A DNA stretch of 64,000 bases, taken from contig JBLDXI010000024.1 in NCBI GenBank assembly GCA_047495785.1, positions 3,596,001 to 3,660,000 on the forward strand. Reading direction: 5' to 3'. Position 1 is the stretch's first letter, and each line of letters begins with the position of its first letter. The position numbers and the translations under genes are program-made. Positions 1 through 64,000 of this stretch are shown here, piece after piece. A model generated the notes under the pieces. It did no database searches. It was not told the DNA's origin and worked only from the letters and a program-made list of their open reading frames with translations. This stretch comes from Lepidodermella squamata. Its lineage: Eukaryota; Animalia; Gastrotricha.

Positions 1-3000
1 CAGAGCTGCTTTCACCGGAATCGACTGTGCCTACCCCGTGAGCCTGAACTCAATTCTAACCACCGCAACCGCTTTCTGGCCTCTAACCCTCGATACGACA
101 GCTTTCATCTCCGGCCAATCAACAGCGATGGCACTGGACGTTTCCGGCAAAAACAACCATTTAGCCGTTGGAACCGGGGTAGCCCGCGATGTGGGCCCTT
201 GGAGCACCCAGGACAGCGCCGTGCGGCTCCGAAACACAATTCTAACCGGCAGCTCTAACTACCTGGTCTCGAACCTAACAACCACCCTAATGACAGCTGG
301 AACTAACGCCGCAATCCTATTCTACGTTAAATGGAACGCAAATACTTACAACCAGCCAATTTTCGCGTTTCAAACCCCGGCAGCTTCAACTCAGATGTCG
401 ATATTAGCCATCGAAGAGTCGAGTGGCCAGTTGCTCCACTCATCCTCCGCAACAGCTAGTTTAATGCCGAATAACGGCGCGGTTTTCACCTCTGGATCTT
501 GGGTATCAGGCCGGATAAGCTACAGCCCGTCCGGATCTTCGAATAAGTTCGGCTCAGCGACTGGTAGCAACGACCCGTCCAGCTTTTCCACCACTGTAAC
601 CCTTGCGACTTCGACCAGTTTCGCCCTAGGGTTCGATTCTTGGGCGAAAAGGGGTGCCGATGTTTCGCTGGCTTGTGTAGCAGTTTACGGCGCCTCGGCT
701 TACGCTACCCCGACTATGGCCCAAAATCACGAACAGGCGTGTCAGATTTTTGCGAAGAAGCGATGTTCGACTGCGCCGTCGCCCGGGACCTTTCAGGTGG
801 GTCCGGCCACTCTGGCGCCGCTGGCGAACAGCCGCGCTTATTACTGGTGTTATTCGAGTTACCACGTGTCGAATGCGAGGGGTACGACGCTGACTTGCCA
901 GCATGGCGCAATGTCGTATACGCCGACTAATCCGAGCTGGAGTTCAGCATCGCCTACAAATTGCGTTGCAGGTGGGGATTTTCTAAATTACCGTAATTTT
1001 CAGTATAAAGGCCGCGGCGAGTAATTTTCCTGTTTTCCGAGAAATGGGTCAAAATTGCGGCGATTAATCGGGTGCGGTCTTTATTCGAGTGCGGCCCTTA
1101 TTTTTCCCAAGTTTCGATTTTGATAGGCAGCATTGTATTTCCCCTGGAAGTCTATAAAGGGTGTCAGCGTGCGGCTTAAGGTCGCTGAGACCTAATCGCT
1201 TGAACAGTGCGGTGATTAAACGAGTGCGGCCTTTATTAACATCCAAAGTTGGTTTTAAGGGTGATTTTTCAGCGATTATTCACGTGCGGCCTTTATTCGG
1301 GTAGCGGCCTTTATACTGAAAATTACGGTATTCTCCAACAAACATCAAGTCTGAATTTGCTTATATTAATCCTTGAAATCGAAAATATTTTCCAAAATTT
1401 AATGTTCAGGAATTTTTTTATTTCGGCTTCTAGTAAATTTTTTAAAGCTTGAATTTGCAATTATTTTTTACTACATAATTATTAAGACGAAGGTGCGGTC
1501 AAAGTATTTTTTGTATTTTTCAAGGGGAATTTACGGCAAAAAACTTGAAACTATTGTTGAGTTGTCATTTCAAATTTGCTTTTCAACTTCAAAAAGCAAG
1601 GCGGGCTGATGTAGTCGATTTTCTCAAAGAAGCACGTTTAAGATCAAAAATTCAGTTGTACTAAAACACCCTGAAAATACGAATATCAGGGTTAATAGCT
1701 TTTATCAAAACATATGATTTTTTATCACTCAAATTCCCTATTGTACCAACAAAATTTAACTTCGAATGCTGTTGTTTCTTTAGAAGGCTATGGGCAAAAA
1801 TTGTTGGGGTAATGTTAGCAAATACAAGAAAGTGTATGTCCTATGGTTGGGAAGTTTGATTGGTACATTTTCAAACTTTAATTGAGACAGTATTATAATA
1901 CTTTTCCTTGTAAACACGAAGCGCCGCTAGTGTAACGGTATCATACAAGATTCCCATTCTTGTGAACCGGGTTCGACTCCCGGGCGGCGCATCATCTTTT
2001 GAATTTTTAAAGATTAGATTCAGTCACGATCGGTTGAAGATTGAATTGAGACCAGGGTTTCTCAACAGCCCTCGTGGCCTAATGGCAAGGCGTTGGACTT
2101 CTAATTCAAAGATTGTGGGTTCGAGTCCCACCGGGGGCGAAATACTTTTTGCGCACCCTCGCGTAAAATTATTGATATTACCAAGGAACCAAGTCCTCAA
2201 AAATATTGCACCCCCGGCGGGACTCGAACCCGCAATCTTCGGCTTAGGAGGCCGACGCCTTGCCATTAGGCCACAAGGGCTGCTTGTAACACCCTGATTC
2301 GATTCTATTTTTTCCATTGGTTCTAAACTCGAAGTCGAAATCTCCAAAAAGCGTGTTGCGCCGCCCGGGAGTCGAACCCGGGTCACAAGAATGGGAATCT
2401 TGTATGATACCGTTACACTAGCAGCGCTGTACCTCCCAGATTTTGCAATCGTAACGAAGTAATTGAAACATCGATTTTTATTCATAGCTTCTGCCGGAGC
2501 TTGCCAGCCGAGCTGCGCAGCTGGTTCCTGCATCAATTCCGCTGGCAAGTGGGTTTGCAGCTGCCCCGGAAACCGCGGCGGTCCTGATTGTGCTGTCGGT
2601 AAGTTATCTCATACTTTCACCCCGCCACCAAATTAATAATTGAACTTCACACACCGTTCAGATCTCAACATTTTTCCGGATCGCTGCTATAGCGTGGGAG
2701 TTTTTCCACTGACTTCTTACTACTTATCTGCTAATGGTGATGCAATGGACGTTACTTCAACCACCCGAGTTGCTACATTTGCATCCACGTCAATTTTCGA
2801 TTGGCAAACTTACTCGCCATTTTCTCATTCGGCTGCTAGCCCGACCTTTGCAATTCCGAACCTGGCGCAATCGGACCCGGGTTCGCTATCAGTCGACTAC
2901 TCACCCAGCTTCGCATTTCGATCCGCAACTTCATTCACAATATCCGGCTACATCCGGTTCGACCTGAACGCAGTATACACCGACCTCTACCCATTCGTCA

Positions 3001-6000
3001 CATTCGGCTACACGTTTAACCGCGAATCGCCCGCCCTCTTCATCGCACCCAACGGAGCCGCCACGGTTCAGTGGAAGTACGCGTCAACGTCGTATCAAAG
3101 CACACTTCAGGCGAATAATCTCATCGGAATAGGCCCTTGGGCCTTCATTTCATTCAACTACAACTCAGCGGCTAACACTGTTGAGCTATCAGTCGACGCT
3201 ACGTCATTCGCCCCGGTTGCTACTGTCACCACGAAACCGCATTTCGAGACATACACCATGTACATCGGGTCATCGAACGATATCGGGAACGTTTTCCCCG
3301 GTCAAATCGCCTGTGTTTCAGTCTATAAAAAATCGTTGAGTCGCGCAGAGTTGACCCAGCTGAAATCAGCCTGTGATTCCTTACTCGGCGGACCGGCCTA
3401 TACCGCCCCGAATTCCGTTTCATGCTCCGCCTGTGTTTCATCCCCGGTTTCTAGCATGGTCCTAATGAGGGGGGTCGATGATTTCTACTCGTTCGGAACA
3501 GCCCTTAGCTACCGAACAGCTCCGTATTGGCGTTTCACGGGTACCAATCTGTATCGAGATATGACAACCACCTGCCAGAATGCGGGTACTAACGGGGCGT
3601 GGAGTAGCCCGGCAGTTACCGCTCTACCCCAGGCTAACACCGTGATGTGCGACCCGGTTTGCGTTAACGGATGGTGCCAATGTACGACGTCGTGTGCCTG
3701 TATATGTTACACCGGCTACGGCGGGCCGGATTGCTTGATTTTGACCTCGTTACTCAACCCGACCGCCTTATCATTCTGGCCGTTGACTTTAGACTCGGGT
3801 TTTTACAACAGCGGAACTGGCGGCATGTCGTACACGGATTACGGTAGTAGGGTGAATCATCTGTCACTTCAACTTAGCGGCGGTCTTGAAGCTGGGCCGT
3901 TCGGTACGCTGGATACAGCTGTTCGAATTTCGTCGGTTCGAACAATCACTAGGCCGTTTGGTGGTACTGGTATTACGTTTGGCACGTCTTTTGTGATTTG
4001 TATGTACGTCAAGTACAACCGGCAGTCGCATGACCACCAGCCGATATTGACGTGGGGCAGTGATTCGACGACTTATGCGGAATTTTGGCTGGCGGCGGAT
4101 AGTGGTCGGATTTTGTATAAAACTGACGATTTGCTGCTGCCGTTGAATGGTGCCACGAATCCTATCAACTCACCTGCAACTTGGATACCAATTGTAAGCT
4201 CATTATTAGAGTTCTGATTTTGGGGGGAAATATAATTGAATACTCAAAAATGTGCTTGAAACTCTAAAATTGTTATCAAAAATGTATTTTTGAGTGGTGT
4301 TATTGAATTATTTAACGAATTTTGCCCGGAATACTCGCACAGTTATTTTTCAGATTTTCTGCGACATTGACCCTTTTCTTTATTGTTTATTTTCAAAATG
4401 CCGATATTGAAAAATCACTGATTTCGAAAATCGATACTGGAAATCGATATCGGTTCTGCTTACCGGCGTATAACACGTGAACGGGCCGCCGATGTCGTAA
4501 AATTTGTGTGAAAATGAGATCTATCGGCTAAGCTTGATATAAATATTGAAATTCTACGGAAAACGTGAAGCTCAAAAAACACTCATTTTTGGAACTCTAT
4601 TAACCTCGAATTTAGTGCTGGAATCATAAATTGAGACAGTCCCCAAAGAATTTTCTATTGTTCGAATTCAACGACATTCAAAACTGCTTCTTATAAATTC
4701 GAATTTCTATTAAAACTGATATAATTTTGGCAAAAAATGGAAAACTCTATTTTTTAATGAATTTGTAATTTTTCAATAGGATGAAAATTTATATTTTTGT
4801 TGTTTCAGTAACATTTTAAAAGACGTTTTATTGGAAGGATACTTAATTTTCACTATACATTGCTTCATGATTATTGAGTATAATGCCGCGATTTATTTCA
4901 ATATTTCCTTTCTTCAATGCTTATTTTTCCAGGTAATCGTATATTCGGGTGGGAAAATGAGTTCAGCCACTTTCGACAATGCGCCAAACGTAGCAGGTGG
5001 GGCTGCTGTGACCACGCCGCCGAATGGCATGGTTTCTAATCAAATCGGATGGCGGCGAGTTGTCGCAACGCCATACTACTCCGATCTTTCCATCTCCTGC
5101 GTCGGAATTTACCCAGGCGCCTACTCGGCTGCCTTAACAGCGCGACACGGCCGAATGTGCCAACAATTCGCGAAACAGACGTGTCCCACTGTGCCTAAAC
5201 CAAATGGGTCGAATTTCTTGACTTCGGCCTCAACCACGACTGGTTCATCTACCGTAACATTTTCTTGCTATGGAGGCTATAAATGGAATACTACGAATAC
5301 GCAGGTATCTATCTTGCTTATAAATATAATTTTTGCCGTGAAATTGAAGTAAAAATTGAAAAATTGAATTTGCTAATTTTTTTAATTTAAAAATATTTTT
5401 TTTTCAGATCTTTTCGATTTTGATTTTTTTAAATTCGTCTATTTTATTTTATTTTACAGGCGCAATCTATTACGTGTTCACAATCGGCCTCGTTGACGCC
5501 AACCCTAACTTGGTCGCCCGCCTCGCCGGACGGTAACTGCATCCCGGCCCCAAACGATTGCTGGCCAGCTTGCCTCAACTCAGCAGCTTGCGTTCCCCAG
5601 GTCTACGCCGGGGAGTGTAAATGCCTACAGACGTACCAGGTTGGCCTCGATTGCTCGATCGACATGCGCTGGATGCCGGCTCAGTGCAACCTGGTCGGCT
5701 TATGGCCGCTAACTTCGAACACGATCAACCGATTCGGCGAATTGATGGACATTGTCAAAGGCCAAAACGCGGCAATTTCATTCGCCGCTGGCCTGACCTG
5801 GCCTTTACCCAATCTTTTCGGTAATTTTCTCGGAAAAAAAATGCAAAGTAGTAAAATAAAGATGTTTCAATTAAAATTTTAAAATCGACAAAAATTCAAA
5901 TATTATTCTAAAATTGATTTTTTTGTATTTTATATTATATTAATGTTATATTATATTATAGAAATAAAATTATAAAATCCTCAAATATTCGATGCAAAAA

Positions 6001-9000
6001 AATTCAAAATTCAAAATTATATAAATTTATAAGGTATTTAAAAAGTTGTAAAAATGTGAATTAATCTAAAATTTGAAAAATTCAGAAAACATTAAAACTC
6101 CTCCTTAATGCATAATTTAATTTTTATTTTTAGGATCCACAACATATACCGTCCCGAATTTTGCTGGGTCTCTGCCCGGTGGTATCACGGTGACTACAAC
6201 GCAGCCACTACTTCAACTTTCATCATTCACAATCTCAGCCTATATTCAATTCGACCTTCAAGCGACGACTAGTTACACTACGCTGTACCCAGTCGTTGCT
6301 TTCGCGAACAATTCCGGCCTAGTTTCATCACCCGGCTTGTTCATATCTCCATCCGGAGCGGCTAGAATGTACTACGTAGCCGATTCGGGGCCGCAATTCG
6401 TCGATTTTACCCTGACGTCAGATTTCGTCGGAATCGGCTCGTGGCAGTATGTCACCTTCGTATTCACCGGTGTACCAGTCAACAACCCGGTCAGCCCTAA
6501 TATCTACGTAACAGTTCGCAATCAAAACGGCGGCGCCATGTACCTAAAAACAGGCAATACAGTAAATATCAACCCGCCGCCAGTATTTTCGGCCGTGAAC
6601 ACGAAATTGTATATTGGGTCGACTGATATGGGCCCATCATCCGCCTACGCTACCGTTTTCCCCGGCCGAATCGCCTGTGTGTCAATATTCAAGGGCGTCT
6701 TATCAACGACGGATCAAACCGTTCAATATGGGGTAATTAATTTATTAGGAATTGATCAAAAACTTAATTTATTGATAAAATCATTTATCAACGCCAAGCT
6801 TTTTGATTTCTCGATCGTGAAGTTTAGTTTTGATTGTGTGAAACGCGCCGAGTAGCAGTAGTTCCATGTGATACGCATGACCTGCCTCGCTGCGTTCGAT
6901 AACTTTCGCCAAAGCTTCGGCGAACTTGAGTGATGAACTAGGCAAAGATTGTCCCAAATTTGCTCGGTTCGGACATGGCTTCATTGGCTGCTTTTTGGCC
7001 GCGAAATTGAGCTCGCTCTTCTGCGGCTGACGGCGTCGCTTCGCTGCTGGCATTGAATCCTTGGTATCTTTTGAAAGCGATACGGAGGTAGATGAATCTT
7101 TGGCAGTGATCATCTGGATTATTTAGGGGGGTATTACGGCGTTTCAAAAATGAGCAGAGTGAAGCAATGGCTTGCGCGATGTTTTTTTGCACTTTGAGTG
7201 CGTCATTCCCGGCGCCTTTGCGTGGGTTCTGTTTTTGTATAATCAGTTGTGTTGATCGCACCCTGGCGGCACCAACTAAAATGTACTGAAGCTGGCAAAT
7301 TCTTTGCGCATAAAAACTGAACTGATGACGTCAGGAAGCGGCAGGTTTGTGACGCCTCGACCCTGGAAGATCGCTGCTGTAAAAATTGAGTGGAAAATAA
7401 AATATGACCTTTATCAAGTGAAGAGAGAAGTAAAGGGGATAGGGAAACCTGCCATTGGGCATCATTTGATGCTGCTTTCTATATTAATTCACGAGGAGTC
7501 AATCCATCGATATATCAAAACGCGGTTCATAGCCATCGGGTTTGCTGAGAAACTGGATTACAAAATTTTCCACCAATCAATTTTATTTCATGTATGCTTG
7601 AATGTTTGTATATGTCATGCATCAGTGAATAACCTGCCGCACTGTAGATTTTGATGTTATTCTCACGCGCTCGGCAGCTTCTTAGTTGAAACATTCCGGG
7701 GTGGAGAAGTTCGCCAAAGAATTTCTTCATATCAGCCCGAAGTGTTAAGACTTTGCAGCAGCACAATGGCCTCTTCCTAATTTGAAGGTGTATGTTGGAT
7801 GTCCAAATTTAAGGCTAAAAAATGTTCCTTGGCCTAGTTGCGAGCTGAACCGTTCTTGTGCCGAGTTACCGCAAATCGCTGAAAATTCGCATAATTCCCA
7901 ACCCCCGCCCAACCCCCTTAGAAAAAAATCAGTGTGATTGTATGCATTGTAGATGGTTTTCTCTCGTTTCCACGGGAAGCTAGCTTGCTAAAACTGAGCT
8001 TTAAAATTGACGAGCCGATTTCAGTTAGATTCTCGAGATGAAGAACTGTACTTATACTTCAATAGGCTTGCAATGCAATGCTCGGCGGGACAGCTCCTGG
8101 AATCGCTGCCCAGGGTGTCTGCAACGTTTGCCAGTTGCCGCCCACTTCTGCACTGGGCATCGTTCAAAACAACGATGTAGACTACGCGGTGGGCGCAACT
8201 GTTGCTCTTCAATGCCCAGCAATGACTCGCATTACCAACGACCTGTTCACGCGGTATCAAACAAGTGTCTGCGTCGGGACAAACACGTGGACGGCCAATT
8301 TGGTCTATAGCTGTTCAACTACCCAATCGCCGGTTCAGTGCGACCCAGAATGCTTGAACGGCGGCATTTGTAAATGTGACCGCGCAACGCTACAGTGCTC
8401 TTGCCAGTGCCAGCCTGGTTTTACCGGGCCGGACTGCTTAATTGCGACAAGCAGTTCCATGGGTCTAGGCTACCCTGTACCACCTAATGCGGTCGCGTTT
8501 TGGCCTCTGACTACTGATACGATTGTAAGAGATCCCAGCTCGAAATGGACCACATCCCTTGCATTGGATTACTCAAATACTGGAGCTCATCTGAAGGTAG
8601 GGGCTGGAACTGGCATGTTGCCAGGTAAGTATCAAGTACTTGGTATCCGCAAAATCTACCTTAAAATTGTTCTTAGGACCTCTTGGTGCTGCGATTCCTC
8701 TTTTCGGAGCCGTTCATTTAAGATCGCGCAGGAACGAGTCCTACTTGTGGCGAAATGTTGGCCCTATCCCTAATCTAGGCGGTCCTTCCGCTTACATTGG
8801 CAACAGTTGGTTCAACACGACCTGGAACGACCCGAACGCAACGGTGTTCCAGACCCCGCCGTTTTTCATCCTACTCTACGTCAACTACATTCCGCAGGCT
8901 TTTAATAACCAGCCGTTAATTGCGTTTGGAAACGGCGGTGCTTCGTTTTGGATTGACCAAGTTTCCGGCCAGATTCGCTACCTACCCGATGATATTTTGC

Positions 9001-12000
9001 TGCCCCTTACTGGCACGAAATTCGGATATAGCCAGTCACAGTGGCAACCAGTCAGTATAGTCTACAAACACGACGGTACCATGGGAGCCGCTACAGGGCC
9101 GACGACCTTCCCAACCTCATTTGTGAAGGTCTCGGATGTTCCTACGTTCAATGCGACTTCGGTGTATCTCGGCTATTCTGACTACCCGAAACCTAGCACT
9201 TCAGACCTGGGTATTGCATGTGTCGGCATTTACGCGAATACAAATTTCACCGCGGCGATGGCCTATCAGCATGGCCAAACATGTAAACAGTTTGCTAAGG
9301 TTAACATTGGTGGTTATGGAGTTGCAAATGCCTACGCGATGACACCGTGGAACATTGTTGGCGTGCGTATGTATCAAACATGCGCGTCTTCTGGGTTCAT
9401 GTTTCAGAATACGAAGCGCAAATTCGATTCATCGTTGCAGTGGCAATTACAGTCAAATAGCATGCTTCCTTCCAACGTAGGGTGGACTGCATTGACTAGT
9501 GGCTCATGCATACGTAAGTTCGATTTGAAAACCAGATCTTTGCTTGAATACTTTCGTTACAGTTAACACAACAGTCTGCACACCGTCATGCAAAAATGGA
9601 GGGACTTGCGACACCGCCGGCGCGTATCCAGAATGCGACTGTACCTCAGACTTCACCGGAGTTGATTGCTCTGTGCCCCTGGAGATCCTTCCATGCCAAA
9701 CTCATCTGCAAGGCTACTGGCCATTGGTCACCGACCAAATTAACTACAACAGACAGGCCGTCGATATTTGGGCTGGTGTCAGCACCGCTGCGCTGAATAG
9801 TCTTTACACGACCTATGACTCACCTTTTTTCCCGAATGGATCTGCTTTGTTGCGCTTCACCTGGTCGCCCTTCAGTGTGGCCTATGTTCCAGGTGCTATA
9901 TGGCCTTTAGTCGGGAATGTGTCGTCGAACCACTTCCTGATCGGCGCTTTCGTTAAATTCGATTTATCAGCTTGGTCGAACTATTTATACCCGCTGGTTT
10001 CATTCTCAAACGGAACTGGTCAGCAGCACTGGATGACATTTTACGTCTCGAAAAATGGCAGAGTTGTCATGAATTACTTGAATTATGCTGGTAGTCACTC
10101 GAGTGTGACATGTGACATGGCACCTAATGTTATTGGAACAGCTACCCCGTTGTCCTATGTCGTGATTCAGTTCAACGCAACAACTGGCTATTTGAAGTGT
10201 GGAACCTTGGAATTCGACACGAATCTACTGGTATATGGTACTCCGGTCAAAGTCACACCGGACCCATTTGTAGGCACTTCTCCGGTTAATATGTACATCG
10301 CTACGACTAACACGCCGGCCCCACCGGCTCTTTCAACTTGGAACATGAATGGCCGAATTGCGTGTCTTTCGATTCATGACTACACTTTACCACCATATCA
10401 AACTACCCTGTTAATGGCGGCGTGTTGGCACACCCTGGGCGGTCCGAGGCCGCAAAAGGTAGCAGCGCATCAGTTGTGTACTGAAATTCCGCAGTGCTAT
10501 GGGAACCCGGTGATACCTTATGCAACCGTGGTACATAAGTTAAGGAAGCCTCCGGTGTACATGGAAGTTGTCGACCCTGATTACTACACAAATGAAACGA
10601 TTCTGGTTTATGTCTGCGATTACGCTTACTCGTACAGCGGCAAGATTGTTGAGCAGAATGTCACGTGTAACATGGGCAAATGGGACTTACCTTTCAACGC
10701 TTGCATTCGTAATTTGATCACTTACAGCTTTTAGCCTTTTCACTTTATTGCTCTTTTACAGCCTATGTCATTCAACCGAGCATATATTCGGTTGATTTTA
10801 TGTACGATTTACGGGACCTCTCATTGCTCAAGTACCAGGACAACCTAACAGCGGCCGTTATTGCCACCAGCAACGAGATCATCAAGCTGGATGATGGAGT
10901 TAGAATCAAAGGGCTAGCGGTAAGACGCAGGTTTCAAACCCCTCGAATTGACTACTAAGCTCCGTTTTTTATTTTTCAGCTGAGTGCAGTTACGGCCATG
11001 CAATATACGTACACCCGGTACTCAAAAATGACCGTCAACATGACAATTGAAGGCATTTTGGACCTCACGCGTGGCTTCTCAGCATCTATCGGACGTCTGA
11101 TATACGCAACTAGTAATTACTCAAGCCTCGACCCGGCCTTAGTGGCCTTGCAGCCCTACGACGTGATGTGGGCGTGTTATGATGGCATCACTATTCCACC
11201 CGCTCCAAAACCGGCCGCTAACTTGGATGAAATTTACTACTTGTTCGACACATTTGCTGCAATGACCAAAACAATGACTAGTGTTGTGCGAGAGACACTG
11301 CGCTTAGGATCCAGATTCATCATGAACGAAGAATTCTTTGCTGTTAGTATGGCCAAGGTAAGTAAAATAAGGCCTAGGTAGTGATTCGTAATTGAGCTTC
11401 AAAATAATTCCTAAGGTTGAACTGAGGCAATTCGGCGGTTTGAAGCTCCAAACTGTCTACCACAAAGTGACATTTCCTCATCAAACCGAGTACGGTCTAC
11501 AGCCAATAGTAGCAGATGAGCTGGATCCTAACGTAACTGCAGCGATAAATGGTCGCGATCAAATAACTGCGGTGGTTTTCTCATTCTTAAGCAACGTCTT
11601 ACTACCAGAGCAGCCTTTTAACATGATGACGCATAGCATCAATTTGTACCTGGGCCCAAGGCGTCTTTCCATCGCAACAGGAGCTCCAACCATCGAAATA
11701 ATCACATGGCCTCTGAGGCAGAAGTCGAGCCTCGTTGCTCAGCAAAAATTACTAGCCCAATGCAATGTGAACAAGATTCGTTGCAGTCGCTACGAAAATG
11801 CCGATCATCTAGCCACCTTAGTCGTTTTCCCGATCGTTTACGATGCTGGCCATTTCTTGCTCAAGCTACCACAAACTCGTGAGGATTTCGCGTTTTCAGC
11901 ATACATCCACTTCAACACAAAACCGTCGTTGAACAACTACATTTGGGTGTTCTCAGTTGGACTAAAGGATGATGGCACTAAGTATACGTCACTGATTGGC

Positions 12001-15000
12001 GGTGGGCGGTATCTCGATAAGCCGACCATTTATTTCGACGGAAAATCGGATACCCATCTCTTGATACCCATCACAACGATCAGAATTTTGTCGGGCCTTA
12101 CGGCAACACGGTCGGTGGCTTCAGTTCAGGTGTTGCTGCGGCGAGATTACACCTCGGCAGGGACGATAGGTGATATGCCCTCAACATCGTGCGATTTACA
12201 GCCGGCCTATGGCTATCATTTGAAAGTGTTCCCAACCGGGCAATATGCCGCGCGGAAACGCCGAGCAGCAGACGCAAAGCTCGCCGAAACTGCTTTGGAT
12301 CTCGACGCTAAATCAAACGAAGATCAAATTGTTGTTCGTTCGGATCAAATCGGTGATTTTGGAATTCAGTTAGCCGTGACGCCTAATCGAATTTCGTTCA
12401 CTGATATCCTAGCAGTATTTTCTCTGCTTGAATACAACAACATCCCAGTTGTTGCTTTCGTGCTAGCTGGACTCGCTTTTCTAACTGTCGGCATTGTCTT
12501 CGCGCGTTATTTCGACGCTGATGACTTGAAGCAGTGGAGCTTCCTACCGATTCGGGGTGAATTGTACTTCCAAAACGTCAACTACTTGGTCTCAGTTCAC
12601 TATAAACGCGTGAGGCATGCTTATCTAAAACCAACTGTTTGGATAAGCCTGTTAGGCGATGTTCAAGATTCGAATTGGCGGTGTCTGGTTGACAATGTTC
12701 GCGAGAATTACGTCAGAGGGGTGCCGGAAAACTTCATCGTAACAACTTTCGTACCTGTCGGTAGCCTCCACGGGGTTGAAGTCCGGATTGGGTCGGAAAG
12801 AGCAGGTCCATACCCTGTTGAAATGTACATCGAACGAATCGTAGTGGTCGACCCGCAGCTACAGGTCAAATACGTGTTTAATGTTGGGAGAAATCTTGTT
12901 GGCGGTGATTTGCCTATGACATTTGGTCCGACAGTTTTCGACTTCATGTCTGTCGGCGAATTGATCACGCAACATTTGAGTGGGTCTGTAACTGAGGAAC
13001 ATCTCTGGGCATCAGTTCTGAGCCGACCTTACCCAAGCAGGTGGACTCGATGCGAACGTCTTGCGACCCTAATTACCGGGACCTTTTTGGTGATGTTAGC
13101 TAACGTCATGTTCTACGGCCGCGACTTCGCTTCGCCTAGGGTAGGAATTGCCGTCGGGAAATATCTTAGAATTTCCTCCTTCTCCTTATGGACCGCTCTA
13201 ATATCTTCCTTGATTGTCGTAATACCCACAGCGATAATTGCTCTGTTATTCCGATTCACACCACGGCGATCCGCAGAGCGGTCGAAAATGTTGACCATTT
13301 TCAATATTAAGGCGCATCTGAAGTCTAGGCGCAATAATTTACCTTACTTTTGCGTCTACGTCGCCTGGGCACTTGTTGGTCTCTGCCTAGCTGGGTCAAG
13401 CTTTTTCGCAGTCCTGATTTCGATGCAGTGGTCACTGGAGAAATCACTACAATGGTTCAGTGGCATGCTTGTTCATCTGCTGATTGACTTGATCCTAGTT
13501 CAAATGCTTAAGGTAACTTGGCCTGATATTTTTACTTGTTTCAATCTTTTCTTGGTTTTCTAGACTTTGGCTTTGGCCATCTACAAAGCAACCTCATTGC
13601 GCTACCCTGAAGATGGCATTGATCTGGATGTCCCTATGCTATCTAAACGTAACTTGATTCGCCATTAAATTGAATATAGTATGAATGAACCTTAAAATCT
13701 GTGTAGAGAGCCAAGCCCGTCGAATAGTTTTCATGCGATTCCGCTATGCCATGCTGGATTTTCTGCACCATCTCGGCTGGATAGTCACTTTTTTCGCCGT
13801 CCTTATTTCTTCCTGGAACCTTGATGCCTACAACCAACACGCTGCAGTTCAACAAATAGTTTCTGTGCCCGGAATTAGGCCGATTCGCGATGTTGTAACC
13901 AGGCCTGGGGTTTACGATTGGCTTCAAAACTCCCTCCTTCCAACCATCATGAGTGGAAATCAATTCCAAGCTCATTACAGCGGGTCATTCAAAGATGATT
14001 TACTGCGAGATTATCCGCCGGGAAAGTTTTACGCGGTGAAGAATCATGACTACCTAGTGATTGGACCGATAAGGCTGAGACAACATCGCGTGGAAATAGC
14101 CCCGTGTCCTTTGAATGCTAGTGCGATTCCTGCGGTTTTCGATCGGTATTTAAAACAGAGGAGCTACTCTCTGGGAGTTTTCTCTTGCCATCAGCCTTAT
14201 GCCCAATCAGGAGGTTCGACTGACCGGAAAGGCTACTACATGACCTGGACCCAGGAAATGAACGATTCGTATGTGGCCTACCTTCGCTCGAATGATAACT
14301 CCGCACCCTCTCAGCTGAAACCGTGGTACTTCCGAAATTCTGAAGAATTGCCGTTGTCTGGTTTGCAACGGAATAGCTATGACTCTGGCGGGTTCTATTT
14401 CGATATGCCACTGGATTCGTTATCGACAATTCAATCAACGATTGCCTCGCTTCGCCAGGCAAAGTGGATCGATGGTTTGACGTCGGTTTTCGTCGTTGAT
14501 ATGACATTCTTCTTCGTCTATTCCAACACATTTGTGCCAACGAAGATCGTGTTCGAGCAGCTAGATAGCGGTGGGTTTGTGTACCACATTCAGTCAACAA
14601 CGGTAGATTTGTACCAGTATACGACTGGTTGGATGTCGATGGCATCGATTTTCATGCAACTTCTATGGCTTGTGGTCTTCATTAGCCAGGTTTTATTTTT
14701 TAATTTTAAATAGATTGGAAATTCACAGTTTTTACTAATCAGATTGCCAAGGTCATTCATCGACTTGTGAAAGAAAGGCCTATAACTTTCTGCCAAAATT
14801 CGTGGAATAGTGCCGCTCTAGTGCAAATTGGCATTGCGTTCGCAGCTTTTGGCTACGCTGCACAAAGACCGGCTTGTTTCAAGTGGATAATAGCCCAACT
14901 TCGACCTAATTACGAAAAGCTATACGTCTCTTTCGATCGGGCAATTTATCTCGAAAAAATGACGTCATCTTGCTTTGGTGTAGCGCTTTTCCTGGCAATA

Positions 15001-16095
15001 ATAATGACTATTTCGGTGCCTACAACCAATACCACCTGGATTACAGTGTTACGCACTTTGTCAAAGACAAAATGGGTTATGGTTTATTTTGCTGTTGTCC
15101 TGGCTGGTTTGACCTACATTTGGGGCGGAGTTGGCACTATTCTTTTTAGCGGAAATTTCGACGGTTTCAGTACTGTGGGTCGCGCAATGTTGACGATGTT
15201 CCGAAGTTTACCGAGACTAAGATCGACGCTATTAGGTTACGACAACCGAAGGGACACAAAATCGCCAGTGGTGCTTTGTTTCACATTTTCAGCAACCATC
15301 CTCTACGTAGTCTGGAATTTGTATAGGAGCGTTATCCTTTCGACGTACAGCCGGTTCGCTCAAACTTTCAAGTGCAAGTTCTTGTCGAATGTTGAAAAGA
15401 TGACGGAAGCGCAACTTCGTGATACTTACGAATATCTGAAACGGCGGGCGAGAAATCGTAAGCGAGGCATTGTAGATGAGGATGATCAGCAAACCTCGGC
15501 CGAGCATTTGCATGAATTGACGAGTCGACTCGTTGAAGTTGTAACAAAGCGAGCGACGGATTTCGATGAAGCGAAACTTGACAGGTCACTGTTACATTGG
15601 TTTTTGAACACGATCAAACACTGGCGGGCTTGGCATCAAGCTATCAGACTGCTGGAAATCGGATGGGTGCCCGCTGTTCCTTTGCCATCGAAACCATCCA
15701 GGAACTCACCCCTATCAAGACTATCGCGTCGAGATTCTGAAGTAAAACGTGAAACCAGCGCCGCTACTCGGTGGACATTTTCTGCGGTATCTAAAAGATC
15801 GGTTCAAATTATGCCAGCTTCTGATGACGCTTGGACGGAGGAAGAGCGAGATCAGGCTGCAATGTGGCGCCAGCAGATTGAAATGGACGAATTACAGCTG
15901 GATGGCAGCGTGCCAAAATGGGCGCATGCTTTCGACCAAGTCAGTGCGGCTGGAACGACAAACTTGCCCCGCCCGACTTCTTCGGCAATCCGGGAGGCTT
16001 ATTTGAAAATTGATAGCGTTAAACGCAGTAAGAATTTGATTCAAGAAGACGCGCCCGGTTTCTTGAATCCGGTTGAACCTCACGACAATCGCTGA
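1..16095 (+). CDS. Polycystin-1-like (PKD1L) protein, 5'-truncated by the window; [EGF-LamG/pentraxin-sushi]x6, GAIN-like region, TM1, PLAT/LH2, polycystin TM/channel domain
   Basis: Phase-consistent GT-AG exons: <2-971, 2488-2598, 2662-4193, 4933-5304, 5460-5820, 6134-6732, 8066-8624, 8677-9513, 9563-10708, 10762-10919, 10980-11357, 11416-13512, 13564-13648, 13707-14689, 14743-16095 (11,541 nt, a multiple of 3). PKD1-family motifs: VTPNRISF..NNIPVVAF (post-GPS/TM1), YLVSVHY..VWISLLG..PENFIVT (PLAT), EEHLWASVLSRPYPSRWTRCERL, IGPIRLRQHRV, WIDGLTSVFVVD. EGFs of the type CLNGGIC..GFTGPDC. AATAAA near 16166. Confidence 0.9.
991..1328. mobile_element. Non-autonomous Tc1/mariner-superfamily (Tc2/pogo-like) MITE in PKD1L intron
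   Basis: Perfect 25-bp TIRs CCGTAATTTTCAGTATAAAGGCCGC / GCGGCCTTTATACTGAAAATTACGG, flanked by TA on both sides (989-990, 1329-1330). Several internal GTGCGGCCTTTATT-like sub-repeats. Confidence 0.9.
1921..1991 (+). tRNA. tRNA-Gly(CCC)
   Basis: Cloverleaf: acceptor GCGCCGC/GCGGCGC, anticodon arm CAAGA-TTCCCAT-TCTTG, T arm CCGGG-TTCGACT-CCCGG; T-run terminator just downstream. Confidence 0.95.
2068..2139 (+). tRNA. tRNA-Arg(TCT), intronless
   Basis: Acceptor GCCCTCG/CGGGGGC, anticodon arm TTGGA-CTTCTAA-TTCAA, T arm GTGGG-TTCGAGT-CCCAC; TTTTT terminator at ~2146. Confidence 0.93.
2209..2280 (-). tRNA. tRNA-Arg(CCT)
   Basis: Reverse complement GCCCTTGTGGCCTAATGGCAAGGCGTCGGCCTCCTAAGCCGAAGATTGCGGGTTCGAGTCCCGCCGGGGGTG; T5 terminator downstream on the minus strand. 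Confidence 0.93.
2357..2427 (-). tRNA. tRNA-Gly(CCC), second copy
   Basis: Reverse complement differs from the 1921-1991 copy at only two positions; T5 terminator downstream on the minus strand. Confidence 0.95.
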
Positions 16096-16273
16096 TAAGA
16101 AGCAACATTTTCCATTAATACGTGCTGATTGATTACATTTTTAGTTCAACCGAACTTGCGACATTAATAAAAATCTGTGATATTGTTTTCGCACGTGCCT
16201 TATCGTTTCCTTTCTAACTGAATAGTGACTAGTGACTAGTGTAAACACTTCATTCATTTCAGCAATATCTATA

Positions 16274-17397
16274 ATGAAACCTAATAGCACAAAAATTCTG
16301 CGTCCGTGTTACTGCTTCGCTGATGAGTGCATTGACTGGCCGTACAGGCTTATTATGCATGGAATGGTCGAACCAACGGAAGCTGCTGTTGTAGCAATAA
16401 CTTGCATTGTTGCAGCTCGCAGTGTCTCAGCACAACTTGGCAGAATAGCTTCACATTGGGACGAAGAAATCAGCCGAGGCCATTTAAAATGGCGAGTCAC
16501 ATATCAGTTTTACGGAGCTCTACGGAAACTCTTGAGAGCCTTGGTTTTTTTCGGTTTCAACAGGAGCCTTGAGTTGTTTCGACAAGAGTCGCACATCGTG
16601 CGCTACAAAGGCAAACCGGGTCAAGTATTGTGCATCTTCTTCTTTTTTCTAGTCAAATTCGTGAAAACTGCAACGACGTCGTTTCAAGAAATATTCGCTC
16701 TGGCGATAGTGTGGGAGCCGATAATTCGATATGCAGCGTCCAAGCCACATAACGGCTATTTCTATGTTTCATCTAGTCGTCTTTTCAGTGGTTTGGTGGT
16801 TATATTGTCGGGAACACTCGCTGTTTTTTCGCTGTCATTGTTCCGCTGTGAGGCATGTGGCAGCGCATCAGATGGTCTTTATCAGCTAGTAACAAAACTA
16901 CCTGATGGCAGAGTGGAAGATCGTATCCTCGAACTGCTTTCAATCACTGAGTCCTACATTGGCACAGTATTGTCTTGTAAACATTCTTAATTTCTATTTT
17001 CCACTACTAAAATCCTTGTGTATTTCACTATTTAGCGCTGATCATTTTAGGCACGGTAATATTATGTCCTCTACTGCCGGAAATATGGAAGGCTGCAACA
17101 GGCCAGGAGGCTACCAAAATGTCACTCCACGTGGCTCGCATTGGTATCTTGGCTACATTATTTGCCGGCTGGCATCGCCTGATGCATCACGTAAATATGG
17201 GTTTTAACGCTCCTTCGGTTCCAGTCGAGCGATTGAAATTAAAACCGGAGCTGAATTTGTACACAACTTGTGCGTTCAACGCCATGGGCTTTATCGACGA
17301 ATGGCACTGCAATATGGAGAACTTGATCATGCATTTAGAGCACTGCTTGATTCCATTTGCGACGCTCCAGCTGTATCGGGTCTTGAAGAAAAATTAG
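16274..17397 (+). CDS. Orphan multi-pass membrane protein (~354 aa)
   Basis: Exons 16274-16976 and 17036-17397 are joined in frame by a 59-nt GT-AG intron. Several hydrophobic segments; no family recognised. Confidence 0.65.
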
Positions 17398-18660
17398 GAG
17401 CTTAGGTCAATTTGCAGCAACAAAGACTTCCTCAACTCGGATGACAAAAATGTGAACTCATAGTCCCGGCAGCCGCAGTGGAATCAAAAATGCAACTATA
17501 AAATACGTATTTATAAAATAATATATAAAAATACGTTGCCCTCCTTATTAATCATTACAGCTACAAAACATATAATTTGCGTTCTTCATCAGCCTTTTGT
17601 AATTTTCATAGACCGGAGAGAGCTGTGTTGAGTTGTGTCGAGCTGTTCGTAGGATAGTGTGATCATTTGAGCGTTTCTCCGATCAAAATTCTTGTTATTG
17701 TTTCGAAATCCGTGATAAAAGTTATACAGTCATCGTGAAATGATCTTATGAGGAGAGAAGTAAACAGATGATCATTGCATACAGAATGTACAGCTTCTTT
17801 GTAAGCTTTACCGGCTTATTGTTTCCGTACAGAAGTTGTTGCGTAATCATCTCCCACTCTCGCTAGGTCTCTGCTGCTACAAAATAATCCGCAGCCATCG
17901 GCGATGCACTCATTCGCTAGTCATTTTGTCAGAGCCAATTGATTTCCCCAACAGTCGGCAGAACCATTAAGCAACTTCAGCAGTTACAGGAGATGGATTA
18001 CTGAAGTGGTTACCAAGATTGATGCCGCTCACGATCCTGTCCTAAGGTGATAGGATTACACCGACCGTGACCAAGGACGCTTCAGGAAAGCATTGGAAAC
18101 ATCGCGAAAATTGGTTTCCACATTATTTAGCCATACATTCGCAATAATTTCGAAATAATATTTAAATATTTATAAAAACTTAAAAACAACAGTTGGTTAT
18201 ACATTTTTTAGTAAATAATTTTTTTAATGAAAAAATCCCGCAGATTTTAGAAGAAGTCGTTTGATGTTTTTGAGCTGGCACAGGCATCAATTCATCAGCT
18301 TATCCTCGTTCAACTGCAAAATGTTCCGAAGTCTTGCTCACATATTAATGTAGTGGCCAATTTAGATGGCTCTAGTGGCTCTTCTATTCTCATCCCAGTG
18401 CTCAGTTTTGGAGAAATATGCATTTCAGAGTTGGGGGTACTTGATTGTAAAGATAGTTGCGATGCATCTCGTGCCATGACTTTTTTCCTGTCTTATTTAT
18501 TTGTTGATCACGGGTCTTATTTCTATTTTCATCGTTCTAATTTCAGGGTTTAAGATGCGCTTTTGCATCATAGTATGATTTGTATCATTCTCGCGTCTCA
18601 AATACTCACGTACATGATACAAGTAGCCTTTATTGTTCGAAATAGGATATTTTATGCATC

Positions 18661-20088
18661 ATGGCTGAGAAAACATCACCTTCAAAACTAGCAAAAGATA
18701 ATGGTGCCGAATCTGTGATTCATAAACGAAACGTACACCCTGACCAAGGAGATTCGCCAAAGGTTGAAACCGCCAACGGCAGTCGTCGCACCCCCACAGA
18801 TCACAGCCGCCCTGATAAGCCAGTTCACAAGCTTGTGGATTCGTTGTTTAGCAGTGATAGTGGATTTAGCAACTATCGTGGGTTTCTTAACTTATGTGTC
18901 GTCCTTCTCGTTTTGTCGAATTTCCGAGTAGCTCTCGAGAACATAATCAAATATGGCATCCTGATTGATCCATTTTTTCTCGTGAAAGCCGTGATGGCTG
19001 AGCCAAGGCTTCCAAACACGAACTTGATCATTTTCTCTAATGTGTTCATTTTGTTTGCCCTGTGGATTGAAAAACGCCTAGCATCTGGCAAGTTGACAGA
19101 GTCTCTCGGCCACTCGTTGCATGTCGCTAATTTATCAGTTGTTCTGATTCTCCCAGCCGTTGTCATTCTTGTTTTGCGCCCGTTTCCCATGTTTTCAATG
19201 TTCACTATGAGCATTTATTCAATTTTGTTTCTGAAACTGATTTCATACCAATCTGTTAATCGTTGGTGTCGGAACTGGCGCGCTAAGAATCCGAATGGTG
19301 TTGTACCTGGGTTGAAGCCTGGTGATAAAGTGTATCCCGACAACGTTACGGCAGGAGATATTTACTATTTCATGTTTGCTCCCACGTTGTGCTACGAAAT
19401 TAATTTCCCGCGCACTGAGCGTATTCGCAAGCGGTTCCTTATCAAACGTATCCTGGAAATGATTATATTGTCTCAAGTTATGCTGGCGATGATCCAGCAG
19501 TGGGTTTATCCAACAGTACGCAACTCGCTCCAACCTTTTCAGCAAATGGATATTAGTCGTGTGATTGAACGGATTTGCAAATTAGCGATTCCGAATCACA
19601 TTATTTGGCTCATTTTCTTCTATTGGCTCTTCCATTCTACGCTTAACTTCACCGGCGAGTTGCTCCGTTTTGGTGATCGCGAATTCTACCGAGATTGGTG
19701 GAATGCCGAGTCGGTTGAATCCTTCTGGCAAAATTGGAACATCAGCGTACACCGCTGGTGTGTCCGCCATCTGTATAAACCGATGTTGTACAGAAATTAC
19801 ACGAAACTACAAGCTAGTGCTGCTGTTTTCCTGGTATCAGCGTTCTTCCATGAGTACATGGTGTCTGTCCCTCTGTGCATGTTCCGCCTGTGGGCGTTTT
19901 TGGCCATGTTGTTTCAAGTGCCATTTGCTTTTATAGTGCACAAATGCACCAAAGGTATGGCGGCAAATATGGCCGTATGGCTGTCGCTGATTGTTGGCCA
20001 ACCTATTGCTATTATGATGTACTTCCACGATTACTACGTCCTACACCTTGCTAACCAGGGCGCATCGAATGCCACTGCCAGCATTTAA
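18661..20088 (+). CDS. DGAT1: Diacylglycerol O-acyltransferase 1 (MBOAT family), single exon
   Basis: Motifs [43 protein letters not shown] and SAFFHEY (catalytic His). Confidence 0.97.
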
Positions 20089-20357
20089 AAAAATCAATGA
20101 AGACTGACTGAAACTATTTTAAAAACTTTTAAGTGCGCGACCTCGTTCAAAAATGAATTATTGTTTCAGCCTCGGTGATTCTTCGATTGATGAAAAAGAC
20201 GAATAATTGCTTAAATTTCTTTATTGCTTACTGATGTATTTTTTCCGTGCCAAACAAAACTTTTTTGAGGTAGAAAACCTTGTGTTGTGTAGGTTTTTGA
20301 GATGCGAAAGAAGATAATACTTGAGAATAAATTTTCTAGGTTTTTTCTGATATCAAA

Positions 20358-21023
20358 ATGTCGATTACTGCCTATAACGGTGGTTCGGTCCTTGCTATGG
20401 CTGGCAAGGATTGCGTCGCTATTGCTTGCGATAAAAGGTTTGATTGTGCACTGAAAAGAAAACATTTACAACTTCTCTCTATTTTTAGATTCGGCGTTCG
20501 TCTTCAGATGGTTTCGACTGAGTTTGAAAAGATTTTCCAAATGGGTCCGTCTTTGTTCCTCGGCCTGTCCGGTCTGACTACGGACATTCAAACTGTGTCG
20601 GAAAAGCTCAAATTCCGCGTCAATCTTTACGAAATGAAGGAAGGCCGTAAGGTTACGCCGAAAGTTTTCTTGACGATGCTTTCGAATTTGCTGTACGAGC
20701 GCCGCTTCGGCCCGTACTTTGTCGAGCCAGTCGTCGCTGGCTTGGACGAACACGGCAAGCCGTTCGTCGCCATGACCGATCTGATCGGAGATGCGATGAT
20801 CAACACTGATTTCACGCTGGCTGGCACTGCGTCCGAGCAGCTGTGGGGCATTTGCGAAACGCTGTGGAAACCCGATCTCGGCCCGGAGGACTTGTTCGAG
20901 ACTTGCGCCCAGTCGCTGTTGAACGCCATGGACCGTGACTGCTTGTCCGGCTGGGGTGCTGTCGTTTATTTGATTGAGAAGAACAAGGTCACGGTGAAGC
21001 ACATCAAGTCGCGAATGGATTAA
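20358..21023 (+). CDS. PSMB3: Proteasome subunit beta type-3
   Basis: MSITAYNGGSVLAMAGKDCVAIACD..RFG, LYERRFGPYFVEPVVAGL, DRDCLSGWG, C-terminal RMD. Removing the 51-nt intron 20438-20488 gives 204 aa. Confidence 0.97.
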   Translation: MSITAYNGGSVLAMAGKDCVAIACDKRFDCALKRKHLQLLSIFRFGVRLQMVSTEFEKIFQMGPSLFLGLSGLTTDIQTVSEKLKFRVNLYEMKEGRKVTPKVFLTMLSNLLYERRFGPYFVEPVVAGLDEHGKPFVAMTDLIGDAMINTDFTLAGTASEQLWGICETLWKPDLGPEDLFETCAQSLLNAMDRDCLSGWGAVVYLIEKNKVTVKHIKSRMD

Positions 21024-21825
21024 TCATCGGCTCGTGTTCTTTTCTTTGCTCCGGCTTTTTCAGAAAAAGCTGCAATAGTAGAACATTCTTTCTCTCATTC
21101 TAGAAAAAAATGTGTGACATGCGGTTTAAAACCCGGTTTTTCGTTATTCTGCTTCCCTCGAGGAAAAAAACGCATTCCAAACAGTGATTTATCAATTGAA
21201 AAATTGTGATTTAATTATCATTGTCTGTTTGATTTTGTTCCTAGATTTTTACCAAGTACTAATAGCGGCGGTGATTAATATTCATCCCGCATTATTGACA
21301 CAAGGAATTGTGTTGCGTTGGCCTGGCAATTGAAGTCAGGCGAGTAGTTAGACAAAGCCGGCCTTTGTCTCGCTAGTACCTCAATGAGACACACGTGCGG
21401 ATGATGAGGCAATAAGAGCGCATGAAGGCGGACTTCTTAATGAAATCTACTGTTGATTGTCCACGCTTGGTTGGTGCATTGCTAAATGACCTGATGCGAG
21501 GTGGGCAGAGGCCGTCGAGAAGATATCATCGGCATCTTTCTAACGGTTATAAGCCTACTGGGAAACTGATATGAAAAAATTGAAATTTTGCATTTTTTAT
21601 GGGGGTAAAGGCTTGGTTCATTTTAAAATTAATTGAAGTGCTCAAGTGATTAATTCAAGTACTAGATTTTGAAAACCTAATTTATCTAAAAATTTCGCCT
21701 TTATTTTGAATAGAAATGTTCGATTCTAGGTGATTATATTAGCTGAATTGGCTGAAATCGAGTGATATCTCCCGTCAATTTTTGTTCGATTATTTTTTTC
21801 GCTTCAACAATCAGTGATTATAAGC

Positions 21826-23412
21826 ATGAGCTATCGTGCGGTGTTCACAAATGCATCCTACGTCAAGCAGCAGGTGCAAACAGTGGTCGGTTCTTCGACC
21901 ATTGTCATGAAATTGTTAGCGGCTTGCGTCGTCATAGGATACGGCCTAGGCCAGGTGAGACCCCTATTAAAATTTGAAAAAAAATCTTAAAATTCTGATT
22001 TTTTGTTATTTAGGTACCATCTCTTCTTCCATACGTTGTCATTCAACCCTCTCACATCCTGCCCACAAATTTGTGGGTGTGGACCTACCTCACGTCGCCT
22101 TTCATTGAGCTGCACTGGTGGCAGGCGCTGTTCGATATCGTCGTCATCGTCCTATATGGCAAGCTCCTGCAACCGCTGTGGGGCCCGATGGAACTCGCCG
22201 CTTTTTACTGTGTGCTCAACGTTGTTGTCGAACTTCTCGTCACAATCGCCTACGTCGTGCTTTACTATGCGTCTGGCGATGTGGCCTATTTATTCAGTAC
22301 TTATATCTATGGACAAGCCGCGTGTCTAGCCGGTTTTTTGGTCGCCGTGAAACAGGTAACACATCTAGAAAAAATAACACGAAAATGACCAGAAAAATCT
22401 GGATTTTTATCTATTTTTTGGAATATAGCAAGCAGTTCCTAATTTTCAAAGAATTAAAAATAATAGTTTGAATCTTAAAGGTTGATACAAAATATCATTG
22501 ATTTATTGAGGTTATTTTAATTTTTTTTAATTTTGAGAAAATTTTAATTTTTGTTGAGAAACTCGCAACTAGCTTAAATAATGAATTTGTTGACGAATCT
22601 AAATTTTTTTTAAATGCGAAATTATTTCAATTTTTCCTTAAATTTTACTCAAGGTCATGGGTAATCAAATTGTGATCAACTCGCCGTTCGGTAAACTTCG
22701 CAATCGGGACTTGCCAGTCGCCTTGCTTTATATCCTGTTTGTTCTCTCAATTCTACGCGCCGTCTCACTTACCTATCTAATGCTGTACACTTGCGGAATT
22801 TTCACCTCATGGACATATCTTCGTTTCTATCAACGCCATGGTAATGGCAAAAAAGGCGATCAATCGAATGATTTTGCTTTCGTAACCTTCTTCCCTTACC
22901 TACTCCACGGCCCGGTTCGATTCATATCCGATACCGTGTTCAATATTTTGGTAAAACTATCGATTTGCAAGCCGTTCCAACCAGCGCCGGCGAATAGTGA
23001 AGCATCAAGCCATCACCACACTGGCATGATGGTGGGCCCATCAGCCACTGTTACCCTAAATATGCCGACCGATGCTTTAGAGGCTGAACGTAGAAAACAA
23101 AAGGCGTTGAGAGCGTTGGAAGAGCGGTTGTCGAAATTGCAAGCCCAGCCTTCATCTGCGACGGCCTGGCCGAGTTTAGACGACGCGGCAGCTGGTCCGA
23201 ATGCGGAGCAGTTGCATGCGATGATCAAATCAGCGAATTCGGAGGATCAACGCGGTCCGAGGTTGCCGGTTCCCGACTTTAAGGCGGCTGCGGCGTTGAC
23301 TGCCCAGGCGGCTTCTGTCGGAATTCCGATGCCAAGCCAAACAAATAGCGAGACTCAACAACAAGCTCAACAAACCGCGCCGTCACAACAACAACAACAG
23401 CAGGCACCGTAG
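21826..23412 (+). CDS. TMEM115: Transmembrane protein 115 (rhomboid-like Golgi protein)
   Basis: Exons 21826-21954, 22014-22355, 22654-23412. Motifs LQPLWGPME, LVAVKQ, SWTYLRFYQRH..GD...FAFVTFFP, AERRKQKALRALEERL. Confidence 0.92.
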
Positions 23413-23964
23413 CGGAAACTTGTCGGAGAAAAATTTCTGATATGATATGATATATTTAATTCGAGTTGGTCTATATCCTAGGTATTATTGATATACTAAT
23501 ATGATAATATTAACAAAATTTTGTGGTTGTGTTTGTCGCGACAAAGCAAACTTCTTCTTTTTGATGATGACACCTGGTGCCGCCGCGAGGTGTAAATTTA
23601 TGGACGGTTGATATATGTATTATAAATATATATATACATACTGACACTGAAAAATATTGTATGAACAGTGATGTATTGTTTGGTACTGGTTCGCGCGGTG
23701 CCGAGCGATGTGACTCGACAGTTGCGAAGAAAGTTCGCAATAAAAACACATGGTCTCCGAAACAAGATGCCACTCAATAACCCCGTTTTTTCACATCACA
23801 TGCAAAAAATTAATTTTGCCCTAAATTTTCCAATCAATTTTTTAAACTCATGCCAATTAGATTTTGATAACTAAATTTTTGAATTTATTTTAGATATTTA
23901 TTGATACCGTTGAATTTTTCAACGAAATGCGATGAATTTTTGAGCGAACACGGCCGAATTAAAT

Positions 23965-26900
23965 ATGGCGAGCATGAGCGAGCAGCCCTCGACAAAGAGC
24001 GTAGCCTTTCGTAAGGAGAAAGAAATCGTAGCCGGCGTTGATGCTCAGTTGAAAGAACTTAACGCAACTTTCAAGGAGCAAGCGCGATGCCTGGAAGAAC
24101 GCGCCGCAACGCAAGCGGCTGTTCTCGAGATGGCGCACGATTTTCTGCGAAAATGGGCCGATGCTGAGGCGGAACATGCGGCTAGGCTCGAGAAAATTGT
24201 CCGGTCTTTTGCGAACAAGGAAAAATCTGGCAATAATGGCAACGTTTCGACGTCAGTTTGTTTACTCGGCCTTTTCTCCAGTGTTGGCAAACTGGGCAAA
24301 ATGTACCAGGTCAGTTTCTTTCTTTTTCTTTAAAAAATGTGAATTTTTTTAAATGTTTAATTTATGGATTATTCAAACAATTTGTATTCAAAGCAAGGCT
24401 AATTTTTACGAATTTTTTATTCCAGGCGTTCTCAGAAACCATCTCGCAACAAGTTCTCGAGCGACTCCAACCGGCTCGCGAAGATTCATCCGTCGTGCGA
24501 AAACAGTGCGCTCCCGTGCTCGAGGCGTGTCAAGACGCCGTTCGAAAAGCGTGCCAAGACGTTCTGGCCTCGGTTAAACCCTACCACGCCGCTAGTTCGG
24601 CCTTCCAAGCCGCGGATTCAGCCATGCGCGAGACGCAGGCTGAAGTCGCGAAATCACAGCCCAACTCCATAACTGGCAGTGCGAAATCGAGCGGCGGCGA
24701 TGGCAAACACCCTACCCTGAAGAAACAAGCCTCGGTCGAGCGAAAATTCGCCGAACGGAATGCGAAACGGGAAGCTATGCTGGCGAAGGCGAATGAAGAA
24801 CGGAATAAACACGTCGTAGCGCTGGCGAATGCGAACGCGTCGTTGGGGTGTTACAACGCTGAGTTGTTGCCGAAATACATCCGGGCGATGGATTATTGCG
24901 CACGACCAGCGTTGTGTTCCTCACTGGCTGCGGTTTCGAAGTTTCTAGCCGACCAGGCTGATCGCATTGTATCGGCAGTTGCGGACGAGTTGCGATCAGC
25001 GGTGACGCGGTGTCAGGCGGAGAATGACGTGGCCTTGATGGCTCACTATGCGCCGAAACTGTTTTCGACTGGCTCGAAAGCAGTGGCGCAATCGGCGGTT
25101 TTCCGCTTCCAACCACTACGCAGTGACGAGGTATGTTCATTAAACGCCATTATACGACTAAAATATGACATTTACGACCAATTTTTCAAGAGGAAACGAT
25201 AGTTTTTACTATCGAAAGGTAATAAAATGGTGTTTTCTAGAGCAGATTTTTTGTGGACTCTTCATGGATTTACCAATAGATTTTGAGATTGTGTGCTTTG
25301 GTGTCTTAATATTAGCGAAGTTTTCAATTAGATTAGTTTGAAAAACACAACTTTTCTCATATTCTAATGGCGATTTACGCCTCCAGTTGAGATTTTCACG
25401 TAGAAAATATCTTTGTATTCTGGGATATTTTCATTCCTATAAAAAAATAGAATAATTTTTTATCTTGTGCCCATTTTTCTGTGTTATTCTAATATTTTTG
25501 CCGTGTTTGGCTATTTTTCTTCGAACAGATCTGTCTTGAACTCGGAAATGTAAGCGTCAACAGTGTAACATTATAATCATCTTCACTATTTCTCACTGCA
25601 CAGCATGCCAAATCTTTTTTGTTTTTCTTTCATACTCGCACTATTTTCACGTTTCGCACTTGGGTTTTTCAGCCGCAGTTTTGTTTCAGCTTCTCATATT
25701 TTTTCTGTATTTTTTTACTAGCCTGGTGACTTGGTCATGCCTCTCGGAGTGAAAGACAGTCGCAAATTGTCATTGATGAATACAAATAACGAAAATTCGA
25801 AAAAACTCGCGGCGATTGTTGGCGATCTCGAACGCTGGGAGCAAGCGAAATGGTCCCCGTCAAGCCCATCCAACGTCGGACCAATGGCAGACTCCGGCCT
25901 GGGTCTCGGCCCTAACCCGCCCCTGCTAATGGGTACCATCGAAAACTACGCCCAAACGCTGAAACAATACGCAGAAATCGCCGATCAAATGGCGAGAGCT
26001 GAGGCTGAGCTGACTTTGATCGCCGCAAGTCACGCCGGGGCGAATCCGGTGAATAACTCGTCGTTTTCGTCGCCGGCTCGCGGCCATCTAGCGTCGACGG
26101 CGTCGACAGACTCGGGCCGGCCGTCGAATGACCACATGGTGTCGTCGTCTTCTGTCGGTTCGTCGTCATCGGGCGATGCGTTGTTGAACGGCGGCCAGGC
26201 GACGTCGAGGACGCCGGTTTTTGGCGGGTCGATTGAGGATCATTTGAATCGCGTCGGGTTGAATGACTCGGCGGCGCTGAGGTCGAACTCGGCTACGCCT
26301 GGGTCGATGTCTGTCAACTCGGTGACATCGCTCAGCTCTTCTTCATCGCCTAATCATCCGCCTTTACCACAGGTAAATTAAGCAATATTGAATTAAATTA
26401 AAATTTGAAATAGAAGTTTAGCTCAGAAATTCAGTAAAATATTCAGTTGAAAAATTCGATAACATTTTCGAAAATTGGAATATTGGATAATTTTCAAAAT
26501 TTGTAAAAATTCAAAGATTGGAATAATTTTTTATTTCCTTTCCATCGTAAAATTTTACTCATGTAATACATACAGTGAAAGTTGTCTAAACCGGACTAAG
26601 GTCATGCCAGGCAAAATCGTCCGGTTTAGAGAAAGTCCGAATTATTTTAAACCGGACTGAGTCCGGTATAGGAAATACCACGTGAATGGGCCTTCGACAG
26701 GCGTCGCGCAAATAAATTCAGTAAACGCGCAAAAGAAACAGATGTGCGCAAAGTAAACAAAAGCGTCGCGCACTAGCAGAATGTGTCGCGCAGAATATTA
26801 ACACCCGTCGCGCAGGATAATAACACCAGTCACGCAAAATACAAATCACGTAGCATGCCCTTATTTCATCTTTCTCAACGGTGAAACGAGATTTCTCGAC

Positions 26901-29900
26901 GAAATTGAAGAATTGATCAATGAACAGATTGAACAGATGATGTAGAATCCCAGCTACCAACAGGTGGAATTTTTGAAGGCTACAACGAGTTGAAAAACAA
27001 CTGGCAACCTGTTTTCTCCGGGTCGTACGCGGAAGCCTAGGCTTTCCTTGGTAATAGGGGCCCATTTTTTGGCAACGAGGCGGCGAGAAGAGAAGAGGTT
27101 GCTACGTAGAATACTATGGCCGTGCTACGGGAGTGCGTCGGTGTAAAAATGTTTTCTCGGCTTGGATGTTAGGTCTTTTAGACTTTAAATTATGCGACTA
27201 GTTTAATGGAAGATGTCGGCCCGATGGTCGACGCATCTGTCAATTCAGGTCACTTGAAATTATTCCTATAATAATATCGTATATTGGTCATTTCTTGAAA
27301 AAGTTTGCAGCTGTTGATTTGTTGTTGTAGCTGTAGGTAGCGCGTTTATGGCGACCCAGTTTAATGACCGGACACGGCCTTGAGACTAAGGCGTACATTT
27401 TAGTCTCAAGGACACGGCCCGTAGCTCTTCACGCAGCTAGCAGCTAAACCGGCGAGTAAACACTTGAATACAGATAATCCCTTGATCGCGGGCTGTAAAA
27501 CAGGGCAAACTGTCTCAGACGCCGCGCGGGGTGCGTGTCGAGGTGCGCAGCGGGTGCGTATGTGCTTTAGAACTGGGGCCTCAAGCGTATGAAGATTAGA
27601 TGGATTGGGTGGATTGCGCTTGATTGGAGCAATAAATACTCCGAGGAAGGCGATTTCTCATAATTTTTCTCGCCAAAGACATGTCGATTCGTCGCTATCA
27701 TGGGGTCTATGTATGGACGAAACCAATCCGGGTTAAGTCGTAGCTTTCGACGAAGACGACGGCGATTATTCATCACAAACCGCTGCATTAACCGCCGGTT
27801 GATGGCTCGATGGTATTTCGGAAATTCGATGCCTCGTGAAACTGGCGGCTCTCGCGTAAGACAAAGTCTCAGCCCGTCGAGCCGCGACGTCTTCATGCCT
27901 CTTTAAAAAGCCGCGAAGCCATTTCTGGCTCGCTCTGTTGTCTTTAAACTGGTTTTCGACTGCCAGCTCTTCAGCAAACTTGAAAGCGACTTGCCGAATC
28001 CGATCACGCGTCAAGGGCAACCGGTCCACAATCGCCCGTTCTTGTTCCGGTTTGAAGAGAGTCCGCCGGCCACGGGGATGAAGATCGCCGTTTTTCATGC
28101 GCCGCGAAATTGTGTAATTCTTGACACCGTAGACACGTGCGGCCACAACGCCGGACATGTTCCCCGCCCTTACAATATTTTCAATATTAGTCCTTTGCAA
28201 TTCATGATGCCCAATGAGTTGAAAATCATTTGTCCGAAATTTTGTAAATTGTTTTTTTTAAGTTTAAAAATGATTTGAAATTTGAAAAAATTATTAATTA
28301 TGAAATTAATTATGAAAATTAATTATTTCAAAATACAATTTATACAATTTTGGCGAGAAATTGTAATCAGAATTTTTCGATGATAAAAATTACTAATCTC
28401 GGTTTCCCTATTTAATAGGTTGTTGTGTGTTGCGTGGCTTATCTATCAAAGTTTGGCCTGCGCCAGCAAGGCGTGTTCCGCATCAACGGTTCGCAAATCG
28501 AGATCTCGGAACTAAAGGCGAAATTCGAGCGATGCGAAAACCCGCTCGCTGCCGCCGACAATCCGTCTTCTGTCAACGCGGCCGCGTCGGTGCTCAAATC
28601 CTACTTCCGCCAGCTACGCGAACCGCTGCTACTACCGCAATCAGTCACCTTCGAACAGTGGCTAGCCGCGCCCAACAGCCCGTACGGCATGGTTGAGGCG
28701 ATTCGGCAGCTGGTCGCGCGTTTGCCGCCGCAAATCAGAACAGTGGCTGCGTTTTTGTTCGTCTTCCTAAACCGCGTCGCTGAACACGCGTCGGAGAACA
28801 TGATGGACGCGTATAATCTAGCGGTTTGTTTCGCGCCCTGCTTACTACCAACGCCGAACGAAGCCGAGCAAATGCAGCACTTCAACACACTGGCGGCGAT
28901 AATTAAAGCGATGATTTTGAATGTAACATCGATTTTCCCATCCGACGATCTACGGCTGTATGATGAGGTGATAAATGGCAAATTGGAGGAGCAACAGGCG
29001 AAGAGAATTTCGACGCAGGTCGAGCCGACACCGGTTGCACAGTCGATTCGAGGGTTGAGAAAAGCTTCCTTAACGGACACGCCCGATTCAATAGGCGCGC
29101 CTGATTCGCAAAATAACTCGGCAACACCAGCCGCGACTTCGCTAACCCGACAAATCCGGACTCTAGCGGCTATAGAGCCGACGACCCTGATCGAAGCCGA
29201 TGCTGAGGCGCTGTTCAATTTCACGGCGAGGACTAGTCATGAACTGTCGCTGAAACGCGGTGATCGTATGCGAATTGTTAGGAAGCTGTCTGAGCAGTGG
29301 TGGGAGGCGTCAATGGGCGGGCGCGGCGGCCTGGTGCCGGCCAATTACCTGCGCCTGTTGACGCCGGCTGTTTCCCCCGCGATTACGTCATCAGCTTCGA
29401 TTCCATCGAGTGGCTCGTCCTCCGGTCGCACGCGGTCGGTGACAGGCGACGAGCAGGCGAACCCGGTTCCGGGTAATAACGGCACGATTAAATCTATCGC
29501 GGCGCTATCAGCCTCGTCGTCGAATGCAAGCGAACGGCGCGTTTTCGCCAACGAAACCAATGACCAACGAGCGTCTATCGCCGGTTCGATGATCAACGCA
29601 GCGCCAGATGGTAAATATTTATTTTGAAAATTCCCCCTTAATTTTTTTAATTTTCACGCCGAATTTGTTGTTAATTTTGTTGTTGTTGTTGCACAAAAGT
29701 TGATGAATCGGCGAGTGAAGCCGACGAGTCACGGGCGTCGGTGACTTGTGACGTGGAAATGAGTTTCTAACCATCGAGGCAACTCCAGTGTCGATCTCAG
29801 TTATAACATAATACGCGTAATTTGAGCGGAAAAAAAATCGAAATTCTAACAACTGATCGAATTGTAGCGAATTTAACAAGAAAGCCACTAATCGACTAAT

Positions 29901-30280
29901 AGCACTTGCTTTTCGTGAAAATAGCACCTGAGAAAAATGTAGAATAATCAGGGCCATGGAATGCTTTAAATGTTGACATTTGTTTGATTCAAATGCGAGT
30001 GTCCTTAGTAGTTGGACCGTCGTGTTAATGCCTGCCAAGTAGCAATTTTTAAGTTCGTCCTAGTAGCGAAATCTCGATTTTTGAAGAGATTTCGAACCTA
30101 CCCGTTATTGATTCAATATTTTTCCTTTATTCAAATATTTTTCATCATTTTTCAGGTGTGGCTGGTAGCCAGCCTTTGTGGATGCGGCGGCCGGTCTCAA
30201 CGGGCGACCCTGCGCGTAAAGCCGACCCTGTTCCGCTCAGTTCTGTGATCGATAGCACGAAACCAACCGGCTTTTCATAG
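23965..30280 (+). CDS. SRGAP: SLIT-ROBO Rho GTPase-activating protein (F-BAR, RhoGAP, SH3)
   Basis: Exons 23965-24309, 24426-25130, microexon 25529-25549, 25722-26372, 28419-29610, 30156-30280. F-BAR start KELNATFKEQARCL; RhoGAP GLRQQGVFRINGSQ with arginine finger and ENMMDAYNLAVCFAP; SH3 ALFNFTARTSHELSLKRGD..WWE..GLVPANY. Confidence 0.9.
26573..28200 (-). mobile_element. Truncated pogo/Tigger-like DNA transposon in srGAP intron
   Basis: TA|CAGTG terminus at 26573 followed by TAAACCGGAC/GTCCGGTTTA inverted sub-repeats. Minus-strand ORF 27766-28200 encodes HTH_psq (AARVYGV..TISRR) and CENP-B HTH (ASQKWLRGFLKRH..RRAETLSYARA). No DDE domain or second TIR seen; that the terminus and ORF belong to one element is inferred. 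Confidence 0.75.
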
Positions 30281-31404
30281 CTTCCAATTGTCTTCAATCA
30301 TACCCTGGAATAATTCCTGAAAAAATATTATATTATTATTTTCTACTCTCTTGCTTCAAACGCGACTCTGAAGCGCTTGTAATAATCCTAGCTTTTCAGT
30401 ATAATTAGCAATTTTGAGATGGTAATAACTCTCTTCCACAATTTTTCACCGCGTCTCAAAAAAAAATATTTTCTCCTGATTTTTCGATTCTTATCACGCT
30501 TGTTGACCGTGCCTTGGCTTTTGAAAGGCTAATCATCGCAGTAGTAGTAAATAGAAGAAAAATTAACCGACGCCGAATCCGGTGCGAGGAACACGGACGA
30601 GTGTCGTGCAGCACTCTGATTAGCGTGATCTTTTTGTACGTACTCTATCTTATATGTTTATCTGGCTGTCTCTCTCTCGCTCTCGATCGATGCATGACGC
30701 AGCAGGAGTGCTTTATGCTGGACGAAAAAGCAACAACAACATAACATTTACGTTATTGCTCCACATTTTGATTTCGCTCTCTTTTTTATTTCAAACAATT
30801 TAAGGCAATAGAAATTGAAATCGATCACATTCAGTTGCGATAATATACCTATTTCTTACCGAACTTGTCAATGAACGGCGCTGTTTAGACTGGTGCTAAA
30901 ATGAAAATTTCGATGCTATTTGACAACGAATTCGAATTACAGCTTTGCCTTGGCTCCATCTTCTGTTCTTTTTATACTGTTGTGTATGTGTAAATACGAA
31001 GAGGAAGAGTAAAAAAAGTAACCGTCGGACGTCTTCCTTCTACTCTCACCTATGCTCCCGCCATTCCATTATTGCTGATTGGACCTTGGTTGAAAAAACA
31101 ATCATTTCATCTTTCATCATACTTGGCTCTGTTTTTCTTCTCCATCTTCCTCCTCGCATCTGCTGTTCTATTCGGCGACGAACAAAAGAAACTGTTTCTT
31201 CCTCCTCCTGGCAGCCGATTTCTTTTTCAATGGTCGGCAATATATTATTATTGTAATAATCAATTATGATAATTAATATTATTATTATTATTATAAACGG
31301 CAATAATAAAATCGAGTAATTGATTTTTTTTACTATTTTTAGAAATTTATCGATTTTTATTTGATTAAAATCGATGATGAATTTTGCTCTGTGACTTGGC
31401 ATCG

Positions 31405-34400
31405 ATGAAACGTCGAAGCCGGCCTAGTAAGGCGCTGATGGGGCGCCAGTTGAAGGAGGCCACCGAGCGGCAGGAGGCGGCTCAGTCGAAAGCGGCGGCG
31501 AAATTCGCGGCCGAAGCTCAGCGTTTGCAGCCGCTAACCTGGGCCGAGGCGCAGCGAATTGTCGAATTCATTGTCGATGGCAAAATCCGCCGGCATGGCA
31601 TCTACGAGCCGTTGCCCATTCAACGCGTTGATTCGGCTGTGGTCGATAAGGATGGTGACGAGAGTGCGATGGACCTGGACAGTACAATGGCTTCGGATAA
31701 ACATAATACATCAGAAAATCGAGTTGGCCGAGCTCGAAAACAGGTAAAAATAATTGGAAAAATTAATTTTACTACCTTGAAAATTAGCGGCATGAATAAA
31801 ATTTAGGATCGCTGTTAGCAAGCCCCATGAGTTGCAAAAACGAAGGAACTGCATAGAAAAGAGATCATATGGTCTAGAATAAATGGGGATGTCCTATCTC
31901 ACGGTTAGAAAAAATCAAGCGACATAGTGATCATTTGAAATGAAACAATCCGCATAAATTGTGGCAAACTGGGTAAAAAGCATATTCTTACGAAACCATC
32001 GGGGTTTTCCGAAATTTATCCTTTAAATTTTGCATTTCTTTAGATAATTGAGGATAATTTAAGGCGAAAGCGTTTTGTGGGTTTAATTGAAAATATGAGA
32101 AGAATATTGAGAATTCAACAATGGAACATTATGTAGATCGGAAACTATATAATCTGAACATTTAAACATCGAATCAATCAAATCATTAATAATTTGGGGG
32201 ATATTAGGTCAATCTAATCTGAAAAACGGAAATATTCGATTAAATTACTTGCATTTTCTGAGCTAATGAGGCGAAATGCATTTGCTGCCTTTGATTTAGG
32301 GAAAATCCTAAATTACTCGACAGAAGGCTGTAAATTTGAAAATAGTTGTATAAATTAAGATAATGTTGAGGCTTTTGATTTTCCGAGTTTTCAGAGGTGA
32401 CTTCAAATATTTTTGTTATTTTTTAGGCGCCTGGGAGAAAGCCTATGAAGGCATCCGCAGCGGCGAATGCACAACAAAAACAGCGAATCGCCGTACCAGA
32501 GGCGAAATTCGAAGAACTCGACGACTATGTGAAAGTGGCGCCGCGTAAAAACGTGCGCGCCTCAACGCCCTACTTCAAATTCGCGCCAACCGCCGACGCT
32601 GAAAAGGTCGAATACGACCTGGACGACCAGGACGCATTCTGGCTGAAAGGCCTCAACGAACGGCGGCGGTCTGAAAGACTGCCCCTCGTCTCTGAATCAG
32701 TTTTCGAGGCAATAATCGACAAATTGGAGAAGGCCGCGCATTTCGAAGCGGCGAATTCCGGCCGGTTGAACGATACCGGGGTCGACGAGGACGCGGTGTG
32801 CTGCATATGCCTCGACGGCGATTGCCTCAATGCAAACGCAATTCTCTTCTGCGATATGTGCAACCTAGCCGTTCATCAGGAATGCTACGGCGTGCCGTAC
32901 ATACCCGAGGGCCAGTGGTTGTGTCGGCGGTGTTTAGAGTCACCCTCCATGCCGGTTTCTTGCTGTTTGTGCCCGAATCGGGGCGGCGCTTTCAAGCGAA
33001 CAGACGACGGCCGATGGGCTCATGTTGTCTGCGCGTTGTGGATACCTGAGGTTTCATTCTCGAATTCAGTATTTCTCGAGCCGATTGAGGGTGTTAAGAA
33101 CATCCCACCGGCTCGATGGCGGCTGAGGTGTTACCTGTGTAAGAAAAGCGGCAATGGCGCGGCGATTCAGTGCCATCGCCAGCACTGTTACTCCGCGTTT
33201 CATGTGACCTGCGCGATTCAAGCCGGGCTTTACATGCGAATCGATGCGAATCCAGCGTCTGAGGATCGAATTAAGCGAACAGCGTACTGCGACACGCATA
33301 CGCCGCCGAATTCGGACGCGGTGCCGATGATTTCGCATGGCACGAGTGACGGCGAGCGGTCGTCGTCGAACAGCCCGAATGCAATGGGGCGGTTGATGAA
33401 GAAGCGGCAGAAGATACGGCAGGCGAGGAAGTTGTTGGCGCAACATCAGGCTGTTGCGACGCATGTTGTGATTAATGTGCCGACTATTTCGGAAGCTAGT
33501 CTTGCGGCGATCGCCTCGGCTCATTCGCGACTCGCCGGCAAATCGGACCTTATGCGACAGGTGAATTAACCTCATTTTTAGAACTGAACATGAGTTGTCT
33601 CGGCCACGGAAAAACCTCATTATTTTGATAACTCGGGAATTTTCAATTGTAAATTTGTAAATTTGTGAAAGTTTTACTTGAAAAAATGATAAGATTTTTT
33701 GTAAAATGCTCGAAGCGTTCATTTCCGTTCTTGAATCCTAGCCTAGATTCATCACTGGAAATTTTTAAAATGACTTACGAAAAATCACTTTTTTTAATTT
33801 GATAAAAAATTATTTTTGATATGAATAATTTGGTTTTTTTGCGTTGATATTATTTTTACGAAATGGAACAAGTTTTACCTGTTTTACGTGCATATGAGTA
33901 GGAGCAATATTCCTAATTGAATTCTCTCTCGGAAGGGTCCTTTTAGCCTATTTCAACCTACCTCTAATTTCTAATTGAACTTTCTATCGAGTAATAACTA
34001 TTTCGACACTCGCCTCTTCGTTCTAAATTTTAGATGCACTAAAATATACTTGAATAAGGTGGACTAGGAACACAGTACTTCAAGTCTTGGATAGAATTTC
34101 AGACTGTCTAATGAATTCACTCTTGTAAAATTGTCAAAAAAGTTGAGGTCAATATCTTCATACATGCTTAGCTTTTAAACTGAGGGTTCATGAAGTAGAT
34201 TCTTTACTAAGATAAACCGGCGGGCGCCCCCTAATCGACCATAACACTCTAACGGCGCTAATTCGTGCTCGTGTCAAATTTATGCCGTTTCGTGTTACAG
34301 CCTTGTAAGCCACAAAGCACTAAACATCGCATAATCTATTTGCTTTTACAGCAAGTACCTGCATGTTATAAGATCTTTATAACGTGCATAAATTTTACTT

Positions 34401-37400
34401 CTATTTTTGCTGCAAATTTTTCCATTTTTATGCGAAGAAAGCGGGTTAATTTTGGCAAATTTACCATTTTTTATATAATTTTATTTGTATTTCAGGTCCT
34501 TGCCTATTGGCAATTAAAACGGAAATCTCGCTGCGGCGTTCCTTTGATTCGCCGGCTGCATGTCTCGGCGTCGGCGCCCAACGGTCACCCATCCTCCCTC
34601 GACGCCCTGAAGGAGAACCCGGGCGCAGGCGACGACGACTCGCACCACGGCGGCCTCGCGCCAAACCTGGCCGAACTCGCCAATTCCACCGACCCTTACA
34701 TCCGCGAGCATTTACATCAGCTGAGGACCTTCCGATTACTTCGCCAAAACCTCGAACGCGTTCGTCTCCTCATCGAACTCGTGCATAAACGCGAGCGAAT
34801 GAAGCGCGACGTCGCTAAATTGAGCCTCGCCTCCCTCGACCATCAATTGGCGCCGTTTCAAATGGTGTTACGGTCGTTGCTAGGGAAATTGCGGACGTTG
34901 GATAAACGGGATTTGTTCGAAACACCAGTTTCAGCAAAATCCGCGCCCGGGTACTACCGGGTCATCAAAAAACCAATGTGTTTCGCGACGATGGAGCAAC
35001 GGTTGGAGGATGACGAGTACGCGTCTGTCGACGATTTCGAGAAAGATTTCCAGCTCATAGTCGAGAATTGCATTTCATTCAACCCGAAAACAACGACTTA
35101 CCACAAGGCGGCTGTTGAGTTGCGAAATGCGGCGGCGCCGGTATTTTCCGAGGCGCGGCAGTACATAACGTCGGCTGAGTTCGACCCGGATACGGGCATG
35201 TACGTGTCGACGCTGCTGGCCGTTCCGCCCCCGCCGCCGCCGCAGCCTGTTGTTGCGGTGCAAACGCCGCAGAAAACGTCGCCGACTGCTGCGGCGGCTG
35301 AGCGACGTCGATCTCAGTTGAATCACCAGAGCGCGTCGAATTCGCCCACAACTTCGGCTTCTACTACGTCTTCCTCGCAAACGTCGTCGTCTTCGTCATC
35401 GGATAAAACCGAAAACAAGCTGGAAATTGCCGAAGATGAGCCTAGTAAGTTTCAAAAATAACCTTTTTATTGAGGCCTATTTTAAATATTTTTCAAAGTT
35501 TTTTCGAGTTATTTGACAAATTTTTCAAAAATTAAATTCTCTGGCGTATTTATTTTTTCGATTTATTTCTGAATTTTTCGAAATTTTTCGAAAGGGTTTA
35601 AAGTAAATTTTAGAATTATCTCCAATTTTTCCGCTCGAAAGCGGTTTCGGTTATGACGACAGTATATTTTGCTGCTATTTTTTTAGGCAAAAGCGGTTCG
35701 CCTGCTCCACCGAGAGCTCGTCGTAACATTTCGAAATTCCAGTCACCCACATCGATCGAAGTCCTGCTTCCAGCCGCTGTTCGTGAGATCATGTCTCTCG
35801 AAGAGCAAATCGCGATTTTGCAAGACAACCTCGACGCTGCTGTTCGAACCGGTAAAACCAACGTTGCAAGTCAGTTGCGGCGAGAAATCCAGGCGTTGAA
35901 GCGGAGACAACCTGGCTACGCCGGTTCAGATCGTTGCTCATCGTCGTCGAACACGAATTCGCCGGCCAAGGTTGAAAAAGAGCCGGAAGTTGTCGTGAAA
36001 CCGAAAGAGGAGGCGAAGGAAGCGCCGGTTCTGGCGAATGGCCCGGCGACGCGGCATCGCGCTTCGCTGACGGGTTCAAGCCCGCCTGGCCTCGTCGGAT
36101 CGCCGCCGAAGCAGCTGAGGCGAAGTCGAGGCGCTAAACCAGAGCACATTGAGGTGGACTCGCGGCCGACATCCCCAGGCTCGGCGCCTCGATCGCCAAC
36201 ACCAGCTAACGGCGGACCTGCAAACGGTCTTCTGATGATTGCATCGCCTGGTAAGTTGGAAATTGAAAATTTCAAAATTCACAAGTTAGAAATTTGAAAA
36301 AATCACAAATATAAATTAAATTTATTTTTGGAATTTTTTCAATTTTTTAAACTCATGAATTTCAATCGGAATTCAGCATTTCTGCTACGAATAAAGATTC
36401 TTGAAAAATTCCATATTGAAATTTTCTATATTGCCTGGTTCGAATCGTATTGCGCGCTTTTTGACGCCCGAAATATTCTTGAATTTCGAATTTTACAGTA
36501 TAGCTTTGGCCTTTGATCAATACGAAGATGCTATAAGATAACCCACAAGTTGTTATTGTTGTCAATCAAACTTAACTACCGCAATTTCTACAGATGTAAT
36601 CAACATTTTCGCTTACCTTTTCTTCGCTTTTTATTTTTAATTTCACTCTCAGTTAGCTCCCGTGAAATATTTAGAAATGTTTTAAGGTGGATTAATTTAT
36701 AAATATTTTCGTGTCTTTTATTTCCAGTTTTGATGTCGCCTAATAATTTTCCCTATTTAACTTGAGTTGATCGCTTGTTTTCTTTCTATTATCAGGTAAA
36801 TTATCGACTACGCACTCGCCGCGGACCAATTCCCCACGAGTTCCTCTGGTCGCGTCGACCCCGCTGGTTCAAAACGGCGCCTCGTCCCATCAGCACCAGC
36901 AGAATGGCTCCAACACGCAAGGCCGCATTTCGACCCGGCGATCGGCAGCCCAGGCCGGCATCCACCTGCCCTCCGTCTTCAACATGTCTCCGCCACCCTA
37001 CAAACACCGCCGTGTTTCATCGGCCTCAAAACCGGCGTTACTAGGCTCACCTCGAACCGCCTCGCCGACCCTCGCAGTTCGCGTCGGGTCGCCGCAAAAC
37101 AACCCGTCGGGCGGGATGAACTACTCGCCCTCCTTAAATCGATCGATGAACGGATCATCGCTGGACGTCGACGACCCGACGCCGACTTCACCCCCGTCGA
37201 CCCCAGGCGTCAACCGGCGAACGGCTGTCCTGTTCCAGGGCAAAAAACGGCCGCTGCCCGCGTCACTCGGCGGCAGCCCAACCCACCTTAACCACCATCA
37301 TAGCCACAAATTGACCGGCTCGGCGTGTTCTTCGCCGACTCGAAGCCCATCTGCGGCGTCTCTAGCCGCTGTTGCGGTTGCGTCGAATGGCATCGGGTCG

Positions 37401-38956
37401 ATTTCGCCGTCCGCCCTCACCGTGAACAACCATAACGGTCACGCCTCACCGGACCGGGGCGTGAACCCGATTGCAGTTGCGACGGTTGCTCAAATTCAGT
37501 CGAACGGCCACCATGCGGTTGAAAATGACGGCCATGCCAAATTGTCGCGGCGCATGTCGAATTCATCGACCGAATCGTTCCGTTCCGGTTCACCGGCCGC
37601 GTTGTTATCGGGCGCTAGGTCGCCTACGTCATCAGCTCGCCGCCTATCGCCCCGAATTCCAGCGGCCGATTTGCCGTCGTCGAATAGCCCGAATTTCACG
37701 CTATCCGAGTCGGATGAGGAGCTGCTAGCGGATTTAAGGCGAAAGCGGCGCGGGTCGAAGTTGCAGGTTGCGGTTGATTCGGCCTCAGGCGAGTCGACCA
37801 GTTGCCAGGTCATACAGCGGCGCAGTCGTCGGTCTTCGGCCGCGTCTGGCTGCTCGCTGCCGGCCTTTGCGCCGCGGGCGTTCGACCTGGTCTGGGTGCG
37901 GTCTGCCTCGCCGAATGCGGCGCCCTGCCCCGGGCTGGTTATCGACCCGGCGGCGGTGGGCAATTCGGCACAGCCGTTGTTGCGGCGAATGCTGCCGAGC
38001 CAACCGTCGGCTGATGTGCTAGGCGCGAAGCCGGACTGCGCCGCTCTTCTCGTCTTTCATTTCGATTCAAAACAAACATGGTAAGCCTTGAAAATACTTG
38101 GAAAAGGCGTTCAAACTTTGAAATTGACTGGGAATTCGAAGAAAATTTTGAATTTTCCTGTGTCACTGAGTACCCTAATTCAGTATCAATTATATTCAAT
38201 TCAATTACTATCATTAAAAGTGGTACACACCCTAAATTTGTGCCCCAGCTTTAGTTTCACCTAGATAGAGGTTTTTGGAGTTTCGAGTTTTCCTTGCCTA
38301 ATCGATAAATCTCCCTATTAAGCGTATTGTGCTCAGCCCTCAGTATTGATAAATTACATCGAATTCTCACCCAAGGAGTAAAATCAATCCGGGCATTGAT
38401 TATCTCCAATTTTTCTTTTGATGCCGTTTTTCATGGACACCCTATTTAAATTTCTAAATGAAAAATTCCGACCCAAATTTCCTATTATCGAAAATCGAAA
38501 ACTATCATCAGACAGCAAAAATATTTGAAAGTCATCTTTTTTGTAGAACACGTGCATTATTCATATAACTTTGTTGACATCATGAGAACTTCGTAAACTT
38601 CTCAATCTAAAATTCGTACGTCACGCTTGAGACGCACTCGCGCATCGCCATTTAGGTTAGCGAAATCAGAAAAAATTTTCAATGAAAAATTGAAGTCACA
38701 GGTTGAGCTAGAGGGTCAAAAATCGAAATTGGAGTTTTTACAATGAAAATAAGATTTTGTATGTCTTTTCAGGCGCTGGGTGCCAACGTCGAAACTGGAG
38801 CCGCTTGACACAAGCCTGTCGATATCCGAGCTGCACCTGACTCCGGTGGCGCAGGACGCGTACCGCCGCGCGTGTCTCATATCGAGCCGACTGGCCTCGT
38901 CCGCCTCGCAGGGCCAGTCGCTCGCCTCGTCGTCACGCTCGGTCTCACCCGCGTGA
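31405..38956 (+). CDS. BRPF1: BRPF/peregrin-family scaffold (EPC-like, PHD-Zn knuckle-PHD, bromodomain, PWWP)
   Basis: Exons 31405-31743, 32427-33560, 34496-35444, 35687-36250, 36796-38080, 38773-38956. Motifs [69 protein letters not shown], bromodomain with NCISFN, PWWP FDSKQTWRWVP..KLEPL. Confidence 0.95.
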
Positions 38957-39901
38957 GCAAAACAACTACACCACGAAGAAAAGAAAATCATCTGCCATTT
39001 GCGTGTTTGTGCTTTCATACTATTAAAAGGGACAAATAGCTCAGTGGAATGAATTCATGCGTTTATGCGACCTGATTGAAACACCATTCGTTTTTTTTGT
39101 CTCGACGACTTGCCGATGTGTCCCGTTTTTTGTTGAGCTGTTTTTTTGTAGACAGAAATTTGTTTGTTTTCTCTGTCTCTTGGTTTTTTTCGCTTTCTTT
39201 TCTGGAAGACGCAAAAGCCTAGATGGACTTGTATGTATAACCGCCACTTTTAGCCGTTCGTTATTATTGTTTAAAACAATCTTTCTAAAATCTCGCGCCT
39301 GTGAGACCATTTTGAGCAGTATGTTTCGCAACCCGGCTTATTTCATCATTACTAAGTTCAAAAGAATCGACGAGTTTTTTTTATACATGGCCCATCTCTA
39401 CACCTGTCTTATTTACCTGTTATTTGTATCTCTGTGCGATTAATATTCTAACGACTGGGCACTTTTTCCGGCTTTCTTAGTTGTACGATGTAACGTTATT
39501 CTAATTATTTCTTGTATTATCGTCTTGCGAGCAGTTACGCCCAGTGCTTCGTTTTTTCGTCTATCTCGTATCGTTTAAAGTGGATCAACTAAAAAATCCG
39601 ACTACACCACACAAGTTTCTTTCTCGTTGATTTTCACGGTTTTTCTTCTTCTTCTTCTTCTCCGGATTCTTCTTCTCGAGACGGCGCATCAATTGTAGAC
39701 TTGTGTTGCTGCTACTTTATATAGCAAGAAAACGATCGAAAATTGTAACGCGTGCGTTGACTTGAAAAGTAAACGTTTTGCTCAGTTTTTAGTTTCGCTG
39801 TGTCTTTTTTGCGTTCATTTTGGTTTCGATTTCCCCCTTCGATTTCAGTTCAGTTATTTAAAAATTTTCCACCCCAAATTTAGCTTCCAATTTAAACAAA
39901 T

Positions 39902-40495
39902 ATGGAACAGGACCAGGTGAGGGAAAAGGTGGAAGTGATGAAAATAGATGCTGATGACCTATTCAGGCGAGGTTTGTGGGAAAAAAGACGCAACATCCGC
40001 CTTAATTATTCCGCTAATTTAAGGCGAATTCACTGAAGCGATTGAAATTTACACGGAGGCAATCAAATTGTGCCCGGATGATTCGAGACTACTGACCAAT
40101 CGCAGCAAATGTGCGATGAACATTGGAAATTACGATTCCGCCTTGAGAGGTGGGCAACATTTGGAAGGATGAGAATAAATTATTCACAAATTTGGGGATT
40201 TTTAGACGCCAATAAAGCGCTGGATTTGAGCGGGCAATGCGCGTCATCCTACGCCCATAAGATCAATCTGCTGCGGAAAATGGGCCGAAATCGGGATGCG
40301 GATTTCACCTTTCAAGAGGCGTGTGACAGGATTCCAAGATTTGAGGTTAGTATGTTCCTCATCGGCAAAATGTGCGCCTTTTTCTATTCTTTTTTTCTGC
40401 AGGATTTTTTCGAAGCCGAAGCTCCTAAGTCACCGTCCGGCGGTTGGTGGCAATCGGTCACTTCGTACTTTTCAAGAGGAAATTCGAAACGCTGA
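39902..40495 (+). CDS. Small TPR-repeat protein (~142 aa)
   Basis: Exons 39902-39971, 40024-40149, 40206-40345, 40403-40495. TPR pattern ADDLFRRGEFTEAIEIYTEAIKLCPDD..LLTNRSKCAMNIGNYDSALRDANKALDL. Confidence 0.85.
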
Positions 40496-40944
40496 AAATA
40501 ATCTGCTTTCCCCCTCAATACCTCGAACAAGTTTTGACTGAATGCTGAAATTGGAGATTTATTGTGATATTTTCTGTTTAAACCCGAATTCTGAAATGAT
40601 CTGCTAGACTTTTCGAAACATTTTGTTGATCTCAAATATGATTTTTTACAACCAGGATTTTGCCTCTGTAACGCTATTTCTGAATAAAATCGATGTGATT
40701 TGAAGGAAGTCGAACGCAGACGGCGGACTCGGATTAATTTTTAACGTTAAAAGCAGTTAGCCTAGGGTCCCCAGACTTGTTTACTTTCAAGTTCTCGGCG
40801 TCGCGACGTTTACAGCCGGCAAAACTAGCTCCTGAATGATTCATGAGATTTCAGCTTTCAGCTTAAAGCGTTGTCTCACTGAAAAATCGTCCATCCTGAA
40901 ATTTTGTCCGTCTATGACCTAAATAGCTGAAGGAAATTTACGAC

Positions 40945-43900
40945 ATGCAGTTGTACATCATGTTATCGGTTTCAAGTGAGCTTCATAATTTAGCGAAAGG
41001 CTGGTATTAAAGGGTTGATTTATTGACTACTAACAGTATGTAGCGCCATGGCGCAGTTGCAATGTGCTGGAGGAGTGTATCAGCCTCAATTTTCCTATCA
41101 AACACCGGCTAACCGAAGTACGAATTGGCACTACTACTACACTCTAGGAATGAGCACAGCTAGCCAGAATCCGGGTACCACTCGCTTGGTAGACGAGAAC
41201 ATATGGTTTGACGGGGCTATGTGGACAAAAAACGTACGGGGCGGTTACCATTTTGAAATTGCTAAATTAGAACCTAATTTCATCACAGGTTTTCGACTTG
41301 AATGATTTCTATGCAGAAGTGACGGTTGACATGGGCAATTTCAGCAGTGCAAGTTCAGTATTCGGCTACAACATCATGATAACGAATCCGACAGGCATAT
41401 ACCACCCTCCCTGTGGCTACCTTGCCCATGACATTGATCGAGAGTATGGCGTTCGTCGCAATAGTCATGTCGGCCTGTCAATCTACATAGGAACGTATAA
41501 CTACGTGAACGGGAATCAAATATACCCGAACGCGGATGGTGTGAAATGGTGGTCCAACTGCCCGAACACTGACTACTGCTGGGCACCTGCTACCAATGCG
41601 GCGAAGACTGCATTCGCTAATACTTACATGAGGCGAAAGGCGACTTGGAAAATACGAATGCAGCAGAGGAACTTCACAATCGATGTCTGCATCTTCAATA
41701 CGACTAACTGTACGCGAACACTGTCTAACATTACGATGGCAATTCCTCTGCAGAACTTCGCTCCTGCCGGTATGCAATTCGGATTGGCTACGAGTAACGG
41801 CAATACTCCGATGTATGTCGATGTCTTCTCGATTGATATGTGGGATTGTGGATCCGTGCCGTACACAACGCCTGTAAGTTCGATATCGTCCAGTTTTTCG
41901 TCGTCATTATACTCTCTTACAGGTCACTCCGACGGATCTAATGTGCGCTGGAGGGTCTATACAACCACAGCTTTCTTACCAACAATGGAGTGATTTAGCG
42001 ACTTACTGGAGCTGGTATCGATCATCTAGCCTAAATCAGACTTTAGTCCCAGTAGGCGCAACTCGACTTCTATCTGCAAATACGTATCAATCTGGTTCCA
42101 TGTGGTCGAACGCAGTAGGTTTCATCACCTTCGTTAAGCCAGGGTTTTTAACCTTAATTTAATAGCAATTTTCGCTGAATAATTTCTACATCGAAGCTAC
42201 AGTTGAAATGAGTCCTTTCATCGATGACTCGACAATATTTCCTGAGGGTTTCGGAATCGTTATTTCCAATCAAGCAGCAATTGTTCGCCCTGCAGGGTTT
42301 CTAACATACTCCACAGGGAACGAGTATGGCCTAACACGTGCGAGTCACATCGGCTTCAGTGTCATGGTTCGACCGAGTTCGCTATCCGTATTCAGCAGTC
42401 TCTTGACAACGCCGAACAGTGCGACCTTCTTAGCTGGGCAATACAAATGGGGCAATTTGACGCACTTTCTGAATGACGCCTACATCTCCACGAAAGCTAC
42501 GTGGCAAGTCCGAGTTCAGAACTCGACGCTGAACGTGAATGTTTGCAAATTCGGGACAGTCTATTGCATGAGCATGTTGGCGAATGTTACGATGAGTAAC
42601 TCGATTCAAGGCGCATTCGGTGGGCAAAACATGTCGCTGGGCATTATTGGTTTCAATAAGAACTATACGACGTTCCTCGATGTCCACCAAGTCAAAGTTT
42701 ACGACTGTATTCTAACGACTTCAACGAGTACAACAACTACAACAACGTCAACCCCAAGCACAACTTCGACCACTACGACTACGATTACGACTTCGACCCC
42801 GTCAACCAGTTCAACTACAACCACAGAGCCATTAACAAGCACGACCACCACTGCTTCAACGAGCACAAGTTCAACAAGTACTCCTACTATGACTACTAGC
42901 TCAACTACCACAGCAGCTACAAGCACATCTGCAACGACGTCGACTGCATCTACGTCTACAACTTCGACCGCTCCCACGACTTCTACGACTACCAAATCAA
43001 CAACCTCCACCAGCGCTGCGACAATGAGCACCACACCAGAGACTTCAACTAGTACGTCAACGATACGGATTAACTCAACACCAACATCAGCTCAAACACC
43101 TACATCAACAGCAACAAACTCGGTAAGAAAGTCTAATAGACGTCTCATATACCAAGAGATTGAATTTCTCTAAGCGGCAACCCAACTTCGAACAGTATTG
43201 AGAGCTTAGCTATGTTTTTGCAGATTACATCGACTACCACATCTGCATCTACATCGACTACTCCATCAACATCGACTATCAGCGCTTCATCGGATTCAAA
43301 CTTGCCGACTTCAACAACTCAAGATACCACCTCATCAGGACCTGTGAGGGAAAATTGATCTGATTCCTTGTCATTTAACGAATCTTTTCTATAGTTCCTA
43401 ATCACATCCATAAGTTCCTCCGCGACGACATTCTCAATTCGGAGGTCCACGATTGCTCCGCCATCAACAATCCCGGTATAACGATTTACTTTGTATCTGA
43501 ACAATCCAATGATATGCTACTGTTAAAGGTTATCCAACCTGCTACGGATCGTTCGATTGATATTTTCAATCCCGATCCAGTTACGGGATTTCCAATTCCA
43601 ACTCTCATCGACGGCAACATGATTCCAACAATACACTTTGACGATCTAAAGCCCTGCCCTTACATCAGCCCAGATATCAGGTACGCCACTTCTTGCCGAA
43701 AACTGTGTATTCATGTCTGCTCTCATCAAGATCCCCCGCTGCAGGCACGATGATTTATCTTACGTTGAATATTGAACGATTGAACTCGATTGACACAATG
43801 TCGCGACAAATTTCGATATTGGCATCATTGTTCTTACAATGGTTCAACGGAGTCTGCAGTAGCGAATGTACAGCGGTGAATGGCGAAGACAAGGAACGTT

Positions 43901-44733
43901 TGGTTATGGCAAACAGAGATGAAGTCTGGCTTCCGAGAGTCCGATTCGCCAACGGAACTAACGATCTATACATGTTAGGTTCGGCTTTCACTGAGGATAT
44001 CGAAATTGCGTACTACCCCACCAAACCCAACCGGACTCTTTACTTCTATTGGTCTAGATTCGGAACCCTTGTTTCGAAGTGTGAGCTTCAGCTGAAGAAC
44101 TATCCATTTGACACCCAGACGTGTGATTTCACATTCATCATTGATGAAACTCCGAACTACCTTGATTTTGGCGGAGTTTTTCTCGGCGGGGCTGATCATA
44201 TCACCAATAATTTGTGGCTATTCAAAAATTACACATTCAAGCGTGGCTATGTGAAGTCTTTGAAGCGAAGAGATAGCATGTCTAGCTATGTGAGATTTAC
44301 TCTGACCTTTGCTAGAGAGCCCACTCAGTTTATAGTGAATTTCCTCACCCCTTGTTACATTCTCGTTGGCTTAGTTTTCATTAGTTTTGTTATCGATCCT
44401 GATATCATTGATCGAGCCTCACTGTGCTGCTTCATCATGTTAGCTCTAATTGTGGCTGAATCTGATGTCTTAGGCAACGTTCCTGAAACTTCTGAGCGAA
44501 TGTTGTACGTTGAATACATGCTGATGATTACAGGTCTGACGGGATACATTACTGCTTACGATATGATCGCTTGGATGTTTGTTAAAAAATACCGTGAAAT
44601 ACTGCAAATTGAGGTGAACATATTGCTATTTCCGCCCATGTCAGCCATTCGAGCTCTGGATCTGGTTGTTTTCTTGACCGGCATCGTTGCATTCTTGGGA
44701 ATTAACATTTACGCAGCCCTTATTGCTTTTTAA
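40945..44733 (+). CDS. Cys-loop (pentameric) ligand-gated ion channel subunit with N-terminal 2x L-type-lectin-like domains and mucin-like stalk (~1,105 aa)
   Basis: Exons 40945-40975, 41037-41233, 41289-41873, 41923-42114, 42166-43122, 43224-43343, 43395-43475, 43529-43680, 43731-44733; all GT-AG and phase-compatible, 3,318 nt. Signal peptide MQLYIMLSVSICSAMA. Channel motifs: EVWLPRVRFAN, Cys-loop CELQLKNYPFDTQTC, pre-M1 LTFAREP, four TM helices. AATAAA at 44742. Confidence 0.85.
42715..43343 (+). repeat. Thr/Ser-rich low-complexity coding tract (mucin-like stalk)
   Basis: ACN/TCN-rich sequence encoding TTSTSTTTTTTSTPSTTS..., spread over two exons. Confidence 0.9.
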
Positions 44734-45224
44734 TCACACCGAATAAAACTCCTGAGACGTGAAATTAAAGTTAAAAATTTTGAGATTCGCATTGCTTGTT
44801 TAGCATCCAGGGTCGATATCGACTCCATTTTTCGCCACTAAAAACAGGGTTTCCTTCGGCGGCTGCTCGAAACGAAAACGAACCGGCATTAGAGTTCATT
44901 GTTTTTCTGACTGGCTCAAATGCATAGGCAATATGTAGGTACTTTTCCGTCAACATCCACTCAGCCTCTCATGAATTTTTTCATGATGCCTTTGTAAGGA
45001 CATTACATCTGCCCGTAATAATAAGATCTATAACTGATACCATGAAATTTAATAATCCTTCGTGCCTGTGCGATGCCTTAATTTGTGCCCTACAACATCT
45101 TCTGCCCACGCTGGGTGCTGGTTCGATAAGGAGTCAATTTCGTGACTTCTGTAAGACAGCAACCTTTCATCTAGGGTGAGAAAACCATGGTACAAAAGTG
45201 GCTTTTTACTTCGCATGAAAATCT

Positions 45225-46133
45225 CTAGGCAGGGCATTGACTTGCACCATAAGTTAGTTCCTCTTCAAAGCCGAACAAAGTGAAGCCTCTAGCTCGATGA
45301 AGGGAGTCAAGAGCAATTGTGAAAAACGTGAGAATAACAAATAAAGCTTCAACAACGTATGTCATTGGCGCCAGGCACCCACACACCCTGCAGAAACAAA
45401 TTTTCTGGCAAACTCTTGCAAGCACGGCGTAAATTTTAAGACAAAGGAAGATAAAATAAGTCAAAGCTGCTGCGAAAGCCAGAGCTCGGAACAGATACCG
45501 ATGAACAGCATCGTTCTCCCGACTCAGCGGACAATGGAAGTGCCAAACCATATTCGACACAGTGAGTTCAGCAAATGCGATGAATAACGCAATTCTATGG
45601 ATAACCATGCATACCCCAGACGAAATTTTGCACGAACCGCAACTAAGTTTTGAGTCGAATTTCGGCTTTTTCTTGTCCTTATCGGTAGATTCTAACATTG
45701 CTTCGTCGGCAGCATCTTCAGCCTTTGTCTTAGGGCCATCCTCCTCTTCGCGATTGTGGAACTCATCAAGGCCGAAATTCGGGAAAATTCCGATCAATGG
45801 GAACATAAAAGCACCCAAGAAAAGATCGAAAGCGATGAAGAAGATTTCGTCGTCCTTCCTAGCCATCGGATGAGCGAAGAGTTCCGCTAGGTTGATTGCA
45901 ATCAAGGTGAATCCAATGAATGTGCAAAATGTTAACATCAATTTGTACTGGCATGCTGTAGAATTGCCGAAGTGACGCGTTAGAGTCACCCATTTCCGCT
46001 GCCGTGTGATCAATGTGTCTTTGATTGCGATGGCTATGTAGAATATTATTAGCAGTCCAACGATTAAGAGGAGTACAAAGCTGAATGCGATAACTATCCA
46101 TTCACTGGGCCGCAACTCGCCATCAACGGCCAT
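45225..46133 (-). CDS. Intronless ~6-TM membrane protein, weak resemblance to the Frag1/DRAM/TMEM150 layout
   Basis: 302-aa ATG-initiated ORF with about six hydrophobic segments. LIGIFP, IHRIALFIAF and a late TM Glu (VVEALF) echo that family, but the assignment is tentative. Confidence 0.7.
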   Translation of the reverse strand: MAVDGELRPSEWIVIAFSFVLLLIVGLLIIFYIAIAIKDTLITRQRKWVTLTRHFGNSTACQYKLMLTFCTFIGFTLIAINLAELFAHPMARKDDEIFFIAFDLFLGAFMFPLIGIFPNFGLDEFHNREEEDGPKTKAEDAADEAMLESTDKDKKKPKFDSKLSCGSCKISSGVCMVIHRIALFIAFAELTVSNMVWHFHCPLSRENDAVHRYLFRALAFAAALTYFIFLCLKIYAVLARVCQKICFCRVCGCLAPMTYVVEALFVILTFFTIALDSLHRARGFTLFGFEEELTYGASQCPA

Positions 46134-46649
46134 CTTTTTATACTTTCTTGCTAAACCACTTGAAAGAAAAGTAGCAGAATTTACTGCTCAGAAACAATTA
46201 CAGCGACTTTATCTCTAATTTGTTTATGCAGCTTATCTCGCAGCCGGTAGTGAAGTGTGGAATGCGTAGCAGACAAAAAACCACGCAAGGCCAATAATAC
46301 TAGAAAATATGGGGGTGTAAAGATTTCGCTACCAAACGGTACAATTCTCCACAATTGACTCTGCTTTCATAATTTCTAGATAATAATTGGGATGGATAGG
46401 TTTACTGTAATATGGCTCGATCAAAAAATGAGATGATCGTAAAAAAACCGCTGTAACGTGAATAAATTACAAGTTTGCACAGCAGGCCTGGAAATGAGCG
46501 AAATTAAATGACTGTCCTCATCGTATTCACTTTTTTATTGCATGAGTTAAAACAAAGAAGTCAAGAAAATAGAGGAAAATACAGCTCGAATTTGTAAAGC
46601 TCTTAATATATATATATTTATATGAGACATCGTTACACATGCTCAGGTT

Positions 46650-49600
46650 TCAGCGACAATTTTCACAATCGGATAGTGCTTCGTTTTTGCACTCATTATC
46701 GTTCGCCTTTCGCTTAGCTCTTATAAGCGCCATGGCGGCTCTCGCTTTCACCAAGCCTCGGCGTTGCTGGAGTTATTAGAAAGCAGGCAATTCAGTTACA
46801 TCGAATCATCTTGAAAATGTATGATCATACCTTGCTACCCCCTTTCGGTCGACCAGCCGGCCTATGCGGCCGTAATACCGGGTCCTTGCGCTTCTTGGCG
46901 GTTTTGACTTTCTCCGGAACGTTTTCAACATCGACGATAACCGATTCTTCTGTTGGATTGGGTATGACATCGTTCTCTTCTATACATACTTCGATCTCAG
47001 AAGTATTGATGCTCGGCGGAGGGGTTGGCGGTTGATTCCGTCTCTCTCGACAGCGCGCAAGTTCGGCTGTAACCAGCACTGCCCAATTTTCTGGGAACCC
47101 CTTCGATAACTGTTTTACAAATTCAGCACTAAATGTCCTGGACATTGCAGTGAGATTAGGCGGCCCAACCAGGCTCAGAATGGCTCCTGAGCCGGTGCCC
47201 ACGATAGTTTCCATGAAACGTTCGACAACAGGGCTCGATGTAACTGGGATGCAAGTTTTTATATTCACTCCAGCGATTAGGATTGAGGTCATTGGGATGT
47301 CGGGAACTAGATGCCAGCTGCGAACCAGCGCAGCTGGTGGCATTAAACTTTGATATGTAAAATCCTTATCGCCGTGATTCTAAAAATGTCAAAAAGAGAT
47401 GGAAAGGCAGAATGAAAAGAGAGATGAAAATTTTGTAACCAGATGCAATAAACATTCCTGCAATAAAATCCGCACCTCTTATTTGAATTGAGCTATATAT
47501 TGTAAAAAAACACTTGCTATAATCGAATTAAACATAAAAAAAGCTCCTTTTTATTTTTGTAATCTTCATGACATTGAGCAATAATAATCATCAACAAAGA
47601 TAGGTGGCGAGAATCCAGGAAATAAAACAGCCACAATTACTCATGGCCAATCATTTCCCAACATTTACTATGACGAACTAAGTGAGAAATCGCCATGAGG
47701 TAATTATGCCGAGAAGACATACGTAAAAATGCTGGAAATAGCGAAAAGACATCATAGCATAATTTATTGAATGAAAACATTCGGAATCACAAAAACCGGT
47801 ATTTGTGTGACCAGGAAGCCGCGAAATCGTCTCCAAGCATTTTCTCCCACAAGCGCCGACACATCTTCTTGCAGGCGTACATTGGAATATCGGGAATTAA
47901 ATGCCAGCTTCGAGGTATTAAATACTGCTAAATATCATACCTAGCACTGAGATTTAAAAATGCTGGAAAACGATATTTCAAAGATGATGAAAACCAACAA
48001 ATGCGCTTATTGAGAAAATAGTGCCGATATTATAAAGAAAGTTATGAAATTTCTGAGTAAAAATTTCACCTCGAAACATAGAAGATGGAAGCCTACTTTT
48101 CGACCTCAGGCGCTGCGTCCAAAGATGTATCAATAATTTCATTCGCAGGACTGTCATTTTGTAGCTCCTTTTCAGCTCTCTGGGACGGCTGGAAAAAATT
48201 AAAAAAAAGTTAGAAAATTAAATCCAGATTAGATAATAAGAACCTTAGCCTTGCTATCTTGGATTTTCCGTTTTCTGCTGCCTTTTCCACTATTATCACC
48301 AGCTTTCTCAACATTAGACTGAAAACAGTGAAAAATAATAGATCAGCAAGCAAAAAACATCCATTTGAGACCTTCTCCTGAATCAGCCACGTCGGTTTCC
48401 GAACCTGACCTGACATTTTGCCATCAGGGCTCGTCCTCGACACCCCTCGCTTGGTAATTTGCAGCCCGGTTTCTTCACTGGCCGCCTCATTTGCCTAGAT
48501 TATGGCAATTAACTTGAAATATGTAATAATTTGAGGTCGAAAGTTAAACCTTTTTGGGCCTGCCAGATCTTCTCACAGCAACGTTTCTAGCCGGGTTGGG
48601 ATTTTCAGTGTCATTGCTGTTTTCAACGGCTTGAACGGCTTCCCCGAGACTAGGTTCCGCCTGGGTGTTGACAGTTTCACACGTTTCTGGTTCAATAGTC
48701 AAGTCGAAGTGCTGAAATGAAATAGAATTTGCTGAAAATTAAAAAAAGACAACGCAATTCACAAACCTTCCTTGGCCGCCCTCGTCGTCTTTTGACTTCA
48801 GGCTTTGAAGAAACAGGTTGATTCTCGGTGAAACTGTTTTCGGGGTGATTCGTAGTTTGGTCGAGGCGATTTTCGGTTGTTTCCCCGTTTTCATCATTCC
48901 CCACCAATTGTGGCTCCGACTTGATTTCCACTTGAGACTAAAAAAAATATTCAACAGATTAGGATGCTCGAACGTTGAAACAGATTAAACAAATTGATAA
49001 GAAATTTCATCACCTCAGACCGCGCCTCAGGCTGAATCGGTGTTCTGCAGGCCCGCAGGCTTCGACGTCGAGGTGTCGTGTGCTGCTCAGCTTTTCGAGG
49101 CTTTTTCGCTGGAATTTCATGAAAGCACTCCGAATCAGTATCAGGCTCCGTTTTAACAGCTAGGTCTTCCTTAACCACGACGATTTCCGGCTCTTCAGCG
49201 CCTTCCAAGAGTTTCAGTAGCTTAGGATTGCGCGAAACTCTTCTCATCCATTTATCACGTAGATTGGCCGCACTTCGTTTGTGCAAAACGGGAAAGGCCG
49301 CTCGAATTTTATGCCACTGGCCCTCGGTACCGAACTTGTCGACGCCTGTTTTGAGAGCCGCAAATTCATCCAAGGACCATTTCTGCTTAGGTTTCTTTAT
49401 ATCAGCCTCTTCCAGGCCTTCGATTGAAAAATTCTTGTCCTTCTGCATACAAGCCCATTTAGCAGAGCACGAAGTGCTACTTCGATTTTTCAAAACATCG
49501 TACGCTTCGATGATAGGCTGCCAAAACGGCCCCTTGAAGCGAACATAGCCGTCTTTAAGCGCTTGTAGTTCCTCATCAGTCCACGGCAGCGGTATCTTTG

Positions 49601-52600
49601 TATTGGCCACGGCTGACGATTCGTTCAATTTATGATTAAGCTGACTTTGCAGAGCTTCGTCATTAGCAATGCGTTTCCATGTTGCTCTGATCTGAGAGCG
49701 ATTGAGTTTTTGCAGAACAGGATAAGCAGCGTGCATCTTGGCTATTTCACCGAGTCCATACTTGTCAACGCCTTCTTTAATCGCGAGCAATTCCTCACGA
49801 GTTCTAAACTGGTATTTTCTGCCAGTAGTCGGCGCTGACGTTGGCGCAGGTGAACCAGACTCAACAGGTTCGGGCGATAGCAACGAAACAGAATTCGGTT
49901 GAGTATCAGTTGCCTAAAACAGAAAGCAATAATAAATGAGATTAATTATGGCCGATTAATAAACAACTTTCAGCGATTTTTAAATATTGGCTTTCCAAGC
50001 ATGTTTGACTTTTATATAAAAGCATACATCTTGCACATGCTCCGAGTCTTTTCAAGTTTTCATGTCTCACTAGAAACAGGGACAACTTCCTTAAACTATC
50101 AGTGACCTCTTGAAAACGGTGCTAAAAATGCCCAGCACAGCAAAATTTTGTCAATAAATCGGCACATTGGACAAATTGGCCCGATCCAATGTTGATCGGG
50201 CCGCCAAGCTCTCGAAAGAGCCAGGCATTTATTTTTCTATTGGCTGTCACCCGAAAAAGCGGGGCTTCTCCGAAAATGTAATCAAGGAAATTGTTGAAAA
50301 GAAAGAAATCACGAATATAATTGCAATCGGCGAATGTGGATGCCAGCGAGGGCACTGACACTTTAAAAAATCAAATACCACTTTTCGAAATGCAAGTCCT
50401 GTACGCAAAAACTACTAACTTGCCTCTATGCAACACTTTCGGTAAGAGATGAGTCGTTTTATGAGCTGAATAGCGAGCGTTTAGGTATTATGAGTCTTAT
50501 TTCAGAGACGTTCCTCAAGATGACTGTTTTCGCCACGTCCGAGCTCCCAATTTCCAGAACAATTCTGTCCTCCACCACTTGAATGGCTCGCTAACAGCAA
50601 CCGAAAATTGGCCGAAAATAAGCGACAACAGGTTTGAACGCTGGCTCATTTGGCGGCCGATACGCGCAGCACACCCAAGACGCTGTTAAAAACACAGAAT
50701 CGACATCGACAACGACGACGAGATGGATTAATGGACCTCTGGTGCGCATTTCGACTCCGCGTTGGTCAATGAGCGCCCCAACAAAACCTTGGCTGTGAGC
50801 CTCATTATTCGTGGTATGATAAGAATGTTAGTGCCGACGTAAAAAATGCTCGTGATTAAGTTCTCTCTTCCTTTGCTCCAACTCAAGGAACCACTGGCTA
50901 GATAGCGGATGTAGTGAACATCTCCCTCACGGAAAAAAAATTCGCTAGTGGCCGCAGCCTGGTAAGAATTTGATTTTGGGGTCGCCAAGGGTTAGGTGTG
51001 GAAAATCCCTGCAGTAAACTGTCAGCCAGAGGCTTAACTTTGTTTACTATATTACCACACAGTTCGCCAATAATCTCCTCGAGTCATTCCAGCGCCCTTT
51101 GCCAGAATCCACTGTTTTCATTTTTATTTTTATTTTCACTTTTGCAATCGTTCTATTTTTTTGATTATGCTTCATGGTTCTGGCCTGTTTAGCTACTGTA
51201 TTTTAATCCTCTGTAAAACATTTCGTATATTCATAACATTTGTTTGTTGCTTGCTTTAACACTTGCTAATACTTACTTTTAAAATTGCTCATTTTCTTTT
51301 AAAAGGAGGAAGTGTTGTAGTACGGCCTGGCACGCGACTAGCGTCATTCATTCTTGGAATTTACTCGTATTCTCATGGTCGCGTGCCAGGCAACCTTCCC
51401 CGCCTTTTTACAATTTATAACGCTCGTTTTAAATTCACGAAATCGGCTCAATAAAAAGTTAATTCATTCACACGCCTTTTGTAAAACATACTACAAGCTG
51501 CTTTACCTCCTGGTCAAACCGCTGTTCACAAATCCTCGAAGCGGCGACACAGCTGCTTATCCGCCTGGCAGTTGAACCATCCTAGGCGACACCAAAGAAA
51601 AAGACCACAACCGTAACCGACGGTTCTGCTCGGAAACCCGCGAAGCTGCGGTACTCGAAACCAGCGCCGATATCTCAGGAATTCATCTCCGAGTCGTCCG
51701 ACAAAGAAGTCCAACAACCGGTTGGGCTTCTGCCCCTTCACCTAGATCTTTCCAATTCTTCTGAGACTTCAGAATCTTCTGAATCTGACTATAACTTGTT
51801 TCATGCCTTTGCATGTGCTGGACGCTGGAAATGTGATTTCATAAATTTGATGATTCATTTAGTTCGTTCACCGTGATCATCACCGTGACCTGTCCGACAG
51901 GGTGTGTACACCGGAGTGATTTTTATTCACAGCACACGTTTTTGTTGTTTTTCTACAGTTCTTTTCTACTGTTCTTTTAATCTCAAAAGTGCTGACGAAT
52001 AAAGAAAATGTTATGTTATGTTATGTTATGTTCAGTTCGTTGATGATTCCTACATGCGAAAAAATCATCTGCATGTTTCTTGTATGTATATACTTCAATA
52101 TTTCAATTATTAATTCTCACTACGTATCACTATTAGCTTCGGTCAAGAATTGTAGTTGGTAATTTTGGATTTAAAACTTTGAAAAATAGATTCCATAAGA
52201 TCTTCCGAAGGTCTCTCTTTGGCCATCATTCAGTTGGCCGATGAAGTTGTAATAAAAATGGCACCGATAGACACCTTAACTGATCGGACTTCAAATGTAA
52301 CGGCGGGCTTCGACGACTTTGACATATGAGTAAAATCTTCCGTGCAAAACGCTTAGCGTCGAATCGGTAATTTCCTGGCAGTCCTCGACCGTTTTTGCAG
52401 ATTTCTTCAGTTTCAGGTTTACTCCGCTATACGGCGGTGATGGTTAATCAGGTATAACTCAGGTTGGTGTATTCCTGAACTATCTCAGGCTTTTCTTATT
52501 AGTGTCATAGAGAAAAAAATGACCAGAGTAAGCACTCAAGCTACAATTTTGATCTTCATTATTATAGAATTGCTTTCTCAAAACGTATATCTCCGTTTTT

Positions 52601-54473
52601 CACCAAATTTTGCATGCCTATAGAGCGCGAGCTGCTCTTTCACGTGGTATAAGATTTGAGGTGGGCGATTGCTGCTCAGTCTTGATCTCATCAAAATAAA
52701 TGAAACCATAGTGAAAACGAGGTTTTTGTATCGTAACAACGGTTGGGTTGCCCACGTCGAATCTTATACCACATGAAAGAGCAGCTCGCGTTCTATAGAC
52801 ATGCAAAATTTGGTGAAAAACGGATATATACGTTTTGAGAAAGTCAACAATGAATAAAAATGAAGATTTAGAAATTTTAGCTTGAGTGCTTACTCTGGTC
52901 ATTTTCTTCTCTATGCTTAGTGTTAATCATACCTGATTAGAGCACCAGTAACTGAAGTAGTGAACATTAATTTCCAACCAGTTTTTTAGCAGCAGGGAAT
53001 GATTTTAAACATGACCATCGTATTCTGCGGCCTTTGTTTGACCATTAAATTTTTGATTCCAGAAAAATTGGCTGAAAATTGACCACGTTTGCAGTTTAGG
53101 ACGAAAAATAGAAATGCGTTGCATAATTGAGGCAATTGCCCGTAATTACAAAACCGGTGGCGCGATTGTTTGCGACAGGTGTTGCGCCACAATGGTGAGC
53201 TTTTAAAAGATTTCCTTTTGGGGCTATTTAGTTCAATACCCAATGCACCTGCTGGCAAAGGAAGAGCTCTCTATGACCGAGGGCCTTCGATATCGATGGC
53301 TTCAAAAATCAGTGAAAAGTTTTTTGCTAAATTGGGTCACTTTACCCTATATTTGAAACCCATGTCAATTTTTGAGAAATTCAACCAAACAGGTAAAATT
53401 GCCACTAGCTTATTTTACAGCAAAAACAATCTTACTTGAGCGGAACCAACGATTTCCACATATTTCTGTTCCTGTTCGACTGCAATCGAACTGTTTGCCG
53501 AGCCGCACTTTGCCTCTTTATCAAGCATTTTCAGAAGCGCTGGATATCGATTCATACGCGCCCATGCCCGCTTGAAATCATCGCGAGTTCGTTTTAGCAA
53601 AACCGGGAAAGCCGCTCGAATTTCAGCCCAGCCTTCCTCGCCAAACTGCTCGACGCCTTTTTTGATCGCAGCATATTCTTCGATTGACCAACCGAATTTC
53701 CACAGATGTTTGGATTTTTTCATTTTTTCTTCGGACTTTCCATCATGGCGTTTTCTGTCCCCTGGTGTTAGCTGGAAAAAAATTCGTTCAATTTCCATGA
53801 AAAAGCTCAATTGTTTGATTAAAATGTCAACATGCGGGAAATTTTCAATTACCTTTGATTTTTCCTGGCGTTCTTTACTTCCTTCTGCTGAATCTAAATC
53901 GGTCCACTCAGCTGAGTCAGTGTTAGAATCGTCAGAAACTCTTTCATCTCCAGACTCCCCGTCGGATTCTTGATCAGATGCAGCTATGCCAACAGCTTCA
54001 GCAGCCCGCTTTTTCTCAATCAAATCAGGTTCTTTCAGCAGCCTGTACCATGTATTTTTGACACTGCCGTACGTTCGACCTTTCAAACAGTCATAGGCGT
54101 CTATGACTTTTTGCCAGTAGCCACCGTTGAACCGAGCGTGGCCGTCTATAATAGCCTGCATTTCTTCGCTAGTCCAAGGCTTATGAACTCGAACCTCGAA
54201 GTCTTCTTTAGGGGCTTGCTCGACGCCACTTTTCAGTCGATTCTTAATCGCTTTTGCTAGCGGATTATCTTGATTGCGGATCCTATGCCAGGCATATCTC
54301 AGGTCGTTGTCCTTACGACTCTTCAGCAGTGGATAGGCTGATCGAATCTCGTCCCATGCTCCCGCGCCGTATTTTTCGACGCCTTTTTTGACAGCAGCAT
54401 ATTCCGCAAGGGTCCAACGCGACAGCCAAAGAACTTTCGTTTTGGGATTCCTCTTCTTCTTGCTGTCGTCCGG
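46650..54473 (-). CDS. Multi-Myb (6x TRF/telobox-like SANT-Myb) + AT-hook protein, paralog 1; 5' end unresolved
   Basis: Phase-0 exons 54473-53853, 53771-53436, 49913-49014, 48937-48767, 48711-48550, 48494-48372, 48318-48244, 48188-48105 (weak donor), 47379-46831, 46766-46650. Myb consensus e.g. WSLDEFAALKTGVDKFG..QWHKIRAAFPVLHKRSAANLRDKW. AT-hooks RRRGRPRK and RRSGRPKK. The 53436-to-49913 join is inferred from phase. Confidence 0.75.
50167..50450 (+). pseudogene. TatD-family nuclease fragment inside Myb-gene intron
   Basis: PGIYFSIGCHP and IIAIGECG motifs, followed by a stop/frameshift and LFEMQVLYAKTTNLPL. Confidence 0.75.
51301..51495 (+). mobile_element. Putative polypurine tract plus short 3' LTR remnant
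   Basis: AAAAGGAGGAAG directly precedes TGTTGTAGTA; the inverted terminus TACTACA ends at 51495; internal TTTATAA and AATAAA. Confidence 0.5.
52008..52032. repeat. (TTATG)n microsatellite
   Basis: About five tandem copies of TTATG. Confidence 0.85.
52506..52915. mobile_element. Foldback MITE with ~165-bp TIRs, hAT-like
   Basis: Arms start CATAGAGAA(A/G)AAAATGACCAGAGTAAGCACTCAAGCTA and are near-perfectly complementary. Flanks ATTAGTGT / CTTAGTGT form a 7/8 match to an 8-bp TSD. Confidence 0.85.
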
Positions 54474-55230
54474 CTAAAAAGTAATATTATTATTGAATTA
54501 GATATTCATTTGAAATCATAATAATTTTAATACGGAACCAAAATCAAGGGAACATTTTCATGTAATGGAGTCTTTTGAAAATTCTTCGTTCAATTCCTCT
54601 TTCAATGTGTCTAGAACGTGTACTGCTTGTCTCTTCACCGATATTGATTATTCAGTATTTTCTTTCGACGCTCAACTTTGCCGGGCATATTGGTGCCGCG
54701 GTATGCTTCCTCATTAGTAACTACTTTTAGCGATCGCATTTTTCCTAACGAATACTTCGAGAGCAGGGTGTGCTTTTCGCTGCTTTTAGAAGATGTTCGG
54801 GCTGCTATAGATACCGTCTGCTCGCATGCGGCGAGTTCTTTTTACCTCAATTACCCGCGATTATGGCAATAGTGTCTTTTTCTTTACAAACTGAGAGCAC
54901 AAATGAAGTGAATACGGCTTGTAAAAATGTAAAAAAAAGAATAAAAGTCGAAATCTGCATCGTCCCGTTTAGGGTTTTGCCAGAAAAGACGCTAGTTTCG
55001 CGAAAGACGCCGACATGAGGGTGCGGAAAAACTTCGATGAATATGCCCTAAACATCGATACCGCCTACATCATCCTATTCCAGGTTAATCAACAAATTCA
55101 TTGTACTTGCAAGATATGGGTCGCTTTCGCCGAGCTGAAGTCAACCACCGCCAGCTTAAAAAAACGGCTACTATCGCGGAAGTCGTAGCAAGCAGCCTCG
55201 CGAACTAGAATCATCTTGCCTCAGAAACAA

Positions 55231-55389
55231 ATACTCGTAATTGGCCACGCAGCTTATCCCTGCCCAGTAAAAGCTAACAACGTCAAGCCGGATTACTCTA
55301 ATCTCCCCGTCACCTGGCGTAGCAACAAGAACGCATGGATGAAAAGCGACATTTTCGAAGAGTGGCTACACGACTTTCTGAAAGCGTAA
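55231..55389 (+). mobile_element. pogo/Tigger DDE_1 transposase fragment
   Basis: Translates to ILVIGHAAYP..LPVTWRSNKNAWMKSDIFEEWLHDF. Confidence 0.85.
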
Positions 55390-55442
55390 AATTTCGCTTC
55401 TTCCTTAGCATTTTTTGCACGGTTCAGCAAGCTACGCCTCAG

Positions 55443-55950
55443 AGCACCAGGTGAAGATGGTATTCTCGATCCGCTGATTAAAAATGGGCCACCTGCCCTT
55501 CTTGACCCTCTTCTGCTACTTTTTGATTATAGCCTTAGCATACAGGGTTTGTTCCAAATGCCTGGGAAGTTGCCGTAGTGGTCCCTGTCCCGAAAGCCGG
55601 CAAGTCAGCGCAGTCGGTCGATGAGTACCGCCCGGTGTCGCTGCTTTCGTGCGTCGCGAAGCGTCGGTGTGATGGATGCCGTCATCGCGGCGTATCTGCT
55701 CGACTTCTGCATCCAGCACGGCAAGTTTCCGGCCAGCCAGGTCGGGTTTCAGCAGCTGAGGTCCGTACTGGATGCACGATTGGTGCACGATGTCTGCGAG
55801 GGGCGCTCCGACACAGGCGAGGAAACTGGGAAGACTGGTGACAGCATTTCTCGACTACCGCGCGGCCTATGATAGCGTGTGGCACAACGGCCTCCGACTC
55901 GCCCTTGAAGGGCTCCGCTAGCCTGTACCTGTTATCCGCTGGTGCTCGGA
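55443..55950 (+). mobile_element. Degenerate non-LTR (LINE) reverse transcriptase fragment
   Basis: APGEDGI, VVPVPKAGK..YRPVSLLSCVAK, QVGF and AFLDYRAAYDSVWHNGL across frameshifts. Confidence 0.9.
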
Positions 55951-56084
55951 GTGTGGCTGCGTGGCTGTCTACCGCGTGTGAAGGCTGGGTCGCAGCTGAA
56001 TGAGCCCAATGCGACTATGGCGGCGCGCAAGGTTCGCCCTTATCCCAATTCTGGTCATTATATTGAACCTTGAGAAGTTCGGAT

Positions 56085-56272
56085 TTCCTGATCCGGTCAA
56101 AGACGCCGGAAAACCCGGCCACTACTTGAAAGCGGCTGATCGGTGGGAACAAGACGCGGCACCAGAGGCCGACTACCCTTACCCGACTGAAAGATGCCGA
56201 TTGTGTAGCTACACCTTTCAGGCTTCCAAGGTTGATGCGATACGCCACAACGCCATCAACCAACCACCCTGA
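56085..56272 (+). mobile_element. Possible BED-like zinc-finger fragment of a DNA transposon
   Basis: CRLCSYTFQASKVDAIRH pattern among other TE debris; the second His is absent. Confidence 0.3.
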
Positions 56273-56643
56273 ACGCCTCCTCTCGCTCATCAAAAATAAG
56301 AAAAAAGTTCGTTGAATTACCACCGGTTTCCATCTCCTTCTAATCTACCGTTTGAAAAAATTCCCGGTGAATTTATCACTGAATTAATTAAAAAATATGA
56401 ATTCATTTTATTTTAAATTTATGTAATAAAATTTATGTAATAAAATGCATAATTTTTTGTTTCCAAGGATACATAATGTTTTTTGTGAATTAAATTAACG
56501 CGATTTTGCTTTTCGGGAAGTGACGAAAGCCTCGTCAAATTCTGAGGGGTCAGTACTTAAAACGTAATTGCTATGCCCATCGAAAAGGATTCTCGATAAC
56601 AATGATCAGTATGCCAATTAACAATGCCAATAGTCAATCATTA

Positions 56644-56987
56644 ATAATCGATAATCGATAATCGATAATCAGCCAAGGAAATTCCAGTGAAAAGAGAGCA
56701 GCTTCTTTATAAATGATGATAATGAAGTCTTTGTGATGGCGTTAATGCCATGAAAGGAAAATAGAAGGTTATTGAGTTGAAAGCCTATACCAATCACCAA
56801 TCGACAGCAATAATATCGATAGTCACATCCGATTTTCCATTCAGTAGGCATCACTCACTTTAGTAGGAAATATGAAGGTTGATAGCAGAACAATGACAAC
56901 AAATGAATCATTGCGGTTATCCACACCATCGCCATACGCCTGTATAATGATTGATTTGTTAGAATCGATAATCGATAATCGATAATC
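56644..56987. repeat. Two short (ATCGATA)n arrays
   Basis: Three to four copies at ~56644-56670 and about three at ~56965-56987. Confidence 0.7.
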
Positions 56988-57335
56988 ATTGTATGCAGAA
57001 CACTTGTACATGTCAGGCATCACGTCAGGAGTAGTCTGGAGGCTCTAATCAACGCTCTGGAGCTATCTGGAGTATACGGTACACGATGTGTCACGTCGTG
57101 GCTTGACGGGACCCGACGGTACACACCGTGCCACATTGTGCCACGCACTTTGAAATCGACGTGACCCCTTACTGCCCGCCGAAGTCTAGCCGGACGATAA
57201 CTGCCCCCCCCCTGACCACATTATCACCGAGACCTGACCACCAAAATTTATAGGCGAATGAGTGGCGATCAAGATCATTGCAGTCTTTTTAACCAAGTTA
57301 TATTTTCAAAATATCATTCGTGAATTTAGCCATAC

Positions 57336-60300
57336 CTTTTTAGGAAAAGCCTTTCCTCGTATTGGTCGCGGAAACTTCGGATGGTTTTCAAGCCAACTTC
57401 CACGGCTTGATTGGTCATCACTCGTATTTTGTAGCCGAACAATTTGAGGCGTCGTGGATGTGCTATCACGCTCGCGAATTTTAGAAGTTTTTCTCTTCTT
57501 CTTTCGCAGCCTGAAAAGTATCATAAATTTTTGAATTTCCGTAATTTTCAAAGTTTTTGATCAGTCTTACTCGGCTTCCTTTTCTTCATAAGCTCTGCAT
57601 TCTCGAAATATCTCTTTTTCCAACTCGTTATCTGTTTCAGGAGAAGGCGGTTGCTTTTCCCGCATATCACGACAGCGAGCCAGCTCTTCTTTCACGAGAT
57701 CCAGCCAATTTTCAGGAAATCCCTTCGAAAATTGAGCGATAAACTCGGAACTGAAGACTTTTGACATGACAGCACCATTTGATGGGCCGATCAAGTTGAG
57801 AATAGACCCGGAGCCTGTTTTGACAGACGTCTCAGATAGCCGTTCCATAATCGGACTCGAAGTGATAGCGATGCGAGTTTTCGAGTTGAGCCCAGCGACC
57901 AAGATCGAGGTCATGGGGTAATCTGGGACTAAATGCCAGTTGAGAATCGTCACAGCTGACATTGTCGAGGCTTCTTCATACAAAAAAAACCTAAAATGTT
58001 GAAGAAAAAATTGTTCATTCGGCTCCTCTAAACATGCTCCTTAAAAGTATCGGAAGTCGGATTTACTATTTTATGATTTCACAGCTTTTATTTCAAATAT
58101 TATGATTTAAACAAGCAAATACGCTTGCATGGTAAATAGTGCCGATGTAAAGCTATTAACAAATTATTTGAGCAACAATCCACTATGAGAAATAGGAAAC
58201 GGGGCAGAATACGGTGATGTATCAATGATTTTATTTGCACAATCAATGTGACTCGAATTTCCAGGTTTCTCCTTAGCCATCAGCTTTTTCCACATTAGCC
58301 TAGAAAAATGACAAACGATTATATAGCAAGCAAAAGCAAAAATATTATACTTTATTATTGTTCAGCCAAACAGGCTTTCGAATTTGGGATGGCTTTTTGC
58401 GATTAGAGCTTGCTCTATACAGACCAAAGCCTAGATCGGAAAGCGGTCTCCGTCTCTTGAGCGCTTTCTTCCCCTATGATGACGACAGTCAAAAAATGGA
58501 TACAATTTTAGGTGAAACATCATACTTTTATAGGCCTGATGCGTCGTTTCACAGCAACTCGTTTAGGAGGATTCGACTTTTCGATTGGATCGCTGTCTTC
58601 CGCCTGCACAGCTTTCTTGGGAGTCTTTTCGGCCGGTGTATTGACGATTTCATACATTTCTGGTTCATCGGTCGAGTTGAAGTACTAAAATGGGAATAAA
58701 AAATTATTTTCTCCCAAATTCTAAAATTATAATAACATTTGTATATCCATCAAAAAATATGGTATGTGTCCTGCACTAGAATAGGTAACGAAGCGAACCC
58801 CGTCAAAGGTATTTCGCAAGAATAATTTCGCTATTTAGTTTGTCTCGTAATTTATCGTTTTCTTTATTTCTGCAACATTGGCATGAATTGTTGCAATTTT
58901 ATTTTTTCAAGGCTATATTCAGTCAAGACCAGGCGCAGGTGGTAAGAAATGAGACTCGTAAATAGAAGGCGAAGTTTCCGTTAATTTTTCCGGCTATTTT
59001 GGACATTCAGCAGCAAATACAGCGCCATCAACGCCCCACTTTGAGCATGGTTTCAAGTGATTCGTAGCCAAGGCGTAGATTTCGGCGACGATATTCTGAA
59101 AGAGCGCGCTAATCGTTTTAGCTGTAATTTTGACCAGCCAAACACGGAAAACCAATTTACTTTATTATTTTCAAGTTAATTGATAAAAAATGTTCAACTC
59201 TGCATGTAACGAACTTTTTTCGTGGCACCATACTGGTTCGTTATAAACGGAATGCACTGTACTCAAACACAGGTTCACATATGAATTTATTCCCGACTTT
59301 CGACTAATACGCGTGGTATTCTATTCCAACCTCGTGTTTGGCTTTTCCTCAAGAAACTAGCTAGAATTTTCGCCCAAATTTCCTTAATATAATTTCGATG
59401 AAATGCGCAGCTTGATTTAGACCAAAACCGAACAACCTCAGCAAAAGAAATTGAACAGCACTTAGCGGCTGAAACGATGGTTTGTGGATTGCGTCAAAAG
59501 CCAGGCTGCCTTTCATTCTACTCGTAAGAGAACGCGCTCAGGATCGCTGATCCTGATCGGATCGCTGATTCCCTGGTTGAATGGAAGAGTTGAGCGCTCA
59601 ATTCTACTGGGTGTTGCATATATGTTTGCCAGGGGTCCACAGCAATAACTTAGCAAGCGATGACCGTGAGCCATAGCTCATTCGATAGATAATTGATTCA
59701 CAATCTTTTTGAGACCAAACACACGACCGCCTTCCTGCAGCCGGGCATTCTGGTCTACCCGGACTTCTCTCGCGCGTTCAAGGTGATGTGTGACGCCTCG
59801 GGCGTCGGCTTGGGCTGCATGCTCATGCAGACTAGCGATGACGGACTCGACCGGCTGGTCGCCGCTCACAGCCGCCTGCTTTCGCCCGCCGAGCGGAGGT
59901 ACCCAGCCCTGGAGAAAGAGTGCCTCGCGATATTGTTTTCGTGCGACCGCTTCAGAGAATACCTGCTTGGCACCAGGTTCGTCATGGCACCAGCCGACTC
60001 ATTTCGCCTCGACCCGGCTGAGCTCCGTGCCGCTCAGCTTGACGATCCCGACCTCGGACCCGTCCTACGTCACCTCGACCTGGGCGAAGCTCTGCCTCAG
60101 CCGCTCTCCGCCGCATCTGCCTGTCTTTTGCGCCTCCGCCACGCTGTCTCAAAGGACGAAGCCGGCGTGTTCCACATGTCGGTGGAGGACCGGCTCTTCC
60201 CTCGGCTTTGTCTCATCTTTCCGCTGTCCATGTGCCGCAGGTGATCCGCGTCGCTCATGACGCGCCCTCATCTGGTCACCTCGGTCGGTTCAAGACGTTG

Positions 60301-63300
60301 GGGAGGATATGGTACTATTTTGGTGTACGGCTACCCGGCCATGTTTCTTGACAGTTTCTGATGACAAGTTTCTTGAATGTTTCGAAAAGTTGAAAAGCTA
60401 CAGCTTTCGCACCTGAAGACCGCACCTGACTCGACATCGACAGCTACGTTCACAATCGAAAATCGCCAAAGCGTGGAGACCATTGGCAAGGTGAAACATT
60501 GTCCTAAGGTTTATTATGAAAACATTCGTAAAATCGCTGGAAAACATCGATCGCGAATTGTTAGTTTCGACTTCACTTACAATGACTTGGAGGAGGTTGA
60601 GAAGTTTACAGATGGCGAACTGAAAGATAGGCCCGTTGTCGTTCTGGCACAACATCAAAGTGATGCCATGACCAAGGGTCTGGTCCTGATATTTTCCCAA
60701 ACAGAAGAAGAAGCCCAGGCGTGGCAGGGTGAGCACTCAACGGTTCCTCTCGGTTCAACATCGTCGTTCGTCGTCAACAAAATTATATTCTCCCGAAGAA
60801 GCAGATGTCAGGCCTAAATGGTCCATTATTAAGCGCCTCGATTGGCGATATGACTGGCACAAGCGCCAGTGGTTCCGCAAAGTCGTTAACATCAACTCGT
60901 ACAACGAAGCTGAGGGTTCTATACAGATCACTGGTTTATCGACCTGTTGCCCTCATTCCGGGATTCATGTCCCTCATTCATGTCAGGTGAAGACGCAGGC
61001 AATGGATCCAAAAGAAGTTCTCTTGGCAATGATGCTGCTACTGAGGCGAAGATAATCAACTTAGGGTTTCATCATTTATAGTTATAATATAGGTATCGCT
61101 TTTTATTATATTGTTTATGATTTCCACGGAAGTGCCAATTGACCCAGAAAGAAATTATGGGCATGGGAGTCGTTGCATACCTCGAGGCAGTGATCACTGT
61201 ACACCTGCTACCAGAGCGTACCAAAATCTTACTGAAAACAGACATCGCTCTCTTACTTACTCGAAGAATATGTAAGTCTGATAACAAATTATTTCTCGAA
61301 ATGTTATTCAAATGTTCGAAAAATCAATAATGAAAAGCTATTTAACAAAATAATTCATTACCTTATATAATAACTCAGGTTGAATCCGCGGTTTGGAGAC
61401 TCTCTGGCTTCTTCGTTGAGGTGCCTGGTGTTGCTTCGATTTCAGCGGCTTTTCTGCTTTTTTCACAGTAGAGCACTCCGAGTGACTTTCAGAATCCGCA
61501 TTTTGGTTTTCTTCAGCTACAGTAACCACTTCGGACTCTTTGGTATCTTCCAAAAGTTTCAATAGCTTGGAATTGCGCGAAAATGCTTTCCATCTGTCTC
61601 TTAAAGCATGTGCACTTCGGTTTTGAAAAATAGGGTAGGTCGCTCGAATTTTACGCCAACTCGCACCAAACTTGTCGACACCTTTCTTGAGAGCCACAAT
61701 TTCATCCATTGACCAAGTTATCAGTTTAACAGCATTTTTGACGTCAGCCGGGGCCAGGCCGTTGATAGAAAAATTATTGTTCCTAAGCATTGAAGCCCAT
61801 TGACCAGCGCACTGAATGGCCGTTCGATTTTTCAAAACATCGTACGCTTTGATTATTCGCTTCCAAAGCGGCCCCTTAAAGCGAAAATAGCCGTCTTTAA
61901 GCGCTTGTCGCTCCTCATCAGTCCACAGCACGTATCGAGACTTATTGTCTACGGATGCCATGTCGTTCATTTTATCTTTATCAGGCAATGTTACAGGAGA
62001 GCACTCCGAGTGACTCTCTGAATCAGCGTTCCGGCTGTCTTTGGCTACAGTAACCACTTCGGGCTCTTTAGTGCCTTGCAGAAGCTTCAATAGCTTCGGA
62101 TTTCGCGAGAATCCTTTCCTCCATCTTTCTTTTAAGGCTTTCGTACTTCGTTTTTGCAAAACAGGGTAGGCCGCTCGAATCTTTTGCCATTGGCGCCACG
62201 CACCATACTTGTCAATGCCCATTTTGAGAGCGACAATTTCATCCATGGACCAAGTTCTCAATTTAACAGCTTTTCTGACGTCAGCCGGAGCAGTGCCGTT
62301 GATTGAAAAACTAGAGTCTCTCAGCATAATATCCCACTGAGCACTGCACGAACCAATGCTTCGATTTTTCAAAACATCGTACGTTTCGATAATTCGCTGC
62401 CAAAAGGGCCCCTTGAAGTGAGAATAGCCATCTTTAAGCGCTTGTCGCTCCTCGTCAGTCCACGACACGTTTCGAGTCTTATTGTCTACGGATGACATAT
62501 TGCTGATCTCATCTTCATTAGGCAATGTTTCAGGAGAGCACTCCAAGTCACTCCCTTGGTAATTTCTTTTACAGTCATCCTTTACCGCAACCACTTCAGG
62601 CTCTTCAGCGCCTTCTACAACCTTTAGCAGCTCGGAATCGCGAGAAATTATTGTCCTCCATTTGTCATATAGACTTTGAGCACTTCGATAGTGCAAAATG
62701 GGATATGCCTCTCGAATCTTTTCCCACTGGCCCTGTGAACCGAACTTGTCCACGCCTTTTTTGAGAGTCACAATTTCACCCATGGACCATCTTTTGGTTT
62801 TTTCGATACCAGCCGCTGCCAGGCCTTCGATTGAAACGTTAGCGTCCTTTGACATTTTTGACCATTGATCAGAGCATTGCTTCCAACTTCGATTTTTCAA
62901 AACATCATACTCTTCAATGATTCGGTGCCAAAATGGCCCCTTGAAGCGAATATAGCCATCTTTTAGCGCCTGTCGTTGCTCATCAGTCCACGGCACGAGT
63001 CCCATCATAGACGCTACGGCTGATGAGTTGTCAAATTTACCATTAAGCAGGCTTTGTAGAGTTTCACTGTCAGAAATGCGTCTCCACACTGCTCTGATCT
63101 GTGAGCTATCGAGTTTTTGCAGAACAGGGTATGCAGCTTGAATTTTGGCTATTTCACGGAGTCCATACTTGTCAACGCCTTCCTTAATCGCGAGCAATTC
63201 CTCGAGTGTTCTCCTCGTTTTGCCAGTGTGGGGGGTTGATGTAGGCTTCACAGACTTCGCAGGCTCGGGCGAAACCAACGCACACGAATTCGTTAGAGCG

Positions 63301-63308
63301 TCATTTGT
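57336..63308 (-). CDS. Multi-Myb (7x TRF/telobox-like) protein, paralog 2; first exon not identified, 3' exons apparently disrupted
   Basis: Large phase-0 exon 63308-61362 with 1+3x2 Myb repeats. Exon 58684-58526 is paralogous to 48711-48550, and the WHLVPDYPMTSIL exon (~57990-57570) is paralogous to 47379-46831. In-frame TAA at 58273-58275 follows a small deletion relative to paralog 1. Confidence 0.75.
59205..59259 (-). mobile_element. Solo Tigger/pogo-type terminal repeat
   Basis: Minus strand reads TA|CAGTGCATTCCGTTTATAACGAAC with an internal inverted AACGAAC/GTTCGTT; no partner end found. Confidence 0.5.
59725..60312 (+). mobile_element. Ty3/Gypsy pol fragment (RNase H and start of integrase Zn finger), internally deleted
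   Basis: LVYPDFSRAFKVMCDASGVGLGCMLMQ..SRLLSPAERRYPALEKECLAI..FREYLLGTRF, then LRAAQLDDPDL, then frameshifted AHDAPSSGHLGRFKT. GC content jumps relative to the flanks. Confidence 0.93.
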
Positions 63309-64000
63309 CTAGAACAGAAATATACCAAGTGAGCAAAAATGATAGATTATTTGAATTTGCAAATGAATGAGGATGAACGTGGACAGTCGTCAAGGTCTCA
63401 GATTTTCGGATGCACCTCCGGTGAGTTTTTTTGATTACTCTTGTCGTCAATATTTAGGCTCGAGAAGCCAAGAGTTCCTGTTTTCCAAAACTCTAGGTCA
63501 AAATTAGCTCTTTCGCGCTGAACTGTATCATTGAAACCGTCTCAACGTGTTCCCGAGTGAACCTTGCGCTAATAAATCATCGCCTTTGAATAAAAAATTG
63601 AATAAAAAAATTCTTGATCTTCTAAATCTTTCTATGTTAAACGACGTTCGTTAATCAAATTTTGTGTAGAACTGATGAAATTATGTAAAAAAGAGCGAAG
63701 CATTTCCTTAATAAGCACACAACTTTTCCCCTTTTGCGTCAAATTTGTAAAAATGATTATGATGCGCCCTAACTTGACTCTTAATGAATTACTTAATGAC
63801 TTAATTCTGGACGACCCTCTCTACAGGCGGCGCTGGATCATCAAAAATCGGCGGCCTTTTCGCATTCTACGTCACGAGCATCTGACCCACCTACAAATCC
63901 TCTTACGAAGCGAGAGCCTTGTGATTGATATAATTAGAAATGTCGGATGTCGGATGTAGGATGTAGGAAGTCGAAAATGTCGGATGGAGTCCACCCAGCA

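Follow-up and report, generated by a model that had tools for sequence, protein, structure and literature searches.

The window analysed here, a stretch of 64,000 nucleotides from the gastrotrich Lepidodermella squamata, raises the question of whether a single animal gene places two lectin-like domains and a mucin-like stalk in front of a Cys-loop ion channel. Few ion channels have been studied as thoroughly as the Cys-loop receptors, whose eukaryotic subunits are assumed to start at the ligand-binding domain. We rebuilt the gene from the raw sequence as nine exons on the + strand (40945–44733) and recovered a reading frame of 3,318 nt that lacks an in-frame stop and encodes a product of 1,105 aa. 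The first-pass annotation had proposed nine phase-compatible exons joined into a protein of about 1,105 aa, and the rebuilt model reproduced its coordinates identically. All introns (8/8) are bounded by GT...AG, are 49–101 nt long, and have compatible phases. The junctions 43122/43224, 43343/43395, 43475/43529, and 43680/43731 were the sole in-frame solutions found. The predicted product opens with a signal peptide, followed by two head domains (D1 and D2), a stalk of 204 aa, and a conserved linker that leads into a complete Cys-loop channel (Table 1). This layout of duplicated heads, mucin-like stalk, and channel in one gene is as initially proposed, and it recurs in three homologues. An Rfam search yielded four tRNAs and nothing else.

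Table 1 Features of the head-bearing Cys-loop channel gene (positions are those of the window)
Feature	Position	Strand	Basis
Exon 1: start codon and first 10 signal-peptide residues (MQLYIMLSVS)	40945..40975	+	Gene model; donor CAA/gtgagc
Exon 2: signal-peptide end (..ICSAMA) and N-terminal part of D1, ending GAMWTKN	41037..41233	+	Gene model; 39% identity to D2 counterpart
Exon 3: D1 core, aa 77–271	41289..41873	+	Gene model; D1/D2 comparison
Exon 4: N-terminal part of D2, ending GSMWSNA	41923..42114	+	Gene model; splice to exon 5 in X1 RNA contigs
Exon 5, first part: D2 core, aa 336–518	42166..42714	+	31% identity to D1 core, E = 1e-30
Exon 5, second part: start of Thr/Ser-rich mucin-like stalk	42715..43122	+	Composition; ORF continuous with D2
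Exon 6: stalk, continued	43224..43343	+	In frame, GT-AG; no RNA coverage
Exon 7: stalk end	43395..43475	+	Gene model
Exon 8: conserved linker (FPIPTLIDG ... KPCPYISPDIR) before the ligand-binding domain	43529..43680	+	Conserved in environmental homologues
Exon 9: ligand-binding domain, four membrane helices, stop codon	43731..44733	+	Pfam Neur_chan_LBD; PDB nicotinic subunits
Cys-loop C889 - ELQLKNYPFDTQT - C903 (C-x13-C, YPFD inside)	44080..44124	+	Sequence; aligned to nicotinic beta Cys-loop
Pore helix M2: R1000 = 0', D999 = -1', L1009 = 9', F1006 = 6'	44413..44481	+	HMMER alignment to nicotinic beta M1–M3
AATAAA polyadenylation signal, 9 nt past the stop	44742..44747	+	Sequence; X1 depth 0 after 44772

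The channel part is the most readily classified. Exon 9 matched the Pfam profile Neur_chan_LBD (PF02931) with 37 bits against a curated cut-off of 26 (E = 3.1e-9), and its matches in the PDB were nicotinic receptor subunits (E = 8e-10), with beta, gamma, delta, and alpha7 as the best and CRT1 matching as well. Hydrophobic segments span aa 970–1023 and 1069–1105, HMMER aligned M1–M3 to residues 205–293 of the nicotinic beta subunit, and the loop between M3 and M4 has 23 aa. The transmembrane Pfam family PF02932 alone scored 15.4 bits, which is below its cut-off of 28.1. As far as can be read from the sequence, neither the loop-B Trp nor the loop-C Cys pair is present. With a ligand-binding-domain profile, a C-x13-C Cys-loop containing YPFD, four predicted membrane helices (M1–M4), a Leu at 9', and an acidic residue at -1', a feature of cation-selective members, the product is classified by its sequence as a Cys-loop pLGIC with a complete channel part. 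The earlier claim of a complete pLGIC that retains its Cys-loop was thereby borne out.

The homologues, all from environmental eukaryotes (L001, L017/L018, and L019), have 41–46% identity to the gene over linker and channel, and in each of them a signal peptide directly precedes the first head domain. To L001 the gene is 41–47% identical by tblastn segment, and exon 9 aligns to it at 44% identity. The linker of about 50 aa that joins the stalk to the ligand-binding domain is conserved in these sequences as FPIP.L..G / C.YI.P.IR.P. JGI metagenome contigs scanned with the channel alignment contained only distant ordinary pLGICs (21–32% identity), none of them with head-like ORFs nearby. The stalk itself (aa 518–721) consists of 89 Thr, 55 Ser, and 14 Pro among its 204 residues (44%, 27%, and 7%; 78% together) and has no Cys. 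It follows the signal peptide and precedes the ligand-binding domain, which corresponds to an extracellular position, and such a long, Thr/Ser/Pro-dominated extracellular stretch can be classed as mucin-like, with putative O-glycosylation. Rigid allosteric coupling between heads and pore is unlikely because a stalk of this length is flexible.

D1 and D2 are, as the first-pass annotation had recognized, tandem duplicates; each is a beta-rich domain of about 250 aa. Identity amounts to 31% between the two cores (E = 1e-30) and to 39% between the N-terminal parts (E = 2e-13), and a phase-0 intron at a common position directly follows GAMWTKN in D1 and GSMWSNA in D2. Comparison of D1/D2 with the heads of the homologues by hhalign in local and global modes gave E-values of 0.24–0.8, which are not significant, and sequence homology between the two sets of heads is therefore not claimed; their correspondence rests on equivalent position and duplication.

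The fold of the heads was approached by sequence, by language-model features, and by structure. No Pfam family matched any D1/D2 exon piece at E ≤ 1 or the homologue heads even at E ≤ 10, and this includes the lectin families Lectin_leg-like (PF03388), Lectin_legB (PF00139), and PF18483. The D1 core, as query in a word-based search of 5.8 billion proteins, had no match; an exhaustive D1 and D2 profile search of 1.84 billion representative proteins returned one spurious repeat protein only (E = 7.7e-4); and neither the D1/D2 profile nor the homologue head profile retrieved more than chance matches among PDB sequences. Language-model features pointed to L-type lectins for the D1 core at 0.94 (163 shared) and to the same families for D1' of L017 at 0.95 (180–185 shared), with 'recognition' values (1966–2197) below the tool's level for strong evidence from a high score; the second head of L001 gave no consistent family. 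The AlphaFold model of the D1 core, built from a 4-row alignment, was poor (pLDDT 41.5), and its structural matches were at noise level and did not separate L-type lectins, galectins, and GH43 beta-sandwiches. The best-modelled head, D1' of L017, was nearest to genuine L-type lectins. Sequence identity between heads and L-type lectins is about 10%. Shape searches of the AlphaFold DB clusters and the ESM Atlas retrieved lectins, none of them joined to a channel. Our inference is that the heads adopt a ConA-like beta-sandwich, with the L-type lectins ERGIC-53 and VIP36 as the nearest folds. The proposed resemblance of D1/D2 to the L-type lectin fold was partly supported, by the language-model features and, for modelling and fold search, by the L017 head, but not by Pfam or PDB sequence matches or by the D1-core model.

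A rival reading, possible but less likely, is that the heads are ConA-like modules that bind protein or matrix rather than sugar, comparable to LNS/LamG or pentraxin-type domains. Such heads would cluster the channel or anchor it to cuticle, matrix, or a partner cell, while a conventional small ligand would gate it at the ligand-binding domain. This reading draws on the lack of any detected lectin sequence family, on a D1-core model that fits generic ConA-like sandwiches as well as lectins, and on a long flexible stalk that suits a tether. It also draws, as a lead, on the Asp of the sugar-binding 'DG' strand of lectins, which, by eye on the D1/D2 alignment, looks absent in D1 and seems to be Glu in D2. 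It is opposed by D1' of L017, for which L-type lectins rank ahead of other ConA-like families.

Whether heads and channel belong to one gene was assessed from RNA contigs and from the homologues. RNA contigs match the gene at a level of at least 99%. Those of run X1 cover exons 3, 5, 8, and 9 at low depth and leave 42855–43402 at zero coverage; the spliced junction 42114/42166 is present in them (loose ends at 42166, 42016, and 42253) and is the only junction confirmed. A paralogue sharing 43586–43623 (exon 8) occurs in both runs. The many joints between opposite strands in run X1 were excluded from the evidence as apparent fold-back artefacts of low-depth contigs. The coverage gap would fit a model of two products, in which a secreted lectin-like mucin (exons 1–5 with intron 5 retained) lies beside a separate downstream channel and the fusion is an artefact of joined neighbours. 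Intron 5 is also the longest (101 nt), and read-through into it meets a stop after 16 codons, which would yield a secreted head-plus-stalk protein. We nevertheless consider this model improbable, mainly because the three homologues share the layout: L001, L017, and L019 each hold second head, linker, and ligand-binding domain within one uninterrupted ORF, and L019 has a short Thr/Ser stretch between head and ligand-binding domain, exactly where the stalk lies here. The frame moreover stays open through exons 6–8, which supply the rest of the stalk and the conserved linker, and the in-frame ATGs at 43212 and 43514 (MFLQITSTT.. and MLLLKVIQ..) would give a channel-only product no signal peptide. 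A secreted isoform could exist beside the fusion protein. Gene model and homologue ORFs together indicate that a single polypeptide carries accessory folded domains ahead of the ligand-binding domain.

Differences from a related genome (run X2) span heads and channel and are predominantly silent, with 30 synonymous to 4 non-synonymous changes; synonymous are seven of the nine listed differences in exon 3 (D1 core) and 21 of the 23 listed in exon 9, and six further differences fall within 35 nt downstream of the stop. The gene is read as single, intact, and under purifying selection. That it is a decaying copy from an expanded, fast-evolving family, without a working channel, is very improbable: the sub-threshold transmembrane Pfam score, the Phe at the 6' pore position, and the missing loop-B Trp and loop-C Cys pair point that way, but the open frame, the synonymous excess, the close RNA match, and the retained Cys-loop, 9' Leu, and M1–M3 alignment to nicotinic subunits stand against it.

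The explanation that we favour, at a probability of roughly 0.6, is a single-gene Cys-loop subunit in which paired lectin-like heads serve as exchangeable binding modules on a stalked cation channel. Five subunits would present ten heads, which may capture an external partner, whether glycan or protein, or hold the channel in place on it. Contact chemosensation, mechanosensation, and microbe sensing, as suggested in the first-pass annotation, are hypothetical roles. The bound partner would then tune or localize the gating of a predicted cation channel whose orthosteric site appears to lack the usual acetylcholine-type residues. Exchangeability of the heads is suggested because they diverge far faster than the channel (unalignable against about 45% identity between this gene and the homologues) and because stalk length varies from 0 over about 26 to 204 aa, the homologues having little or no stalk. 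A bolder version, which we regard as rather unlikely, would make these proteins 'ionotropic lectin receptors', a lineage-specific expanded Cys-loop family with fast-evolving lectin-fold heads as the primary sensory input. A surface glycan or glycoprotein of food, microbe, mate, or substrate would gate or prime the cation pore, acting through direct contact where the stalk is missing and through tether tension where it is present. If true, contact with a carbohydrate surface would be converted directly into an electrical signal, which would be a new route.

In the literature on pLGICs joined to lectins, mucins, or other domains, we found no description of this layout and no eukaryotic example. 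A family of this kind in eukaryotes, with two lectin-fold heads, would mean that there too the pentameric scaffold can couple to large recognition modules. The stalk-less homologues and the stalked gene described here would form a natural series for communication between outer domains and gate, and the family provides candidate receptors for contact or glycan sensing. Because the heads have no detectable sequence relatives among the 1.84 billion representative proteins, the architecture would escape standard domain annotation.

In the literature consulted, accessory N-terminal domains are described only for prokaryotic pLGICs, of which only DeCLIC is characterized; it carries two tandem, mutually homologous beta-sandwich lobes before the ligand-binding domain that modulate gating kinetics (PMC12664993, PMC9897478). 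Like DeCLIC, the protein described here has hardly any intracellular domain and bears added tandem homologous domains ahead of its ligand-binding domain. DeCLIC differs in being bacterial and periplasmic and in lacking the Cys-loop disulphide, and its lobes are small, 8-stranded, calcium-binding jelly rolls directly on the ligand-binding domain, whereas the lectin-like heads here have about 250 aa and sit on a stalk of 204 aa. Common descent with the prokaryotic N-terminal domains found no support: the nearest solved relatives of the channel are eukaryotic nicotinic subunits, and the 50 fold matches listed for the head model do not include DeCLIC. Relative to the prokaryotic domains, the layout appears to have arisen independently. 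For pLGICs with accessory domains, a parallel with the N-terminal domains of ionotropic glutamate receptors has been drawn (PMC12664993). These share the concept of a module, there of binding-protein fold, outside the membrane unit, but are tetrameric, with an unrelated output and no evolutionary link. Plant L-type lectin receptor kinases likewise place a lectin-fold module outside a membrane signalling unit, with a kinase as output and again no evolutionary link; a lectin-plus-kinase cluster was among the shape matches of the head. The animal L-type lectins known so far serve the secretory pathway as single-pass cargo receptors, and none is known to form part of an ion channel. From ERGIC-53 (LMAN1), VIP36, Emp46/47, and legume lectins, the heads differ in their low identity (about 10%), in having no Pfam lectin match, and in being part of an ion channel. 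With nicotinic-type receptors, including the octopus receptor CRT1, the protein shares the ligand-binding domain, the Cys-loop, M1–M4, the 9' Leu, and the acidic -1' residue. Canonical subunits of this type start with the ligand-binding domain and connect M3 to M4 by a long loop, whereas the present subunit has about 750 extra extracellular residues and a loop of 23 aa, and unlike them it appears, as read from the sequence, to lack the loop-B Trp and the loop-C Cys pair. Lineage-specific expansion of Cys-loop receptors for contact sensing has a precedent in the octopus chemotactile receptors.

We rebuilt the gene at 40945-44733 from forward-strand ORF fragments, which are joined via eight GT...AG introns of 49-101 nt each into a stop-free reading frame of 3,318 nt encoding a product of 1,105 aa. 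The model reproduces every junction of the nine-exon, single-protein gene proposed in the first-pass annotation exactly, and an AATAAA lies 9 nt downstream of the stop codon. The gene is real, intact, and unusual, with a new domain architecture inside a well-known superfamily; the combination of head domains (D1, D2), mucin-like stalk, and Cys-loop channel subunit (pLGIC) in one protein is firm. Shortly before the conserved linker, the stalk end carries a dibasic RR (FSIRRST, aa 706-712, window 43068-43070 region), which does not match the full furin pattern and is a possible processing site only. Convergent with the 3' end of the gene is an uninterrupted 302-aa ORF on the reverse strand (45225-46133). 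It encodes several hydrophobic segments plus a loop rich in acidic residues and Lys, and is probably a gene of its own for a membrane protein. Four tRNA genes in mirror order, Gly-CCC (+), Arg-TCT (+), Arg-CCT (-), and Gly-CCC (-), lie within 500 nt at 1921-2427 of the window.

Table. Exons of the gene (window positions) and layout of its predicted product (residues).
Feature	Position or sequence	Strand	Details
Exon 1	40945-40975	+	gene model
Exon 2	41037-41233	+	gene model
Exon 3	41289-41873	+	gene model
Exon 4	41923-42114	+	gene model
Exon 5	42166-43122	+	gene model
Exon 6	43224-43343	+	gene model
Exon 7	43395-43475	+	gene model
Exon 8	43529-43680	+	gene model
Exon 9	43731-44733	+	gene model
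Signal peptide	MQLYIMLSVSICSAMA		N-terminus of product
Head domain D1	aa 17-268		
Head domain D2	aa 272-517		
Stalk	aa 518-721		204 residues: Thr 89, Ser 55, Pro 14 (composition count)
Linker	aa 722-775		Pro/Ile/Asp-rich
Ligand-binding domain and four membrane helices			C-terminal to linker

The strongest evidence for one gene is the layout shared with homologues. A protein search with exon 9 retrieved a single relative, from an ENA metagenome assembly (P0001 on contig L001, 46% identity), and a further search added P0004 (contigs L017 and L018) and P0005 (contig L019). All rebuilt homologue genes encode a signal peptide, two paralogous heads of ~250 aa (D1' and D2', hhalign E 4e-4 to each other), a linker, and a channel; they share the linker motif FPIP.L..G ... 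C.YI.P.IR.P with the window protein and have 41-46% identity to it over linker and channel. Single uninterrupted ORFs on L001 (471-1667), L017 (frame 3051-4454), and L019 (1193-2428) take in the second head along with the linker and the initial strands of the ligand-binding domain, and head and channel are thus physically one polypeptide. At the stalk position L001 and L017 have no residues and L019 ~26 Thr/Ser-rich residues, as compared to 204 in the window protein, which marks the stalk as a variable spacer. Upstream of the fused channel gene, L018 encodes a protein with multiple LIM domains (1627-2454), which fits a eukaryotic (animal-like) source of the metagenome contigs.

Sequencing run X2 derives from a related genome (71% of sampled words present). 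Among the 40 best-supported of ~80 differences to the window, 34 were coding, of which 30 were synonymous and 30 at third codon positions, and six more clustered in the 35 nt directly after the stop. The coding differences were spread over the D1 core and the channel alike, and their synonymous bias places both parts under purifying selection in the predicted frame. Over 40800-44900, parts of the gene occurred in two versions in X2 (at 42264-42476, for instance, one contig had 0 and another 17 differences), suggesting that this organism carries either two haplotypes or copies of very recent origin. Contigs of run X1, labelled RNA with a question mark, matched exons 3, 5, 8, and 9 at ≥99% identity and low depth. 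Three X1 loose ends spelled the exon 4/exon 5 junction (GTGGTCGAACGCA joined to CAATTTTCG), indicating that splicing of intron 4 follows the prediction and that X1 contains cDNA. X1 coverage was zero over 42855-43402, and the junctions linking stalk to channel are thus predicted ones. A secreted isoform ending in retained intron 5, where read-through meets a stop 16 codons on, is possible as a product additional to the fused protein. A channel-only product would lack a signal peptide, as neither in-frame ATG (43212, MFLQITSTT..; 43514, MLLLKVIQ..) provides one. The 38 nt at 43586-43623, coding for the linker motif FPIPTLIDG, recur in X1 and X2 contigs with differing flanks; at least one paralogue therefore exists and is probably expressed.

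Exon 9 scored over the curated cut-off of Pfam Neur_chan_LBD (37 bits), and its best matches among solved structures were nicotinic receptor beta, gamma, delta, and alpha7 subunits (E 8e-10 and up), with the octopus chemotactile receptor CRT1 also present. The Cys-loop is C889-ELQLKNYPFDTQT-C903. In a HMMER alignment with the nicotinic beta subunit, D999 falls at -1', R1000 at 0', and L1009 at 9'. Cation-selective family members carry an acidic -1' residue, and by this analogy D999 points to a cation-selective pore; the 6' position is occupied by an unusual residue, F1006. The M3-M4 loop has only 23 residues (K1057-R1079) and is as short as in prokaryotic pLGICs. As read by eye, the channel has neither the loop-B Trp nor the Cys pair in loop C that acetylcholine-binding subunits carry at the orthosteric site.

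The view of D1 and D2 as tandem duplicates was confirmed by 31% identity between their cores (E 1e-30), 39% between their N-terminal parts (E 2e-13), and a phase-0 intron that splits both directly after G-A/S-M-W-T/S-x-N/A. Both heads have one Cys close to the start and one close to the end (C20/C263 in D1, C279/C516 in D2), and a C-x6-C hairpin is conserved in both. No Pfam family was found for window or homologue heads; a search with the D1 core among 5.8 billion proteins in the allowed length range gave no match, profiles of window and of homologue heads had none among PDB sequences, and a D1+D2 profile had no real match among 1.84 billion representative proteins. Window and homologue heads do not align significantly although the channels are ~45% identical, so sequence change in the heads far outpaces that in the channel. 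Language-model features, with low recognition values and as a lead only, placed the window D1 core in L-type lectin clusters (0.94, 163/256 features, best ten all one clan) and L017 D1' more strongly so (0.95, 180-185 features); for L001 D2' they indicated no family. An AlphaFold model of L017 D1' from a 6-row alignment (pLDDT 60, pTM 0.66) had 323 Foldseek matches at ≤1e-3, including VIP36 at 1.7e-7, and nearly all those listed were L-type lectins. With moderate confidence, this first head is predicted to be an L-type-lectin-like sandwich. The window heads most likely share this fold (roughly 0.7), judging by their position, the way they are duplicated, and the agreement in strand pattern. 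The likeness to the L-type lectins ERGIC-53 and VIP36 proposed in the first-pass annotation is partly supported, by the homologue head model; sequence methods find no family. A lectin fold is probable and glycan sensing hypothetical.

Five subunits would display ten heads per channel. In the stalk-less homologues the heads would have to rest atop the ligand-binding domain, the position likewise held by the two jelly-roll lobes of the bacterial pLGIC DeCLIC, which alter gating kinetics (PMC12664993, PMC9897478). In the window protein, a presumably O-glycosylated spacer of ~200 residues would part heads and channel, making capture, anchoring, or coupling of the tether type more plausible than rigid allosteric coupling, which is then unlikely. 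Fast head divergence, a conserved channel, and a variable spacer are found together in receptors facing variable external ligands, and we accordingly prefer the view that the heads serve sensing or anchoring on a cation channel. The leading alternative has the heads bind a partner other than sugar, namely a protein or matrix.

In the literature searched, accessory N-terminal domains are described only for prokaryotic pLGICs, and no lectin, mucin-like, or other domain architecture with Cys-loop receptors in the present sense was found; N-terminal domains go unmentioned in the main text of Jaiteh et al. 2016 (PMC4795631). Shape searches of AlphaFold DB clusters and the ESM Atlas returned no lectin-plus-channel protein. 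Directly downstream of the fused gene, L017 encodes two compact, headless Cys-loop channels (5359-6507 and 6491-6856) that have signal peptides of their own and an M3-M4 loop as short as that of the window channel, to which the first has 27% identity over its whole length. Given these adjoining headless channels, it seems that the fused form originated within a compact Cys-loop channel clade, in an event separate from the bacterial ones.

What the first reader, a model, noticed from the sequence alone, without database searches (positions are those of the whole stretch)
46650..63308. Tandem telobox-type Myb arrays with hypervariable recognition helices in a TE-rich locus: a possible zinc-finger-array analogue
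Seen: two paralogs with 6 and 7 Myb domains. Within one repeat class, helices 1-2 are nearly invariant (WTDEERQALKDGY.RFKGPFW.RII..YDVLKNR) while helix 3 changes in every copy (SWKQCSDQW, SIGSCSAQW, TAIQCAGQW, SSTSCSAKW). The second class behaves the same way (SAQSLYDKW, STKALKERW, SAHALRDRW, SAANLRDKW). Paralog 1 also has AT-hooks, and both share a C-terminal WHLVPD-x-PMTSIL domain. Introns and the intergenic space are packed with Gypsy, LINE, pogo and hAT-like debris. Established: helix 3 is the base-contacting helix, and the pattern resembles the TRF1/2 telobox (LKDRWR). TRFs have one Myb, fungal Tay1/Teb1 two, and nematode TEBP-1/2 three Myb-like domains. Inference: a modular, rapidly retargeted DNA-reading family (telomere, satellite or TE recognition), conceptually like KRAB-ZFP/PRDM9 arrays but built from Myb domains.
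Basis: partly seen in the sequence, partly recalled or inferred. Interest (0 to 1): 0.82.

Follow-up and report, generated by a model that had tools for sequence, protein, structure and literature searches.

The report
KNL2-like genes with Myb arrays
This stretch of a small invertebrate's genome holds tandem copies of a centromere-licensing-type gene (KNL2/M18BP1 family), each starting with a SANTA domain and followed by unusually long chains of 6 to 10 DNA-binding Myb domains; the family normally carries one Myb domain, so these may read DNA sequence, but that is untested.

Summary
The Myb arrays are real (Pfam E 1e-30). They fall into three classes (c, a, b), and the gene is transcribed and spliced. 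The shared 'WHLVPD' domain is SANTA (PF09133), the hallmark of KNL2/M18BP1.

The spliced RNA contigs I was shown reach a stop codon about 280 nt upstream of the SANTA exon. Every SANTA ORF opens with an ATG and ends its second exon at a phase-0 donor. Every Myb exon opens at a phase-0 acceptor and has no early ATG. SANTA-first models give two intact ORFs with GT-AG at every junction:
- gene alpha: 1236 aa, 10 Mybs, starts outside the window
- gene beta: 1023 aa, 6 Mybs plus 2 AT-hooks
- gene gamma: a short SANTA plus AT-hook gene

Class b is TRF/telobox-like, with best solved-structure hits to TRF1/TRF2. Young class-a copies have lost the basic c-Myb-type helix-3 residue. Helices 1-2 are under strong purifying selection (omega about 0.2). 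Exposed helix-3 codons run at about the neutral rate (omega 0.8-1.5, CI includes 1). The repeats are old (dS 0.46-0.84) and the family is confined to three loci.

ZNF-like rapid retargeting is therefore not shown. This is a new variant of the KNL2 family.

The parts
61362..63308 (-). Gene alpha, large Myb exon of 649 codons. Order of domains is c, a, b, a, b, a, b: c 63066-63209, a1 62844-62990, b1 62637-62789, a2 62313-62462, b2 62100-62252, a3 61776-61925, b3 61572-61715.
   Evidence: Pfam Myb E 1.2e-30. HMM map. RNA contigs of run X2 cover it, with a joint at 61362/58684. AG acceptor sits before 63308 and the exon opens in phase 0.
58685..61361 (-). Gene alpha intron of 2677 nt (GT..AG) that holds an LTR-retrotransposon remnant (RT_RNaseH, 59693-60241 on the + strand).
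   Evidence: Joint in an RNA contig, with ends CT..AC on the + strand. Pfam RT_RNaseH_2 E 2.8e-25. DNA depth is raised over 59600-60400.
58526..58684 (-). Gene alpha tail exon. It is homologous to beta's second AT-hook exon, but the hook is degenerate (KRRIRP).
   Evidence: RNA joints 58684 and 58525/58473. Sequence read directly.
58351..58473 (-). Gene alpha basic tail exon that ends in the conserved RKPVWL motif.
   Evidence: RNA joints. Sequence. The homologous exon in beta is at 48372-48494.
58273..58299 (-). Gene alpha last coding piece: 8 codons, then TAA at 58273-58275. AATAAA follows, and the RNA contig runs on to 58145.
   Evidence: RNA contig 11 spans 58350-58472 and 58145-58298. Frame checked.
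57571..57962 (-). Gene beta exon 1: ATG at 57960-57962, then the SANTA domain.
   Evidence: Pfam SANTA E 1.3e-14. RNA contig with a joint at 57570/57509. An ATG sits 5-10 codons before the domain in all copies.
57336..57510 (-). Gene beta exon 2: basic stretch that ends at a phase-0 donor AAG|GTATGG.
   Evidence: RNA joint 57509/57570. Sequence. The homologous donor is kept in copies C and B.
53436..54473 (-). Gene beta exons B' (inferred). Three older-type Myb domains (b-like 54273-54416, a-like 54033-54176, b-like 53544-53690), with a 60-nt in-frame GT..AG intron at 53772-53831.
   Evidence: HMM map. Open frame of 352 codons, with AG before 54473 and GT after 53436. No RNA evidence was obtained for this exon.
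49014..49913 (-). Gene beta Myb exon B of 300 codons: c 49656-49802, a 49434-49583, b 49227-49379.
   Evidence: Pfam Myb E 1.4e-10. HMM map. Two loose ends of X2 RNA contigs match it exactly at 49797 and 49172.
48767..48937 (-). Gene beta AT-hook exon 1 (KRRRGRPRK).
   Evidence: Sequence and GT-AG borders.
48550..48711 (-). Gene beta AT-hook exon 2 (RRSGRPKK).
   Evidence: Sequence and GT-AG borders.
48093..48494 (-). Gene beta three tail exons (48372-48494, 48244-48318, 48093-48188). Stop TAG is at 48093-48095, about 750 nt upstream of the next SANTA ATG.
   Evidence: Sequence. The joined frame is open from ATG to stop, 1023 codons, with GT-AG at all nine introns.
46825..47343 (-). Gene gamma: ATG at 47341-47343, SANTA domain, acidic spacer, one AT-hook (RPAGRPKGG), then a stop. 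No Myb domain lies downstream.
   Evidence: Pfam SANTA E 1.5e-9. ORF with an ATG start. The Myb HMM finds nothing below 49227.
55216..55386 (+). pogo/Tigger-type DDE_1 transposase fragment inside the inferred first long intron of gene beta.
   Evidence: Pfam DDE_1 E 2.5e-9.

Best explanation
The stretch is part of a tandem cluster of lineage-specific paralogs of the KNL2/M18BP1 (SANTA plus Myb) family. All lie on the minus strand of contig C24.

Architecture:
- Each gene starts with an ATG followed at once by a SANTA domain, then a short basic exon.
- Alpha and beta continue with a chain of Myb domains made of c-a-b triplets and a-b pairs. Each ends in a basic tail, which carries AT-hooks in beta and a degenerate one in alpha.
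- Alpha has 10 Mybs and 1236 aa. Its first three exons lie just beyond the window.
- Beta has 6 Mybs, 2 AT-hooks and 1023 aa.
- Gamma is SANTA plus one AT-hook.

How the arrays grew: the whole c-a-b exon was duplicated, and an a-b module of about 180 aa was duplicated internally.

Inferred mechanism (not shown): the TRF-like b domains and the AT-hooks give multivalent binding to repeated DNA. That binding tethers the SANTA module, and whatever it recruits (CENP-A loading partners in known family members), to that DNA.

Exposed helix-3 residues drift at about the neutral rate, while the domain scaffold is strongly conserved.
For: Domains:
- SANTA and Myb by Pfam.
- AlphaFold gives two three-helix bundles for an a-b unit, pLDDT 84-93 and 77-88. 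Single domains superpose on TRF1/TRF2/Tbf1 at 0.8-2.0 A.

Transcription and splicing:
- Four GT..AG joints in contigs of run X2. These are absent from the DNA run X1.

SANTA-first order:
- The spliced RNA contigs shown for the 7-Myb exon reach a stop at 58273-58275, and no RNA contig covers 58000-58144.
- Gene beta's array likewise ends at TAG 48093-48095, about 750 nt before the next SANTA.
- Every SANTA ORF has an ATG 5-10 codons before the domain.
- Myb exons start at acceptors, have no early ATG, and are conserved from their first codons.
- Only about 130 nt separate the donor after SANTA copy C from the acceptor of the first Myb exon of alpha.
- Both SANTA-first models are open from ATG to stop with GT-AG throughout.
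- The same order is seen in the genome's canonical-type gene on C54, in a metagenomic relative, in mollusc M18BP1-like proteins, and in C. elegans KNL-2, where SANTA is aa 2-113 (PMC11537844).

Family size:
- 9 SANTA hits, and Myb a-b hits only next to them.

Selection:
- omega 0.15-0.24 in helices 1-2, against 0.8-1.5 at exposed helix-3 codons.
Against: - The splice from the exon after SANTA (donor at 57335) into B' (54473) or B (49913) was not observed. I had one read-laying run, and it covered only 57400-63399.
- The link from SANTA copy C into alpha rests on geometry and frame, not on a read.
- RNA contig depths differ: SANTA contigs 29-45, alpha Myb exons about 21, beta Myb fragments about 9. 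SANTA-only short transcripts may therefore exist, or paralog k-mers may be collapsed.
- No functional data of any kind exist.
- The Myb domains here are TRF/c-Myb-like, and unlike the acidic SANT domain of mollusc M18BP1-like proteins. Homology of the Myb part to the family's SANT domain is therefore not established.
- The CENP-C cupin family was not detected in the genome (weak negative).
Confidence: 0.6

Rival explanations
1. Each gene is a Myb array first with a C-terminal 'WHLVPD' domain. The arrays form a rapidly retargeted DNA-reading family under diversifying selection at helix 3, analogous to KRAB-ZFP/PRDM9.
For: - Helix 3 differs in every copy while helices 1-2 are nearly fixed.
- Class-a exposed helix-3 dN (0.86) is twice the linker dN (0.39) and exceeds the global dS (0.59).
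- Class-b variation falls on positions that align with TRF helix 3.
- The depth of the SANTA_A contig (29) is nearer to that of the alpha Myb exons (21) than to the beta fragments (9).
Against: - A stop codon lies in the spliced RNA before the SANTA exon. A direct splice from exon 58351 to the acceptor at 57991 would be out of frame.
- Omega's confidence interval includes 1, and omega is 0.78 against local dS.
- Repeats are old, dS 0.46-0.84, with no homogenisation.
- Only three loci in 121 Mb.
- No relatives turned up in the metagenome scan, so turnover between species cannot be shown.
Confidence: 0.15
2. Relaxed-constraint reading. The young class-a domains no longer contact DNA through helix 3. 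They act as SANT-like protein- or histone-binding scaffolds, and helix-3 change is neutral drift with no change of target.
For: - Older class-a copies (C24:3771-3775k, C54, B') keep a c-Myb-like Q-C-R..W helix 3. The five young copies replace the R by S or A and carry almost no basic residues there.
- Omega is about 1, as expected for unconstrained surface positions.
- Helices 1-2 and the NPKLLK tail are the conserved surfaces, with omega 0.08-0.24.
Against: - Class b keeps the telobox-like L-[KR]-[DE]-[KR]-W core.
- The whole domains remain net basic.
- Class-a helix-3 dN exceeds that of the presumably unconstrained linkers.
Confidence: 0.3
3. Telomere or interstitial-TTAGGG binding proteins (TRF/TEBP/Tay1-like function) that merely happen to carry SANTA, with no role at centromeres.
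For: - The best solved-structure relatives of class b are TRF1/TRF2/Terfa.
- The genome's telomeric repeat is TTAGGG, and many short internal TTAGGG blocks exist.
Against: - No TRFH or other shelterin-type domain appears in any exon.
- SANTA is otherwise known from KNL2/M18BP1 proteins.
- The positions aligned with TRF helix-3 residues differ between copies.
Confidence: 0.15
4. SANTA-only genes and Myb-only genes alternate as separate, perhaps co-transcribed, units. The proteins are never fused.
For: - Each SANTA ORF has its own ATG.
- Gene gamma is a SANTA-only ORF that stops one codon after the conserved donor position.
- SANTA contigs have higher depth than Myb contigs.
Against: - Myb exons have no start codon before their conserved first domain, and they begin at acceptors.
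- There is no room for a separate first exon in the 130 nt before alpha's first Myb exon.
- Frames are compatible in both genes.
Confidence: 0.15

Closest known systems
KNL-2 / M18BP1 (Mis18-binding protein 1), the CENP-A loading or licensing factor
   Same: - The SANTA domain (PF09133) sits at the very N-terminus, with Myb-type domain(s) downstream and a long disordered basic region.
- The nearest database relatives of the SANTA domain are annotated mis18-binding protein 1-like.
- C. elegans KNL-2 has SANTA at aa 2-113 and Myb at aa 623-673 (PMC11537844).
   Different: - Known members carry one SANT/Myb domain. These carry 6 and 10, plus AT-hooks.
- The Myb domains are TRF/c-Myb-like, not the acidic SANT type seen in mollusc M18BP1-like proteins.
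- Several paralogs sit in tandem.
- SANTA identity to any database protein is at most 36%.
TRF1/TRF2/Tbf1 telobox Myb domains
   Same: - Class-b domains align to TRF helix 3, with an L-[KR]-[DE]-[KR]-W core, at E about 1e-5.
- They superpose at 0.8-2 A.
   Different: - TRFs have a single C-terminal Myb and a TRFH dimerisation domain. No TRFH is present here.
- The domains here are chained and alternate with a second class.
- The residues aligned with TRF helix 3 vary between copies.
Multi-Myb proteins: c-Myb R1R2R3, SNAPc4 (4.5 repeats), fungal Tay1/Teb1 (2), nematode TEBP-1/2 (3).
   Same: - Tandem three-helix Myb domains.
- The two-domain a-b model resembles R2R3 pairs in Foldseek ranking (Trichomonas Myb2, c-Myb R2R3; weak E).
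   Different: - None of these carries SANTA.
- 10 domains in one chain exceeds all of those listed.
- No sequence comparison with TEBP or Tay1 was possible with the tools at hand.
KRAB-ZFP / PRDM9 zinc-finger arrays
   Same: - Modular chain of small DNA-binding domains.
- The scaffold is conserved while the recognition helix varies.
   Different: - Repeats here are old (dS 0.46-0.84).
- Positive selection is not demonstrated.
- There are three loci rather than hundreds.
- The only repeat-number variation observed is between paralogs.

Membership tests
KNL2/M18BP1 | SANTA domain present | tested here: met
   PF09133 at E 1.3e-14 (57570-57983) and 1.5e-9 (46828-47343), both above the curated cut-off.
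KNL2/M18BP1 | SANTA lies N-terminal of the Myb/SANT domain in one polypeptide | tested here: inconclusive
   - Supported by the stop codons before each SANTA, ATG starts, splice phases, and intact joined ORFs.
- Also supported by the same order in relatives.
- The joining splice itself was not seen in reads.
KNL2/M18BP1 | Myb/SANT domain homologous to the family's own | tested here: inconclusive
   - Pfam Myb is met.
- The same a and b types occur in the genome's canonical-type C54 gene and in a metagenomic relative.
- They look unlike the SANT domain of mollusc M18BP1-like proteins.
KNL2/M18BP1 | Needed for CENP-A deposition, with centromere localisation | not testable with these tools
   No functional data. 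The Yippee/Mis18 family has 2 genomic hits, and the CENP-C cupin has none. Neither result is decisive.
TRF / telobox proteins | Telobox-type helix 3 in the Myb domain | tested here: met
   Met for class b only. phmmer hits to Terfa, TRF2 and TRF1 at E 1.4e-5 to 9e-4, with alignments through helix 3. Class a and class c do not show it.
TRF / telobox proteins | TRFH dimerisation domain with a single C-terminal Myb | tested here: not met
   No TRFH or other family besides Myb and SANTA in any exon. There are 6-10 Mybs per chain.
TRF / telobox proteins | Binds the telomeric repeat | not testable with these tools
   The genome's repeat is TTAGGG. Binding is untested.
ZNF-array-like rapidly evolving DNA readers | Excess of nonsynonymous change (omega above 1) at recognition positions | tested here: inconclusive
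   Class-a exposed helix 3 has omega 1.46 against global dS (bootstrap CI 0.91-2.36) and 0.78 against local dS. Class b is about 1.0. Only five repeat copies were available.
ZNF-array-like rapidly evolving DNA readers | Young, homogenised or rapidly turning-over repeats, and a large family | tested here: not met
   Pairwise dS between a-b units is 0.46-0.84. Hits are confined to three loci.
AT-hook proteins | GRP core flanked by basic residues | tested here: met
   RGRPRK and SGRPKK in gene beta and AGRPKG in gene gamma, read directly. The homologous site in alpha is degenerate.

The most novel reading that the evidence does not exclude
A KNL2-derived gene family in which the centromere-licensing SANTA module is aimed by long chains of TRF-like Myb domains. 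Centromere (or neocentromere or telomere-adjacent) identity in this animal would then be partly read from DNA sequence. The paralogs, with their freely changing recognition helices, would track different or changing satellite repeats. That would be a Myb-based counterpart of sequence-directed CENP-A deposition and a substrate for centromere drive.
Probability: 0.15. Interest if true: 0.85.

Novelty: new variant of a known kind. Interest (0 to 1): 0.58.

Why it matters
KNL2/M18BP1 is the factor that tells cells where to lay down new CENP-A. In the animals studied so far, it finds centromeres through proteins and chromatin marks, not through DNA sequence.

A version with 6-10 TRF-type DNA-binding domains plus AT-hooks, present as several expressed paralogs, would be a natural experiment. 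It joins the licensing module to a sequence reader. If these proteins bind specific repeats, they offer a direct test of whether centromere specification can become sequence-directed in a metazoan. They would also allow a test of whether centromere proteins and satellites co-evolve.

If they do not bind specific repeats, they still extend the known architectures of the family. They also provide one of the longest Myb chains described.

Tried and rejected
- **Word-index search, 646-aa Myb exon:** no hit at E 1e-3.
- **Exhaustive representative search with SANTA:** only 43 distant hits, best 34% identity, and no self-hit. The species and its close kin are not in the library.
- **Metagenome scan with the a-b alignment:** no relative.
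- **ESM Atlas look-alikes of the beta Myb exon:** generic Myb clusters only, scores at or below 0.83.
- **Foldseek against PDB:** no match at E 1e-3. Only the expected small Myb domains turned up.
- **Organism tests:** nematode SL1 and TTAGGC searches were negative. The short TTTTCAG-type introns therefore do not mean a rhabditid nematode.
- **Loose-end 30-mer:** genome search found nothing, because it was a mixed consensus of two contigs. It was later explained by the end of the upstream Myb exon.
- **Context of P0002:** SANTA with no recorded Myb; uninformative.
- **Pfam on 15 further ORFs in the introns:** no LINE or hAT.
- **Literature:** three searches found no description of SANTA with Myb arrays.
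- **Rejected, pseudogenes:** the frames are intact, omega is 0.2 in the scaffold, and the genes are transcribed.
- **Rejected, gene conversion as the cause of helix-1/2 identity:** dS there is 0.58, the same as elsewhere.
- They were not sent to any search or folding tool. Searches were done exon by exon, by reference.

Full report
**What is there**

The window is G000:C24:3596001-3660000 of a 121-Mb eukaryotic assembly. Between 46.8 and 63.3 kb, all coding pieces of interest lie on the minus strand.

- Pfam finds six Myb_DNA-binding stretches in the 646-aa ORF 61341-63278 (E 1.2e-30). It finds more in 48954-49883 and 53418-54161.
- A Myb HMM built from the copies maps 7 domains at 61572-63209, 3 at 49227-49802 and 3 at 53544-54416.
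- The quoted motifs are all present.
- An AlphaFold model of one a-b unit gives two three-helix bundles (pLDDT 84-93 and 77-88). The variable residues lie on the third helix.

**Organism**

The organism is coded.
- DGAT1 in the same window is 55-59% identical to vertebrate, mollusc and annelid proteins, so it is a metazoan.
- Introns seen in RNA are 51-60 nt.
- The telomere repeat is TTAGGG.
- Nematode SL1 and TTAGGC are absent.
I did not test this.

**Expression and splicing**

Run X2 holds 43% of the sampled words of 57400-63399. Its contigs skip four GT..AG introns that the DNA run X1 does not skip: 61361/58685, 58524/58473, 58349/58299 and 57569/57510. It is therefore RNA.

X2 differs from the window by only two substitutions and one 9-nt in-frame deletion across the Myb exon. 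It is the same or a very close strain. Two loose ends of X2 contigs match the second gene's Myb exon exactly, at 49797 and 49172. That exon is therefore expressed too.

**Gene models**

Following the RNA chain from the 7-Myb exon (63308 to 61362) through 58684-58526 and 58473-58351 into 58299, the frame stops after eight codons (TAA 58273-58275). AATAAA follows, the contig ends at 58145, and no RNA contig covers 58000-58144. A direct splice from 58351 to the acceptor at 57991 would be out of frame. The SANTA exon downstream is therefore not the C-terminus of this protein.

The second array likewise ends at TAG 48093-48095, about 750 nt before the next SANTA ORF.

Several features point to SANTA coming first:
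- Each SANTA ORF has an ATG 5-10 codons before the domain.
- The exon after SANTA ends at a conserved phase-0 donor. Paralog similarity stops at that point.
- Every Myb exon begins at a phase-0 acceptor and has no ATG before its conserved first domain.
- The acceptor at 63308 is joined in RNA to a sequence that matches the end of a paralogous 3-Myb exon lying 0.8 kb upstream, outside the window (C24:3660125-3661015).
- That exon's own acceptor lies only about 130 nt after the donor that follows SANTA copy C.

Joined in a script only, the SANTA-first models are open from ATG to stop with GT-AG at every junction:
- alpha: 7 exons, 1236 aa, SANTA plus 10 Mybs
- beta: 10 exons, 1023 aa, SANTA plus 6 Mybs plus 2 AT-hooks

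Gamma (47343-46825) is SANTA plus one AT-hook. The joined proteins were not searched or folded.

The same order, SANTA then Myb, holds elsewhere:
- in a canonical-type gene of this genome on C54, with SANTA, a long disordered middle and four C-terminal Mybs
- in a further cluster member upstream of the window
- in a metagenomic relative, where a 141-aa SANTA ORF is followed 290 nt later by a 1354-aa ORF with at least five Mybs of the same types
- in mollusc M18BP1-like proteins
- in C. elegans KNL-2, with SANTA at aa 2-113 and Myb at aa 623-673 (PMC11537844)

What I could not show is the read that joins 57336 to 54473 or 49913. Contig depths also differ between SANTA and Myb pieces. I put the SANTA-first fusion at about 0.7-0.75.

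**Family size**

SANTA gives 9 hits in the genome:
- four in this cluster (C24:3.643-3.671 Mb)
- one at C24:3.775 Mb
- one on C54
- three without nearby Mybs

The a-b unit hits only the cluster, C24:3.771-3.775 Mb and C54. Outside the genome, the SANTA domain has only 43 distant hits, best 34% identity. The named ones are mis18-binding protein 1-like or uncharacterised. No relative of the a-b unit turned up in JGI metagenome contigs.

**Domain classes**

A tree separates class a from classes b and c. It pairs A1 with the upstream exon's unit, and A2 with A3, for both a and b. Whole a-b modules and whole c-a-b exons were therefore duplicated.

- Class b is TRF/telobox-like. Best PDB matches are Terfa, TRF2 and TRF1 (E 1.4e-5 to 9e-4). 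Single-domain superpositions are 0.8-2.0 A.
- Class a in older copies carries a c-Myb-like Q-C-R..W helix 3. The five young copies replaced the R by S or A and have almost no basic residue there.
- The SANT domain of mollusc M18BP1-like proteins looks different: it has an acidic helix 3.

**Rates**

Estimates are Nei-Gojobori on five a-b units and three c units.

| Region | dN | omega |
|---|---|---|
| Class a, helices 1-2 | 0.11 | 0.18 |
| Class a, exposed helix-3 codons | 0.86 | 0.78 against local dS; 1.46 against global dS (bootstrap CI 0.91-2.36) |
| Class a, core C, W, M | invariant | - |
| Linker | 0.39 | 0.67 |
| Class b, helices 1-2 | - | 0.36 |
| Class b, exposed helix 3 | - | about 1.0 |
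| Class c, helices 1-2 | - | 0.15 |
| Class c, helix 3 | - | 0.39 |

Pairwise dS is 0.46-0.84, with a global value of 0.59.

- dS in the invariant helices equals the global value. Their identity therefore reflects purifying selection, not conversion.
- The helix-3 rate is indistinguishable from neutral.
- The repeats are old.

**Reading**

Shown:
- domain content
- transcription and splicing of alpha
- termination before SANTA
- family distribution
- rate heterogeneity

Inferred:
- the SANTA-first fusion
- multivalent DNA binding by b domains and AT-hooks
- tethering of a SANTA-dependent activity to repeated DNA

Open rivals are neutral decay of class-a DNA contact, a telomeric role, and separate SANTA and Myb proteins. 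Literature searches found no description of SANTA with Myb arrays.

An earlier first-reader note on the adjoining window (s1-421494) independently called this a KNL2/Mis18BP1 cluster joined to telobox-like Myb repeats. My Pfam result agrees with it.

**Verdict**

This is a new variant of the KNL2/M18BP1 family. Interest is moderate to high.

Noticed in passing
L011/L017 (G000:C24:3771100-3775600, + strand): Four successive Myb exon units hold 10 Myb domains in all (2, 2, 3 and 3 domains). Each starts at an acceptor-like site and each ends in its own stop codon. A SANTA ORF with its own ATG follows. No SANTA was found in the 6 kb upstream. They could be alternative terminal exons or stacked partial duplicates.
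   Followed up: partly
L012/L018 (G000:C54:2233348-2237354, + strand): Canonical-type KNL2-like gene: SANTA exon, several acidic or disordered exons, then one 384-codon exon with four Myb domains of the a and b types that runs to the stop. It is probably the conserved orthologue from which the cluster arose.
   Followed up: partly
L010/L016 (G000:C24:3662186-3671156, - strand): A further cluster member upstream of the window: SANTA copy D with an ATG, about 7 kb of Ser/acidic/basic low-complexity exons, then three Myb domains just before SANTA copy C.
   Followed up: partly
whole genome (e.g. G000:C13:394-669; C9:16961-17044; C2:1173501): TTAGGG is the terminal repeat, seen at a contig start. 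There are also 752 matches of a 24-mer, many in short blocks far from contig ends. These are possible targets for TRF-like Myb domains.
   Followed up: no
window 62305-62313: RNA run X2 lacks 9 nt in frame, just after the second class-a domain of gene alpha. This is an indel difference between strains in a linker.
   Followed up: no
window 58351-58380 and 48372-48400: The tail motif [VI]RKP[TV]WL is conserved between alpha and beta at the end of a basic exon. From memory it faintly recalls CENP-C-type motifs of some KNL2 proteins. I did not test this.
   Followed up: no
window 57977-57979: An out-of-frame upstream ATG (short uORF) lies 15 nt before the SANTA start codon of gene beta.
   Followed up: no
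window 50167-50355 (+): A TatD_DNase fragment (Pfam E 1e-6) lies inside the inferred long intron of gene beta. It is probably a gene fragment carried by repeat debris.
   Followed up: no
L014/L020 and L015/L021 (G000:C45:921568-921864; C59:41725-42021): Two SANTA-only ORFs are identical over the part inspected. One lies near a contig end. They are probably haplotigs or a very recent duplicate.
   Followed up: no
window 18661-21023 (+): DGAT1 (475 aa) is encoded in a single uninterrupted ORF, and an ORF that looks like a proteasome beta-type subunit (not scanned) lies next to it. Housekeeping genes here are intron-poor, unlike the TE-laden introns of the Myb genes.
   Followed up: partly
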